A stretch of DNA of 64,000 bases from Naegleria gruberi (lineage: Eukaryota). The position numbers were made by a program, and so were the translations under genes. Under the pieces are notes generated by a model. That model made no database searches, had not been told where the DNA came from, and worked only from the letters and a program-made list of their open reading frames with translations. Shown piece by piece: positions 1 to 64,000 of the stretch. Where the stretch lies: assembly GCA_000004985.1 (NCBI GenBank), contig GG738855.1; one strand, written 5' to 3'. Numbering within the stretch: position 1 is the stretch's first letter; each line of letters opens with the position of its first letter.

Positions 1-108
1 ACGACATAGTATTATATATTATTCAACCTTTTGTTGTTTGTAGAGTAGAGGATCAATAGGTCCTCTAATTTTTTAAAATACATCATCATCTTTTTAATCA
101 ACAACATA

Positions 109-3100
109 ATGAGAGGAGGAAGGACAGTAGTAACACATAATATATCGGAACCTTTTCCTTCCCCGAGTCCAAGACAAACATCAAGAAGTTTGAACGAGTC
201 ATCCTCAAACACTAAGGATGTAAGAAAATCAACAGCCTCTTCATCAACACACCATTCAACAATCAAATCATCTATACAATATATCGATGAAGGACCTTCA
301 TTATACAAGTCAAGGGAAATTGCTGCTCAATCTGGATTGAATGACAGACCTCAGGCCTGGGAATCTGGGCCTGTTGTTGGAGCTGTTCCTCAATCTAATA
401 ATGAAATTCAAGAAAATCGTGCTGCAATATCATCTCTTCAACAAGTTGAATTTACACCACCTAAAAATGTAATTGTTGTGGACGATTTAAATAAGCAAAC
501 CAGACTACCCAAATCATCTACCTTTTCTTCCATAGAATCTCTTTCAGTCATAACAAATAATCCTCCAATGAATTCTCCTGCCTCAGTCGGAAATGTAAAT
601 TCAAATGTTCAGCAACAACCCCACACTCTTATTCTTGATGGAACTACAATCGATTCATCGAAAATTAACCAAAAATCTCCAACCCGAGCATCCAGTCCTT
701 CTGTGAGAATTCCACAAATCCCTTCCAAGAAACGAGATTCCATATTGAGGAGTAGTAAGCCAAAGAAACCAGACAATATTGAAAATTCTGAACCCCAAGA
801 AAAAGTTTTGTCACTCATTGATGTTCAAACAGCAAAGGATCTTGTAAATAGTGGTATTGTGGTTAATCCAGAACTTTCCCAAGAAACCCTACAAAAACTT
901 GATTACTTGTCAGATAAACATTTTATGGCAGGAACAGACATTTCAGTTTTTAAAAAGTCACATCAGCCTCCAGCAATACTAAAACCAAATCAACTTGATG
1001 ACACTTATCTGAGACGAGCCCTAAAATCAGCATTTGAAATTAATAATGATTCGTATTTGGGAGTAATAACAGAGATGGCTGACAAGGCTGCCAGTAATGC
1101 CAATGCTCTTGTCCAAATGATTCCACCTTCTACAATCCCAAAGGAATTTTACATCTTTTCAAATTCACCAATATATGAGGGACTTGTTAAGGAGGGTAAA
1201 TTTGATTTCAATGAGAAGGGACATTACTGGGAGAAGGTTGTTTTTCCATCTGCCAACCCTTCAAAGAGAGTTGAAGTGTACTTACTTGCCAAGGCAATTG
1301 ATTCAATGTTAAAAAAGGCAAGAAAAGAAGACAAAAATATTCATAACAATGAGGAATACTACAAGTCGATTGTTGAAAACATCAACAAATCATTTATTGT
1401 TCACCTGGATAGTTTATTCGAGGTTGCTAGACAGGTTTTTTCAACATGTGTAGAGAGAGGTGTCATCATACAGAGAATCCACATATACTTTAAGGAATTT
1501 TTTGATATTACAAGAACTCTATTACAGGGAGAAAGAAAAAAGTCAACTGAGTTAAAAAAAGTCATAAACCAATACGAGAAGGTAGTAAAAGAGGTTAGTG
1601 ATGAAAAATTGAAAATGAAGCAAGAATTGGAAACGCTGTTAACAAAGAGTGCAACAATAGTGTCTGAAAATGAAGAATTCAAGAAAAAAATCAGTCAAAT
1701 TCCTCAATACGAAGTTGTAATGAATTTAATTCAAAATAAGAAGAAATGGGAAGAGTTTGTTAATGATGGAGGTGAAGATTTGTTTGACGAAGATGGAGTT
1801 GGAGGTGATAAAAAAGGAGTAACACCTAAGAAGAGGATGGCCAAGCAACGAAGTCAAAATGGAGAAGCAGACTCTGTTTCTGGAAATACTGCTAGCCAGT
1901 TAGAAAAAAGTTTTGGAAGAATTATGAAACTTATTTGGACAAACATCAAAGAAACTATTACAAGTACTATTGACTTGAGTGGTTATTTTGAAAATTTAGG
2001 GCATGGACACCAAATTAGAACTAATATAGATTCTGAGCGACTTCAATACATGGACTCTGATGCCCAAATACTTGCTCAAAATACTCTCAATCTGCTCTAT
2101 GATATTAATGGAAGACTTGGAGAAATCAAACGAATTGGTAAAAAGCATCAAGATATGCTTGCTGTCAGACAATTTGCAGATTCAGAAACTCAAACAGATT
2201 TAGATCCCAATAAGAGAATACTAAGAGTACAACTTGTGCCACGTGAAAATTCGGAGAGGAAGATTAAAGTTGTATTTTTTGACTCGAGAGATGACACACA
2301 AATGAGTTTTACAACAAAAGAACAACTTATTAAGAAGGAAAAGGAGGTTGTAAAATTGCAAGATCAAATTTGGAAATTAAAGCAAGAGCTTGAGAATGAA
2401 AGAGCTTACAGTGACAAACTTGCTAATGAAATAAGAGTGAAGAATGAGGTAATTTCTAGGAATGGTCTGGAATCTGAAGCAAAGAAATTGAGAAAGGAAA
2501 GAAGGAAGGAAGAAGAACGAAAGAAGAAAAAGAAGGAAGAAGAGGAACCAGTAGCATCAAACTGGCCAACACCAGCTGTTATTACATCTTCCGAACCTTC
2601 TATCAGACACTCTATTGAGTCAATACCCAAAAGGCTAACTCCCACCAAACCAAATTCTTCCACAAACCAAGCATCACCAAGCCCTCACAAAAAGAAAAAT
2701 ACCAAAGAGCCGAGATCAAGGAAAAAGGAAAACCTCAAATCCACTGAAAAGAAGCCAATAGTTTCTTCAAAGAACTCGTCGAGACCGAATACAAATCATG
2801 CTGACACTCCTCCAGAAAGAACTCTTGAAACAAATGAGCCTGTGAATAGAGTGAAAACTCCTCAAGCAACCCCATCTCGCCATGAAACAGTTGTAAATGA
2901 CAATGTAAAACAAAGAATTGAAAATAACCCAAGCATAGTTGATACAGTGAGTACAAGAGCGGAAACAAGAGAAACCAATCTACATTCTCAGGTTTCTCAT
3001 TCTTCTCTTTCTAGTTATGACGATCACAGACTTGAGGATACACATTCAGGATTTACAACAAGAACAGAAAATAGAGATGATTCTGGGTCACAAGAAAACT

Positions 3101-4398
3101 CTGATGATGAAACATCTCAATACAGTAATGATAGTGATGACTCTTTAGAAATGATGATGAGAGAAAGAGAACATTTTGTTGACACCCCTTCTTCTTCTCA
3201 CTCGACTGATCGCTCTAAAAACAACTCAGTTGCAGATACACATAAGGGTACAAAGAAGCCAATTAAAAAAGATGAAATTATTAAGAAAGGTGGAAAGATT
3301 AATGAACCTCAGAATCATAATACCCATCAAAATAATAATCATGCTACTAAGAGAGAACAAATCCCTACGATTCACCCCCATGTTCCACACATTATTGAAA
3401 GCAAACCCTACGAAGAATCGCCAAGAAAATATACCAATAACAATGGCAAATCAAAAGTTGTCGAACCACCCACAAATTTTAAATCTCCTAGATCACCAAG
3501 ACCAAATCTTGTCAGTTCATTTGTTCAGACAGATGAGACGATGTTTGCTGCAACCAAAAGCCCAAGCTTTGATGATATTGAAGAAGTCAAACAAGTTGAA
3601 CCAAACCAGTTAAGAAAACTTGATCAAGCAGAACAATTAAGAGCCAAACTTAAACCAAGAAATCAGAGAATGCTTGAACTTTTCAACAGGCTAAGAGAAA
3701 AGAGAGGAGAAAAGATTAAGCCATTACCTTGGTTATTGAAATTTATGTATGGTATATACAAATCTAAACTTGTAGCATGTATATCTGATGAGGAAAAGAA
3801 GATGATCACAGTACCTGAATTTATTTTTGAGCACTTGAAGCAAATTTATGGTACTAACAAGTTGGTGGATGAATATGCTTTACAATTACTAATGTCTGTT
3901 AAAAAATTTGGACGAACAGACAGGAGAGTTGAACTATTCAGTAGATTTATTAATGAGGACTGGAATGTAAATATTGTAAACTTTTACCTCAAGGTATGGA
4001 GAGGATTAGAAGACTCAAAGGTTGGTCCTGAATTTGGACAAGGAAAGGCTGGTGATGATGGCGCTGTGCCACATTTCGTATCTAGAATTAGATGTCTTCA
4101 TGTTCTCAATACCCTTCGTGCAGAAATTAATCCAATTCTTTCATCGATAATTAAGGAAATGGATCCAAAATGTGTTACAACAACTGATGACGAATTTTAC
4201 AGAGCACTCTTGTACGCTGGTTACAGAGCTGCAACAGAACTAAATCCAATGGAAGTTTGGGGTGTTCCTTTGGCAATAGCAAAACAAAAGATCTTGAAAG
4301 TTGACTTTTTTTTCATAGTTTGTGAATGTATTGCAAACTACATGCTTTCAACTGGTACAGTTGAATTACCAAAAAGTGATGTTCTTCCACAACTATAA
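109..4398 (+). CDS. Hypothetical 1429-aa protein: Ser/Thr-rich N-terminus, central coiled-coil and Lys/Glu-rich region, conserved ~250-aa C-terminal globular domain.
   Basis: Single uninterrupted ORF from an ATG at 109. Coiled-coil heptads and KKKKKEEEE low complexity. No family motif recognised. Confidence 0.55.
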   Translation: MRGGRTVVTHNISEPFPSPSPRQTSRSLNESSSNTKDVRKSTASSSTHHSTIKSSIQYIDEGPSLYKSREIAAQSGLNDRPQAWESGPVVGAVPQSNNEIQENRAAISSLQQVEFTPPKNVIVVDDLNKQTRLPKSSTFSSIESLSVITNNPPMNSPASVGNVNSNVQQQPHTLILDGTTIDSSKINQKSPTRASSPSVRIPQIPSKKRDSILRSSKPKKPDNIENSEPQEKVLSLIDVQTAKDLVNSGIVVNPELSQETLQKLDYLSDKHFMAGTDISVFKKSHQPPAILKPNQLDDTYLRRALKSAFEINNDSYLGVITEMADKAASNANALVQMIPPSTIPKEFYIFSNSPIYEGLVKEGKFDFNEKGHYWEKVVFPSANPSKRVEVYLLAKAIDSMLKKARKEDKNIHNNEEYYKSIVENINKSFIVHLDSLFEVARQVFSTCVERGVIIQRIHIYFKEFFDITRTLLQGERKKSTELKKVINQYEKVVKEVSDEKLKMKQELETLLTKSATIVSENEEFKKKISQIPQYEVVMNLIQNKKKWEEFVNDGGEDLFDEDGVGGDKKGVTPKKRMAKQRSQNGEADSVSGNTASQLEKSFGRIMKLIWTNIKETITSTIDLSGYFENLGHGHQIRTNIDSERLQYMDSDAQILAQNTLNLLYDINGRLGEIKRIGKKHQDMLAVRQFADSETQTDLDPNKRILRVQLVPRENSERKIKVVFFDSRDDTQMSFTTKEQLIKKEKEVVKLQDQIWKLKQELENERAYSDKLANEIRVKNEVISRNGLESEAKKLRKERRKEEERKKKKKEEEEPVASNWPTPAVITSSEPSIRHSIESIPKRLTPTKPNSSTNQASPSPHKKKNTKEPRSRKKENLKSTEKKPIVSSKNSSRPNTNHADTPPERTLETNEPVNRVKTPQATPSRHETVVNDNVKQRIENNPSIVDTVSTRAETRETNLHSQVSHSSLSSYDDHRLEDTHSGFTTRTENRDDSGSQENSDDETSQYSNDSDDSLEMMMREREHFVDTPSSSHSTDRSKNNSVADTHKGTKKPIKKDEIIKKGGKINEPQNHNTHQNNNHATKREQIPTIHPHVPHIIESKPYEESPRKYTNNNGKSKVVEPPTNFKSPRSPRPNLVSSFVQTDETMFAATKSPSFDDIEEVKQVEPNQLRKLDQAEQLRAKLKPRNQRMLELFNRLREKRGEKIKPLPWLLKFMYGIYKSKLVACISDEEKKMITVPEFIFEHLKQIYGTNKLVDEYALQLLMSVKKFGRTDRRVELFSRFINEDWNVNIVNFYLKVWRGLEDSKVGPEFGQGKAGDDGAVPHFVSRIRCLHVLNTLRAEINPILSSIIKEMDPKCVTTTDDEFYRALLYAGYRAATELNPMEVWGVPLAIAKQKILKVDFFFIVCECIANYMLSTGTVELPKSDVLPQL

Positions 4399-4589
4399 AT
4401 TATTGAACGAGTTTTATTGTAAAGAGTGACTTGTTATTGTGTTTTTGCTATACATATCATTAAATTAGCTTTCTAAGGTTCAGAAGCAATGAACATTAAA
4501 CTGTATGCATCAACATTGTAAAGTTGTTGTTGATTGACGTTTCATTAAAAACTTTTCACCTGTCCTTGGGTGGAAAAAAGAATAAAAAA

Positions 4590-5337
4590 ATGGACGATGT
4601 TGATTTGCCAGAAGGCGTAAAGGTTATTCTTGTTAATAAGTTTAACAAAACACAAGAATTAAAAAGAAAGGAAGGTGTAAAAACAAAGAAAGGTAGAATC
4701 CCTCTTCGTGACATTTGTAAAGAATGGAATTTGAGAAATGTTATTTGGGGTAGGTTGAAAGTCTATTCTTCTTGCATTTATTTAATAATATCGGAAACTA
4801 GTCGAAACTGAAGATCCAGTAACATTTGATGAAAAAACTGGTTGGAGTTCAATTAGTTTTGCATTCATGGATGAAGTTATTTTGAAGGGTGATATTTCAC
4901 TCATCAATCAAGAAAAATTAGCAAAGGAATATATGGATCAACAATTTAAGAAGAAACCACTCACTACATCTCAAACTAACAAATCAAAAGGTTTGGATAT
5001 TGTTGTAGAAACTGAAGAAAAGGTTCTCCATCCAAATGTTATAAAGAAGAATGCTTTGAATTCACTTGTAAAGAAAACTCATGGTACAGAACAACCATCA
5101 ACACCACCAAAATCTACATCATCATCCACCTCATCATCTTCTCCAATGGTTGTTACCTCTTCTCCTCCAGTTATTGTTGAAAAGAAGACTGCCTCTGTAA
5201 GCACTCCAAACAAATCAACAAGCAATAATACAGAAGATGCACTTACTCAAATTGAAAAATTGGCAGCCTTAAAAGAAAAAGGAATTCTCACTGAAGAAGA
5301 ATTTGTTGCTAAAAAGAAACAATTACTTGGACTATAA
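4590..5337 (+). CDS. Small 2-exon protein (~231 aa) ending in a SHOCT-like motif (EKLAALKEKGILTEEEFVAKKKQLLGL).
   Basis: ATG at 4590 in A-rich context. Exon 1 is 4590..4749, intron 4750..4801 (GTAGGT...AG), exon 2 is 4802..5337; the frame is conserved across the splice. The C-terminal motif matches the SHOCT consensus. Confidence 0.5.
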
Positions 5338-5351
5338 AACCACCTAAAATT

Positions 5352-6713
5352 TTAATTGAGTGGATTAACAACACTTCCCAAAAACAAATCAAAGTTATGG
5401 ATTCTGATAAGTTTGATTAAGGAAAGTAAAAGAATCTTTACAGAAATATCACCATCAACATCTTGTCTCAATTCTTCCAATCTCTTCTTTGATAAAATTC
5501 TTTGACCATTATATTCAACACTCAACAATAATTTCCAAACACCCAATGGATCTTTAACTGGATCACTATCCAAAATAAGTCCTTGTAATTCAGAATCATC
5601 TGGAATGACAACAGTTCCATCAAATGAATCCAAAATATATTGTTCCAAATCATCAAAATCTTTTTCTGTTAAAATTCTATTAAAGAAATTAATTGGAAGT
5701 GTTTCCTCAAAGAATGATTTTGGTGTACCAACAACAACGAATAAGGTTGTCTTTTCCATACCTTGTGTAATTGAAAGATTTGGATCTGCGTGTTGGAATA
5801 ACAAATTATTCACTCTAGATGTGAATCTTCTGACCATTACTGGATAACGAAGAGCACGATGAATTGCAAAAGTAATATTCTCCAATGTTCCTACCATACA
5901 AACATCACCACTAACTAATTTTTGCATTGATCCTCCAGATTGATGATGAACCCAATTAGGATTTGTAATATCAAGATATGATTGTAAAGATCCATCAATT
6001 CCACTAACAAATAATTGATGAGGAATAGATCTATTTAAGGTTTTGTTAAAACACTGAATGTTTTTGGGTTTGAAAACTTACTTTTTGACGCTTTGAATTG
6101 CTGTTGGCAAATGTTGTGGATTGACAAAACTTGTTACAAGTGATTCCAATTTGTCTTTAGTATTGACTCTAATGAATGGACTTGGTGCATTTGCTGAATT
6201 TTGTGCTGGAATAATTTTGTAAAGTCTCAATAATTGTAAAACTCTGTTTTGTACTTGTTGTTCTCCAATAACCTATCATGTTTCATATAACAATGATTCA
6301 TTAATATATCAAAAAAGATTAATAAATGTTTGATGATGACAACTTACATGCAAGGTTGTGGACATCATTCCCAATAATTCTTGTTGAGCAGCAAGAGCCT
6401 TTTCCATCTTTTCATACTTTTTAGAAAGTTTATCCATAGATTGAATAAGAATTTCATTTTGTTTTTCGAGAGAAATTGTTCTATCCACAACAACAGTATT
6501 ACCATCTTCCGAAGTGATAGAAGTCTTTGATTTCTTTAATTGTTGTTCATTATTAATAGTTGGTACTGTAGTAATGTCAGCTGGATTCTTTTTTGGTCTT
6601 CCATTCATTGAACGTGTCGATGAGAAACAACACGATACACTACTTGTTGTTGCTCCGGAGAGGAGGGTTATGTTGTTATTTCTTGAGAGGAGGGAAATGA
6701 TTTGCTTTTTCAT
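5352..6713 (-). CDS. Hypothetical coiled-coil protein (~412 aa), 3 exons: join(6348..6713, 6072..6272, 5352..6020).
   Basis: ATG at 6713 after an A-run. Introns 6273..6347 (GTAAGT...ATAG) and 6021..6071 (GTAAGT...ATAG) keep the frame. N-terminal coiled coil, C-terminal ~230-aa alpha/beta domain of unassigned family. Confidence 0.5.
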
Positions 6714-6870
6714 TTTTTTTTATCTTCAAGTTTTTGATTGTTTTTTTGCTTGTTGTGAATTGTGTGGAGCTTCAACAAGTTGACTTTGATGGATTCTAAG
6801 GAACCAATTCTATTGTTGTTTAATAAACATTGTTTTTCAAATTTTAGCATAAATTTATTGTTCAAAATTT

Positions 6871-9678
6871 CTAATGAGAGAAGAGATGGTTGAGAATAAT
6901 TTCTGCAGAGGTAATGCAAGTGGAACCGAGAATAATCTTCTTACCAAAGTATGGTGAGTGTTGCCCTTTTTCTCTGAGGTTGTTATTGATCATTTGTTTA
7001 ATGTCGGTAATTTCTCCAAAGGTAATGCCACCAACAATGAAAAGTATCATAGTGGAAGATTCATTCTTAATTGGCTTCGATTTGGATTGGAACATGAATC
7101 CGAATGTGTTGGAAATAGTGCTCAAAAGTGAGGCATTATGTACAAGATCTGGGCATGGTTCAGTTTCACCTAATACATAGGCCAATTGTTTGCACAGAGA
7201 CCTGAAAGGTGTTTCAGTATTTCCCAAGTTACCACTCTCATTTTCGAATATAAATACATGATCATTAGCAGCCAATTTGTTGAGTATTTGGAAGTATTGA
7301 CGTTGTCTTTTGACTGCATTCAAACATTTGAAAATTATGGATAAATCTTCCTCTACAAGATTTTGGATATTTTCCTTAATGTCGAATTTCTTTTTTGGTT
7401 TGTCGTCATCAAAATCTTCATTCCAATTGTCCCAATCTGCCTCCTCTTCCTCCTCCTCTTCAACAGGTGATGCCTCCTCTTCCTCTGTTGGATTTTGCAA
7501 TTGATCCAATGTTTCATCAGAGAGAATACTTTCAATAAATGATATGCATGAGGATTGTTTGTAATTATCGACAATATGTTTAGCGAGCAATTTTTTGAGG
7601 TCTCTTTCCATTTTGAAGGAACAATCAGGTGTTACCACAGAATATATCATCACGACTAAACGTAATACATCCTGTAATGAGAATTTGGAACCATCCTTCT
7701 TTAAAATATTAATAATATAGGTCAATAACTCATCTTGGTTATTGTCGCACTCGTAGAGAATCAATTTTTCAGCACTAGCTAACTCTGCCCTCTTTGTATT
7801 ACTTTGTGTGAGTTCTAAGGCATGAATAATTGTGGATAAAAATTGTATAACGTCACAATTATCTGACAGTGTTGATAATGCCAGGTCTTTCAATAAATTT
7901 TTCAAACTTTGTGTGGTTTTTTCGAAGGAGAGCTCACCTTTCTTTGTGGTCAAGTTTTGTAACTTGTCTAAAACTACTTTCATCTCTCCGATAGATTCCG
8001 AATTCTTCTTTTCAATTATTGAGTTCATAAGGTTGATAATCTTTTCATTTCCATGGTGGAGTAGACCAGACATGTTTACTAATTTACGAAATTTCATTAA
8101 TAAGAATTCAAAAGCACTTACATTTTCTTAATTCAGATGAAGATGAGTTTAAAGTCATTCCATCAAATCTTACATTTGTGGATAGACCTGTTTTTCTTTC
8201 TGTAGTATTCAGAACCTTATCTAATATACTTTCCGAATGTACCATTGGAGATACTAAATCAAGTGATCTATCAACAAGAACCAAAGTACAAGAATTAGTA
8301 GTACGGAAAGATTCCTCCCTAATCAAATTTTGAAGATCTTGAGCAATGAGATTGGAAGATTGACCCAGAGAGTATACGTCAACACTCATTCTCATATTCT
8401 TCAATAAATCTCTCAAGGTTGCTGCCAGCATTTTGAATTGAAGTTGGAAGGGTGTTGGCAATTCATCAAAGGCCATTAAAACCTCTGATTTCTTTTCTTT
8501 CTGAGGGCTTCCAATAGTAAATCCAGATAGTAAGCTGGATGATTTGATTGGAGACGATACTGCTGGAGACCTTTGTGCAAGACTTAAAATTGGAAATACA
8601 CCATGACATGTTGGAGTAACAAAAATGTTTGGCATGATTGCTGAAATGTTGAATGAGTAATGATTGACCTCTACATGACTTTGAATTGGTTGGAATTGTT
8701 AGTATTTTCAATTACTTACATTGAGTTGTTAATTTCATTTTCAAATTTTTTAGAGGAATTTTCCTTTTTGTGAAGGTTATATTGAGTTTCAAATATTATC
8801 AGTCTACATTTTTCAATGAGATCTGAATAGGTTAAATATTCTTTGAAATAGCCGACAGAAGGAACATAATTCTCATCCAATTCAATACCTTCCAAAACCT
8901 TAGACTGATAATACTCACAAAATCCCTCACTAAATGGGCAGTAGAAATAAATATGGGTGAATTTGTACTTTTCCACACTCTTTCTAACAGCTTGCTCCAA
9001 TGTTTTTGTCAAATGGCAAACAAAAAAGACTGCTTTTTGTACATTAGGTGTGTCTTGCATTTGAGGGGTAATCATATCTGATTGAACAATGAAATGTTCA
9101 ATTTTTTCAGAGCTCTCTGGTGCTGTTGACTTTTTAGTATTTACAGTTGGTGCTTCATCCTCTTCGTCACTGTAGAATTTTTCAAATTCATCATCTTCTT
9201 CCTCGCTATCAATTGATTCCTTAATATTTAGATTATTTGTTGAATTTTCTGTATTGTCATTATTCGATACATAATTGTTCCAACTCAAATTCATTTCTTT
9301 CAAATCCTTAAGTTTATCAATTGATGGCCAATCTTGATCCGATGTTAGATCCAATATTGTCAAAACTCCAAGCTTTAACAAATGATTAGATGTGAGTGAT
9401 TGATCCTCTCCGAACTGATTCCACGAAAAGCATTCAGCACTCACACTGTCCATAAACACCACAGCATTATTCAATTGTTTTGCCAATTTTTCATATTCTT
9501 GATTAGCATCTTCATCAATTAATTCGGAATTATCTTGATAATCAGAGAATGGATCCACTACTTTGTGAGGACTCTTCCTACGATCGGAGGCTTGTTGATT
9601 TGATATTGTTGATGGTGGTAGAAGTTTTGAAGCCTTCCCGACAGCCTCTACAAGCAAGGCTTGTTGTTGAATGCTCAT
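6871..9678 (-). CDS. Sec1/Munc18-family (SM) protein, SCFD2-like, ~900 aa with acidic insertions. Exons: join(8720..9678, 8122..8678, 6871..8078).
   Basis: SM-family signatures TLVLVDRSLDLVSPMVH and ILFIVGGITFGEI. A 41-nt intron 8679..8719 contains TACTAAC; a second intron is 8079..8121. Start chosen at the A-rich ATG at 9678 (an alternative ATG lies at 9705). Confidence 0.7.
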
Positions 9679-9886
9679 TTTTTTAAGTATTTGATGACGT
9701 ATCACATTTGCATTGTTCTTTTCCCTTTCATTTTCTTGTCTTAATTATTAATGTATTTTAATACTTTCGATATCAATTCTACCTTTTACTAACAAAATTA
9801 TGTAACTACTGTAATGTTATTTGGGAGAATGTTATTTGAATGATTAGAAAAAATAATAAAAATAAATTGGAAAAAATATTAAAATA
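9679..9886. promoter_or_regulatory. Divergent intergenic/promoter region between the Sec1-family gene (-) and a small conserved gene (+).
   Basis: ~200 bp AT-rich spacer between two divergently oriented ATGs, both preceded by A-runs. Confidence 0.3.
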
Positions 9887-10575
9887 ATGCCAAAGTCTAC
9901 CAGCACGTTATCAAAGTGGGGCAAACAACTTACCCAAAGACTTGAAAGATGGTGGGGCGTTGATCCTGAATTTAGACACTATCTCCCAGAACATCAAGAT
10001 TCCTATCGTACACCAGCTCCATCGTAAGTTTTTTAAGTTGCAGAGCAGAATAATAACATTCCGTGCCATTATTTCATCATCTGTTGTCATCGTATGAATG
10101 AAAATTAATATTTAATCACATCATCAATGAATATTATTATTTAAATATTATTATAACAACAACAATATAATTGGAAATATCTAGTTCTCAACCTGACGTT
10201 AACATCCCACGTCAAGCTTTCATCAAGGATTTCCACATTAAATATTATCAACAAGATTTCCGTAGAGGACAAGGTTGGAATCCAGAATATCTTGATACCA
10301 TCGTATACAGACAAGAAATTATAGAGGATGCTCAAAAGGGCAAGTACAAGTTAATGCCTGGACAACCTGTTGGTCCTTTCTATGGTATGGGTATGGAAAG
10401 TAAGATTTCATACGCTTTTGATGAAAGAGAAAACAAGCAAGTTTATACATACAGCGTTGATCGTAACTTGTTCAAGCCAGACACTGTTCTTTCTCCTGAA
10501 GAAATTGAAAGACAACTCGAACATGACAAGCTTTACTCCAATGCCAAGAAGGTTGACTTTGTTGGAAAGAAATAA
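9887..10575 (+). CDS. Small conserved protein (~177 aa), 2 exons: join(9887..10023, 10185..10575). Possibly a mitochondrial respiratory-chain accessory subunit, but the family is not assigned.
   Basis: ATG at 9887 in A-rich context. GTAAGT donor at 10024 and acceptor CTAG at 10181..10184 (161-nt intron); the frame is maintained into ORF 10171..10575. Confidence 0.45.
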
Positions 10576-10667
10576 GTGGATAATTAAATAGTTTTTTAAG
10601 GAATTCCACACTAGAATGGTGTTTTTTAACTTTTGGTGAATAAAGATTTAAATTTCAAAATTTGAGT

Positions 10668-11216
10668 TTATTTCTTGTCAACTTGCATATTACGAGTAGC
10701 TCTTGGTAGAGTGACAGTCATTCCTTCCATATCTTTGGAAACAATGACTTGACATCCTAAACGAGAATTGTGAGCCAATCCATAAGCCAAATCCAACATA
10801 TCTTCTTCCTCTTCTTCAGGTTCTGGCATCTTTTCAAAAAATTCATCTTGAATGTAAACATGACAAGTACTGCAAGCAAGAGAAGCTTCACAAGCACCTT
10901 CCAAATCAATATCATTAGCATGGGCAACAGCCAAAATATTTTCTCCGATTGGAGCCTTCACACTCTTTGATAAATTATTCTTTGGATCCACAAAACTAAT
11001 ATTGACAGTTCTATTAAATGTTGTCATCACCAATTAAAAATTTGATTATTGTGTGAATTGTTTCGGAATTAACTTCAAGAAAACATACTCGGCATTTGGA
11101 TTCTTATATCCAATACTTAATTGTTGCAAACTAGAAGAGAAAAATACACGAGAGTTGTTGGCAAATTGGATATTTCTCAAAACAGGATTTGTGGATTTCA
11201 ATACGTAACGGAACAT
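10668..11216 (-). CDS. Mitochondrial adrenodoxin-type [2Fe-2S] ferredoxin (Yah1/FDX2-like), 2 exons: join(11089..11216, 10668..11010).
   Basis: Cysteine motif EGACEASLACSTCHV...RLGCQ and the acidic EPEEEEEDMLDLA segment typical of adrenodoxin-like ferredoxins. N-terminal presequence exon MFRYVLKSTNPVLRN. Intron 11011..11088 (GTATGT...AATAG). Confidence 0.8.
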
Positions 11217-11407
11217 TTTTTTTGAATTGGTTTTGGGTGTTGATGTCTTGGTTCTCTTTTACTTCTTACTTGCTCTTGGTTGAACATTTTCAAGTCCTCT
11301 TATTGCGCTCATTTCAGAGGAGTATGAAAGAATGCTTGATAATATGTTGAGCAATGTCCGAATCCAATCAAAAATTGAGCGTCGTTTTGTTGAGCTGTAA
11401 TGTTGTT

Positions 11408-13141
11408 TTATTTCATGTCTTTTTCAACTTGATCGAGAATTGCTTGTTCTTCCTTTTCTTGTTGTTTCTTCTTTAATTCAATTTCTTCGTCTTCGTATTG
11501 TTTCTTCATCTTTAAAAGTTCAATCTTCTTTTCGAGACGAGCAATTGATTCATTAATGTATTGGAGAACTTCATGATGTTGTTCAACTTGTTGCATTTCT
11601 TTCAGTTTCTCTAACATTAAGAATTCTACGCATCCCTTAACACATGCAATTCTTACAATTGGAAGAGGATGGTTTTTGAATTTTTCAAAAATTTCAGATG
11701 GCCACTTGTCATACTGCAATACAGACAAGTGAGCAATTGGAATTGAAGGATTGAATAAACTATTCAAATCTTCTTGATCCAAAGCACCTGACTTGATTAA
11801 TTCTTCGTCTTCCTTAACAATTCTCATCAATTCAGCAGCAATAGATTCAGCATTGGTATTCTTTTGTCCGAACAGAGCAAGGCAAACATCAATTGGCATA
11901 TCTGATGGGAAGTGGCAATCAAATACTTTGTTCATTCTGTCTGTGCATGGTTTGGAAAGTCTTTGATTGGTTGGATAGTGAATTCTGGCAAAGATTGGAA
12001 TTAGTCTATCGGCAGAATTGCTACCAAAATCAACGTGTAAATCATAACGAGCTTCAATAATAATCAAGGATCTGGAAAAGACTGTGTGGAACATGCTTCT
12101 TTGGATACTCTCACTGGCTAAAAATCTATTGCCACTACCTAAAACAATAGGAGTATTGAAAACAAATGGACTATTCATAAATGTTTGTTCCAAGTCTTCA
12201 AGGGCAGATACATTACCCAAAAAGAGAGAAACAGTATTTGGGTATTCCTGTAAAACTCTTTCCTTAAATTCCAACTTGTTTGGATCCAAAGTCTTATTGA
12301 TATAGTCCAAGAATTTGGCATGTAAATCATTATATTCCTTTTCAGTTGTCTTGGCTGTTGGATCCATTTCTTTCAATTTCTCCACATTAAAACCAATTTT
12401 AGCAAGTAAATCTTCTTGATAATCCAAATGTCTAGAAACATTACTACTTTCAATTTCCATAATTTCTTCAAAGAGTCTATTCAAAGAGTCAATGGAAGGT
12501 TTCAATGGGATCCAAAACATTGGAGGAACAAATGGTGCTATTTGATAGAGAATTTTTGGTTGACTTTCCTTACCAGACTTGTCTGGAACTTCAATATACA
12601 ACAAACTTGGAGATGATGGAGTATAGTGGACAGGCAAATCTCTGTACAATGGGAAGTAGTAAGCTTCACCAACACAAATATAATCCTTTGACTTTCCTCT
12701 TGGAACATAGCAAAGTTTACTCAAATCAGCATCGGAAATCATATCTGGACGAAGGTGGAACATTGTCTTGTCGGCAGAGACAGCTTGTCCTTTCAATCCT
12801 TCAACAACATCAGGGAATGTTTTAATGAATGGTTTATCATAAAATTTGACATCGAAATTTCCCAACTTTTTCTCGACTTGGTCGTGTGGAAAGGCTGTTT
12901 TAAACCATTCTGGTATCAAATCAGAAACATTTGTAATTTTACCTTCCTCCGATTTTACTATTCTACTAGTGGTAAAATTTCTAGAAGAACAATATTCAAT
13001 GTTACTATTATTACTACTATTAAATTTTGAATTAATTATAGATGATAGGGGTGTTGGAGTTTTATTTCCGAAGAGATTAGTGCTTGCTCTCAAATTTCTT
13101 CTACCATTATTGATGAGGAGACGAGAGGTGTTTTTAATCAT
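11408..13141 (-). CDS. Hypothetical ~577-aa protein with a predicted mitochondrial presequence (MIKNTSRLLINNGRRNLRAS...). Family unassigned.
   Basis: Long ORF. The start is assigned to the internal ATG at 13141 (A-run upstream), because the ORF-track start at 13300 would overlap the 3' end of the upstream gene. C-terminal coiled coil. Confidence 0.5.
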   Translation of the reverse strand: MIKNTSRLLINNGRRNLRASTNLFGNKTPTPLSSIINSKFNSSNNSNIEYCSSRNFTTSRIVKSEEGKITNVSDLIPEWFKTAFPHDQVEKKLGNFDVKFYDKPFIKTFPDVVEGLKGQAVSADKTMFHLRPDMISDADLSKLCYVPRGKSKDYICVGEAYYFPLYRDLPVHYTPSSPSLLYIEVPDKSGKESQPKILYQIAPFVPPMFWIPLKPSIDSLNRLFEEIMEIESSNVSRHLDYQEDLLAKIGFNVEKLKEMDPTAKTTEKEYNDLHAKFLDYINKTLDPNKLEFKERVLQEYPNTVSLFLGNVSALEDLEQTFMNSPFVFNTPIVLGSGNRFLASESIQRSMFHTVFSRSLIIIEARYDLHVDFGSNSADRLIPIFARIHYPTNQRLSKPCTDRMNKVFDCHFPSDMPIDVCLALFGQKNTNAESIAAELMRIVKEDEELIKSGALDQEDLNSLFNPSIPIAHLSVLQYDKWPSEIFEKFKNHPLPIVRIACVKGCVEFLMLEKLKEMQQVEQHHEVLQYINESIARLEKKIELLKMKKQYEDEEIELKKKQQEKEEQAILDQVEKDMK

Positions 13142-13217
13142 TTTTTTTAATTGATTGAAAATTATTAATATCCAGCACAAAATGCAAGGTAATATATTAA
13201 GGCATATGTAAAGTTTA

Positions 13218-14525
13218 TTAGAAACCTCTAAAGGTAGTCTTGTCAAGCACTTGATGTAAAGTTCCGCGACCATTGTTGGTTTCAATTTTGTTTCCACCAT
13301 CTAAAACTAAATTGGCTGTTTGGTTGAATAAATTGTAAATGACAGAATCCAATTCTTTTCCTGTTTGTTTAAAATCAGGACCAGCATTGACTTCCAATAA
13401 ATAAACTTGAAGATCTTCATCAACAAGGAAATCCAAACCAAACAATTCAAAACAATGTGGAAGTGGCATAAATGCCAATTCTCCTGAAACAGCATCAAAC
13501 ATTTCACCTGTTACATCCTTGACTTGTTGGAAAATATGTTCCAATTGAGATGTTGAGATTGTTGAATCTTCATTTGCAAGATTCCAGAATAATTTAACAG
13601 ATTCACTTTCTTTGAAATCAGATTCTTTCACTTGAACACATGTATTGGTAATATGTGAGAAGGTATCTGAAATATTTTCCTTTTTGAATGGTCTCAAAGC
13701 AAAAAGAGCCAAAATTTGATCGTACACATAAACCTTAAGAGCACCAACAGCCAAGACATAAACTCTCATGTGGAATTTTCTTCCACCACAGAGCAAAAGT
13801 GGTCTATCAACATATTTCTGAATGACCCACTCTCTCAATTGTCTAAGATCGAGAACGTTGCTTTCTTCATCTTCATCATCATTATCTTCTTGTTGTTCAA
13901 AGTTAGTTGTGAAGTAGTTTTGCAATTGTTCAAGAGAATTGAAAATGAAAATTTCAGCACCCTTGTTGGTGAGAGATGGTTTTAAAATCCATGTAGCAAT
14001 TCCATTTCTATCACCTTCTTGTTCAATTTTTTCATTATTTTCCAATGATTGAACTACTTCATAAATATCATACAAGCTCTCGTCAAAATATTCGACATCA
14101 TCCAATTCATAAATATGTGTCTCTGGGATGGCCTTCTTGAGGTGGGTTTTTTCATTCTTACTCAACTTTTTGGTGACATATCTATTCAAAATACTACCAA
14201 ATTGAGCTTTTCTAATAAGACCTTTTCTAATACAATAATAATTGCAACGGAGTGGATTTTCTATTTGAGACATGACAGTATCCCAAGGAACGTTTTCATA
14301 TTCATCCCATTGAATTTCAATATTCTTTTCCTTGATGAATTTAGCAACACTTTCTTCATAATTAAATTCCTCTTCTGGGTTTGTACTTTTATGATAATTG
14401 ACAACATCGTCACGTGTATAGATATTGTAGAGATTGTGATAAGTACTTTCCGGATCTCTCAAAACACGTAACAATAAATCCCGAGAATAGGCACAGTCAA
14501 GATTAACAAGAAGATTTTTAACCAT
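13218..14525 (-). CDS. Tubulin-tyrosine ligase (TTL/TTLL-family) protein.
   Basis: TTL-domain motifs RKFHMRVYVL and FELFGLDFLVDEDLQVYLLEVNAGPDF, collinear with TTL. Start at the A-rich ATG at 14525 (alternative ATG at 14537). Confidence 0.75.
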   Translation of the reverse strand: MVKNLLVNLDCAYSRDLLLRVLRDPESTYHNLYNIYTRDDVVNYHKSTNPEEEFNYEESVAKFIKEKNIEIQWDEYENVPWDTVMSQIENPLRCNYYCIRKGLIRKAQFGSILNRYVTKKLSKNEKTHLKKAIPETHIYELDDVEYFDESLYDIYEVVQSLENNEKIEQEGDRNGIATWILKPSLTNKGAEIFIFNSLEQLQNYFTTNFEQQEDNDDEDEESNVLDLRQLREWVIQKYVDRPLLLCGGRKFHMRVYVLAVGALKVYVYDQILALFALRPFKKENISDTFSHITNTCVQVKESDFKESESVKLFWNLANEDSTISTSQLEHIFQQVKDVTGEMFDAVSGELAFMPLPHCFELFGLDFLVDEDLQVYLLEVNAGPDFKQTGKELDSVIYNLFNQTANLVLDGGNKIETNNGRGTLHQVLDKTTFRGF

Positions 14526-14646
14526 TTTTTTGTTCAAATTTTTAATGAATTTAAAATTAATTAGATTTTGTTTTTAACACAATCATGAGTTGTCAGGGGG
14601 AAACACAAATCAAAGAGTGGTGAAGTTAATTGGGTGGGTGAGAATT

Positions 14647-15555
14647 CTACTTGTTATGTTCACAATCTGCGCAAGGTTCATTGGCAAAATGTCTGTGTTC
14701 TTTCAAATCTAAGAGATGAAGTTTGTTATCTACAAGTTGAAGAGTTCGTTCAATATAGTTCAATTCTGCAATATTGATACGAACATTATCCAAATCATCC
14801 TTTTTGAATGCTTCATCAATTGATTTTACAATGAGCCTCTTTTTTTCATTGAAATCCATATGATAATCTGTCAATTGATCTCTATCTGAATCAATTTCAT
14901 TAATATATTCATTCACTTCCATAATTTCCATTAAAAATTCAGGAGGTAATTGAACATCATTGACTGATTTGTAATTACAAGGTCCCAGTAAATCAATTTC
15001 TTTAACTTTCAATAAATATTCTGCCCTAGATTTAGTATTTTTAAGAGTTTGATAGGCTGTGTTAACAATAGCCGATTGCATTATTGAAATTTTCTTTTCC
15101 ACTTCTGATTTCATTGCAAATTTATCAGGGTGCAATACTCGTTGTAATTCCTTGAATTTTTCATGTAATACTTTAGGGTTGATTGAAAATTCCTTTGGCA
15201 TATCCATCAATGTAAAATAATCTATGGAGATGTCCTCGCCAGATGTTGATATTACCTTTGAGTTGTTATTACATGATGGTGGTTGTATTTTGTTACAGTG
15301 AGCACAAAACAAGTCATTACAAGACAATTCTTCGGAGCAATTCCAACATGGATGATGAAGGCTATTTGATGATAATGGTTGGGTTGATCTTGGGCATTCC
15401 TTGTCTGGAATTTTGGAACAGGTTGACATTCTTCTCAATAAACTATTATTTGAAGATGATGGGCTCAAATTTTGGAAGAGACATACGCCACTCTTGTTGA
15501 GTGTGGACAATGTACTTGTTGTTCTGTTGAGAATGATTCTTGGCAATCGGTGCAT
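14647..15555 (-). CDS. HSCB: Fe-S cluster co-chaperone HscB/Jac1 (J-type), mitochondrial.
   Basis: N-terminal tetracysteine CWNC...CAHC zinc module. J-domain with HPD (LQRVLHPDKF). C-terminal helical HscB domain. Confidence 0.8.
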   Translation of the reverse strand: MHRLPRIILNRTTSTLSTLNKSGVCLFQNLSPSSSNNSLLRRMSTCSKIPDKECPRSTQPLSSNSLHHPCWNCSEELSCNDLFCAHCNKIQPPSCNNNSKVISTSGEDISIDYFTLMDMPKEFSINPKVLHEKFKELQRVLHPDKFAMKSEVEKKISIMQSAIVNTAYQTLKNTKSRAEYLLKVKEIDLLGPCNYKSVNDVQLPPEFLMEIMEVNEYINEIDSDRDQLTDYHMDFNEKKRLIVKSIDEAFKKDDLDNVRINIAELNYIERTLQLVDNKLHLLDLKEHRHFANEPCADCEHNK

Positions 15556-15666
15556 TTTTTTAATATTAAATTATTATTATCATTTGTCTGTTATGAGCGC
15601 ACTTAAGGGATTCAGTGTTGCGTTGTGCATTGCGAATTGAATTATTTATTTGAATTTCCAACTAAC

Positions 15667-18600
15667 TCAATGTTGTTGTAATTTGGTACAAATCTTAAGG
15701 GCATGATGCTCCAAAATTGTGCTTACTTGTGTGAGTGAAACATTTTGATCTTCTCTAAAAACTTTGATTTGAATCAAGAGTGGAACAATAAATTGGAATA
15801 GTAATCTTTCGAGAGTCTTTTTGGATAATTCATATTTGGAATTATTTTGTTTGACCTTATCGTTATTATTTGAGGCTACTGTAAAGTTGGCCAAAACAGA
15901 GTACAATCTAGACATTAAACTGTGTTCTGTACTATAATCAAAGTGTCTATTCTTGAATGAGGAGGCAAGTCCATGGATTAATAAATTCATGTTCAAATAT
16001 TCAGAATCAATTTCTATTGGATTGTTGGAGAAGAACAAATCATGTGAATGATGAATGGCATAAATATCTGTAGCTCCAAGAATGAGTGAGTTACTTGAGA
16101 GGAATAATAGGGCTCTTCTCAAATTTTCCAAAGCGAATGGAATCTTGTTAGTTGAGGATCCAAAGTAAACTGATTCTAAATCGTTAAATACAAATGAAAG
16201 CATATCAATAGTATCTTGAATGAATTTGCACTTATTTGAAGAAGAAATAGCATCTCCCTTTGAAAGAATTTCTGATATAATCCAAGTTAAAATAGATGAA
16301 AGGATATTGTCAACATGTTGTTGAGAATCTTGATTAGTAAATCCCTTAACTGCAACTTGTCTTACAATCTTAAGAGTGGAAATATCATTAGTGATCTTGG
16401 TATATTGGCATCTAAGCAACAAATTGAGCAGCATTCTATTGGAATCCTCACTGAGAGTATTTTGAGTTAAAAGTTTGTGGCTTTCCAAACGATTTTCAAT
16501 AAAAACTCTTGAAAAAAGCTCCACCATATCTAAAACACGCTTTCCGGATTGTACTGAAATATTTACAGTGAATGGATCCAAGGAAGAACCTTCATTCTTA
16601 TTCAGAATATTGATTAGGCTTTCCTTATTCTCTGAAAGTAAAGAGGCCATTTGTGATTCGATAATTTCCAAAATTTCTTCCTCTACGTACTTCTTTACAT
16701 TTTGCATATTACTCTTGACTTCACATTTGGAAATCTTTCTGAGAGCAGTAAATAAAATTCTTTCATCTAGTTCTCTGGTGGTGAAAGTATGTTTCACCCA
16801 ATCATCAATGAGAGAACATGTTCTGGATGGAGGGAATATGGCAATCAATTGTGGGAATATTTCTGCAAACTCCATTTGGACTGTATGAGACAGAGAGAGG
16901 AAAGAATGGCTTTCACACAAACTGGATATGGCACTAATACTATTGGATGAGGAGGTTGTTCCTTGAGCATCCTTGCAGAACATTCTGATACAATTCTTTT
17001 GTACCTCGTGTGCAATATCTTCATTGCTTGATGTTGAAAGTCTGAAAACATTCTGAATTACTTTAGACCAAGTAATCTTTGGTAACTTTTCTGTCAATAG
17101 CAAATTATGAAGAGAAATATTTTCTCTCAACAAGTCAACTGTTGAATCTTCCTTTGTCAATTTTTGTACCAAATAAATGACGAGTCCACTTTCACTCAAA
17201 TATTTGACTGGAATTCTGTCTGAGCTTTCAAGAATATTGTCATCAGTTCTATAAATGCTACTGAACATGCCTACAAAGAAGGATGCATACTTTCTTACCT
17301 TGATAGAAAGTTTTGGCTCGGTACTTGAACTCTTGAAAATATCAATAGCTCTGCCAGCTAGCTTTTTAACAGAATTCTTTGGCATGAGCACCTTGTTAAA
17401 GAAGATGCTTCTTAACGTAGCAATTGAAAGAGGTCTCTTCTCAGAAGAATTCAAACCAAAAACATCACTATCATCAACCTTTGATTTGGTAATTGGAGTA
17501 TAGAGGTCAGCACCCAACAAACAAGCAATAAATAATAAGGTTCCGATTTGGTATTGAGAAAGATCACTCTCGGCATACTCATCTTCGTATTGTTGAATCA
17601 AGTTGGCAAACTTCTCTAGATATAATCTACGGAATTGTTTACCGTGTTCTGTTTCCTCCTCTCCCTTTCTAATAGTTTCACATAAAGCTCCAAATAAAAG
17701 TGTACCATATCCAATACTGGTATACATGTACAATTTCAAATAGACAGCCAAACTCTTTCCTTGTAGTTTGTTGAAAAGTTCTTCATACATTTGAAGATAC
17801 TCAATCACTTCTTCAGCACCAAAAGATCCATCATGATAGAATGAGAGAACAAGTTGACCAATAATCATACAACTTGGAACACAAAGATCCAAGATTGCAG
17901 AATCGACACTTTTTGGATCCTTAGTAAAGTCATCAATAATGGATTTTTCCTTCTTCAATTCTTGTAAAATTAGTTTGGCTTTTTCTTCCTCACCAACTCT
18001 TACTAGTGTATCGGCTACCTGAACAATACCAAACAATAGATTAGATTTTTGTTTCCAATTCAAATTAGCTTTAGAAACATTCTTGAAAGCTGTTTTGTGA
18101 CTTGACAAATCCTCAGTAATCTCGAACAATTGTCTCTCAGTCTTGAAACACAAACTAAACAAGTTGTTAGCAATATGTCTTAACAAGTAGAGACCCTTTT
18201 CATAATTATCTGTCTTAGAAAGACATAAATTTCTTGCAATAACACCCAAAGAAATTGCGGAAGATGCAGAAGAAACATCATGAGTTGAATTTTCATTAAT
18301 CATTGAGTGAAGTTGAGCAATGAGAAGGGAAGACAAATCAAATAATTGAGAGAAAATATGAAGTTCAAAAGATGCACTTGCAAGTACCATATTACAAGCA
18401 TATTTGACATCTTCTTGAGCCTCTAATGAAGAACTCAATTTCTTCTTGACAATTTCAATTATCTTGAGAACATGATGATGTGCGTTAATTGGCAATGCAA
18501 GACACAAACCAGCCATTGCCAGAATGTAATTTCCTGTTGTGGAAGGAACGGAACTTTGTTCAATACTAGTCTTGATTGTGGAAAATGTTGTCTCAAAAGC

Positions 18601-21600
18601 AGTATCAAAGTGGGTTTGTGATTCCTTTTCTCTTGAAGTTTCTACAGCTATATTGTAGTAATCTCTTGCGAGAGAGTAAAATCCTTGAGTGAGGATGAGT
18701 TGAGAGAAGAAGTCTTCTGGACTACTTCCAACAACAATATCCATTGCTAAATCATTCAAGAGACGTTTGAATGCCTCTGTCTCTGGTATTGGTGTCTTCA
18801 CCTTGGCCAAATTACCTTGCCATAAAACAGCACTAGCAGTTACTTGCATATTCTTCTTACTTTCGAACTGTTTTACAGCAAAATCAGCAAGTGAGTCAAA
18901 CTTATCGAATGATGTTAATCCAATAGATTGCGAGCTAGCCTTCTTATCCTTTGAAACAATAGAAGTATTCTTTGGTTTTCTCAGTTCAGCCTTCAAAATA
19001 TATTGAATGATTGGTGTGGCTGAAGTGAGCACACGTAAAGAGGTTTCCTTTTGAAGTCTCTTAATCAAAGCTTCACACAAAAGTAATAACCATCCTCTTC
19101 TTATTTCTTGTTTAGCAAAAATATTCTCCTCTCTCTGATCTAGAACTTCTGATCCAACTGGTTGTGGTTCTTGTTCATCGTCACTTTCTTCCTCCTTGAA
19201 AGCATAGAGCAAGGTATGAAGTGGATACATGCCAAGTGTTTCAAAGGCAGCACATCTTACACTTTCATCAGAATCCATTGTATGTATCCACAAAATATCC
19301 ATAATTTCCTTAACCTCATTCTTGTAGATTGATTCAAAGTCGACAAATAAATTGTATTCATCCTCTTCCTTTGCCTTCTTTTGATGATCTGTTAAACTTT
19401 CATACGAAATTGGTTCAACAGTGCATTGGAAAAGTAAGCACATTTCTCTGAGAACATCAGCACTTTGTTTGGAATTATTGACAATGTTTTGTCTGATTAC
19501 CTTGTACCAAACTGTATAAAAATCAACCACTCTATTCCTAGTAAGAATAGCCATTGACTTTAAGGCATAACAGAGCACTTGAGAGTTATTTTCCTGACAT
19601 AAAATTCTAGTTACAAGAGGTAATAACTCTGCTCCCTTCTCAATTTTTCTACTGCAAATTTCATAAACTGAGCATGATATTGCAAGTCTCGTCTCCAAAT
19701 CAAAGTTATTCAAATGATCATAATTATCAACTTGTACAATTTGGGTATTCGAATCACTTTGTATGTATTTGGAAAATGAGAATAAGAATCCCTTAAGCTT
19801 GGTAAAGAACTTTTCGTTTTGTTTCCAAAGCTCTGTGAATAATCTCAAAACTGTTGGAAGTAAATCCTTATTAAATGTCATGTTGGTTAATAGTTTCACA
19901 ATTGGAGTAACGTTAATATCATTCTTGGTACCCAACTTTGGAAGTAGTTGCATCATTGAAGTTTTGAATGAAGGATTTTCCTCCTTTGGTAATTCATAGA
20001 AAATCAGTGGTTGTAAGAGTAATCCTCCCTTCAAGGAAAGAATGTCTGATGTGATTGATTCAATGGCACTTAATATTACTGTACGGAGAGAATCACTGGG
20101 AGTGAATTGATTTCTAGATAGTATCAATACCATTCCAATAGAGCAGCACAACCCTGTTGCAGAGTATATCGTTTTAGAGTCTTTGGAGAGTAGTGAGGGA
20201 AGTGAAGAGCTCCATTGTGCACAATATTCAGCCCGTACATTTACCCTATCACCAGATGATGAAAGCATTTTACCAACCAGTCTATAATGGCAAGAGAGTA
20301 AAGAAAGGTCATATCTTTGGAAAATTGGGAGAATGTCAAATAATTTACCGAATGTGGCATCTTGTTGTGATGTTACTTCTTCCACTTCTTCTTCTTCTTC
20401 CATTTCTTGTTCATTTGTAAACTTGTCAGCCAAATATTGCTCGATTTTTTGAATGCATACAGATGCAAGAGTTTTGTTTTCACTCGACAATCCACTTGTT
20501 ACAACGTGCAATAATACTGTAAGGGAGTATAGCAAGTTGGAACAAACTACAACTAGATGAGAACATTTAGAAAATGCACTTTCTCTATGTTGAGAATTTA
20601 AAGAGTCGAAAAATTCTTCGAAACTTTCCTCATTCTCAACAAGTAAGAATACGAGTTGTTTGAGAACCTTGAGCCATGAATCTGACTCTAGTTCTGTCTC
20701 TGAAGATAAAATTGAATTACAAATAATAGGAATAAACTCAACAAAATGCTCCAAACTATTCTTACAAATATCAAATAAATAATTAAAATACATTTCAATA
20801 TCAATTTGATAATGGGTAATCTCCTTATAAATTGACATTATATATCTGTAAACCATAGATCTAATAAGAGATATTTGCTCAAACTCATTACCAATATGTG
20901 ACAAGTAATCTTCACAAAATTCTGCTTCTTCCTCTTCTATAGTAGCAAAAATTTCTTCAAATTGCAAAACCAAATCCAAAATAATTTTCAAAGGAGCAAA
21001 GCAAGATGCTACCACATCAGAATTCAAATCAACTTCAAAGGAAGGTAAAAAGTGAACAAGATATAAAACTATTGAATAACCTTGTTTGATGAGATTGGCT
21101 CTTAATTTCTTGTCACTGTCTGAATCGGATGCTTGAAGTGAGTATGATTTTTCTATCTTATAAAGAATTATTGCTTTCAACTCGTTCAATAACTTCATTT
21201 TGAGATGGGTGGCATTCATAATATCATTTCTCAATAGGGTACCCCTCATTTGATTGATTGGTGTGCTGTCCTCGTCATTCTCTGCAAAGAGATCGTCTTG
21301 TGATGATACAATATTACTTGATAAATTAGTTGGTAAATCTTGTTGTCCTTCTTCGTGGATTAATTTTCTGTTAGTGAAGAAGTGAGCAAAAAGTGGAGAG
21401 AAAAATCTGAATAATTTAGAAAATTGATGAGAATCTGATCTTGTCAAACTAGTGAATACTTGGTTCAATATTTCAACAAGACATTCGTTTCTATTTTGAA
21501 CGAGCATTACTAGAGGAGAACCTGCTGATGATGAGGTTAAAAGTGAACATAATTTTGATGGCTCCTTTGATTGTTTGTGATTAACAACACCATCATTAAA

Positions 21601-21993
21601 TTTTCCTAGATAAATATTTAAAATTGAACGTGTTAAATGTGGGATGAGTGCTGGATGAATTTGGATTGAAAATTTGATCAATTGATCCATTACGTTTTGA
21701 ACTGGTATATCTTTAATTTGTTGATGAGCTTTAATATCCAACTCGGTGAATATTTTAACAATGACATCCAAACATGTTGTTGCTATTGTTCTATTTGATT
21801 TCTTGTTCCGAATATTTGTGATGAGCAATTGAACAATATCATTAGCCATAGAAGCAGGAGTGTTTGGATTTTTAATTTCCACATAAAGACCATTGATTGC
21901 TTGTCTTTGAACGATAGATTCACCAGAGGCAAGTTTATCTTTGAGAGCGTTTGCAATTGCCAAGCTTTGCTTGTTTGATGATTGGCTTTGCAT
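15667..21993 (-). CDS. Giant (2108 aa) alpha-helical/ARM-HEAT-like repeat protein of unassigned family.
   Basis: Uninterrupted 6.3 kb ORF with helical-repeat character throughout and no catalytic motifs recognised. ATG at 21993 preceded by an A-run. Confidence 0.6.
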   Translation of the reverse strand: MQSQSSNKQSLAIANALKDKLASGESIVQRQAINGLYVEIKNPNTPASMANDIVQLLITNIRNKKSNRTIATTCLDVIVKIFTELDIKAHQQIKDIPVQNVMDQLIKFSIQIHPALIPHLTRSILNIYLGKFNDGVVNHKQSKEPSKLCSLLTSSSAGSPLVMLVQNRNECLVEILNQVFTSLTRSDSHQFSKLFRFFSPLFAHFFTNRKLIHEEGQQDLPTNLSSNIVSSQDDLFAENDEDSTPINQMRGTLLRNDIMNATHLKMKLLNELKAIILYKIEKSYSLQASDSDSDKKLRANLIKQGYSIVLYLVHFLPSFEVDLNSDVVASCFAPLKIILDLVLQFEEIFATIEEEEAEFCEDYLSHIGNEFEQISLIRSMVYRYIMSIYKEITHYQIDIEMYFNYLFDICKNSLEHFVEFIPIICNSILSSETELESDSWLKVLKQLVFLLVENEESFEEFFDSLNSQHRESAFSKCSHLVVVCSNLLYSLTVLLHVVTSGLSSENKTLASVCIQKIEQYLADKFTNEQEMEEEEEVEEVTSQQDATFGKLFDILPIFQRYDLSLLSCHYRLVGKMLSSSGDRVNVRAEYCAQWSSSLPSLLSKDSKTIYSATGLCCSIGMVLILSRNQFTPSDSLRTVILSAIESITSDILSLKGGLLLQPLIFYELPKEENPSFKTSMMQLLPKLGTKNDINVTPIVKLLTNMTFNKDLLPTVLRLFTELWKQNEKFFTKLKGFLFSFSKYIQSDSNTQIVQVDNYDHLNNFDLETRLAISCSVYEICSRKIEKGAELLPLVTRILCQENNSQVLCYALKSMAILTRNRVVDFYTVWYKVIRQNIVNNSKQSADVLREMCLLFQCTVEPISYESLTDHQKKAKEEDEYNLFVDFESIYKNEVKEIMDILWIHTMDSDESVRCAAFETLGMYPLHTLLYAFKEEESDDEQEPQPVGSEVLDQREENIFAKQEIRRGWLLLLCEALIKRLQKETSLRVLTSATPIIQYILKAELRKPKNTSIVSKDKKASSQSIGLTSFDKFDSLADFAVKQFESKKNMQVTASAVLWQGNLAKVKTPIPETEAFKRLLNDLAMDIVVGSSPEDFFSQLILTQGFYSLARDYYNIAVETSREKESQTHFDTAFETTFSTIKTSIEQSSVPSTTGNYILAMAGLCLALPINAHHHVLKIIEIVKKKLSSSLEAQEDVKYACNMVLASASFELHIFSQLFDLSSLLIAQLHSMINENSTHDVSSASSAISLGVIARNLCLSKTDNYEKGLYLLRHIANNLFSLCFKTERQLFEITEDLSSHKTAFKNVSKANLNWKQKSNLLFGIVQVADTLVRVGEEEKAKLILQELKKEKSIIDDFTKDPKSVDSAILDLCVPSCMIIGQLVLSFYHDGSFGAEEVIEYLQMYEELFNKLQGKSLAVYLKLYMYTSIGYGTLLFGALCETIRKGEEETEHGKQFRRLYLEKFANLIQQYEDEYAESDLSQYQIGTLLFIACLLGADLYTPITKSKVDDSDVFGLNSSEKRPLSIATLRSIFFNKVLMPKNSVKKLAGRAIDIFKSSSTEPKLSIKVRKYASFFVGMFSSIYRTDDNILESSDRIPVKYLSESGLVIYLVQKLTKEDSTVDLLRENISLHNLLLTEKLPKITWSKVIQNVFRLSTSSNEDIAHEVQKNCIRMFCKDAQGTTSSSNSISAISSLCESHSFLSLSHTVQMEFAEIFPQLIAIFPPSRTCSLIDDWVKHTFTTRELDERILFTALRKISKCEVKSNMQNVKKYVEEEILEIIESQMASLLSENKESLINILNKNEGSSLDPFTVNISVQSGKRVLDMVELFSRVFIENRLESHKLLTQNTLSEDSNRMLLNLLLRCQYTKITNDISTLKIVRQVAVKGFTNQDSQQHVDNILSSILTWIISEILSKGDAISSSNKCKFIQDTIDMLSFVFNDLESVYFGSSTNKIPFALENLRRALLFLSSNSLILGATDIYAIHHSHDLFFSNNPIEIDSEYLNMNLLIHGLASSFKNRHFDYSTEHSLMSRLYSVLANFTVASNNNDKVKQNNSKYELSKKTLERLLFQFIVPLLIQIKVFREDQNVSLTQVSTILEHHALKICTKLQQH

Positions 21994-22273
21994 TTTTTTT
22001 TCTCTTTGTTTAGTTTTTTATTGTCGCATCCCAGAGTATTATCAATGAACTAACTCTTCAGTCTTCTTGTTTATAGATTACTAGTATTAAGAAATATTTA
22101 ACCAAAGCGTATTTAATATTTTGTTATTATTTAATAAAATTAAAAACAATATTATTGTCCATATTTGCTGCTATCATCAAACTGAAAATAATATCAACTT
22201 TTTTGTTGTTGTACATTCCGTAATTTGAAAATTGAATAAGTTAGTTTCTTCTACTAGAGGGTTGTTGTTTGAT

Positions 22274-22678
22274 TTAGAGTTGTTCTTCAATCTTACTCTT
22301 TCTCTTCCAATATAAATGTGCTTGTCTGAAACTTTGATCCCAAACCTTTGGATCCCATCCCTTCGGAATGACTTGAGGATTTGGAGGAACCAAGCCCATG
22401 TTTGATAAAAGCTTCATCACATGGTCAGATGGTTGAGCTCCTTGACTGAGCCAGTATTTAACTCTATCAATATCAACATAACAAGTCTTGAATTTTTCTT
22501 GTGGATTCAAAGAATTTTGGAAGAACATATAGTCCATACTCTTGGCACTAGGATCATAAACTCCAATTTTCTCAACAATTTTACCTGATGATGGTGCACG
22601 ACGAGAGTCGGTAACAACAATTCTGTACAATGGGTTGTTTTTTACACCCATACGTTGAAGTCTGATACTACAAACCAT
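22274..22678 (-). CDS. MRPS16: Mitochondrial ribosomal protein bS16 (MRPS16).
   Basis: N-terminus MVCSIRLQRMGVKNNPLYRIVVTDSRRAPSSGKIVEKIGVYDP matches the bS16 signature. Confidence 0.8.
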   Translation of the reverse strand: MVCSIRLQRMGVKNNPLYRIVVTDSRRAPSSGKIVEKIGVYDPSAKSMDYMFFQNSLNPQEKFKTCYVDIDRVKYWLSQGAQPSDHVMKLLSNMGLVPPNPQVIPKGWDPKVWDQSFRQAHLYWKRKSKIEEQL

Positions 22679-22767
22679 TTTTTTTTAAAATTCTAAAAAA
22701 TAAAATTGATTTAATTTTGATATTAAGGATTGTTTAGACCCAATTATTGCTTTAATAAATCCAATAT

Positions 22768-23837
22768 TTAGTTTGTGGAAGGTGGTTGAGTTTGTTCTGT
22801 TTGTTGTTGAGTAGTTGTGTTAGTTGTTGATGGTGGAACTGAGGCCATTGCAAAAACAGCAGAGAAAATTCCTCCCAAAATGTTTGAGACACCTTCATTT
22901 ACAGATTGTAAAACAGTCAATTCGTCAATTCTTCTATCTAAGAAATTCCATGTATCTTGGAAATCAGGACTACTATCAGTCAACATGAAAAATTCACAAC
23001 TAGTATAAACCATTCCAACACCAGCTCTCTTAATGTACCATTGAATATCAGTGTCACGGATTCCAGAAATATGACAAATTTCATCAGACAATATGGCAGC
23101 ATTGTAAAGAGCATTTAAACCATGAACTTGATTAACAGGTCCAAGTCCACTATGAGTTCCTGATGTTTTGAAACCAGTTAATTGATTGAAAATTTGGGTT
23201 GGACCATCAACAAGTGGATTTGGTCCGAAAATAAAGGTAGACATGGCTTCTGTCCATTTTCCACACTTGACGAATGGAGCAACCATTTCAAGTCTAGCAC
23301 GAATAGCTTTTTTAATAATTGTTGGTGTATCCATTCTGAATGTTAATTAATTGATCATTATATTATTTGATAAATGGTAAGGACTTACCCTGTCTTGTCC
23401 ATTGTTTGAATTTGTACACTCATAGCTCTATTACATTTTGTTAAAAAGTGTTGAATCAATTCAGTTTCTGGTCCTAAACTTGTGGCACCAGTTGCGAAAA
23501 GTTGTGAAGATGCCATTGGACTCAATCCGAAATCCTTTGAGGCTTCAGAGATAGCATCAACTGACCATCCGAGAGTTGGAACATATTTATCAACAGCAGC
23601 ATCAAGAATTGATCTTTTGAGTGTTTTAATATCCAAGGTATTATTACTTGTTGTGGAGGTATTAGTGGTTGTAGATGAAGTGAAAGATGAAGCAGGTTGG
23701 TTAAAAATTATTCTTGAATTTGTGTATTGTCTTGATTGAACAAAAACTTTACGGATCATCAAAGATGATGATTTAAATTGATTCTTGTTCTTTAATAATA
23801 AACGGGCTGATGAACGAGTAGTATTCAAACTGAACAT
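22768..23837 (-). CDS. COQ9: Ubiquinone biosynthesis protein COQ9, 2 exons: join(23389..23837, 22768..23335).
   Basis: C-terminal DSSPDFQDTWNFLDRR and adjacent blocks match the COQ9 domain. Intron 23336..23388 (GTAAGT...TCAG) preserves the frame. N-terminal mitochondrial presequence. Confidence 0.8.
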
Positions 23838-23855
23838 TTTTTTAATTTAATAATT

Positions 23856-26219
23856 TTATTTTCTTGGCTGTATTTGCAAGCTTAGCTCATACAGCTCTTC
23901 TTCACTTCTTTCCTTCTCATTGAACGAAATCATTTCCTTGATAAAATCATTATTCGGTTCAATTTCATATGGTCTTCCTTGGAATCTCAAAATTTGGTAC
24001 ATTACATTATAAGTATTGATACATTTGGAAAAGTTAATCTTGCCATCCATAATTGTTGGATTACCATCATCTGTAAAAACCAAATCTCTCAAATAAATAC
24101 CAATATAAGGGCAGCAAGGTTTTCCATTAGTAAAACATTCATTCATTGCCATTCTGAAGTTTTTGCTGTTACCTTTTGGAGAACTGAGTTCATTACAAGC
24201 ATTTTGAACCTCATTCAGTTTTTCATCCATTTCATCCCAAACTTTACTCAATCTGTGAACTGGTGTTGATCCTAGAGCACCAATAATTGCCATTAGCATA
24301 TTATAACTGTTCATTTCTTTCAAAATTCCAAGAACTTGCATTATCTTTTTACCAAATCTTACTCTCTTTTGAGGATCTTCCTCTGTAAGAATCTTGACCG
24401 AAAGCCATGTACTAACCTTATTCAAAAAGTTAATATTCAACATGACATGAGGAGCTTGATGTCTTCTCTTATCCTTATTCCATGCTTGATCAAGAATTTC
24501 AGTAAAATGAATTTCGTTATAAAGAGCATAGTCCATATATGTTAGTTGTTCAGCAATTTCTTTTGGTGTTAGCTCTGATAGGTCAATCCCCTGTGTTCCA
24601 CCACCAACAAATTTTGCTTTCTTATTTTCTTTAATGTTGAAAATCTTATCCATATCCTTAGCTTTTTGCCATGGTTGTTTTCTATCTTGTTTGGCCATCA
24701 ATTCCTTAATATGTGTTATTGTAGATGATATTCCTAGATCTAGATTCGTTATAATATTAGAAGAAGGGTTAACATTTAGTGACTCGAATGCAGTTCTTAT
24801 GAAAGCGTCCAAAGAATTGACCATATCATTATCAAAATCAAACATGCCACTCTTTACAAATTTCAATATCAATAAAAGGCACTTTTTTTTGATTCCTACT
24901 GCTACAACATTGGAGAAGAAACTTCTTTCAACATCATTGAATAAAAGATCTTGCTCTGTTAATTCTGGAACAAAGTATCTCTGATAAATCTTATCGAGTA
25001 CAATCTTTGGTTTCATACTATACCTAAAAGTATACCAAAATACATCAGAGAGAAATTGTGGTGAATATGCATCTGTTAAAAGAATGATTAAACGATTGAT
25101 ATCAATAACTTTTGGAACATCTCCATTAAATAAATCAGGAACACTCGATTTTTGCATTACTATCGAATCATCACAGGCTGGAGGTTCATCATAAATTGGT
25201 GTCTTTACCTGAGATTCCATATTGAACTTATCAGCAGCTGCTTGCTTTCTAGAAAATTCCATTAATTTATCCCCATTCTTAAAGTTGATAATCTTTTGGA
25301 GATAAATTGGTCCAGGTGGCTTCTTGTTATACAATTTGTCACTATAATACATGTTAACAATCTTTTGGTAATGGTGAGTTTGAAGACCATGGTGTAGTTT
25401 CAAAACAAAAGGAGACATTCCTAAAATTTTAACAAACAGTCTCATTGTTTGATTCGAATCGTCAACTGTTTCAGGAGTACCATTCATTTGAGCTTGATAT
25501 ACTTCATCAAAAACTTCTTCAAGCTCTTCATCTAGATAATAATCATACTCTGATACATCGTGAAAGAAGAATACAAATTGTTGATCCAATTCTATTTTTG
25601 ATGCCAACATTAAAATGTCATTATTGATGCTTGCTGTTTTTAGAATCCTAACTTCGAATGGTATTGCTCCTAGAGATTGAGAATTAGAATCAGGGTCATA
25701 CGATAAAACTGACTTGATATTGGTTCCAAATTTTGCATTTGTAAAGATTGATTGACCTTTGTTATTCACAAATTTGATTCTTTCATCCTTTCCTATTACC
25801 AAACTCGGGGTTGGTATTGTTGAAATTGAGTCTTGAATGAATGAGTTGGATTTATATTTTTCGGCATATCTGGTGAGTGAGGTTACCCATCTTTGATGTT
25901 CCACACCATCTTTTGCTTTTAATAAAACTGGAGCCTTATTGGTAAGGAACAGGAGAATGGTAAAATTTTGGTGAGTGATTTTCTCTGCATTGATCACTTG
26001 TATAACTGATGAGTTGTTCAAAACCAAACTTTCCTTGAGTGAAACTTCTGGATAAAATTGAGGATTGTTTGGATATTGAAATAATACTCCGTCATCCTTT
26101 AAAACCATATACATTTTCCTCCAAGTTGAAAAGAGACTTCTTCTCAATACCTCTCCTTCCATAACGGTTTTTTCACCTAAGAGAAGGCCAGAACCAGCTG
26201 AGTTTGATGAGGAAGGCAT
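23856..26219 (-). CDS. Ras guanine-nucleotide exchange factor with N-terminal PH domain, REM and Cdc25-homology (RasGEF) domains.
   Basis: Cdc25-homology motifs (IAEQLTYMDYALYNEI ... CCPYIGIYLRDLVFTDDGNP). N-terminal PH-like fold. Single 787-aa ORF. Confidence 0.8.
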   Translation of the reverse strand: MPSSSNSAGSGLLLGEKTVMEGEVLRRSLFSTWRKMYMVLKDDGVLFQYPNNPQFYPEVSLKESLVLNNSSVIQVINAEKITHQNFTILLFLTNKAPVLLKAKDGVEHQRWVTSLTRYAEKYKSNSFIQDSISTIPTPSLVIGKDERIKFVNNKGQSIFTNAKFGTNIKSVLSYDPDSNSQSLGAIPFEVRILKTASINNDILMLASKIELDQQFVFFFHDVSEYDYYLDEELEEVFDEVYQAQMNGTPETVDDSNQTMRLFVKILGMSPFVLKLHHGLQTHHYQKIVNMYYSDKLYNKKPPGPIYLQKIINFKNGDKLMEFSRKQAAADKFNMESQVKTPIYDEPPACDDSIVMQKSSVPDLFNGDVPKVIDINRLIILLTDAYSPQFLSDVFWYTFRYSMKPKIVLDKIYQRYFVPELTEQDLLFNDVERSFFSNVVAVGIKKKCLLLILKFVKSGMFDFDNDMVNSLDAFIRTAFESLNVNPSSNIITNLDLGISSTITHIKELMAKQDRKQPWQKAKDMDKIFNIKENKKAKFVGGGTQGIDLSELTPKEIAEQLTYMDYALYNEIHFTEILDQAWNKDKRRHQAPHVMLNINFLNKVSTWLSVKILTEEDPQKRVRFGKKIMQVLGILKEMNSYNMLMAIIGALGSTPVHRLSKVWDEMDEKLNEVQNACNELSSPKGNSKNFRMAMNECFTNGKPCCPYIGIYLRDLVFTDDGNPTIMDGKINFSKCINTYNVMYQILRFQGRPYEIEPNNDFIKEMISFNEKERSEEELYELSLQIQPRK

Positions 26220-26375
26220 TTTTTTATTAAGGATGCCGCATTGCTTTTGTTTGGCGCATTATTTATTTGATGAAATAAAATTATTTTATTTAAATATTTA
26301 AAAAAATCATCCTGTCTTGTTTGTGGGATCTACACACCTGTATCTTTGATAGGCTCATCTCTTGCAAGATCAAAA
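26220..26375. promoter_or_regulatory. Short divergent promoter region between RasGEF (-) and TRAPPC10 (+).
   Basis: ~150 bp AT-rich spacer; both flanking ATGs are preceded by A-runs. Confidence 0.3.
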
Positions 26376-29300
26376 ATGATGAATCCAAATCATTATTTTC
26401 TGAACCCGTATGTTGTTGTATGGGAGTTGTCAGAAGATAATTTCAAAGATGATCCAAATCCAAGTTATTATGATCCTCAGAGTCAACAAACCTCGCAACA
26501 ACAACAACAACAACCTCTAAATCGTGTAAAACGATCCATTTCATCAAACAATTTACAAACCACATCCACTACAACAACATCATCCTCATCAATAGTAAAC
26601 ACTAAATATGCTCTATGGAATAGACAAATTAAAAGACTTTGTATTAATAATCAACAATTTCAAGCCAGTGGACTTTCAACTCTTCAAGTTGTAAAGGGGA
26701 AGATACAAAAAATTCAATCCAACAAAACAAACAAAACAACAACAACCAGTAATTCCGGATCAGCTTCTACTACTACAAGTACACCTCTGGAAGTTGTACC
26801 AAATTTGGATTTAATTAAACCTATCAGTCAGTATAAAGTTGACTTTTACACATCAAATGATTCGAGGATTAAAGATTGTAACTCTAGGCACTGGTCTTGC
26901 TGGTATAGAAATCCATATTTCCATCTATTTATTGTACAAACAGAAGATTTGGAAATCTATAAGAGTAATATTAAACCTAAACTTAAAAAATGGGTTGATT
27001 ACATGACAGAAAGAGATTACGAATATTTAATTTGTTATGTTTCGAGTAACACATCTTCTGGAGATTTGTTTAAGAAATTCTCTCTATTCAGTAAGGTGTA
27101 TGACAAATTAAAGAGCGACTTTGGAAAGGCTACATCAAATGGATCGAATAGTATTGCTTCATCAAGCTCTGCAAGTAGAGTGATTAAACTAGGTCTTCAA
27201 CATGCACTCAATGGAGCAAATAATAGTAATGGTACCACACTAAATACAAGTGCAAGTAGCAGTTCAAGTCAAGATGATTCATTACTATCAACTAGTGGAT
27301 CTAATACAAGTGTTGTGAAGGAAATGTACACAAGAATTCATGAAGGAATTTTGCATGAGTTTTCAAGAAGATGTGCTAAATATGAAGAGGAAATCAAAAA
27401 AACAGAGATGAATATGCATCTTCCTGGTTGGCAATTTTCTCAATATTTTATTCAAAAAGAAGGTCTTTCCTTTTTACTAGAACAATTTGGACTTTTTGTT
27501 AATTCTCTTGGTATTTACAATCAATTACTTGGGTTTGCTTCATCAGAAAGAAAAATGGTTCAATATGCCAATTTCTTTGATGAGAAACAATTCAAAATTG
27601 TCAACATTTTGGAAGACCAATATGATGGTTTTAGAGATAGTATGAAAAATTCATTAATTTCAGAATTTGAGTTTCAAAATTATGTATTTTCTAGACAGAT
27701 GCACTTGTTTTTTAAGCTCCATATGTCAGATCAAGTTGCTAGAGTTGCTCCTTTACACATTTCTAGTTTAGTAAAGAGATTGGAACAAGAATTGCTTACC
27801 TCTAATACTGAAACCAATGAACTTGCCACTTCATGGGATGAAAATACCTTGACAAAATACTTGAATATTCACGCATGGGCTTATGCATCTGCATTTTGTG
27901 TAGCTGAAGAGTGTTATAAGAGAGTGAAGGAAATGTCTGACGATGTTCAAAGAACATTATACAGATTATGTGGTGATATTTATTTATATTGTAGATATGA
28001 ATTAGAAATTTTAGGTTCAGTATTTGACATGGATATTTCTTGGGATAATATATGTACTGGAGGAACAGACACTGTTTTTGATTTGAGTTTAAAACATGTG
28101 GATTCAGCTGCAGAACTGGTTACTAATCTTCCATTTATAACAAAAGTGGAGTATTCTAAACTAGCTCATACGCTAAATATGGACGTTGAACAAAAGAAAT
28201 TACTTCTTGTTTATAACACTAATTACTTACCAGCCTCTCTGTTAAAACAAGCTCTATCAACCCAACAAGAATTTGATGAGAGAATGTTAGCAGTGATATC
28301 ATCTGTTGCAGATTGTTACAATAATGGACTGAGAAATAGATTCTATCAGAAATTGAATGGAGACATGGCTGCTATACATTTCAGACAAGGAAAATATGTA
28401 GAATCCTTTAAATATTTGAAGGGACAACTCTCCATGTATCTTACTGATGGCTGGTATGGTATTGCAACTGATGTATTGATCAAAATGGCAGAATGTACAA
28501 AACATATGAAATCTGAAGTTGATTACGTATCATCATGTGTAGATTTAATTACTTCAAAATATACAAATAATCTCCAAAAACTTTATTACTGGAGAGAAAT
28601 GACAGATACTCTTAAAAACTATGAAAATACTATCTCAAAACAAATAGAGGATACATCCATGTGGTATACCTGTGTAACAACAACAAAGCAAAATGAAGCA
28701 TGTTTAGAAATGGGTAAACAATTGAATTTAATCGTTACCATTTTCAATGATTCACTACTTGAAGAATTTACAGCTGAAGAGCTTTCACTTTCATTTATTC
28801 AAGTTGATGAGGATTCTTATCATGAAAGACTTGTCATTTCAAGAAATATTTCTAACACACCTTTAAAAAGGGGCAAAAATGTTTTTCCAATAGATGAAAT
28901 GATGCTACGCCTTGGCTCTTTCCGTCTGGAGCGCATTTCCATCAAATTTGGTAAATTAGAGCTTATTGTACCAACTAAAAGAAAGGAAGAAGAATTGGTA
29001 TATAATAGACCATTCGTTGTTGTGTCATCAGAAAAAACCAATAGAGAAAAGGTTAAACCAAAGAGTGATAACTCTCTTCTATCTAGACTTACAAGAACTA
29101 AAGATACTGATACACAATCTGAAATTGAAAGTCAAATGGAAACTATGTTTGCCGATGATGACTCTTCTTCATTCACTACCACTACAATGGTAGCAGTTAA
29201 GAAGGATAGTTTAAAGGATGCCTTCCTATTATTGGTACTTGAATCTAGACCAACACTGACTATAGAAACTGTCAAAGAGCAACTCTTCCTTCTAAACTCT

Positions 29301-31181
29301 GTTCACTATTTCTGTATTACAGTCGATACAAAACAAGACCTTGTTGAATGTGGATCAATGTCTATTACATCACTATCTCAAAATTTACGTGTTTGCCCAG
29401 ATAAGAAGGGTTTTATTATAGTCGATGAGGGAGCCGAAGAAGAGATTGATATTTTGGATTGTTCAATTTCAATTCCAAAATTAGGAACGGGCAGGCGTCT
29501 TACCTACAAGATACCTATTATTGCAACAGAAATTTCCAAAGAAAGACTTACAGAGAATTACAATATGAGCTTTAGAGCTAACTATACTAAACAAGTTACA
29601 AGAGAATCATTCAAATTACAAAAAACGTTTGAAATTACTTTTTATCAACCATTTTCGTGTGAATGCTTTTCTACTAAAATGTCAGAGAGTATCTATATGA
29701 TTCAAGTTTTAACAAAGTGCATAACACCAAAACCGTTAGAGATATCCAAATACGAAATTACTTCATCAGACTCTTTTAATATTACCAAAGATTTCAATAC
29801 CCATCTCATAACTACTACATCTCCAATGGAAGTATTTGCTGAAGATTTTATTTCTTATGTATTTGAAGCTGTTGTTTCAAAACCATTCACTCCTCCTGTT
29901 ATGAATTTGGAATTTTCAATTCCAACCCAAGACTCTGCAGTTTATCATTTTATTGTACCATCCATTGGTATAAATGAAGAGATTGACCCTCAATTTTCTG
30001 TTGATGTTAACTGCTTTGCCCAAACTAAGAACGAATCCTTGTCACCTCTTATGGGTTTTCCTTCAACAGCAGAGGAAGATATTACAAATGAAACAGAGGG
30101 AACCCAAAAGGCTCTTGTTGTAGGGCGTTCTTGTCAAATGAGTTTGGATTTATTCATTACCAAGCCATTAGTATTCCACAATGATCGTGCATTTATTTTG
30201 GAAATCGAGGCAGATCCTCTACATTGGGTTTTATCTGGTACTAGTAGAATAGTTCTCGATGAAAGTATCAATCTATCACCATTACACGTTGAAGTTGGAC
30301 TCATTCCACTATCAAGTGGTTATGTTGCCCTTCCAGATATTAATATCATTTGTAAATCTAAAACAAATTCAGCTGAGGAAAAGTCTTTCTCCGATGTTTT
30401 ACAAAGAAATTATCACAATGTTGAAAATAGAGGAAGAGCCTTTGTTTTACCATTGTCTTCTAAAGATGTGATATTTGGACCACTATTCCCTGTAAATTTT
30501 CCTAATGTTGATCTTTCCCTTCTTACCAAATTACCTCAACCAAGCATTTCACAAACTTCTCTTTCATCTGAAATTGATTCACCAGCTAAACCACCTTCCA
30601 AACCACTTTCTCAAATAGATTCTCAAAGAAATTCAAAATCTCTTAAGGTAACAACTCCTACTTCTATTTCACCAATTTCTTCCCAAGCACATGATGAATA
30701 TGATGATGGTTCTCAATGGAATGAAGGTCCACTCGGAAAGCAAATTGAGGATGTTAATCCAATTGCTTACACACAACCAAAGTTTGTCACTCCAAACATT
30801 GTAAATTCTTCAGAGAAATTGATGGATAAACATCCTGCCATAAGTCCAATATCAATCCCAATTTCCAAAATTGCAACACCACCTCCACATGTTCTTGTTG
30901 ACAGAAAACTTCCTTCATCTCCAAGACCAACACCCAGAGCAGCAATTATTAATATGAGAAGAAGAGAGGGAGCTCAAGCTCATAAGAGAACAAAATCAGA
31001 GTATTTGGCCTTTTCCAGCGCTGAAATGGAAGTTCTACCACAAACAGACTTGCTATCACCTGTTTCAAACACAGTTACAACCAATAACAATCGTAAAGGT
31101 TTAGCTCCACCCCTCTCTGAGGTTGAAATTTCTGAAGGAGCAGATGCTTCATCTGATGAGAATGACGGTTTTTCAGAGTAA
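26376..31181 (+). CDS. TRAPPC10: TRAPP II complex subunit TRAPPC10 (Trs130), ~1600 aa.
   Basis: Blocks GWQFSQYFIQKEGLSFLLEQFGLF and YLTDGWYGIATDVLIKMAECTKHMKSEVDYVSSCVDLIT match conserved TRAPPC10 segments. Start at the A-rich ATG at 26376 (the ORF opens at 26346). Confidence 0.75.
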   Translation: MMNPNHYFLNPYVVVWELSEDNFKDDPNPSYYDPQSQQTSQQQQQQPLNRVKRSISSNNLQTTSTTTTSSSSIVNTKYALWNRQIKRLCINNQQFQASGLSTLQVVKGKIQKIQSNKTNKTTTTSNSGSASTTTSTPLEVVPNLDLIKPISQYKVDFYTSNDSRIKDCNSRHWSCWYRNPYFHLFIVQTEDLEIYKSNIKPKLKKWVDYMTERDYEYLICYVSSNTSSGDLFKKFSLFSKVYDKLKSDFGKATSNGSNSIASSSSASRVIKLGLQHALNGANNSNGTTLNTSASSSSSQDDSLLSTSGSNTSVVKEMYTRIHEGILHEFSRRCAKYEEEIKKTEMNMHLPGWQFSQYFIQKEGLSFLLEQFGLFVNSLGIYNQLLGFASSERKMVQYANFFDEKQFKIVNILEDQYDGFRDSMKNSLISEFEFQNYVFSRQMHLFFKLHMSDQVARVAPLHISSLVKRLEQELLTSNTETNELATSWDENTLTKYLNIHAWAYASAFCVAEECYKRVKEMSDDVQRTLYRLCGDIYLYCRYELEILGSVFDMDISWDNICTGGTDTVFDLSLKHVDSAAELVTNLPFITKVEYSKLAHTLNMDVEQKKLLLVYNTNYLPASLLKQALSTQQEFDERMLAVISSVADCYNNGLRNRFYQKLNGDMAAIHFRQGKYVESFKYLKGQLSMYLTDGWYGIATDVLIKMAECTKHMKSEVDYVSSCVDLITSKYTNNLQKLYYWREMTDTLKNYENTISKQIEDTSMWYTCVTTTKQNEACLEMGKQLNLIVTIFNDSLLEEFTAEELSLSFIQVDEDSYHERLVISRNISNTPLKRGKNVFPIDEMMLRLGSFRLERISIKFGKLELIVPTKRKEEELVYNRPFVVVSSEKTNREKVKPKSDNSLLSRLTRTKDTDTQSEIESQMETMFADDDSSSFTTTTMVAVKKDSLKDAFLLLVLESRPTLTIETVKEQLFLLNSVHYFCITVDTKQDLVECGSMSITSLSQNLRVCPDKKGFIIVDEGAEEEIDILDCSISIPKLGTGRRLTYKIPIIATEISKERLTENYNMSFRANYTKQVTRESFKLQKTFEITFYQPFSCECFSTKMSESIYMIQVLTKCITPKPLEISKYEITSSDSFNITKDFNTHLITTTSPMEVFAEDFISYVFEAVVSKPFTPPVMNLEFSIPTQDSAVYHFIVPSIGINEEIDPQFSVDVNCFAQTKNESLSPLMGFPSTAEEDITNETEGTQKALVVGRSCQMSLDLFITKPLVFHNDRAFILEIEADPLHWVLSGTSRIVLDESINLSPLHVEVGLIPLSSGYVALPDINIICKSKTNSAEEKSFSDVLQRNYHNVENRGRAFVLPLSSKDVIFGPLFPVNFPNVDLSLLTKLPQPSISQTSLSSEIDSPAKPPSKPLSQIDSQRNSKSLKVTTPTSISPISSQAHDEYDDGSQWNEGPLGKQIEDVNPIAYTQPKFVTPNIVNSSEKLMDKHPAISPISIPISKIATPPPHVLVDRKLPSSPRPTPRAAIINMRRREGAQAHKRTKSEYLAFSSAEMEVLPQTDLLSPVSNTVTTNNNRKGLAPPLSEVEISEGADASSDENDGFSE

Positions 31182-31520
31182 TTTAATAAATAATTTATTG
31201 TTTAAAGAATAGAGAAGATTATATCATTAACACTGCTTCCTTCGCAAGGTTCAAGAATACTTTGGTGCTGGAAAGGCCTTTTGTTGATCTAGATGATACT
31301 CAGTCCTAATAAACTGCAAATGAAATAACTTCTCAAATTTCAAACTCTTCATCAAAAAAAATTCTCTACAGCCTGTTGTTTCCGCCCTTTTTGATCTTTA
31401 TAAAGGACATTAAACAACATCAACAACAAAGGAAACAATCTTTCTCCATCATCTAATCTATTTAATACAACTTATTGGTATTGAGAAGAAAATATTTAAA
31501 CATTTTGAAAGATTGATCCT

Positions 31521-34500
31521 ATGATGATGTCTACCCAAACAACTCCTTCATTGCCTCTTCGTTCCTCTAGGAGCAACAACAAAAAACAACCCTTCTCCAA
31601 CATTTTTACCTTCTTTGATCATTCAAGATTAGATGGATGGCAAAAGAAGAGTAAAGTATTTCACCACCCACAAATAGCCAATCTCCTTCCTCAAGGTGTG
31701 CAAACAGGTATAACAACAGGAAGTAAAACATCAAAAGAAAAGAATTCTATTCCAACTGGTAATAACACAACATCATCATCAGCATCGGCTATTATTCAAC
31801 AACATAGTGTTTTATCTGTTCTCTATTCAAGTACATCAGCTTTAGATTCTCAAAGACTAGACAAATCAAATATTACATCTGTTGCAGCCAGTAAGAATAT
31901 TTTGTTCTTTTCTGATGATCACGGAAACATTCACACTATTGATACTCACAAAAAGGAACATACTTGTTTTGTAGGAATTTTCTCCAAGTCTCTTAATTCT
32001 ATTAGAGTTGTTACACCAAAGAGTGGCACAGAATATAAAACAGATGGAAAATATGCCAATAGTAATGATGAACAAAAAGTTAAAAGTAATTACCTTATTG
32101 CTGTAGGAACAGACTATAACCTCTCTTCTCTGACAAGATCAGAAAATGGTGATGGTGATAAAACCAGTAATGAAGAGTTTGTAGTTAGTCAATCCCTTCA
32201 AAAAGAAGCAATTCTTCAAGAAGAAGTTAAAATCAAAGTCTTTGAATGGAAAGGTGCCTTTAAAAATTCTGATTTATTGAGTATTCCAAAATCAGAAATA
32301 ATTCTACCAAAATATGATAAGGAGGATAAGATCATTAATTCTATTGATCAATTCGAGGTTACTACTGATTTGAAATATCTTGCAATTCCACGAGGAAAAT
32401 ATGTCTACTTGTATAATGATGTTGGAAAAAGAAATACTACAAATAATCAAACTGGAGGTGTTGTTAGTTCAACTAAATCTACATCATCTACAAGTTTTTT
32501 CAACTTTGGTTCTTCCAATGATAAGAGAGCACCAACAATTCAAGCCTTACCTTCGAATAGTTCTATCAATTCTCTTGGTTTCCTTTCAAATCAAGATAAA
32601 CAAGGAAATTGGGTATTGTATGCAACAGATAAGAATGATGTTTACAGATGGGATTTGGCTCGTTCTTTGGGAAGTGGATTTGTGAAAATACCACTCTCAA
32701 GTTCAACTCTTGTTTCGTCTGCCAATCAAAATAATACTAATCAAGATGGTACTGTTGTAAATTTTGTTGGTAATTCTGATCCAATTGAATACGGTTGCAC
32801 TTGTACTTCAACACCTTTCTTTGCTTCATCATTTTTAGAACATCAAGATGCCAAGTACAATTCACACAGTAGAGGATTGCATAACCAAAATATGCTCTAT
32901 GATACAACTATTGGCAAGTATCACTCTGCCTTTATTGTACTCAAGGGTGACGAAATTCATGCCTTCAAATACAACCATAATCCAAATGTACCAATTACCT
33001 CCAATTCTGACAATGCAGCAAACACCAATGACAAGATTGTAAAACTCCCTCCATCCCATGCATCTCACCACAACCAAAGTATTGTACGTCGTAAATTATT
33101 TTGGTATCAAAATTATTTAGGTATGGCTCGTGTAGAGAATAATACACCTTCAAGCGTATATGGTTCTGTTAACAGTAAGAAAGGAAATGTTGTTCTCAAT
33201 ATGTATGATCTCAATAATACATACATTACTTATGATTTCAGAACTCAAAATCTCCACATGGCTAACAATATGTCAACTCAAAACGGTTCAGCTCCTCAAG
33301 GTAATAATGCTGTTTCTACAATTGAAAGAAATAGGAAATATCAATTTATTGACATTGTTCCAGTTTTTCAACAAGGAGTAGATACAGGAACAATATTTTT
33401 AATTGTCAAGAGAGAAGGTCCAATGGGAAAGGAGGCAGGTAGTGAAAATTTCATTTACCAACTCAAAGAAAAGCCACCTCAAAGCAAATTAGAACTTCTC
33501 ATCAAAAAATACCAATATCGTTATGCAATTGAATTGGCTAAAACCATTCAACAATTGGATTATGATGCTTTCAACTCTGAAACTCGTCGTAAATATGGTG
33601 ATTATTTATTCTCTCAGGGAAGATATCAACAAGCTGTTCGTCAGTACATGCAAACAATACCTCTCGTTGAACCATCCTATGTCATTAGAAAGTTCCTTGA
33701 TTCTCAGAAAAATGCATTCCTCATCCAATATCTTTTAAAACTTCACTTGGAACGTAAAAACAATAGAGATCACACTACTTTATTGTTGAACTGTTTCATG
33801 AGATTAGACGATCATAGTGAAGAACAAATTCAACTCATGACAAATCCTTCTGGTATTGGAGCCAATCTTGCTTCTAGGGATAGTAAGGATATTATGGGTA
33901 TGGATATGTTAATGGATGACGATGATGACGCACAAGATGATACTGGAATGGAAGAAGAGGAAGTAGAAGCTCAATTAATGGCTAAATTTATGGAACTTGT
34001 TGATGGAAGAGACAAATCAAAGATATTTGAAGAATTTATTCATCCAAAGAATGCAAAACTCTTGAATTATGATGTTGAGACAGCAATCAAAGTTTTGAGA
34101 GAAAATGGTTTTAGAGATGAAGCATTAAAACTTGCCGAAAGTACAGCTCCACTTTTCAACAATAATCCAGAAAAGCAAAGAATTCTTAACGACTGGATCA
34201 TACGTATCTATATTGAAGATTTTGGTAAATGGAATGAAAATCCAAAAATGCCAGAATACAAACTCAACTTTAAAAAGGCTCTTCGTCACATAGAATCTCT
34301 AAGCCTTGATCAAAGCAAAGAGTTCATGAGAAGATATGGTAAAAAACTGGTTGCAAACCTCCCTGAAAGATCTACTAATTTATTAATTAGAATGTGTATT
34401 AATTATAGACCAATTCCTGCTAAAAAGCAAGTGAATGGATTGATTCCACAAATGACAGAAGTTGCAGACAATATTGATGACAAGAGAAGAATTTTCTTGA

Positions 34501-35897
34501 CACAATCAGCTTGTGACGAATTACATTTAACTGATAATGATCTTTTGTCTGTTGCTGTAAATAGAATGAATGATGCCTCGACATTTGATCAAGCACCTGA
34601 GGATTATATTTTCTGCTATGCTGCTGATAAAGACCACAATCAAAACCAATATTGGTTAATGGTTTTCCTTGAAGTTGTCACCAGTTACCACAAGGATAGT
34701 CTTCATTTTAACATGGATAAGGTTGTGTATAATACCCTTCTAGAGTTGTATCTTCAATTTTGGTCAAAAGAAAATTCTGTGAATACAACTTCAAAGGTAA
34801 TTAATAATGAGGAAAATGCTGATGAAGGATTCAGTATTACAAATGGACAATATTATGATTATAAGGGAGAAGGTTTAGGTGTTAATAGTCCTACCGAAAA
34901 TATTTATATACCTCGTGTAGATGAAAGTAACGACTTTTACAAAGTCTATCCAGTTCACTCAACTGATATTAGTACATCTTATAGAGGAAAAATAATGGAC
35001 ATTTTACAACAAAGATCATATGGTGATGATTCAAAACCAAAATATGATCGTGAACATGCCCTAGTTTTGGTTCAATCCTCTAAATTTAGAGAAGGTATTC
35101 TCTATCTGTATCAAGTTTTGGGATTACATTACGATATTATTCAATACCATATGGATAAAGATGGTGTGGATCCAGATAGAAAATTCCAAGATATTTTATC
35201 AAGATGTAGAGAAAAGGAGTGTAGAGATGATAGAAATGTTTGGATACAAGCTTTGTCTTTCTATGCTAAGGGTCCTGGAAGTGAGGAACCAAATGCTGAA
35301 AAGTATCTTACATCTCTACTAGATGAAATTAAGGATAACGACGTAATTCCTCCACTCATGGTTGTTGACATTCTTTGTCAAAATGGTAAAATCAAACTCT
35401 CCACTATCAAGCAATATCTCCAAATCAAACTTAAATCTGAACAAGAAAGTATCAAAGATCAAACAACAACCATCAAGGAATTACAAAAAGAAACTCAAAA
35501 ACTCAGTTATGAAGTTGAAGAATTGAGAACAAGTGCTAAAATTTTCCAACTTACTCAATGCTCTTTCTGTAATTCTCAACTTGATTTACCAGCTGTTCAC
35601 TTTATGTGTATGCACAGTTATCACCAACGTTGTTTGGAGAAGGATGAATGTCCAAAATGTGCAGAAAAGAACAAGTCTCACCTCAATGAAATGGAAGTTC
35701 TCAAACGTGCCAAAGAATCAGGAGGAAGATACAATCCTGGCTCTTTAAGTAAGCAAGAACAACGTGATAACTTCTTCAAGAGACTCGCTACTAATGGTTT
35801 TAGTGTTGTAGCAAGAGAGTTTGGTATGGGAACTATTGGCTCCAGTATTGCCGGACACGAATTGAATCCTTACGATGATTATGATGACAAATTGTAA
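31521..35897 (+). CDS. VPS11: VPS11 (HOPS/CORVET core subunit) with C-terminal RING-H2.
   Basis: PSYVIRKFLDSQKNAFLIQYLLKLH...HTTLLLNCF matches the VPS11 clathrin-heavy-chain-repeat block. C-terminal CSFCNSQLDLPAVHFMCMHSYHQRCL is a RING-H2. Confidence 0.8.
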   Translation: MMMSTQTTPSLPLRSSRSNNKKQPFSNIFTFFDHSRLDGWQKKSKVFHHPQIANLLPQGVQTGITTGSKTSKEKNSIPTGNNTTSSSASAIIQQHSVLSVLYSSTSALDSQRLDKSNITSVAASKNILFFSDDHGNIHTIDTHKKEHTCFVGIFSKSLNSIRVVTPKSGTEYKTDGKYANSNDEQKVKSNYLIAVGTDYNLSSLTRSENGDGDKTSNEEFVVSQSLQKEAILQEEVKIKVFEWKGAFKNSDLLSIPKSEIILPKYDKEDKIINSIDQFEVTTDLKYLAIPRGKYVYLYNDVGKRNTTNNQTGGVVSSTKSTSSTSFFNFGSSNDKRAPTIQALPSNSSINSLGFLSNQDKQGNWVLYATDKNDVYRWDLARSLGSGFVKIPLSSSTLVSSANQNNTNQDGTVVNFVGNSDPIEYGCTCTSTPFFASSFLEHQDAKYNSHSRGLHNQNMLYDTTIGKYHSAFIVLKGDEIHAFKYNHNPNVPITSNSDNAANTNDKIVKLPPSHASHHNQSIVRRKLFWYQNYLGMARVENNTPSSVYGSVNSKKGNVVLNMYDLNNTYITYDFRTQNLHMANNMSTQNGSAPQGNNAVSTIERNRKYQFIDIVPVFQQGVDTGTIFLIVKREGPMGKEAGSENFIYQLKEKPPQSKLELLIKKYQYRYAIELAKTIQQLDYDAFNSETRRKYGDYLFSQGRYQQAVRQYMQTIPLVEPSYVIRKFLDSQKNAFLIQYLLKLHLERKNNRDHTTLLLNCFMRLDDHSEEQIQLMTNPSGIGANLASRDSKDIMGMDMLMDDDDDAQDDTGMEEEEVEAQLMAKFMELVDGRDKSKIFEEFIHPKNAKLLNYDVETAIKVLRENGFRDEALKLAESTAPLFNNNPEKQRILNDWIIRIYIEDFGKWNENPKMPEYKLNFKKALRHIESLSLDQSKEFMRRYGKKLVANLPERSTNLLIRMCINYRPIPAKKQVNGLIPQMTEVADNIDDKRRIFLTQSACDELHLTDNDLLSVAVNRMNDASTFDQAPEDYIFCYAADKDHNQNQYWLMVFLEVVTSYHKDSLHFNMDKVVYNTLLELYLQFWSKENSVNTTSKVINNEENADEGFSITNGQYYDYKGEGLGVNSPTENIYIPRVDESNDFYKVYPVHSTDISTSYRGKIMDILQQRSYGDDSKPKYDREHALVLVQSSKFREGILYLYQVLGLHYDIIQYHMDKDGVDPDRKFQDILSRCREKECRDDRNVWIQALSFYAKGPGSEEPNAEKYLTSLLDEIKDNDVIPPLMVVDILCQNGKIKLSTIKQYLQIKLKSEQESIKDQTTTIKELQKETQKLSYEVEELRTSAKIFQLTQCSFCNSQLDLPAVHFMCMHSYHQRCLEKDECPKCAEKNKSHLNEMEVLKRAKESGGRYNPGSLSKQEQRDNFFKRLATNGFSVVAREFGMGTIGSSIAGHELNPYDDYDDKL

Positions 35898-36006
35898 ACA
35901 AAAACCCTAACTGTCCATAAAATCGTCACACAAATTATCATACGTGTTTTCAGCTTCTCTACATTAAAAATAAATTAAATAAATCCAATTCAAAATTAAA
36001 AAAAAT

Positions 36007-36684
36007 ATGTTCTCTTGGTCTAATCGTTTGAGTAGCATCATCACCGATGCAATTTCGATATTAGGATTGATGGCCATTTGTTACGGAGCCTCATCATACT
36101 TTTTGGCAACAAAACCAAGTGATATGGATATTAGTGTAAAAGTGAAACAATTACTTAAATTGTAAGTGATGAGGATTGATCATCGGAAATATTTAAATTA
36201 TTTATTATGCAGCAACCGATTAGATTATGTTCGTAATTATAGCCCAGATAGAGCTGCTTTCGTATTTGATTTTGATTCAAATTTGACACCACTTTTCCAT
36301 TGGAATGTTAAAGTACTTCATGTAATGCTCTATGCAGAATATAAAACAGATTCCAATGAATTAAATCAGGTAATTTTATGGGATGATATTTTGGAAAGAA
36401 AATACCTTTTGGAAGGAAGACAATCAGCTCATTTAAGATATGGTTTTTTGAATGGAAAATATACATTGATTGATTATGGAAATGAATTAAGAGACAAGAC
36501 TATCACTTTGAAATTGAGGTGGAATGTTGTGCCATATGTTGGACTTCTTTATGATCAAGAAGATGTTGTTGGACAATACTTACTTCCAAAACAATATAAG
36601 AGAAGTGGTCCAGAAAGAGCCAAAGTTGTCTATGATGAAACCTACGATGAGGAATTGATTCGATCTCATTTCAGTCAACAATAA
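36007..36684 (+). CDS. SPCS3: Signal peptidase complex subunit 3 (SPCS3/Spc3), 2 exons: join(36007..36161, 36213..36684).
   Basis: FHWNVKVLHVMLYAEYKTDSNELNQVILWDDIL matches the SPCS3 core. N-terminal TM anchor in exon 1. Intron 36162..36212 (GTAAGT...GCAG). Confidence 0.8.
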
Positions 36685-36718
36685 GACTATGTACTATTGA
36701 ATAAAAAATGTATTTATT

Positions 36719-39700
36719 TTACATGACAATAGCAAACAAGGATAAAAGTAAAGTAATGACATGTGAAACACCAATCTTAGAACTTGCACCTATTACTGTA
36801 CTCTTGATTGGGTCAACTGTTGTTTCAGAAGTAACAATATAGGTACCAGTGCTAGAGACTGAAGCTGTGATTGTACCATCACTATTGGTGTTAACAGTAC
36901 AACCTGAAGTAGTTGAATAGGTGTTTGTTGTTGGATTAAGAACCTTACACTTGTAAGTTGTTCCCAAAGTGCTTCTCTTCTTGATAGTTCCAAATACTAA
37001 ATTGGCAATAGAATTACTATCAGAAACAGAGATTGCACTACTATCAACCAATTTGAAGTCAATAGCCTTTGTAACTGTATTATTGACATCTACTACATCC
37101 ATAATCTTGGCAACTACGCTTACAGTCTTGAGAGCTGCAATTTGGCTCAATTGAGCAAATTTGGAAGACAACTTGATCATATTGTTCCCAAGAATCTTTT
37201 CAGAGAGTGAGTTCAAGGTAGCAACGTTTACCTTACGAGTAAGAGTTGTAACTCCACCAGCATTAACAATTGTAGAAGGCAAGTCAGCTACAGTATCCTT
37301 GACTGATAATGAGGCCAAAGAATCATAAACAGAGTTAATATTAGTCAAGTCAACCTTACTAAAAACCCTCTTTCTTTGGATATTCTTTTGAATAACATCC
37401 AGGAACTTGTCAGCAGACTTTCTAACATTCTCAATCATTTCAGCACTGATACTAATTCCGTTCGTATAAACAGAAGAGGCAGTAGAAGAGAGTTTTTCAA
37501 CAACCTTCGAAGTAGTACTATCCGGTACAACTCCAGAAGCAACGGAGGCACTGAATGAAGATGTGAAAGAGAAACCATTTTCAGCAGAAGTCTTTGAAAC
37601 AGATGTAATACTTTCAGTCTTGGTTTGTTGTTCTAGGAATGAATTGGCAATTGCAGCAGCAGCTTGCTTGATTGAATCAATTTGTTCAGAGTTGAGCTTT
37701 GAAATATCAACACTACTGATGACTGACATGGCTGATGAGGCTGCTGACAAGGTAACTGTACCCTTTGATGAAGCAATTGAAGATAAGGCAGAAACAGATT
37801 CTTCAGCAGTTGGTTTGGTAATTGTTACATCAAATGTTGAATATGAAGATGCTCCCAAAGAATCATATACAATTGCCTTAACAGTCAAAACATTACCAGA
37901 AGTTGGTTGAGGAAGAAGAATACTTGTTGATGGTTCTTCAGTTCTGTCAGTCAAAGCATTCCACTTACTATTGGTCTTATCATAATACATGAATTGATAG
38001 GTTAATGGGGTTTGAGGATCTGACCAACCATTACCACATTTGAGATCGAAAATATCACTCAATGCTTTACCACTTGTTGGATAAACATCAAATTGACCTT
38101 GAGTTGGAGGAGAATTAACAGTGAATGAAACCTTAGCTGAACCTTCCTTTACACCATCAGTTACTTTCAATGAGACAGTGTAGGAATCACCAGGAGAAAG
38201 CAAACTTGATGGAATTTTCAAATAACTCAAAGTAGTTGTAGCATTAGAGTCAAGAGCAAAGTTTTCAGCTGTCCAAACAAATGATGGATTTGACAACAAT
38301 ACACCCCAAGTTGTGTAGGTCAAGAATAAATCCTTTGATGGATCAACAACGCTCAAATCAACATTGGAAGTAATAGAAACCTTGAGAAGAGAATCTTTAG
38401 CTTGATCAAGAAGAGTAACATACAAGTAGCGAGTGGCCTTTCTTGATCCCTTAGATACAGTTGCAGTGAACATATAGGAACCAGAAGAGAACTTATCACT
38501 GGTGAATGTTTCAACAGAACCTGGTTGAATGGAGCAATCTTTACCATTAGTCAAATCATAACAGGTGGTATTAATGACTTGGGAATCGGTGGTTCCACTA
38601 GGGTCAACAACCTTAACAGTGAAAGAAATTGGGTCATGAACAGATTGGACAATATCATCAATAGAGAAGGAAAGAGACAATGGTTGGGCAATAGCTGTAA
38701 CTTTGAAAGATATTGAGACTGCATCAGCTCCATTAGCAGTTGCCTTGACAATAAAGTAATAATCACCTTCTTGATTGATTTCTGTGAATGTCTTTCCTAA
38801 AACCAATAAACCATTCTTTACAACAGGTACTACAGCAGCCTTTGAAAGAGAACTGTCTAATGAGTATTCATATTGAACACCACCATTGCCTCCATAACAA
38901 ACTGGATATTTGATAATTGGTGTAATGGTAGATACTGAACCAATCATGAATTTACTTTCAGAACCTTGTTTAATGGTAACTGAAGGAACAGCACTAGTAA
39001 TTAAAGAGAACGCAAATGTCTTGCTGTCTGATTTTCCAAACTTACTGGTGACAGTAACTTGAACAACATAAGTACCAGTTGACAAACCAAGTCCGCTAAA
39101 TTTGATTCTCAAACCACCTCTAACTTCAGCCTTAATGAGATTTGAAAGAGTTTCCATATCTGTAGTGGTTGGACCTGACTTAACTGACCAAGTAAAGTTC
39201 AATGGACGACGATCCAATGAAACTGAACCATAAGCATTTAAGAATAAATCATCACAAGATGAAACAACATTCTTATCACCAATAAGTGAGGAAGTCGGTG
39301 TGGAAGCAATAAAGGAACCACTCAAAACTTCAACATTAATAGTTTCCTTACTTCCTGGATATTTGAATGCCTTAAGAGTGTTACCGTCAACCAAATCAGC
39401 ATTTGGTCCTAAAATAACTTCCAATGAACTCTTTTCAGAGCTAAACAGACACTTGGATTGATCACCAAATTTAGAAACATCTTGGAATACTTGATTACAT
39501 GGAAGTGGTCTCTTGAGGGTTGAGTAAACAGTTGCTGTAAGTTTGTCACCATTGGCATTGAATTTAAGGGAGGTATTATCGAATTTGTAATCACAATCAT
39601 CACCTTCAAATCCATTAATGCATTTACCAGGAGCACACTTGGCAAATGGATCAGCATTAACATTCTTACATTCACAAGATCCATCACTCTTACAAGATCC

Positions 39701-42700
39701 TCCATTACAAGTTTGTGGACTACAAGAAATTGAACAATTACCACCAACCCATCCATCAATACACTTATCACAGAAATTACCAGCATATTTATCAAAACAA
39801 GCACACTTTAAACCTTGACATTTACCTTTTCCACCACATGTACCTACATCTGTACAAACTTGTTCTTGGCAACTTGTTCCCTTAAATGCTGGACTACAAC
39901 TTGAACAATCTTGAGCTCCGTTCCAAGCAGTTTCACAGGCACATGAGTTTGCAGAAATACACTTACCGTGTCCGCCACATACTTGAGCACTAGCTCTATC
40001 AATACCAAAACATGAGTATAATTGACAAGAAGAGCCACTGAAACCAGATAAACATAGACAAGTGTTTGGTCCTTGGCATGATCCCTTTCCATTACATACT
40101 GATCTATCAGTAGCTGGAGTATTGAAACAAATAGGAATTTCACAATTAGCACCAGTATATCCAGCTTTACATTTCAAACAGAAGGTGCTTGGCTCAAAGT
40201 TACCTCTACATTGACAAACATCAATATCAGTACATTTACCATTAAATGAACAACCACCAGCTTGTTCGGTCTTTCCATTACAAGTTGGAGCTTCACATTG
40301 AGCACCAGCATATCCCTTACATTGGCATGTATCGGGAGAAATACATGTACCCTTTCGGTTGCAAACTTTAGAGTCAGATGAAGCTAATCCAAAGCACATT
40401 GGTAAGTTACATTGTTCACCAGTGTAACCAGCAAAACAAGTGCAAGTATTCTTATCAATACATTTTCCATTGGATGAACAAACAGAGGCATCCTTAATAC
40501 CCTTGCCGAAACAAGTTGTAGTATTTGAAACATATACACCAGGAGTACAACCTGATGTTGCGAACCTTGCACAAAAGAGTTCCTTAGTAGTGTTCAAGCT
40601 TTCAGCTTGGTCAACCAAAATTTCACAAGCATTCTTACAGAGTGCAAGTGAGGTTTGAGTGGTGTTTTGGCATGTATTGAAAATTGAATAACAACTATAT
40701 CTCTTCACTTCCTTAATACAACTTAAAGATGTACAACTGGAGAATTGTTGTAAGAGTGAGTTGGCATTACTTTTAGCCAAATTATCCCTTTCACGAACAA
40801 AGTTGTTCATTTTAGAATCAAATTCTGCCTTATTACTGAAAGAAACATTGCTTGGAGAGTATGTCATGCTATACAATGAAGGAGCAACACCAACACCAAA
40901 ACAGAAAGGACTAGTTTGAGAACTCATTGCAACAACGCATTCACCTTTAGGCATGAATGAAGAGCAGTCCGATCCTGTAAATCCTTCAGCACAAGCACAT
41001 GAGTTTGGAGCATTACATTGTCCACCATTCTTACAGGTGGTAGAACAAATTGGATCTTGGCACTGATTACCTCCATATCCTTCTTGACATTTACAAACAT
41101 TATCTGCTATACAGCTTCCTCTACCATAACAAACATTTGAACTTGTTTCTTGTAAACCAAAACAAGTATAATGCTTCTTTTCACAATTAGTTCCGTAATA
41201 GTTGATAGCACAATTGCATGCTCCATTGACACAGTTACCATTGTTACATTTAACATTTAAACATGGATCGACAACTGGTGTTGGTGTCGGAATTTCACAT
41301 TGGGAAATAGAATAGACTGCCTTTGAAACACAGTTTCGTGACATATTACAATATACACAACTGGATTCAGCTCTACAATTATCAATAGAATTGTCATAGA
41401 CATTGCAATTGACTTGTGTTGTTGGACAAACTTTTGTCTTGGCAGTACAAGTATTAGATGAGCTACACCATTGACAGGTAGAATCAGACAAACAGCTTGA
41501 CATGGCTGTCGCACTGCAAGCACCTTGAGCTGGGCATGTTGACATTTTACCTTGCAAACAGGATTGAGAAATTGGGCACCATTTACACAAATCGTCAACA
41601 CATCCACTAGCTGAGATACCACCACAATTATAGAAGAAGGTTGAGCATGATCCTTCGCCACTACTTTGCAAACTACCTGCTTGTGGATAATAGTACACTT
41701 GATTCATAGCATCAGTAACAATAAAGATATAGTTTCTACAAGTACCAGAAGAAATCTTTGAAATGGATAATCCAAATGTACCAAATTGAGATTTTGGATC
41801 ATCTCCATATGGATGCAATAATTTCATGTTATACAAAGTGCCATCCAAACTCAATTTGACAGTTGGTGCTAAACCTTTAGAGTTTTGTGTAGCATTATAG
41901 ACAGTGACCATGAATGTGATATGGGTTGTATTTAAGAAAAAGTGAGTACCAGAGCTAACAATTGATGTAATGTTTTGAGTGCCTGTGGCATAATTGACAG
42001 TCCACTTGTTTGACTTGAAACCAGAACCAACAACTCTATAGGAATTATTCATGATTGTTGATCTAGAGGTGCTAGTTTCAAACCATTTCTTAACTGTTGC
42101 TACAGCATTTGTTTCAGTATTACCGATAACTTCTCCAATTTGAGTTGAAGGTTCAGTATAATAATTTCTAACACGAGATTCCATATTATTCCATCCATTA
42201 CAGTCATTATCACTGAAACAATCATTAGTGTTCATGTCAGTGGAATGGGATCTTGCAGCTCTGTCTAATTCATAGTGTTCGTACAATGGGTCGACAGCAG
42301 ATTGACTCAAAGATGATAAACCTGTATAGGCAGTAGCAAATGTTGCAGGACTCATTCTAGCAACATTTACCAAGGTAGTAACTTGTCTTTCTTCCCAACT
42401 TGGAGTTCCATAAAATACTGAACCATACCATAAGAATGAATTGATATACATCGGATTACCATATTTTTTAAGGATACAACCAACAGTTGGAAGCCACCAA
42501 CAATCCACTGAATTTGTGTACAAACATTCACTCTTTGTGGTAGTAGCTGTGCAAGTGCTCATTCTGAAACAAGCACCAGAGGGACTTAAAGGAGCACAAT
42601 TTTGAGTATATGAACACCACTAATGTGAAGACAATTAAGATTGATTAAATAAACAAAAATACTTACTTGACACGTGTTGTCACTGGTACAAGTATCAGCG

Positions 42701-45700
42701 AATGTACCATTACATTTACCTTGAGGATTGCACTCCTTACTCTTATGTGAACAACTAAGAGATAATGGACACCAATTACATTGAGCGTCAGCCAAACAAG
42801 TAGATGCAGAACTGTATGAGCAAGCACTTTGTGGTATACACATTGTACTTGCTTGCTCACAAGTTTGTGTTGATGGGCATACCTTACATTGAGGATTTGT
42901 ACAGTTTGAAATTGAAAAACCATTACAAACTAGTGGTGCTGAACAAGGTTGATCGAGAGGCGTACAATATGACCCAGAGGAACACCAGTGACATGACAAA
43001 TCTGAATTACATGAATTCATATCGTTTGAAACACAAGAGCTTTGTTTCTTGCAAGTTGTTGAACTATATTCACAACTTTGAGTGGAATTGCACCAAACAC
43101 AAGTAGCGTCGGTTTGACAAGAATCGGCAGTAAGACCATCACATGGTGCTTGGTTTTGTGATGGTACAACAGCGTTCTCATCCAAAGTAGCATAAATGTA
43201 ACCATTGGCATTGATATCCTTAACATAAACATTGTAAGAATAGGTAACACCTTTCAATGTGGCAGAAAGTGAATAAGTTCCAACAGCAGAAACAACTGAT
43301 TTAGTTGATACATCAGAGGTGCCGTAAACTGAGCTCAAATCTCTTGGACTTGGGGAAAGATTAGAAACAGCTCCAGTAATAGTTGAGACACTTTGGAAAA
43401 CTCTGATATTTCTAACAGATACTTCACAGAGTGGAGCATAGACTTGAATGAATTGAATCTTCTTGTTGTAGGATGTGACATCTGATCCAATCGTAGAAAT
43501 TCTAATACCATTCCATGCGCCAGTCAAAACTTTACTAGTTGAGGAGGCAGCCTTACAACCTGGACACCATGAAGTAGCATTACCATAAATGATATATTGA
43601 ATACCACTAATGTATGAATTTGGAGCTAATCCAATACCAAACATGGCACATTTTCCTTGAATCATGTATTCCAATTCAATTTCGGCAGTATTAGATAAAG
43701 TCATCTTGTTGTGAATATTAAATTGGGCAACTCTGTATAAATAAACAGTTGCTAAATTGATAATAGAGTAATCTCTCCCACTAATAAGTGAAGGGTTGAA
43801 AAGTGAAATAGTTGATGCATGCATGTGAGCAGTTAAGTGAACTGCCTTTCCTGATGGGGCTGGTCTCATTACTAGTTGTATTTGATGACTCTTATCATCA
43901 ACTATAGTAATTGTAAGAACAGGGAGTGAGGTAAATAACTCTTCATAATAAGATGAATATGAACTGAAAGCGTATGGGCCAAGTGAGTCTTTAACAATTG
44001 AAACAAATGTATGGACACCAGCTAAACTGAAATTAGTGCCTGTTGTTGGAATGGTTGTTTGAAGTTGATTGGAAAAAGCTGCATTATCCTTTGAGGTTGC
44101 AATTTTCTCATTCCACATAATATACCAACCTGTATAATTACCAGTTGTACCCAAGTTAAGAGTTGCTGAAAGACTCTTTCCGCCAACAGTACTCAATGTC
44201 AAACCAGTAATTCCACAAGTTGCTTTCCAATTCCATTCTAAAGGTCTATAATTTTGACCATTACTGTTTGAAAATACAAAGAAGGCATATTGCTGACCAC
44301 TAGGTCCATAGAAAGGTTCTTGATGGTGGAGTGGAACAAAACCTTCGTCTTGGAACCAATCAGTCATATAAATAGGTGAAGAAAAGTGTACGATACTGGA
44401 GAATGGACCATTCAAAGCATATTCAAAGTTTGTGGTTAATCCGTTGCATGTTGTTAACTTTAAATCGGATGGGAATGGTACTTCGTAGTAATTCCATCCA
44501 ACCATTGGTGTGGCAATCGTGGTTGTATACATTGGATTTTCAGGAGCAGTTAAATCTTCAAATCTAATTTGAACTGAGGCAACACACTTTCCATTAGTGC
44601 AAGTACGTTTAGTCATTGTGATATATACTCTTCTAGATCCAGAGTCATCAAAAAAGGTAAATCCCAATCTCAATGGACTGAAACGATAATTATATTCCAT
44701 TTGATAAAGTGAATTAAGCATGTTTGTAGATGCACTACTATCAATTGCTCCAGTAATCATGTGAATTTCGACGGCTCCATACTTGAGCATAGATAAACCA
44801 CCGTCAATATTTCTGAATGAGACAACATAGGAGGTTCCTTGTGCAGGATCATGAGAAATCAATAAAGCCATGTTCTTTCCATAAGAACCAACTTCGTCAA
44901 ATGGGTAAATGTCATAAGTTCCAGGACTTGTAATGTTCATAATCATTGAATCATCAATATAGTTCACTAAACGCTTATGGATAAGGTTGTATTGTAAATT
45001 ACCATTACCCATAACATCATGTGGCTCATTCTGATTTACGCTGGAACAAGTATCTCCACCGTATGCTCTTGGTGTTGAGCACATTATGGAATTGGCATGT
45101 CCAAATCCAAAATTGTGACCAATCTTTTAGATATATTAATAAAAATTAGTTCAACAATAATAAACTTACTTCATGCAAAAAGACACGGTCACTAGTATAA
45201 CCACCGTTTAACCAAAATAGACCACGACTTCCACCTGATGTACCAACACCTCCCCAATTGTAAATAGTTGGGAATCTAATTTTCCATAAACACATGTCTA
45301 GTTTCAAACATAATTTTAACACTACAATAACTTACCCAATACCAAAGAAATCATAAGTATCAGCATCAATTCCATAATCACTCAATAACAAAGCCTTAGC
45401 TTCTTCCATCAACGCACTAGGACCACCTCCATCTTGTGGATACTTTGAGGATTCTTGACTCATTCTGAGAGGTCTATTTCAAAATTTAAAAGAAAAATTC
45501 AGTAAACAACATACCCTGGAATGAGAGTATAATTGACAATATTGAGCTGATTGAATGAACCAACCTTCAATGTGTTTGTTAAACTTGCAAATCGAGAATT
45601 AAGCTCATCAAATGTTGGCTTTGACACTCCTGCAACAGCAGGCTTATTGGACCAATCTAGCCAAGCAAATAACATTCTTCTATTTCCCTTATACAACGGA

Positions 45701-46104
45701 ACCTAATGTGTGTGAGTGAAAATACATAATAATATACTTACTCCAGGAGCTTCTCTTCTAACAATTGGGATTGAATTAATTAAGACTACTCTGTCATTGA
45801 CCTTATAGCCTTCAACACTAGATTGAGGAAAGCTTCTACGTGGAAATGGTTCACTCAAGGGAATTGCCTTATACATGTATCCACTGCCTTCGAGAATAAA
45901 TTCTCCATTACTCATGTACATTAATCTAGAGTTGGTAAAACGTTCCAGAGGAACATTGTTACTTGTTTTCAAATAGGATCTTGCTGCTTCAGGATTAGTG
46001 AGAGCAAGAGAAACCAAGTCTTCTACTTCCATTGTGCTGGACTCTATGAAAGAGGCAGCCAAAACGAAGAGTAGAAGCAATATAGCAAGAGCTTGTTGTT
46101 TCAT
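36719..46104 (-). CDS. Giant (~3050 aa) secreted zinc-metallopeptidase-like protein, M66/StcE/dictomallein-like metzincin (HEIGHNFGFGH), fused to PSI-like and EGF-like cysteine-repeat arrays, beta-rich Ser/Thr domains and a C-terminal hydrophobic GPI-like tail. 6 exons: join(45742..46104, 45515..45702, 45343..45473, 45170..45297, 42667..45123, 36719..42619).
   Basis: Signal peptide MKQQALAILLLLFVLAASF. The HExxHxxGxxH motif is split by intron 45124..45169. Small introns of 39-47 nt with GTAAGT/GTATGT donors keep one frame (total CDS 9168 nt). About 9 CxxxxxCxxC...CxWC PSI-like modules and about 14 CxCxxGYxGxxC EGF modules. The protein ends in GVSHVITLLLSLFAIVM. Confidence 0.7.
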
Positions 46105-46413
46105 TTTTCAATCTGTCTTTACACACTTCAGTATTAAGCAAGAGGCAATAAACATACAATTGTTTACAATGTATTTTGCCAAATTTCGCCATCAAAGATT
46201 AATCTGGATATCCGTGTGGAATGAAATCAATATTTGGTGTTCCGATTAATTATCTCTTATGGACCTCAATCGCTCAATGTATTTTTCAGAGTGGGCACTT
46301 GTTCAAATATGGTCCAATCTCTCTAGATGAAATTATTATAAATTATTCTCCAAGTCAAAAAGTCAATGAAGATTATCAATTATAGATGTTGTATTTTAAA
46401 TATTTGATATTTA

Positions 46414-47139
46414 CTATTTCTTTACTTTTGGTCTTTCATAATCAAATGGTTTTTCATACATGACCATATTAATTAACAAGAATAATGGTACAAAAAAGTA
46501 AATGGCATTAGTTCCAATCAAAACTGGGTGATAATTTTGATACTCGAAAATATAACTACTAATTATTGGAATTAAGGTAGTCATTGTATGGCTGTTTTCA
46601 TGATTTGAATAATTACTGATTGAAAATTACACATACCTGCAATAAATAATGAATGGAATTCTGCACCAATTGCTTCCAGCAATCAAGGCATAACAAGCAA
46701 CAAAAAAGAATGGTAATTGAAATAAAATCTCACAATGCACCAAACTCAAAAACCAAACAGGAAAAGTTTCCATCAATTTATCTACAAGTTCAGTAAAATT
46801 ATTATTTGTAAAAACGTACCTTGATAGGCATTAACCCAATTTTCAATAAAGAAATCTGTCACAGCCTTTGGTGGAAAATTTGGAAAGTGTGGAGAAAGAA
46901 CAGCCTATTAATTTTTCCATCATCATTCCGAAGCAAAATTTTGAATGATATTTAATCATCATTGTTGATTATATAAATATTAATTGTGAATTTAAATTAT
47001 TATCATCATATAATAGTAAAATAATACCTACTCTTGCATCAATGAAAATACTGGCTGGAATATGTGTCAAGAAATAGATAAAGAATAACAAATGCCATGG
47101 ACGAGCAAATATGGATGGAACGTAAGTATTGTTGGTCAT
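46414..47139 (-). CDS. TMEM97: TMEM97 / sigma-2 receptor (EXPERA domain) protein, 171 aa, 4 exons: join(47032..47139, 46820..46904, 46637..46781, 46414..46591).
   Basis: The spliced product closely matches the TMEM97 family ([48 protein letters not shown]). Introns 46905..47031, 46782..46819 and 46592..46636 have GT...AG ends and are frame-consistent. Confidence 0.8.
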
Positions 47140-47518
47140 TTTTTATTTAAAATGTTAAAAATATTAAATTTGAGCGGGTAATCATTAATAAGTCTTATTA
47201 AAATCACACCAAATATAAAAACTGTAGATAAGCATGTACAAAAATGAAAAATCACCAAGTTAACAAACTAATATTTCTTGACATGTTGGTGAGCCAAATT
47301 TCAAGCCCAACGATTACCTTTACAATAATTTACAGTTCAATGAAGAAAGATTCTTCCAAAACAAAGTTGAAATGGGATTTTTTGGTCCAAAAATAACGCT
47401 ACATTTCACAATTCCACACCCACTGTCACGTTTAAAAGCACCAACACCATGAATAAAATAGTATTAATACAATTCAAAAAAAAACAATTCTAAATAATAT
47501 TAATCCACTCGAGTAAAG

Positions 47519-48299
47519 ATGTCAGCTACATTTAATTTCAACTGTACCTATGTTAGACAAAGTGATGGTTTGGTTATTCAATCACAAGCCATGGACAATA
47601 ATGCAACACAATGGCAATGGACATCACCTACCGATCAAGTTTGTGAAGGAAGAATTTTACCAACTAATGAATGGGCTTTCTACTTTAACAATGCTGCACT
47701 CTCACCAACTAATTTGAGAGCTGTTTTGATGAATGTTACGTAAGTGTTTTTAATGTAGTTAGTTCCAATGAATATTTAACTGTCTTTGATGAAATAATTC
47801 GCCTGTCATCATAATTTCACACATTTATTTTCATCCAATCAATAATTCTCTTCTAGTCAAGCTTCACCAACAATCTTACAAGTCAATGCAGTTTTGGGTA
47901 GAACTGCAGAAACCTATTGCCAAACAACAACCGGATCTTCATCATCTTCAAGTACCACTCCTACCACTTCATCAACTTTGGCCGTTCCTCCATCCTACAA
48001 GGATTCAGCCAATAAGACTTGGTTTGTTTCAGGACTCTCCACAACCTTATTCAATGCCACTTGTAGTGATGGTAGAAAGGCAGTTGTTTATTATGCGTAA
48101 GTAATTCTAAATGTTATTTATTCTAATCAATTATTTTAGTTTGTATCCAAATTCAGTACAAACCTCAACTGCTACCTACTCTGTATATGTCAAATTCTAC
48201 AATAGTTCAAATGTTTTGATTGATTTCCAAAGAGGTCAAGGAAATTCCAACATGACTTCAATTGCATTTGATAATAGCTATTCATGGGTTAAACCTTAA
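47519..48299 (+). CDS. Hypothetical ~210-aa N-glycosylation-sequon-rich protein, 3 exons: join(47519..47739, 47857..48096, 48140..48299).
   Basis: GTAAGT donors at 47740 and 48097 and AG acceptors at 47855..47856 and 48138..48139 join three ORF-track fragments in frame. No family recognised and no obvious signal peptide. Confidence 0.4.
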
Positions 48300-48440
48300 A
48301 TTATTGATGTATGATTCAAAATTGTAAATAAAAATTGTATATTAGTTCAACCTATTCAAGTACTTCCTCGTTCAAAACCACCAATCATGGTTTTGGCTTA
48401 TCAAAAATCATTTGCTTAGTTAATCAATTAAGGATCACAT

Positions 48441-48514
48441 GCAGCGATAGATCAGTTGGTTAGATCGTAAGCCTAACACGCTTAAGGTCGCGGGTTCAAG
48501 CCCCGCTCGCTGTA
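48441..48514 (+). tRNA. tRNA-Val (anticodon AAC).
   Basis: Cloverleaf: acceptor GCAGCGA/TCGCTGT (G1-U72 wobble), D-arm GATC/AGTTGGTTA/GATC, anticodon stem TAAGC/GCTTA with loop CTAACAC (AAC at 48475..48477), T-arm GCGGG/TTCAAGC/CCCGC, discriminator A. Confidence 0.75.
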
Positions 48515-49423
48515 ACTTTTAAGGAATTAGCAGCTATTTTAAAGCCACACCACTAATGGATGCATCTCTTTGTTGTAATGGTAGATAATTGATTGTGCGA
48601 GTTGGTAGTTTTTGTTCCTTAATTCTGTTAATGATTCTTTCTACAAGGAATAGTTCTCCAACATGATTCAGTTCCAAATTCAAAATTATTAAAATAATGC
48701 TATACAAACCAACCAAAAATTGTAAAATTCAGTTTTTTTTATTGTAGTTGTTTACAGTGCCTTCAACACTTTATGTTTCACATTGATTTTAGAAATGAAT
48801 GTTGTATAAAATTGTAAACTTAAAGTTACAATTTCTCACCAAATAATTTTGATTTATTAAAAAAGAATTCATCTTTTTTTATCAAAAAGGCCAATTGTCT
48901 ATATTTGCCTTCAACTCGAATAAGGGTTCAACCAATTCTCTCGTTAGCAAGTAACCTTTCGCCCCTTTCAAAAGTTCTTCAAAGCTTTTCGTTGTTACTC
49001 TCCACAGTGAGCAAAAACACGTGCATTGCATTCGATCTTCACACCTGAGGAGCAAACATAATTGTATTGGAATCGTCAAAAGCTACACAACCACTTCACA
49101 CCAAAAAATTCAAGCATACACCACCTCTGTCAAGCTTGTATATCTGGAAGTAATAGAAACTCTGAAGAAGGACTCTCCGTATGCTCTTTATTGGTTCGCC
49201 TTTACATTGTAGCATACCATTCATACTTTGATTTGTTGTGATCCAATTCCGTACTGCTTCTGTTATTGTTGTAGAAGCACTCTCCCCTGCATTGATCAAG
49301 CAAGTACTTTGTCATTCCGTTTCATCATCTAAATAACAAGAAGAGAACAAATTCATATTGTTATTATAATTATTGAATAATCATACCTTCATCATCATCA
49401 TCTGAAAATACTACAATATCATC

Positions 49424-52132
49424 ATGATGGAAGACCAATCACCAACTAATCCTCTTCCTTCTACCATCATGTCTACGGATACAAATACATCAAAAGACAA
49501 GGTTGTATTCATCTATGTTCTCGATAAGGAGAATGAGGAACAACAAGAGGTGCAATATAGACACCTCTCATGTTATGCTCACTATCACGTTCTTAGTACT
49601 TTATTAATCATGGGTTGTAAACAAGGAGATGCTGCTGAAATTAGTGATTTAGTTTTCAAATGGGTCTCAGAAGCACAATACAACCTAAAACTACAACAAC
49701 AAAAACAACAACAATTAGAGAGAGCAAGACATTCATCATCCGAGGAGGAAAATCTCCTCGAAACTGTTGATAATTATTCTGTAAATGAACTAAACGTTGA
49801 AGGAACATACAGCCAACAACAATCTAAACTTCTCAAACCCTTGTTAAATTATAGAGAAAACAACAACATACTACCAACTAGTATTCAACAAGTAATAGTT
49901 GAAGATCACTTGGATTATTCAAGTTGTTCATCAAATGGTGAAAGTGGTAGTGAATCGGAAAGAGAGGATGATAAAGAAGTTATTACGAATGAGGACTTTT
50001 CTATTGATTCTCCGCCAACACTCTCCAACTATCAAGGAGGAATTACATCATCACCTCACAATTGTAATAAGAATAGTGAAGAAGAATCAATAAATCACCT
50101 CCATCAAGACTCTCACAAGAAGGACAGAAAGAAAAAACACAGAAAGTACAAATCCTCTAAATCTCCCTATGATAGTGGTAATGATATTGATGAATCCGAT
50201 CATGAACACCATTCAGACGATAATGTTTCGCTAACCCCTAATCATGAAAAACAATCCACCACAGTGCCATTCTCTAAATCCATATCTGTACCAATCTCTA
50301 ATCACAACAAGAAAGCACTCTTAACTAATCATTCACTAGAAATTCCAATCACTATAGAACAACAAGCATCTGGAAGTTTTGATTCACAAACTTTAGGTAC
50401 ATCACCAAATAATGTAAATAATCCTTTAAGTAAGAAGAGAATTTTGAGATATGACAAGCATTTGAAGAGCAAGTCTTATCTTGTTAGAGAAATTACCTAC
50501 ATGCTCAAACAGAATAGGTCTCTCAAAATTCCACAAACCATCAGTAAGAGACATGAGAGAAATTATGTAATTTTCCTTACCAGATTCCAATTCCAAGAGA
50601 TTATAAGAATTGCTTTGAACGTTTTTGGTTACAGTAGAGCAAATAGAATTAGAGACTTTTCTATTGCTTGCTCAATGCAAGAAAGAAGAAGACCACTAAT
50701 TATTTTATTTGGAGGAACTTCTGGTACTGGTAAAAGTACATTGGCAAGTCTTATTGCAAGTCGTTTAGGTATTACAAAAGTCCTCTCTACTGATAATATT
50801 AGGCACATGCTTAGAGCATTTATTTCTAAAGAAGAGGAACCAGTTTTATTTGCCTCTACCTATCATGCAGGAGAAGCTCTTGTCAATACACAAGAAGGAA
50901 AGGAACTGAAAGATAAAATGTCACCAGATGAATTAACTGTTGAAGGATTTAGAAGACAATGCAAATTGGTCATTGAACAATTAGAAAAAATCATTGAACA
51001 AGCAATTGAACGTAATGAGGGACTTGTAGTGGAAGGTGTTCACTTATTGACTGATTTTATTGTGGAACTTATGAAAAAGCATCCAACTAGTATCCTACCA
51101 TATATTATTTATATTAGTAATCAACAAAAACATAAGGAAAGATTTGCTATCAGAGCAAAATACATGACTCTCGAACCTAGGAACAACAAATATGTCAAAT
51201 ATTTCCAAAACATTAGACAAATTCAAAAGTATTTATATGATAGAGCTGAGGTTTATAATGTACCAAAAATTGATAACACAAATATCGATCGTTCTATTGC
51301 AGCAATTCATGGCAGTGTATTCAAGTCTATGAAGATGGTCTTTGAAAATAAGAAATTATTTAATTATGAAACTGGCAAATGTTCCTCAGTACATCCTAAA
51401 TCTCTTTTCGATAAGAAACATCAACATTGGTCTTCCAAGAGAATGCTTCAAGCTCTTCAAAAGAAACGAGTCTCTCTAGAAATTAAGGGATTAGCTGAAG
51501 CCTCAACAGTCCCAATAGTAGAAACTGAATTAATAATCCAAACTGATTCTTCCTCAACCAATACTCCAATAATCTCCAATTCATCCATTACCATTCCTCC
51601 TCTTGTACACACCAAATCATCATCAATAGAATCATCCAATACTGAAGAAATTACAGAAACTGTACTTGGAAAGGAAACTAGCAGTAGTAGTGAGGGCGAG
51701 GCAGACGATAAGACAACTCTCTCCAATAGATCGTCAAGAAGGAAAAAGACTCTTACTCTCACTAAGAAAAATGTTGTCTTTGCACCAAATGAACCCTCAC
51801 ACGATAATCAAAAACCTGAATTGGAGGAAAGTTTGGAAATAACTAGAGAAATGCAAGAAAATGTAGAGACTCTGGAAGACCCTGAATCAATATCGCCCAC
51901 AATTGTGAAACCAATTTCTGCTCTTAAAAAGAAGAAGAAGAAATTGGTTGAAGAATTAATCAATCGTCCAGACAGTCCAGAGGAACCACCTCAAACTCCA
52001 CAAAATGGGGAAACTGACACAAACGATACTCCTAAATACAATTACTATACAACAAGTGAAGGTGTTTGCAGTTTGTCAGAAAGAGATCAAGATTTTGAAT
52101 ATGGCCAATGGATTGAAATGGATACATCCTAA
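49424..52132 (+). CDS. 2-phosphoglycerate-kinase-like P-loop NTPase domain protein (plant LPA1-like), 902 aa, with a long low-complexity N-terminus.
   Basis: Walker A and flanking block LIILFGGTSGTGKSTLASLIASRLGITKVLSTDNIRHMLRAF matches the 2-PGK/LPA1 P-loop family. The rest is disordered and Ser/Asn/Glu-rich. Confidence 0.7.
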   Translation: MMEDQSPTNPLPSTIMSTDTNTSKDKVVFIYVLDKENEEQQEVQYRHLSCYAHYHVLSTLLIMGCKQGDAAEISDLVFKWVSEAQYNLKLQQQKQQQLERARHSSSEEENLLETVDNYSVNELNVEGTYSQQQSKLLKPLLNYRENNNILPTSIQQVIVEDHLDYSSCSSNGESGSESEREDDKEVITNEDFSIDSPPTLSNYQGGITSSPHNCNKNSEEESINHLHQDSHKKDRKKKHRKYKSSKSPYDSGNDIDESDHEHHSDDNVSLTPNHEKQSTTVPFSKSISVPISNHNKKALLTNHSLEIPITIEQQASGSFDSQTLGTSPNNVNNPLSKKRILRYDKHLKSKSYLVREITYMLKQNRSLKIPQTISKRHERNYVIFLTRFQFQEIIRIALNVFGYSRANRIRDFSIACSMQERRRPLIILFGGTSGTGKSTLASLIASRLGITKVLSTDNIRHMLRAFISKEEEPVLFASTYHAGEALVNTQEGKELKDKMSPDELTVEGFRRQCKLVIEQLEKIIEQAIERNEGLVVEGVHLLTDFIVELMKKHPTSILPYIIYISNQQKHKERFAIRAKYMTLEPRNNKYVKYFQNIRQIQKYLYDRAEVYNVPKIDNTNIDRSIAAIHGSVFKSMKMVFENKKLFNYETGKCSSVHPKSLFDKKHQHWSSKRMLQALQKKRVSLEIKGLAEASTVPIVETELIIQTDSSSTNTPIISNSSITIPPLVHTKSSSIESSNTEEITETVLGKETSSSSEGEADDKTTLSNRSSRRKKTLTLTKKNVVFAPNEPSHDNQKPELEESLEITREMQENVETLEDPESISPTIVKPISALKKKKKKLVEELINRPDSPEEPPQTPQNGETDTNDTPKYNYYTTSEGVCSLSERDQDFEYGQWIEMDTS

Positions 52133-52337
52133 ATAAAACTGTAATGACAAATACTTTAGTCGATTAGTGTTGTTTGTTTCAAGACCACATTATGAGAATC
52201 CAATTAAACAATCAACACCATTGTAACCTGTTCGGAAAATTGGTCAAGCTCTTGGACATCCGAGAGCAAGCTTCAATTATGCATCAAACAAATCAACAAG
52301 TCGTTTTATATGCATGAAAATAATCAACATAAAAAAA

Positions 52338-54107
52338 ATGTCCTCCACCATTACCACTCTCAATCAGAGTGTACAATCAAGAATAGATTCTTTAAATGAT
52401 CAGTTGAAGGATATTAAACCTCTCACTCTAATTTTTTATACAACAGCCACCATTGCTTCAACATATTACGGAAAACAATTATGGGAAGCCTCCAAGGAAC
52501 ATCCAAATGGATTGAGTGGAGTTCTTCTCGGAACAATTTTAAAAACTGTTAGAAAATTACCAATGGTTGATTCCAAAATTCAAGAAACACTTGCAAAAAT
52601 TTCAAAGGAGATCAAATTGTCTTTTAAAAAAGGAATTGAACAAGAAGAATACAATGAAAAATTACCATTAGAAGGAATTCCATATCCACAATTATTGAGC
52701 TTACTTAAAAAAATGAAACAACTCGATGGTAAAAAGGTATCTCAAAAGAAATTATCTGGTGTTGTATATATTGATGCTACAGATGATTCAAATGATGAAG
52801 AGGACTCTTTAAGTGTAAATGATCAAGTTGTGTCACAAAGTAGTACTGATCCTCTTGCATTTAGAAAATATCATGAAGACCTCCTTGCCAAAACCTATCG
52901 TTATTTCATGCATACCAATCCATTGCATTCAGATTGTTTCCTCTACACCAGAAAAATGGAGGCAGAAGTTATTAGAATGACTGGAGCCATTATGAATGGA
53001 TCCTACAATAAGGAGACAGGAGAGGGTATTGTTGGTACCACCACAAGTGGAGGTACAGAGTCTATTATTATGGCATTGAAGGCCTATCGTGATCAAGCTA
53101 GACATGAAAAGCCATGGATCAAGCAACCAGAAGTTGTTGCTCCAAGAACTGTCCACTGTGCTTTCGAAAAGGGATGTCACTATTTGGGCATCAAGTTGAG
53201 ACATGTCGAAGTGGATTTGAATACTTTCAAAGTTAGAATGGATTTGGTTAAAAAGGCTATCAATTCCAATACTATTTTATTAGTGGGATCTGCTCCATGC
53301 TACGGCCAAGGTATTATAGATCCAATTGAAGAATTGAGTGAATTGGCTCTCAAGAATGGACTAGGTTTGCATGTTGATTGTTGTCTTGGAGGTTTTGTTG
53401 TTCCATTTGCCAAGAAGCTTGGTTTTGATTTGGGTCTTAAAGATTTTGATTTTACCTTGCCAGGTGTAACTAGTATGAGTGTTGACACTCACAAATATGG
53501 ACTAGCTCCAAAAGGTAGCAGTGTTCTATTGTTCAGATCCAGAGAATTGAGAAAGTACATGTACTTTGTTACTACAAATTGGATGGGTGGTGTTTATGCT
53601 ACTCCTATCTTCTCTGGTAGTCGAAGTGGTGCACTTGTTGCTACTGCTTGGGCCAGTTTGATGCATGTGGGAGAAAAGGGCTATTTGGAGGCTACTAGAA
53701 GAATTGTAACAACTGTTCAAAAGATTAAGAAGGGAGTTCAACAAGAAATACCAGAAATTAGGGTATGTGGTGATCCAAAAGCTATGGTGATTGCCTTTGA
53801 AACCAATACTCAAGTGAGTAAAATTGATATTTACCAGGTTATGGACTTCCTCTCCCATAGAGGTTGGAGTTTGAATCCACTTCAATTCCCTGCCTCTATT
53901 CACTTGTGTGTAACCCTGAATACTGCCACAGATGAGAAGGCCAATGAATTCATCCAAGACATGAAGGATGCTGTCAAGGAGGTCAGTACTCATCCAGAGA
54001 ATGTAAAGGGTTCAGCACCAATGTATGGATTGGCAATTTCCATCCCAGATCGTTCCATTATTGATAGTATGATCACCAATGTAGTTGATGCCATGTTGGA
54101 TCTCTAA
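52338..54107 (+). CDS. SGPL1: Sphingosine-1-phosphate lyase (PLP-dependent, group II decarboxylase fold).
   Basis: GTTTSGGTESI, the PLP-lysine motif SVDTHKYG and overall collinearity with S1P lyases. N-terminal TM segment. Start at the A-rich ATG at 52338 (the ORF opens at 52314). Confidence 0.85.
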   Translation: MSSTITTLNQSVQSRIDSLNDQLKDIKPLTLIFYTTATIASTYYGKQLWEASKEHPNGLSGVLLGTILKTVRKLPMVDSKIQETLAKISKEIKLSFKKGIEQEEYNEKLPLEGIPYPQLLSLLKKMKQLDGKKVSQKKLSGVVYIDATDDSNDEEDSLSVNDQVVSQSSTDPLAFRKYHEDLLAKTYRYFMHTNPLHSDCFLYTRKMEAEVIRMTGAIMNGSYNKETGEGIVGTTTSGGTESIIMALKAYRDQARHEKPWIKQPEVVAPRTVHCAFEKGCHYLGIKLRHVEVDLNTFKVRMDLVKKAINSNTILLVGSAPCYGQGIIDPIEELSELALKNGLGLHVDCCLGGFVVPFAKKLGFDLGLKDFDFTLPGVTSMSVDTHKYGLAPKGSSVLLFRSRELRKYMYFVTTNWMGGVYATPIFSGSRSGALVATAWASLMHVGEKGYLEATRRIVTTVQKIKKGVQQEIPEIRVCGDPKAMVIAFETNTQVSKIDIYQVMDFLSHRGWSLNPLQFPASIHLCVTLNTATDEKANEFIQDMKDAVKEVSTHPENVKGSAPMYGLAISIPDRSIIDSMITNVVDAMLDL

Positions 54108-54237
54108 TTTTGAGACAAGCAATGTGTGAAATTTTCCTGTTGGCCCATTCAAATTTTCCTTACATCAGAGTGTATATCCGGCTCGACACTGGAAAAAAAA
54201 TAAAACTGTTTTTGTTTTTATTGGAAAACTTTGTTAA

Positions 54238-55834
54238 TTATTTGGATGGGTGTTCGCAAAGGGTATCATTATGTAAAGCACACATCCAGTAACCACATTG
54301 GGTACATTTTGTGTGCACTCTTGAGTTGTTACAGTAGTGGCAATTGTGGTAATGATGATCATTGACTTTTACATGTGTATGGGGCTGAGTCAATTTTCTC
54401 CCTACATTATCAACTTGAGCACCACCTTTTCTTGCTAATTCAATAGCAAGCATCGAGAGGTACGAAACTAATGTTGTGTTGGGGTCGACAGCTTCCTTGT
54501 AAAAGATCCAACAATTTGTGACTGCTACTCGAAAAATTCCGAACCAAGCTGCATTTGTCCACCTATGCATCCGATGTGATCCATTGTAAAGATGGGCATA
54601 CCGATCAGACACATCCACATTAACATGGTTCTGCTCATACACTGCCTTCACACTAGGGTGTTCATTTCCTCTAGTTTTGGTTTGTTCAATAGATACTTCA
54701 TTTGTTACAAAGTTTACAACTTTTTTATCAGAAAATCTAATAACAACAAAATCACCATTAGTGACCGAAACCCAATCACCTTTTTCCAATGTATACTCAT
54801 TGAGTATCTGGTTACATGGTTTTCCAAGTCGATTACTCATGCAGTTCATTGTGAAACGAAATCCCATTAAATTCAAAACTGCAGCCGTCTTGTAGTGCCC
54901 GAAGTAAGAATCAACACAAATACTATAATTTCTGGATGGTAGGGCTTGTACAAAATCCCAGACAAGTATATGGACAGGTGGTTGATGACCACAGTATGGC
55001 CAAAGACGATACACGAACCATTTACTATCTGACATTAAATAAAGCTTCACACCAGTGTTAGTGGGTTTTCCTTTAATGTGTTGTTTAAAGCGATACCTAC
55101 CATCAAATTCTATCAATGTTTCATCGACAGCAATTCTTCGGAAGGATCCAAATCACCTTGGAAATTATATTAAATATTCTTGTAAAATGATGAGGGTTTG
55201 CTCTGAAGTGTCTATTGATGTAAAGAAAGTCATCTCGGTTGTTCCAAATATTCTTGATGAATTGGTTACTGGTCAGAAGTGATGTAGAGAAGTATAAATC
55301 CAACTCAGGAAGAGGAGCGAGCATTATTGTGATAATAGTTGCAAAATAGAGGTAAATGTCAGACAAGGTGATTATCTTGCTGAGTGGTAAAGAAGTCACA
55401 TCCTCGTGTTCATCAACACTTTCTTCAGGTAGAGAAGGTATGATAACTTGATCGTCTTCATCAAGTTGTTCATTGTCTTCCGAATTATTTTGAACATGTT
55501 TTCCATACCACTCTTTAATGTGATCACCTTGGTCATCAAAATCCGTTGTTGATGGCTTGTGTGGATGGTTACATAGATCAACTATTCCATCCATTAACTC
55601 ATCAGTCAAGTACTGCTCCAAACATTTAAGAGGAGTCATTGAATTCAAGTGATTGCCATGACCAACAGGGCCTTCCGATACCTGTTTGAATGTCATCTCC
55701 TTTTCAAAAAATTCATAATCACTCCATCCCAAACTGTGTAAAAATTCACTGTGTTGGTTGATGTCCTCTAGAGTAATATTATGAGGTTTGTTCATTACTA
55801 GTTGGTGTGATGATGAAGAAAATATACCATCCAA
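54238..55834 (-). pseudogene. piggyBac transposase-like coding sequence (~530 aa) with a frame disruption near 55117..55125 (possibly decayed or domesticated).
   Basis: Conserved piggyBac blocks: PLKCLEQYLTDELMDGIVDLCN, IAVDETLIEFDGRYRFKQHIKGKPTNTGVKLYLMSDS, and the C-terminal Cys-rich zinc finger HNCHYCNNSRVHTKCTQCGYWMCALH. The N-terminal and C-terminal halves lie in different frames, separated by a TGA. The ORF-track M at 55116 is a TTG. Confidence 0.6.
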
Positions 55835-55846
55835 AGTTGATGCTGA

Positions 55847-55879
55847 CTTTGTAAAAAACGGTATTTTTTTTTACAAAAG
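55847..55879. repeat. Near-perfect palindrome CTTTGTAAAAAA-N8-TTTTTTACAAAAG immediately 5' of the transposase-like ATG.
   Basis: 12-nt arms, reverse-complementary apart from one extra A, read directly from the sequence. Confidence 0.5.
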
Positions 55880-56177
55880 TGAACCAACTATACCACCATC
55901 CATATAAGGACACGATCATCAAAATGAAAAAAACAAACTTCAACATCTTTATGAAAATGCAAACACATTGCCCCATTCCGATGATTGCACCCAATAATCA
56001 AGTTTAAACAGCACGTGGCGAGCCTGATATATCAATTATTATTATTTATTAAGTGGACTATCAATTATAAACCGACCATTTTACAGTAATCATTATCAAT
56101 GGCTGTATATGTTGTTGGAACAGGAGCACTGGTAATCTTGCTCCCTTTCACACCACAGTGAACCTCATCATAAAAAA

Positions 56178-57410
56178 ATGTCTGTAAGCCGTGTCGTTCT
56201 TGCCCTCTTCCTTATTGCCATCTTGATGGTGTGTGTTGAGACTAAGGTTATAGTTCGTGATATTTTGAAGGAGAAGAAAGCTCAACTCGAACAAGTTAAG
56301 GATGCCATTCAATATAACAAGATTCTTTTGGAAAGTGTTGAATCATTCCGTACTGGAAGTGATAACATTGATTCCTATGTTCTTCAAAATACGCTCAATG
56401 CTAAGAGTTTGGCAGAGGCTGAACAAGCTTTATCTTTGGAAATTAGAGTTTTGCAAGCCCGATGTGATAAGTTTGCTGGTGATATGTGTGAAGCTACAAC
56501 AACAACAAACACTGTCAAGCCACCAGTTATTACAACACTTTCTGTTGATCCAAAACCAGTTAAGCCATCTACAAATAGTACCGTTAAACTACCAGTTAAA
56601 CCAGTTGTTGGTTTACCAAAGCCAGCTGTTAATTCAGTTGTTACTTGCTTCGGTGTAAAATCTACTGATCCAAAGGTCTGCAATGGTAACGGTGTTTGTT
56701 CAAAGAAGGATACATGCACTTGTAATAGATCTCATAGTGGAAAGGACTGTAAGGAATCATTCCTTCCAGCAGTTAAGCCAGTTTCCCCAACCAATACTAC
56801 CAAACCAAGTACTCCAGCCAAACCACCAGTTAAACCACTTTCTGTTGATCCAAAACCAGTTAAGCCATCTACAAATAGTACCATTAAACCACCAGTTAAG
56901 CCAGTTGTTAACAATACAACCAAACCAATTGAGCCAACCAAGCCAACTAAGCCAGTTACTCCAGTTAAGCCAGTTGCCCCAACCAATACTACCAAACCAG
57001 CTACTGGAATGGTCACTCATTCTGTAGCACCAACCTTGCCAATCAGTTCAAGCAACTCTACTGCTACTCCAAAGACAGTTAGGCCAACCAAACCAGCTAC
57101 TAAATCAGCCAAGAAAACCAAGTCAGTTAAGCAAAGAAAGGTTTCAACAAAATCAGCACTTAAGCCAAGAAAACCAGCCGCCAAGGCAACAAAGGCAGCT
57201 AAACCAGTTAAACTAGCTACCAAGCCAGCCACCAGATCAGGACTAAACAAAAAAGCAAAACCTACAACCAAATCAGTTAAGCCAAGAAAGGTTTCAACAA
57301 AATCAACTGTTAAGGCGGCTAAACCAGCTAAACCAACCAAACCTGCTACTACAGCCACACCAGCCCAACCAACCACACCAACTCAACCAAGCACACCAAA
57401 TAAGAAATAA
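56178..57410 (+). CDS. Secreted 410-aa protein: signal peptide, coiled-coil segment, one EGF-like Cys module, then a Pro/Thr/Lys-rich mucin- or histone-H1-like repetitive tail.
   Basis: N-terminal MSVSRVVLALFLIAILMVCVETK signal peptide. Module CFGVKSTDPKVCNGNGVCSKKDTCTCNRSHSGKDC. Long PTK repeats (KPVKP, TKPAT...). Confidence 0.65.
   Translation: MSVSRVVLALFLIAILMVCVETKVIVRDILKEKKAQLEQVKDAIQYNKILLESVESFRTGSDNIDSYVLQNTLNAKSLAEAEQALSLEIRVLQARCDKFAGDMCEATTTTNTVKPPVITTLSVDPKPVKPSTNSTVKLPVKPVVGLPKPAVNSVVTCFGVKSTDPKVCNGNGVCSKKDTCTCNRSHSGKDCKESFLPAVKPVSPTNTTKPSTPAKPPVKPLSVDPKPVKPSTNSTIKPPVKPVVNNTTKPIEPTKPTKPVTPVKPVAPTNTTKPATGMVTHSVAPTLPISSSNSTATPKTVRPTKPATKSAKKTKSVKQRKVSTKSALKPRKPAAKATKAAKPVKLATKPATRSGLNKKAKPTTKSVKPRKVSTKSTVKAAKPAKPTKPATTATPAQPTTPTQPSTPNKK
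56520..56909 (+). repeat. Internal direct repeat, two ~90-nt copies about 300 nt apart (56520..56609 and 56823..56909), encoding LSVDPKPVKPSTNST(V/I)K(L/P)PVKPVV.
   Basis: A 42-nt block (tctgttgatccaaaaccagttaagccatctacaaatagtacc) is identical in both copies; the flanks are ~85-90% identical. Confidence 0.7.
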
Positions 57411-57414
57411 ATAT

Positions 57415-58828
57415 TTATTTCTTCTTTTTTTGTTCATGACTTGCTTTCAATCTAGCAAAAACAAACTCAACAATTAATAAAATATTACCCACTAAAAAGA
57501 TTAAGGTAATGAAATAGAAAAAGTTTGCATTACCAGTTCCCTTAAAATTCCAAGTGTTGAAACATATTGGACCAAGGAATAATGTAGCCAATAAAGTACT
57601 GACAATAAAGAAACCATATCTCATATTACCACTGACATCCACAAATAATAATAAAAGAGTCATGTAAAAGTAAAAGTCTCCCAGGCATGGATAATTCTTA
57701 AATACTGAAATAATTGCTATTTGTACTACACACCAAAAAAGTCCATCGTTTTTGAATCTAATTGTCAAAGGAATAATGTATGCAAATACATGAAGATGGA
57801 AAATGAGAAGGAAGAAAGTTCTAAAATCATTAAAAACCTCAATAAAAAAATACCACATAGTTCCCCAATTTGGTGTTAGATCTTCCAGTGACATTGGATA
57901 ATAGTAACATTGATACATGAAACTTTGCATTATTTGAATAGACTTGTCATTGAATATTTGAGTCATGATTGAATTATTAACATTCGTCTCATCATGATTT
58001 AATATGAAAATAGAAGCCAGTACGAGAATTGCCATCCACGCTATGAAAAGCACAGTTGCTTTGAATGCAATTGCTGTTGTTGAAGGCGCTTGATTATTTC
58101 TTAATTGAATGCTTCTCAAAATTAAAACAACTCCAATCAACAGGCACACAGGATAAAGTGTCAAATAAGTCCCAAAGGCCAAGAATAGAGTACTCATGGT
58201 GAGATTTGACTTGCTTGCAAAATATAACGCTCCCACAATTGAAATATTGTTAAAAATAACTGTAGACATACTGATACAACTTCCAATCATTACAGGATTG
58301 AATAAGTACGCTAAAAACAAAAGGGTAGGGAGATTATTAGAATCTTGCTTGTTTTCAATTTTTTGATTTTCAATGTATGCAAAGATTAATCGTGATTCGA
58401 ATGCATTTTTAGCAAGTCCAAAAATTAAATATGCAACCACTAAATCCAATACAATATAAATACATCTGTCAATCCACAAATCAACTTGTTCCATTTCAAA
58501 CATTTCACTCAACTCATTTGATATTCCGAAAGGTATTAACAGTAGAGGAGGTTGTAAATATGATGAACTTGAATATGGGGATTGTCCAATACGCGTCAAG
58601 AATAATCCTTCCTTTACTATTTAATTATTAATAATTAAAAATAATTAAATATTCACACCTACATCTTTTAAAACTTGTTGTTGGTGTCGAAAAATGTATA
58701 TCATTCTCTAATGATTTATCAAATCCGTAATAAAATAGCAAAACTCTTATTAGGATTGCCAATACTGACGCGATCACAAGTGGTGCAAGTTGGTGCGATG
58801 AAGATTTTGGTGAGTTGAGAGGCTGCAT
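57415..58828 (-). CDS. PIGU: GPI transamidase component PIG-U, 2 exons: join(58663..58828, 57415..58616).
   Basis: EDLTPNWGTMWYFFIEVFNDFRTFFLLIFHLHVFAYIIPLTIRFK and GNANFFYFITLIFLVGNILLI match PIG-U blocks. Intron 58617..58662 (GTAGGT...ATAG) is frame-consistent. Multi-TM. Confidence 0.8.
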
Positions 58829-58935
58829 TTTTTTTATCTGATTTATTACTTTTTATTTGGCCTTCCCGCCTATATTTTGTACAATTTTCGAGAGGTTGGA
58901 TATTAATAAAACAACAAGAAATACAATCATAAAAA

Positions 58936-59454
58936 ATGGAAGCAAGTACATCCCAACTTTCCGAGATGGCATCATTTCAATTGAGGCCAAATTTTCGACA
59001 CAAGTAAGTTTATAGTTGTAATTAAAATCGGTTCGATGCCTTTCAATAGGTTTAAATCTGCTGAAGTAAAAGAAATAATTAAAGATGTGGTAACAAACCG
59101 ATTAAAAGGAAAGGAATATCAAATGGAACAAGTACAACAATGGATAAAGGACATTTGTAATGAAATAAGAGACAAGTGTATGGAATTAAAATATGAAAGA
59201 TATAAATTTATTGTAAATGTGATGATTGGAGAACAGAGAGGAGAAGGAGTCAAGTATGTATTAGTATTTTACATGTTGAGCTAAGTGTTCAAAATTTAGG
59301 ATGGGATGTAGATGTTTTTGGGATGAAGATTGTGATTCATACGCTACTCATACATATATGAATGTAAGTCTTTTACATATTTATTGTTATCTTAGAGTTT
59401 TTTTAGCAAAGCTTATTTTGTGCTGTAACAACATTCGGAGTGTACAATTACTAA
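58936..59454 (+). CDS. Tctex-1 family dynein light chain (DYNLT-like), ~127 aa, 4 exons: join(58936..59003, 59050..59253, 59300..59363, 59407..59454).
   Basis: C-terminal GCRCFWDEDCDSYATHTYMN|QSLFCAVTTFGVYNY matches the Tctex C-terminus (SSCFWDSSTDG...MYCIVSAFGLSI). Introns have GTAAGT/GTATGT donors and AG acceptors with the frame maintained. The upstream exon has an A-rich ATG at 58936; the alternative start at 59036 would remove exon 1. Confidence 0.7.
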
Positions 59455-59479
59455 TAAATTACTACTTTACAAGATCTAG

Positions 59480-62400
59480 TTATTTGATATGAGTTTTGGA
59501 GCCGTTGTACTGCATTAGTGTTGAAAAGTTATGTTTTGGAGTTGGTTTTTTCTTATTTCTGAGTCCTTCTTCCAATGAGTATGGAGATCTAGCTGGAGTT
59601 TTCTTTGGAGATTCTTTTAGAGGAGATGATTTAAGTGATTTCTTTGGTGTAATTGAATCAGAGGAAGAGGATGGCGAAGAAGGCATAACATCTTTGAAGA
59701 GAGATGTTGGTGAAGAGATTTTAGCTTTTGGTGATACACTTGTATTGAGTTTCTTCTCCATGGAAGGACTTTTAGATGTAGTACTTGATTTTGGAGAAAG
59801 CTGTGAAGAACCCTCAATACGATCAACCAGTCTTCTAATAACATTACAAGTTTCCCGCTCTACTTCAGTCTCTTTCTTGTCCACACTTTGGAAGAAATGA
59901 TTAACCTTATCTGGAATGATCAGGAAAAATTCCAAACAAGCATTAATATTTACAGTGGATTCTTGGATTGGGTCTTCAAAATCTTCACTATGTAAAAACA
60001 CCTGTTTCTTTACAGGCGAATTTGTTCCTTTGAATTTTTCCTTAAATGTTCTTAGTTGAGTACTAACTACAGCCTTCTTTCTTTCCATATCTTTGAATAA
60101 AATGTTGGAGCGATTATCGACCTTCTTAATGTCATCTTCCATATACATTTCCATTTCCTTTCTTCCTCTATCAATTCTTTGTTGGGTAACAGATAATTCT
60201 TGGAGTTGTTTACTTGCCACGAATTCCAATTTTTTTGTAACGTGTTGCTCTTGTTGGTGATAAAAGTTAATAATATCTTTTCTCTCCAAATTGGTAATTT
60301 TTTCCTCCATTCCAAGTCCTCTCTCGTACTGTTTCGAAGAGGCTATTAAATTATAAAGTGATCTTTCAGCAAGTGTATTTTTCGAAAAGTTTGGCTTTTT
60401 TCTTCCAAAACTAACTCTTAGCTTTTCTTCTTGTTGAACAATTTCATGTTTGTGTCTTTCTGTAATATCTAAAAGAATCTTACCAGACAATTGATCATAT
60501 TCAAGGATTCTCTTTGTCCACAAATCTAATATTTCTAGTTTTTGATCTTCAAGAAGTTCCTTAATGTTCTTTTTTCTTTGTTCATACTCTCTCTCAAATC
60601 TGTCTTCAATTTTAATCACCTCAGAGAGAATTTCTTTTCGTATCTTGATATCAAATGTATTCAGCGTGTTGAAATCTCGTTGTTTTTCATAAACTAATCG
60701 TTGATTATCGTACTCTTCAATGGAATTTCTTATTGAGAGTGTATTAATTCTTTGATGTGAAAATAATCTTCGTGGAGAAATTCTAGACTTTAAACCATTT
60801 GAGAGGAAATCTTCAATGACAATGTTAAACGAAGGAGAGTCTGGTGTAAATAGTTTAAGATCAATATTTGGTCGTAGTTCAGGTTGGGGAGTGGAAATAA
60901 CAGGCTCTGAGTCTTGAATATCTTTGCTCTTCTTTTCAATGCTCTCGGAGAGGAATCTAATTTCCTCTCTAATTGCTTGTTCATATGATGAAAAATCACC
61001 CTCAAAGGAGGCGAAGACCTTCTTTTCCAAGTCATCATAACCAGCTTCTTCATTAAGCTTGGATAAAAGATATTCTTCAAGTACGGATTGCTTAATAGAT
61101 GATTCGTCAATATCATCTTCATCATTGCCTCTATCAAGAACATCGAGTTGTTCTTCGTAAGGTGTTTGGTACATATAGCTATTGTTGTTACTCATTGCAT
61201 CGGATTTAACAATATCTACAGGTGAGTCTTGTTGTAGCTCCTTTTCTGAAATGTTGTCTTCCTGTTGGGCTTGTTGTTGAACACAGCTATCAGTTACCGA
61301 TTTGCCGTCCTCGTGTGTTCGTTTTTTTGGAAATGAAATTGTTAAATCATCATTTACGGTGGTTTCAAAATTGTGGGGCGTTATCAGCTCGCTTTTTGCA
61401 ACTCTCTCTTCATTACTGCTAATTGTAGGAGGTTCTATTAATTGTGGTGATTGAGAAATTTCGTTTGGAGTGTTGGTATTGGCAATTGTTGGAATTTGAT
61501 CATTGATTTCAGTATTTTGTTCTGGCTGGACTTCTAAAGTTTCCTTAATATTGTCTTTTTCTTCAACCACAGGTTCTGTAACAGTGGTATCGATATCGGC
61601 TTCTGTAGGAGTAGGAGTTTCGCTGGGTTGGGGTATTGTCACTTCTTCGTCTTGTATTTCCACAGAATTCTCTGTGGAAACAGTTATTGGTTCCAGATCC
61701 TCTTCAACTTTTGTGTTAACTTCTGGATGTTCTTCCAAAATATTCCTCATTTCAAGATCATCATGTTGAGCAACTGGAGTTATTTCGTTTGCTTGAATAT
61801 CTGAAGAATTTTCAATTTCGTCATCCTTTTGATCAATTGAAGTTTCATTAATAATGTTGGAATTCAATTCAAAACAACTGACTGGTTCAGCAGGGCTGAA
61901 TTCATCTTGATCTATTGAATGTTGATCTTCTCCCTTTTCTGTACAACTCAATTCAACTGTTTCTGTTTCTGTAACAATACCATTCGTCTCACATTCATTT
62001 TCATTCTCTGTATTTTTGGGTGATTCCTCACTCCCTAACACTTCTGTAGTGGTATCGAGTATTACCTTAAGGTCATATTCAACAGTGGTTTCCTCGCCTT
62101 TAATCATCTCTTCATTGATTGTTGTGGGTTTCATTAATTGTCGTTCAGTGCTCACCTCCTCTGTGTGTTCTATAATTTCTGTTTCTTTTTTCATTATTTG
62201 TGATTCAGTGTTCACCTCTGTCTCGTTTTTCTTCTCTTGAACTTGTTGGACAATTGAATCAGAAATTTCGATAATGTCCTTGTTTTCCTTTTCAACCTCA
62301 CTTATAAGTTCTGAAAAAGACGTTTGTTCCATATTTTCAGCGTCTTTTGCCTCTTTGCTTTCTTCAGTTGGTTTTTGTTCGATATTTTCCATATTTTCAG

Positions 62401-63646
62401 TTTCTGAATCGTTTGAATCCTCTTGAAATATTGGAGTATTGTCAGATCCATTCATTTGGGGAAGCTTATCAGCACTTGTTTCTTCTGTAGTTGCTTGAAT
62501 ATCAATTGAGGTTGTTGTGGGGTCCTCTGATCGAGCTTCCTTAATAATTTCTTTTGAAATCTCGATTAATGGTTCATCATTCATTGGTTCATGTGAGTGC
62601 TCTTCTTGAACTGGAATAGTACTACATTGTTGTTCCTCCTTTTCCACTACAAGTTCATCAGTTTTTTTACACTCCTCCTGTTCTTCCTTTGGTGGATTTT
62701 CCTCAATCGATATTATATTTTCGAGTGGTGAAGATGATGGATCTATTGATTTATCAAGATCATTATTGCTATCTACTATTTCTTCAGTTTGAGTCTCCTC
62801 CCGTATCTCATCCTTTACAATTGTTGAAGGGAAGGAATCATCATTCTTAAGCTCGTAAACTATTGATGATGTAAGGGATTCCGCACTGCTATCATCCTCA
62901 TCTTCCTCGTTTAATCTTTCCAAATAGGAATCATGTTCCGGTGGTGATAGATTCAAGTAGCAAACATTTAAATTAATTAAACTTCTCTTCCTCTCTGTTG
63001 ATGAGGAAGAAGAAGGAGACTGATTTGGAAAGTTATGAAATTCTGTAACAAGATTGTTATCCACAGAGAGTTTCAGTTCAGAAGATGATGATGCACTACT
63101 CTTATCTACAGATGGCGTTGGTGATGCCTCTCCTTGATTCTTAAGCAGATTACTGGCTGCATTCAGAATCGATGAAGAAGTCATGGGTGTGAGTGTGTTT
63201 TTTCTGGATGCTCTTGGTTTTTTAGGGATTTGTTGTGTAACGGTGAGATTTTCTGTTGAGGAAAAGTCTGGCTGTTGAGTTGGTGAATCAATAAGAGCAA
63301 AGTGATGCACTTGTCTTTTTGGTTCAGAAGCAGCATCATGTTTTAGAATTTGTTCTTGTAATTTATAATGATGATAAGGTGATGATACTGAATGTCGGGT
63401 TCTTGATGTTGAGGGAACCGCAGTGTTTGAAGAAGAAGTGGAGATGTGATGCGTGTCACCACCTCCATCATCATGATGTACAACTGGTTTGAAGAAAGCT
63501 CTTGTCCTTCTCCTTCCCTTATTGTTATCAATCCTGTTTCCTTGATCACTGCTTAATGATGATTGGAACTGTCTTAGAGCCTCCTCTTCTACTGTTCCAT
63601 CATCGCGTGAATTATGGTTACTACTGAACCGTATGGTGTGAGACAT
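59480..63646 (-). CDS. Large (~1390 aa) highly acidic, Glu/Ser/Thr-rich protein with a C-terminal coiled-coil region. Family unassigned.
   Basis: Single long ORF. Start preferred at the A-rich ATG at 63646 (the ORF opens at 63700). Low-complexity acidic repeats, then heptad-rich ~400 aa. Confidence 0.55.
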   Translation of the reverse strand: MSHTIRFSSNHNSRDDGTVEEEALRQFQSSLSSDQGNRIDNNKGRRRTRAFFKPVVHHDDGGGDTHHISTSSSNTAVPSTSRTRHSVSSPYHHYKLQEQILKHDAASEPKRQVHHFALIDSPTQQPDFSSTENLTVTQQIPKKPRASRKNTLTPMTSSSILNAASNLLKNQGEASPTPSVDKSSASSSSELKLSVDNNLVTEFHNFPNQSPSSSSSTERKRSLINLNVCYLNLSPPEHDSYLERLNEEDEDDSSAESLTSSIVYELKNDDSFPSTIVKDEIREETQTEEIVDSNNDLDKSIDPSSSPLENIISIEENPPKEEQEECKKTDELVVEKEEQQCSTIPVQEEHSHEPMNDEPLIEISKEIIKEARSEDPTTTSIDIQATTEETSADKLPQMNGSDNTPIFQEDSNDSETENMENIEQKPTEESKEAKDAENMEQTSFSELISEVEKENKDIIEISDSIVQQVQEKKNETEVNTESQIMKKETEIIEHTEEVSTERQLMKPTTINEEMIKGEETTVEYDLKVILDTTTEVLGSEESPKNTENENECETNGIVTETETVELSCTEKGEDQHSIDQDEFSPAEPVSCFELNSNIINETSIDQKDDEIENSSDIQANEITPVAQHDDLEMRNILEEHPEVNTKVEEDLEPITVSTENSVEIQDEEVTIPQPSETPTPTEADIDTTVTEPVVEEKDNIKETLEVQPEQNTEINDQIPTIANTNTPNEISQSPQLIEPPTISSNEERVAKSELITPHNFETTVNDDLTISFPKKRTHEDGKSVTDSCVQQQAQQEDNISEKELQQDSPVDIVKSDAMSNNNSYMYQTPYEEQLDVLDRGNDEDDIDESSIKQSVLEEYLLSKLNEEAGYDDLEKKVFASFEGDFSSYEQAIREEIRFLSESIEKKSKDIQDSEPVISTPQPELRPNIDLKLFTPDSPSFNIVIEDFLSNGLKSRISPRRLFSHQRINTLSIRNSIEEYDNQRLVYEKQRDFNTLNTFDIKIRKEILSEVIKIEDRFEREYEQRKKNIKELLEDQKLEILDLWTKRILEYDQLSGKILLDITERHKHEIVQQEEKLRVSFGRKKPNFSKNTLAERSLYNLIASSKQYERGLGMEEKITNLERKDIINFYHQQEQHVTKKLEFVASKQLQELSVTQQRIDRGRKEMEMYMEDDIKKVDNRSNILFKDMERKKAVVSTQLRTFKEKFKGTNSPVKKQVFLHSEDFEDPIQESTVNINACLEFFLIIPDKVNHFFQSVDKKETEVERETCNVIRRLVDRIEGSSQLSPKSSTTSKSPSMEKKLNTSVSPKAKISSPTSLFKDVMPSSPSSSSDSITPKKSLKSSPLKESPKKTPARSPYSLEEGLRNKKKPTPKHNFSTLMQYNGSKTHIK

Positions 63647-63796
63647 TCTTTTTGAACATGGAAGTTGATTGTTCAATTCCAATTGCCCTTTAAGAAGCAT
63701 GCTTGATCACACAACCTCAAAACACCGAAAAACAAATATGATATTTCTGATCTGAAAATTTTGATAAGTAATCCATTTTAATTTATTTTGAAATTT

Positions 63797-63997
63797 TCAG
63801 ATTGTTTGCAACTCTGAACTAGCACTAGGTGGAACAGAAATTTTCTTCTTCTTCACACAATAAACAATCAATCCAATCACAACCAACCCAAAAATCAGAA
63901 TTGGAATAATCAATGCCAATGCTACCAGAGCTACAAGTCCAATAACATTGTTTTGCTTGGTTAAACTAGTTTCTGCAAGAATTGAAGAATTTTCCAT
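63797..63997 (-). CDS. Possible small (66 aa) single-pass membrane protein ORF.
   Basis: ORF with one strongly hydrophobic segment (VIGLVALVALALIIPILIFGLVVIGLIVY) followed by KKKK. No splice connection to the downstream gene was found. It could be a uORF or spurious. Confidence 0.25.
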   Translation of the reverse strand: MENSSILAETSLTKQNNVIGLVALVALALIIPILIFGLVVIGLIVYCVKKKKISVPPSASSELQTI

Positions 63998-64000
63998 TAT

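What the first reader, a model, noticed from the sequence alone, without database searches (positions are those of the whole stretch)
54173..56031. piggyBac-like transposon remnant with 17-bp inverted repeats and a frame-disrupted transposase
A ~530-aa piggyBac-type transposase is encoded in two frames broken near 55117..55125. The conserved DDE-region blocks and the C-terminal Cys-rich zinc finger are both recognisable. The coding region is bracketed 1.86 kb apart by 15/17-identical inverted repeats (TATATCCGGCTCGACAC and the reverse complement of GTGGCGAGCCTGATATA). No clean TTAA target duplication is visible at the repeat edges. This suggests an old, possibly immobilised or domesticated copy. 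piggyBac-family elements are not among the classic repeats described for social-amoeba-like genomes.
Basis: partly seen in the sequence, partly recalled or inferred. Interest (0 to 1): 0.6.

Follow-up and report, generated by a model that had tools for sequence, protein, structure and literature searches.

The report
Naegleria piggyBac transposon inserting at ATAT
This is a real, frameshifted copy of a piggyBac-type jumping gene in a Naegleria amoeba genome, present in one strain and absent from another, and it and its relatives duplicate ATAT on insertion instead of the TTAA that is the hallmark of piggyBac.

Summary
The sequence facts are confirmed, but the repeat has to be divided differently. 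A near-identical metagenome contig (L001) lacks the insertion. It fixes the element at 54178-56026 (1849 bp), with 12-bp terminal inverted repeats (10/12 identical) and a clean 4-bp target duplication, ATAT.

The minus strand encodes a piggyBac transposase (PF13843, E 2e-24; PDB 6x67, E 3e-22). Its catalytic aspartates and Cys-rich finger are intact. One frameshift lies within 55124-55152; it is not an intron.

The host is a Naegleria, not a social amoeba: the flanking S1P lyase is 73% identical to that of N. lovaniensis. The presence/absence difference argues against both an old fixed remnant and a domesticated gene.

Two N. lovaniensis copies (one intact, 525 aa) and three more distant relatives are also flanked by ATAT. 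One relative has TTAT and none has TTAA. The ATAT tetranucleotide makes up only 0.7% of the window.

So this is an ordinary defective transposon copy, but it belongs to a piggyBac clade that appears to target ATAT. I found no description of such a clade in the searchable literature.

The parts
54174..54177 (.). Target-site duplication ATAT, copy next to the 3' end of the element
   Evidence: The empty-site contig L001 has one ATAT (L001 3042-3045) that aligns to both 54174-54177 and 56027-56030.
54178..54189 (+). Terminal inverted repeat at the 3' end relative to the transposase: CCGGCTCGACAC
   Evidence: Homology to L001 stops exactly at 54177/54178. This arm is 10/12 identical to the reverse complement of 56015-56026.
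54190..54237 (-). Short 3' untranslated end of the element (48 nt between the stop codon and the inverted repeat)
   Evidence: Read directly from the sequence.
54238..55152 (-). Transposase frame B: the catalytic core from the first aspartate onwards, the insertion domain and the Cys-rich finger, with the stop at 54238-54240. Aspartate codons are 55125-55123, 54912-54910 and 54615-54613 (plus 54606-54604). The Cys-rich finger spans about 54342-54250.
   Evidence: Pfam PF13843 at E 5e-22, profile positions 128-349. Alignment to PDB 6x67 residues 258-491. The aspartates align with PB D268, D346, D447 and D450.
55124..55152 (-). Zone in which the frameshift must lie, because both frames are open here. 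The best DNA alignment to the N. lovaniensis copy places a 2-bp deletion in a Pro codon at 55144/55143.
   Evidence: Homologues read ...IWKPFPNVTVDETL... without interruption. The net length difference from N. lovaniensis is -2 nt.
55124..55795 (-). Transposase frame A: an acidic N-terminal region and the first part of the DDE_Tnp_1_7 domain, from the ATG at 55795-55793 to the premature stop at 55123-55121
   Evidence: tblastn of the repaired protein maps residues 1-221 to 55795-55133. It is colinear with N. lovaniensis P0001/P0002 from residue 1. In the joined protein the Pfam match extends to profile position 33.
55796..56014 (-). 5' untranslated end of the element (219 nt), containing an A/T palindrome at 55848-55880
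   Evidence: (pairs I3 and I12).
56015..56026 (-). Terminal inverted repeat at the 5' end relative to the transposase: CAGGCTCGCCAC on the minus strand
   Evidence: Homology to L001 resumes exactly at 56027. Repeat pairing.
56027..56030 (.). Target-site duplication ATAT, copy next to the 5' end of the element

Best explanation
The region 54178-56026 is one 1849-bp copy of a piggyBac-superfamily cut-and-paste DNA transposon in a Naegleria genome. It sits in the 218-bp spacer between a sphingosine-1-phosphate lyase gene and a secreted EGF/Thr-Pro-rich protein gene.

Shown here:
- The insertion boundaries.
- The 4-bp ATAT target duplication.
- The 12-bp imperfect terminal inverted repeats beginning 5'-CC/CA.
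- The piggyBac-type transposase with all catalytic aspartates and the C-terminal Cys-rich finger.
- A single frameshift.
- Absence of the element from an otherwise 99.4-99.7% identical allele or strain.

Inferred from the piggyBac mechanism (Chen et al. 2020, PMC7351741):
- A transposase dimer binds the ends.
- It excises the element through hairpins that carry the 4 flanking nucleotides.
- It integrates with a 4-nt stagger into an unpaired tetranucleotide. Excision then restores a single copy of the target.

In this lineage the preferred tetranucleotide is ATAT, not TTAA. The central TA is kept and the outer bases are swapped.

This copy cannot make full-length transposase. Frame A stops before the first catalytic aspartate. 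Any recent movement must therefore have been catalysed in trans by an intact copy, or the frameshift arose after insertion.
For: - Empty site.
- Transposase identity: Pfam PF13843 at E 2e-24. PDB piggyBac 6x67 at E 3e-22 and piggyBat 9c0f at E 1e-17. DDD(D) columns conserved.
- Frameshift, not intron.
- Host is Naegleria.
- ATAT is a lineage property, judged from related elements:
  - N. lovaniensis L003: ATAT|CCTCTACGCGACGG...CCGTCGCGTAGAGG|ATAT.
  - N. lovaniensis L004: the same ends at a different site.
  - L007: ATAT|CCCTTTTAAACC...|ATAT.
  - L008: ATAT|CCTTTACAGCACCAAC (16/16)...|ATAT.
  - L009: right end ...AAAGG|ATAT.
  - L011: ATAT|CCCT...AGGG|ATAT.
  - L002: TTAT|CCTTTAGGGGACA (13/13)...|TTAT.
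- ATAT is only 0.71% of window tetranucleotides, about the same as TTAA at 0.74%. Three out of three Naegleria insertions at ATAT is about 4e-7 by chance.
- The family is or was recently active. L003 carries an uninterrupted 525-aa ORF. L003 and L004 differ by 5 substitutions plus two deletions over 1.87 kb.
- Canonical piggyBac-like elements use ATAT as a minor site: CsuPLE1, 2 of 21 insertions (PMC4273485).
Against: - Only one copy is visible in the 64-kb window, and the rest of this genome could not be searched. Copy number and the existence of an intact helper copy in this species are therefore unknown.
- The terminal repeats have 2 mismatches in 12, including position 2, and the ORF is frameshifted. 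That fits poorly with a very young insertion. The empty allele could instead reflect precise excision or an old polymorphism.
- Outside the window, ATAT is palindromic, so without empty sites it cannot formally be told apart from a 4-bp extension of the inverted repeats.
- The L011 inverted repeat is weak (9/13).
- Four related loci (L005, L006, L010, L012) gave no readable ends.
- No transposition assay exists for any member.
Confidence: 0.88

Rival explanations
1. It is a domesticated, single-copy PGBD-like host gene. On this view the inverted repeat is coincidental and the frame break is an intron or is otherwise bypassed.
For: Only one copy is present in the window. The catalytic aspartates and the Cys-rich domain are preserved. 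No closer homologue than 50% identity exists in a 5.8-billion protein collection.
Against: - The whole 1849-bp unit is absent from a 99.4-99.7% identical allele.
- The break points coincide to the base with the inverted-repeat ends and a 4-bp duplication.
- The ORF is disrupted with no intron-sized gap and no missing residues.
- The N. lovaniensis relatives sit at unrelated loci with the same end structure.
Confidence: 0.02
2. It is an old, immobile remnant. The insertion is ancient, has decayed, and the presence/absence difference is an old polymorphism kept in a diploid or polyploid asexual lineage, or the result of one precise excision long ago.
For: A frameshift is present, and the 24 terminal-repeat bases carry 2 mismatches. 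Perfect repeats occur in the N. lovaniensis copies and in the L008 and L002 relatives. The two haplotypes differ by about 0.4%.
Against: - Apart from one indel, the 518-codon reading frame has no stop codons or further frameshifts.
- The target duplication is perfect.
- The flanks are nearly identical between the filled and empty alleles.
- Imperfect repeats are also seen in relatives (L007 13/14, L011 9/13), so they may be native to the family rather than a sign of decay.
Confidence: 0.15
3. The frameshift is an assembly or sequencing error, and the copy is in fact an intact autonomous element.
For: It is the only lesion in the ORF. The family has an intact 525-aa member in N. lovaniensis. 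The insertion is polymorphic, which suggests recent activity.
Against: The indel is not in a homopolymer run (context ggatcc|ttccgaag). The most parsimonious change is a 2-bp deletion, which is not a typical consensus error. No independent read data were available to test this.
Confidence: 0.15
4. The ATAT flanks are simply what an AT-rich genome offers to a transposase with relaxed 4-bp specificity (NTAN or any AT-rich site). They do not reflect a true ATAT preference.
For: One relative has TTAT (L002). Hosts are AT-rich: 34% GC in the window and 25% in L002.
Against: - Six elements with both ends readable, plus one single end, carry exactly ATAT.
- Two of these have higher-GC backgrounds: L011 at 50% GC and L007 at 45%.
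- ATAT is only 0.6-0.7% of tetranucleotides in the Naegleria loci.
- AATT, TTAA, TATA and AAAT were never seen.
Confidence: 0.12

Closest known systems
piggyBac (IFP2) of Trichoplusia ni, and piggyBat of Myotis lucifugus (PDB 6x67/6x68, 9c0f)
   Same: - The same transposase fold family: PF13843, with profile matches at E 3e-22 and 1e-17.
- DDD(D) catalytic residues.
- A C-terminal cross-brace Cys-rich finger.
- An acidic N-terminal region.
- Short 12-16 bp terminal repeats starting 5'-CC.
- Asymmetric untranslated ends.
- A 4-bp target duplication with a central TA.
- An empty allele that looks like a seamless site.
   Different: - The target duplication is ATAT, not TTAA.
- The whole element is 1.85 kb against 2.47 kb.
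- The residue equivalent to PB Y283 (omega loop, contacts the TTAA hairpin) is His throughout the clade.
- PB N440 is Glu in the Naegleria proteins.
- Core identity to PB is only about 20-25%.
PiggyBac repeats of Naegleria lovaniensis (RepeatMasker class in Liechti et al. 2018, PMC6125883; proteins C9374_014391 and C9374_010529)
   Same: These are the closest relatives, at 50% amino-acid identity over 97% of the protein. They share the same element size (1865 and 1830 bp), the same architecture and the same ATAT flanks.
   Different: - A different terminal repeat sequence: CCTCTACGCGACGG, 14/14 perfect.
- One N. lovaniensis copy is intact.
- The published record gives only a masked-base count. 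It gives no ends or target site, and the NCBI gene models run through the transposon end.
CsuPLE1 of Chilo suppressalis and other TTAA elements with occasional non-TTAA insertions
   Same: They show that piggyBac-type enzymes can integrate at ATAT: 2 of 21 CsuPLE1 sites (PMC4273485).
   Different: There ATAT is a minority site of a TTAA-specific element. Here ATAT is the only site seen in Naegleria and the majority site in the clade. Surveys treat non-TTAA duplications as rare or mutational (PMC5381638; PMC10813416).
Domesticated ciliate piggyBac transposases (PiggyMac, Tpb2)
   Same: They are piggyBac-derived enzymes whose 4-nt staggered cuts are centred on TA rather than requiring TTAA. This statement rests on established knowledge, as summarised in PMC5381638.
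   Different: Those are immobile host genes without transposon ends, acting on thousands of eliminated sequences. The window element is a mobile unit with its own ends.

Membership tests
piggyBac superfamily (mobile piggyBac-like element) | Transposase with the DDE_Tnp_1_7 / piggyBac catalytic domain | tested here: met
   PF13843 at E 2.3e-24, 86.8 bits against a cut-off of 22.4. PDB 6x67 piggyBac at E 3e-22.
piggyBac superfamily (mobile piggyBac-like element) | Catalytic aspartate triad equivalent to PB D268, D346 and D447 | tested here: met
   The aligned columns read AVDET, CVDSY and NVDVS(D) in the window protein and are invariant in all relatives.
piggyBac superfamily (mobile piggyBac-like element) | C-terminal cysteine-rich (PHD-like) DNA-binding domain | tested here: met
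   C-x2-C-x8-C-x2-C-x4-C-x2-H-x4-C-x-H at the C-terminus. It aligns weakly to PB 549-591 (domain 3).
piggyBac superfamily (mobile piggyBac-like element) | Short (12-19 bp) terminal inverted repeats beginning with C, usually CC(C) | tested here: met
   CCGGCTCGACAC and CAGGCTCGCCAC, 10/12 identical, ending exactly at the insertion boundaries. Relatives begin CCTC, CCTTT or CCCT.
piggyBac superfamily (mobile piggyBac-like element) | 4-bp target-site duplication | tested here: met
   The two flank alignments overlap by 4 bases on the empty-site contig.
piggyBac superfamily (mobile piggyBac-like element) | The target-site duplication is TTAA | tested here: not met
   The duplication is ATAT here and in six related elements, and TTAT in one. 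TTAA was seen in none.
piggyBac superfamily (mobile piggyBac-like element) | Precise (footprint-free) excision | tested here: inconclusive
   The empty allele carries exactly one ATAT and no footprint. That is what either precise excision or a never-occupied site would look like.
piggyBac superfamily (mobile piggyBac-like element) | Autonomy: one uninterrupted transposase ORF | tested here: not met
   A frameshift lies within 55124-55152. The N. lovaniensis relative L003 does have an intact 525-aa ORF.
Domesticated piggyBac-derived gene (PGBD type) | No transposon ends or duplication, an intact selected ORF, and a fixed orthologous position | tested here: not met
   Ends and a duplication are present, the ORF is frameshifted, and the locus is empty in a near-identical allele.

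The most novel reading that the evidence does not exclude
The window element belongs to a deep, mostly protist clade of the piggyBac superfamily. The clade is marked by a K/R-Q-H motif where PB has Y283. Its natural integration site is ATAT rather than TTAA, and at least one member looks currently competent: the intact 525-aa N. lovaniensis copy with perfect 14-bp ends. If so, TTAA specificity is not a universal property of the superfamily. A natural enzyme with a different tetranucleotide target, and presumably still seamless excision, would then be available for mechanistic comparison and as a genome-engineering tool.
Probability: 0.5. Interest if true: 0.65.

Novelty: new variant of a known kind. 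Interest (0 to 1): 0.5.

Why it matters
TTAA targeting and seamless excision are the two properties that define piggyBac and make it a standard genome-engineering vector. Surveys of hundreds to thousands of elements treat any other duplication as noise, and some pipelines filter on TTAA (PMC5381638, PMC10813416, PMC13461360).

A clade that consistently uses ATAT, proven here by an empty site, offers a natural experiment on how the enzyme reads the outer two bases of an unpaired tetranucleotide. It also points to a candidate active transposase in N. lovaniensis that could be tested directly.

For Naegleria biology, the insertion gives a presence/absence marker between near-identical strains. 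It is also evidence that DNA transposons are, or recently were, moving in these compact genomes.

As a locus, the copy itself is ordinary: a defective transposon in an intergenic spacer.

Tried and rejected
- **Intron at the frame break.** Rejected. Both frames overlap, the homologues align with no missing block, and the net difference from N. lovaniensis DNA is 2 nt.
- **Programmed frameshift.** No slippery sequence is present. Not pursued further.
- **Other copies, solo ends or miniature derivatives in the window.** None were found by pattern search with 3 mismatches, tblastn or blastn.
- **Identifying the genome by exact protein look-up.** Three flanking ORFs and eight long ORFs are not on record. 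The host was instead placed by homology.
- **PB N440 to Glu as the cause of the ATAT preference.** Rejected. The ATAT-flanked elements L007, L008 and L011 keep Tyr-Asn.
- **His-for-Tyr at PB Y283.** This is clade-wide but is only a correlation.
- **Word-indexed protein searches.** These gave only three relatives. The exhaustive HMMER search was needed to reach the others.
- **Viral contigs.** No relatives were found.
- **JGI metagenome scan.** It gave two degenerate fragments without readable ends.
- **L010 and L012.** No ends were detected.
- **Literature look-ups.** Searches for 'PiggyBac-A/-X', for the assembly accession GCA_041643055 and for the supplement of PMC5381638 returned nothing usable.
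- **Structure prediction.** Not run, because the sequence-level matches to solved piggyBac structures were already decisive.
Full report
**1. What is in the sequence**

In the whole 64-kb window the degenerate pattern occurs only at these two places, against 0.09 matches expected by chance.

Between the arms, on the minus strand, lie two overlapping open frames. Frame A runs from the ATG at 55795 to a stop at 55123-55121. Frame B is open from 55152 to the stop at 54238-54240. Frame B alone matches Pfam PF13843 (DDE_Tnp_1_7, the piggyBac transposase domain) at E 5e-22. The joined protein matches at E 2e-24 over profile positions 33-349.

A profile of the protein and its relatives finds the solved piggyBac (6x67/6x68, E 3e-22) and piggyBat (9c0f, E 1e-17) transposases. 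The aspartates that align with PB D268, D346, D447 and D450 are all present. The C-terminus carries a complete C-x2-C-x8-C-x2-C-x4-C-x2-H-x4-C-x-H finger.

**2. The host is Naegleria, not a social amoeba**

The upstream neighbour (52314-54107) is a sphingosine-1-phosphate lyase. It is 73% identical to the Naegleria lovaniensis protein, 59% to that of Willaertia magna and 46% to that of Acrasis kona. The only close relatives of the transposase are two N. lovaniensis proteins at 50% identity and one metagenome protein at 37%.

The window is gene-dense, with long intron-poor ORFs and 34% GC. None of eleven window ORFs is on record by exact match. This particular genome or strain is therefore not annotated in the collection. 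I can place it in the genus but not name the species.

**3. The empty site**

The lyase search returned a 100%-identical protein from an ENA metagenome contig (P0004, locus L001, 4565 bp). On that contig the lyase gene and the downstream 410-aa gene are 218 bp apart; in the window they are 2070 bp apart.

BLAST gives L001 1-3045 = window 51135-54177 (99.4% identity) and L001 3042-4565 = window 56027-57550 (99.7% identity). The two alignments overlap by exactly four bases, ATAT. Three things follow:

- The inserted unit is 54178-56026, 1849 bp.
- It is flanked by a perfect 4-bp target-site duplication, ATAT, at 54174-54177 and 56027-56030.
- The true terminal inverted repeats are 12 bp, CCGGCTCGACAC and CAGGCTCGCCAC, 10/12 identical.

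The statement that no clean TTAA is visible is right, but a clean duplication does exist.

Taken alone, the inverted repeat would not be convincing. One search lists 131 pairs in 2.4 kb, several of them longer. What proves it is that its inner ends coincide to the base with the insertion boundaries.

**4. The frame break is a frameshift**

Homologues read ...IIWKPFPNVTVDETLIQF... straight through the break. Frames A and B overlap between 55152 and 55124, so there is no room for an intron and no residues are missing.

At the DNA level the window is 2 nt shorter than the N. lovaniensis copy between the conserved TGG and TTC codons. The simplest reading is a 2-bp deletion in a proline codon at 55144/55143. 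An alternative placement near 55132 is also possible. The context is not a homopolymer.

Frame A ends before the first catalytic aspartate. The longest internal start in frame B lies after it. This copy therefore cannot make an active enzyme. I could not check reads, so I keep an assembly error as a 15% rival.

**5. Related elements and the target site**

*N. lovaniensis.* Both proteins were traced to their loci. The two copies are 1865 bp (L003 4763-6627) and 1830 bp (L004 4763-6592). They have perfect 14-bp ends, CCTCTACGCGACGG. Both are flanked by ATAT on each side, in unrelated surroundings. They differ by five substitutions and two deletions of 9 and 26 bp.

L003 has an uninterrupted 525-aa ORF with a complete Cys-rich finger. 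The NCBI model for it (C9374_014391) inserts a spurious intron and runs past the transposon end into the flank. The L004 model reads through the end because of the 26-bp deletion.

*More distant relatives.* An exhaustive HMMER search of 1.84 billion representatives found 5777 relatives, 56 of them at E<=1e-30. I could fetch the DNA for five of the nearest. Together with L002, the contig that carries the metagenome relative P0003 (fetched), their ends read as follows:

| Locus | Source | Ends |
|---|---|---|
| L007 | NCBI assembly GCA_041643055.1 | ATAT\|CCCTTTTAAACC...\|ATAT |
| L008 | Logan SRR34065990 | ATAT\|CCTTTACAGCACCAAC (16/16 perfect)...\|ATAT |
| L009 | Same family as L008, another run | Right end ...AAAGG\|ATAT, with a different flank |
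| L011 | JGI metagenome, 50% GC | ATAT\|CCCT...AGGG\|ATAT, with a weak 9/13 repeat |
| L002 | JGI, 25% GC | 13/13 repeats flanked by TTAT on both sides |

Four loci (L005, L006, L010, L012) are degenerate or truncated and gave no ends.

*Tally.* Six elements with both ends readable, plus one single end, carry ATAT. One carries TTAT and none carries TTAA.

ATAT makes up 0.71% of window tetranucleotides and TTAA 0.74%. Base composition therefore does not explain the result. Three out of three independent Naegleria insertions at ATAT is about 4e-7 by chance.

*Caveat.* ATAT is its own reverse complement. Outside the window it could formally be read as part of the inverted repeat. The empty site in the window and the non-palindromic TTAT of L002 argue that it is target DNA.

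**6. How it most likely works**

By homology with piggyBac (Chen et al. 2020, PMC7351741), the following steps are inferred:

- The transposase synapses the two ends.
- It nicks the 3' ends and forms hairpins that include the four flanking nucleotides.
- It opens the hairpins and integrates with a 4-nt stagger into a target whose tetranucleotide is unpaired.
- Excision leaves complementary 4-nt overhangs that re-ligate without a footprint.

In PB the reported base contacts are to the central T and A: the T-3 methyl pocket formed by V414/L416/Y439, and N440 contacting A-2. The outer T and A are read through a hydrogen bond between the two of them.

All eight sites seen here keep the central TA. 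ATAT swaps the outer pair, which could still pair with each other. TTAT could not. The hydrophobic pocket residues are conserved in the clade: V/I at PB 414, F/L at 416 and Y at 439.

I tested whether the Asn-to-Glu change at PB 440 in the Naegleria proteins tracks the ATAT preference. It does not, because the ATAT-flanked L007, L008 and L011 proteins keep Tyr-Asn.

A clade-wide difference that does track it so far is His in place of PB Y283, in the omega loop that contacts the hairpin. His is found in every member examined and in 22 of the 26 top-30 hits that could be scored. This is a correlation from a handful of end calls, not a demonstrated cause.

**7. Age and activity**

The filled and empty alleles differ by about 0.4% in their flanks. 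The element therefore moved in, or was precisely excised, within that span. This rules out a fixed ancient remnant and a domesticated gene.

On the other side, the frameshift and the two mismatches in 24 repeat bases are more damage than a very young copy should have. There are three possible explanations:

- The copy was mobilised in trans while already defective.
- The imperfect repeats are native to the family. L007 and L011 are also imperfect.
- The polymorphism is old.

I cannot separate these without the rest of the genome.

The insertion lies 70 bp after the lyase stop codon and 148 bp before the start of the next gene. It may therefore disturb 3'-end formation or the promoter of its neighbours. 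That is inference only.

**8. Comparison with what is known**

On domain, catalytic residues, Cys-rich finger, end structure and 4-bp duplication, the element passes the tests for the piggyBac superfamily. It fails the one on which the literature is most emphatic, the TTAA target.

- Bouallegue et al. 2017 call TTAA a general feature of the superfamily. They ascribe the rare ATAT, TTAT and similar cases in single copies to mutation (PMC5381638).
- A 2023 survey of 212 animal families reports the same pattern (PMC10813416).
- CsuPLE1 shows ATAT as a minority site, at 2 of 21 insertions (PMC4273485).
- The N. lovaniensis genome paper lists PiggyBac only as a RepeatMasker class: 29 pieces, 23.6 kb (PMC6125883).

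I found no description of a lineage whose normal site is ATAT. However, Repbase and Dfam could not be searched and my literature access is partial.

**9. Verdict**

The locus itself is an ordinary, defective DNA transposon copy.

What raises it above routine is the target site. An empty site and seven related ends show that this branch of piggyBac duplicates ATAT, and an apparently intact member is available for testing.

I rate it a new variant of a known kind, with interest 0.5.

Noticed in passing
L003 5001-6836 and L004 5001-6617 (N. lovaniensis PYSW02000008.1 and PYSW02000043.1): The NCBI gene models C9374_014391 and C9374_010529 are wrong at their 3' ends. The first has a spurious intron and both run through the transposon's terminal repeat into flanking DNA. 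The uninterrupted ORF in L003 is 525 aa (5001-6578) with a complete Cys-rich finger.
   Followed up: yes
L001 (ENA ERZ929261, run ERR1078381, PRJEB11402, contig k127_432244): A metagenome assembly contains Naegleria DNA 99.4-99.7% identical to the window. This includes the empty allele of the transposon site, so this Naegleria strain or species is present in that sample.
   Followed up: partly
window 48440-48516 (+): A single tRNA-Val (AAC) gene is the only Rfam or ARAGORN hit in the window. It lies in a 4.3-kb stretch (45085-49423) that has no ORF of 250 aa or more.
   Followed up: no
window 56178-57410 (+): A 410-aa ORF has a hydrophobic N-terminus, one weak EGF-like cysteine motif and a long Thr/Pro/Lys/Val-rich region. 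The region contains internal ~94-bp repeats (56516-56609 and 56819-56909, about 91% identical). It looks like a secreted or surface mucin-like protein, and the transposon sits 148 bp upstream of its start codon.
   Followed up: no
window 55848-55880: An A/T-rich palindrome (TTGTAAAAAA..TTTTTTTACAA) lies in the 5' untranslated end of the element, about 55 nt upstream of the transposase ATG. It could be a promoter or a subterminal binding feature, or only low-complexity sequence.
   Followed up: no
L007 and L008 contig ends: Both short-read contigs stop within 0-2 bases after the right-hand ATAT. That is what an assembler does at the edge of a multi-copy repeat. It hints that these families are multi-copy and that every copy shares the ATAT flank.
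   Followed up: no
proteins P0001-P0003 and P0125-P0164: A large subgroup of piggyBac-domain proteins carries the motif G-R-x3-[KR]-Q-H-[IV]-[KR]-G-K-P-x-[AD]-T-G-[LI]-K, with His where piggyBac has Tyr283. It dominates the nearest 30 relatives and thins out further away.
   Followed up: partly
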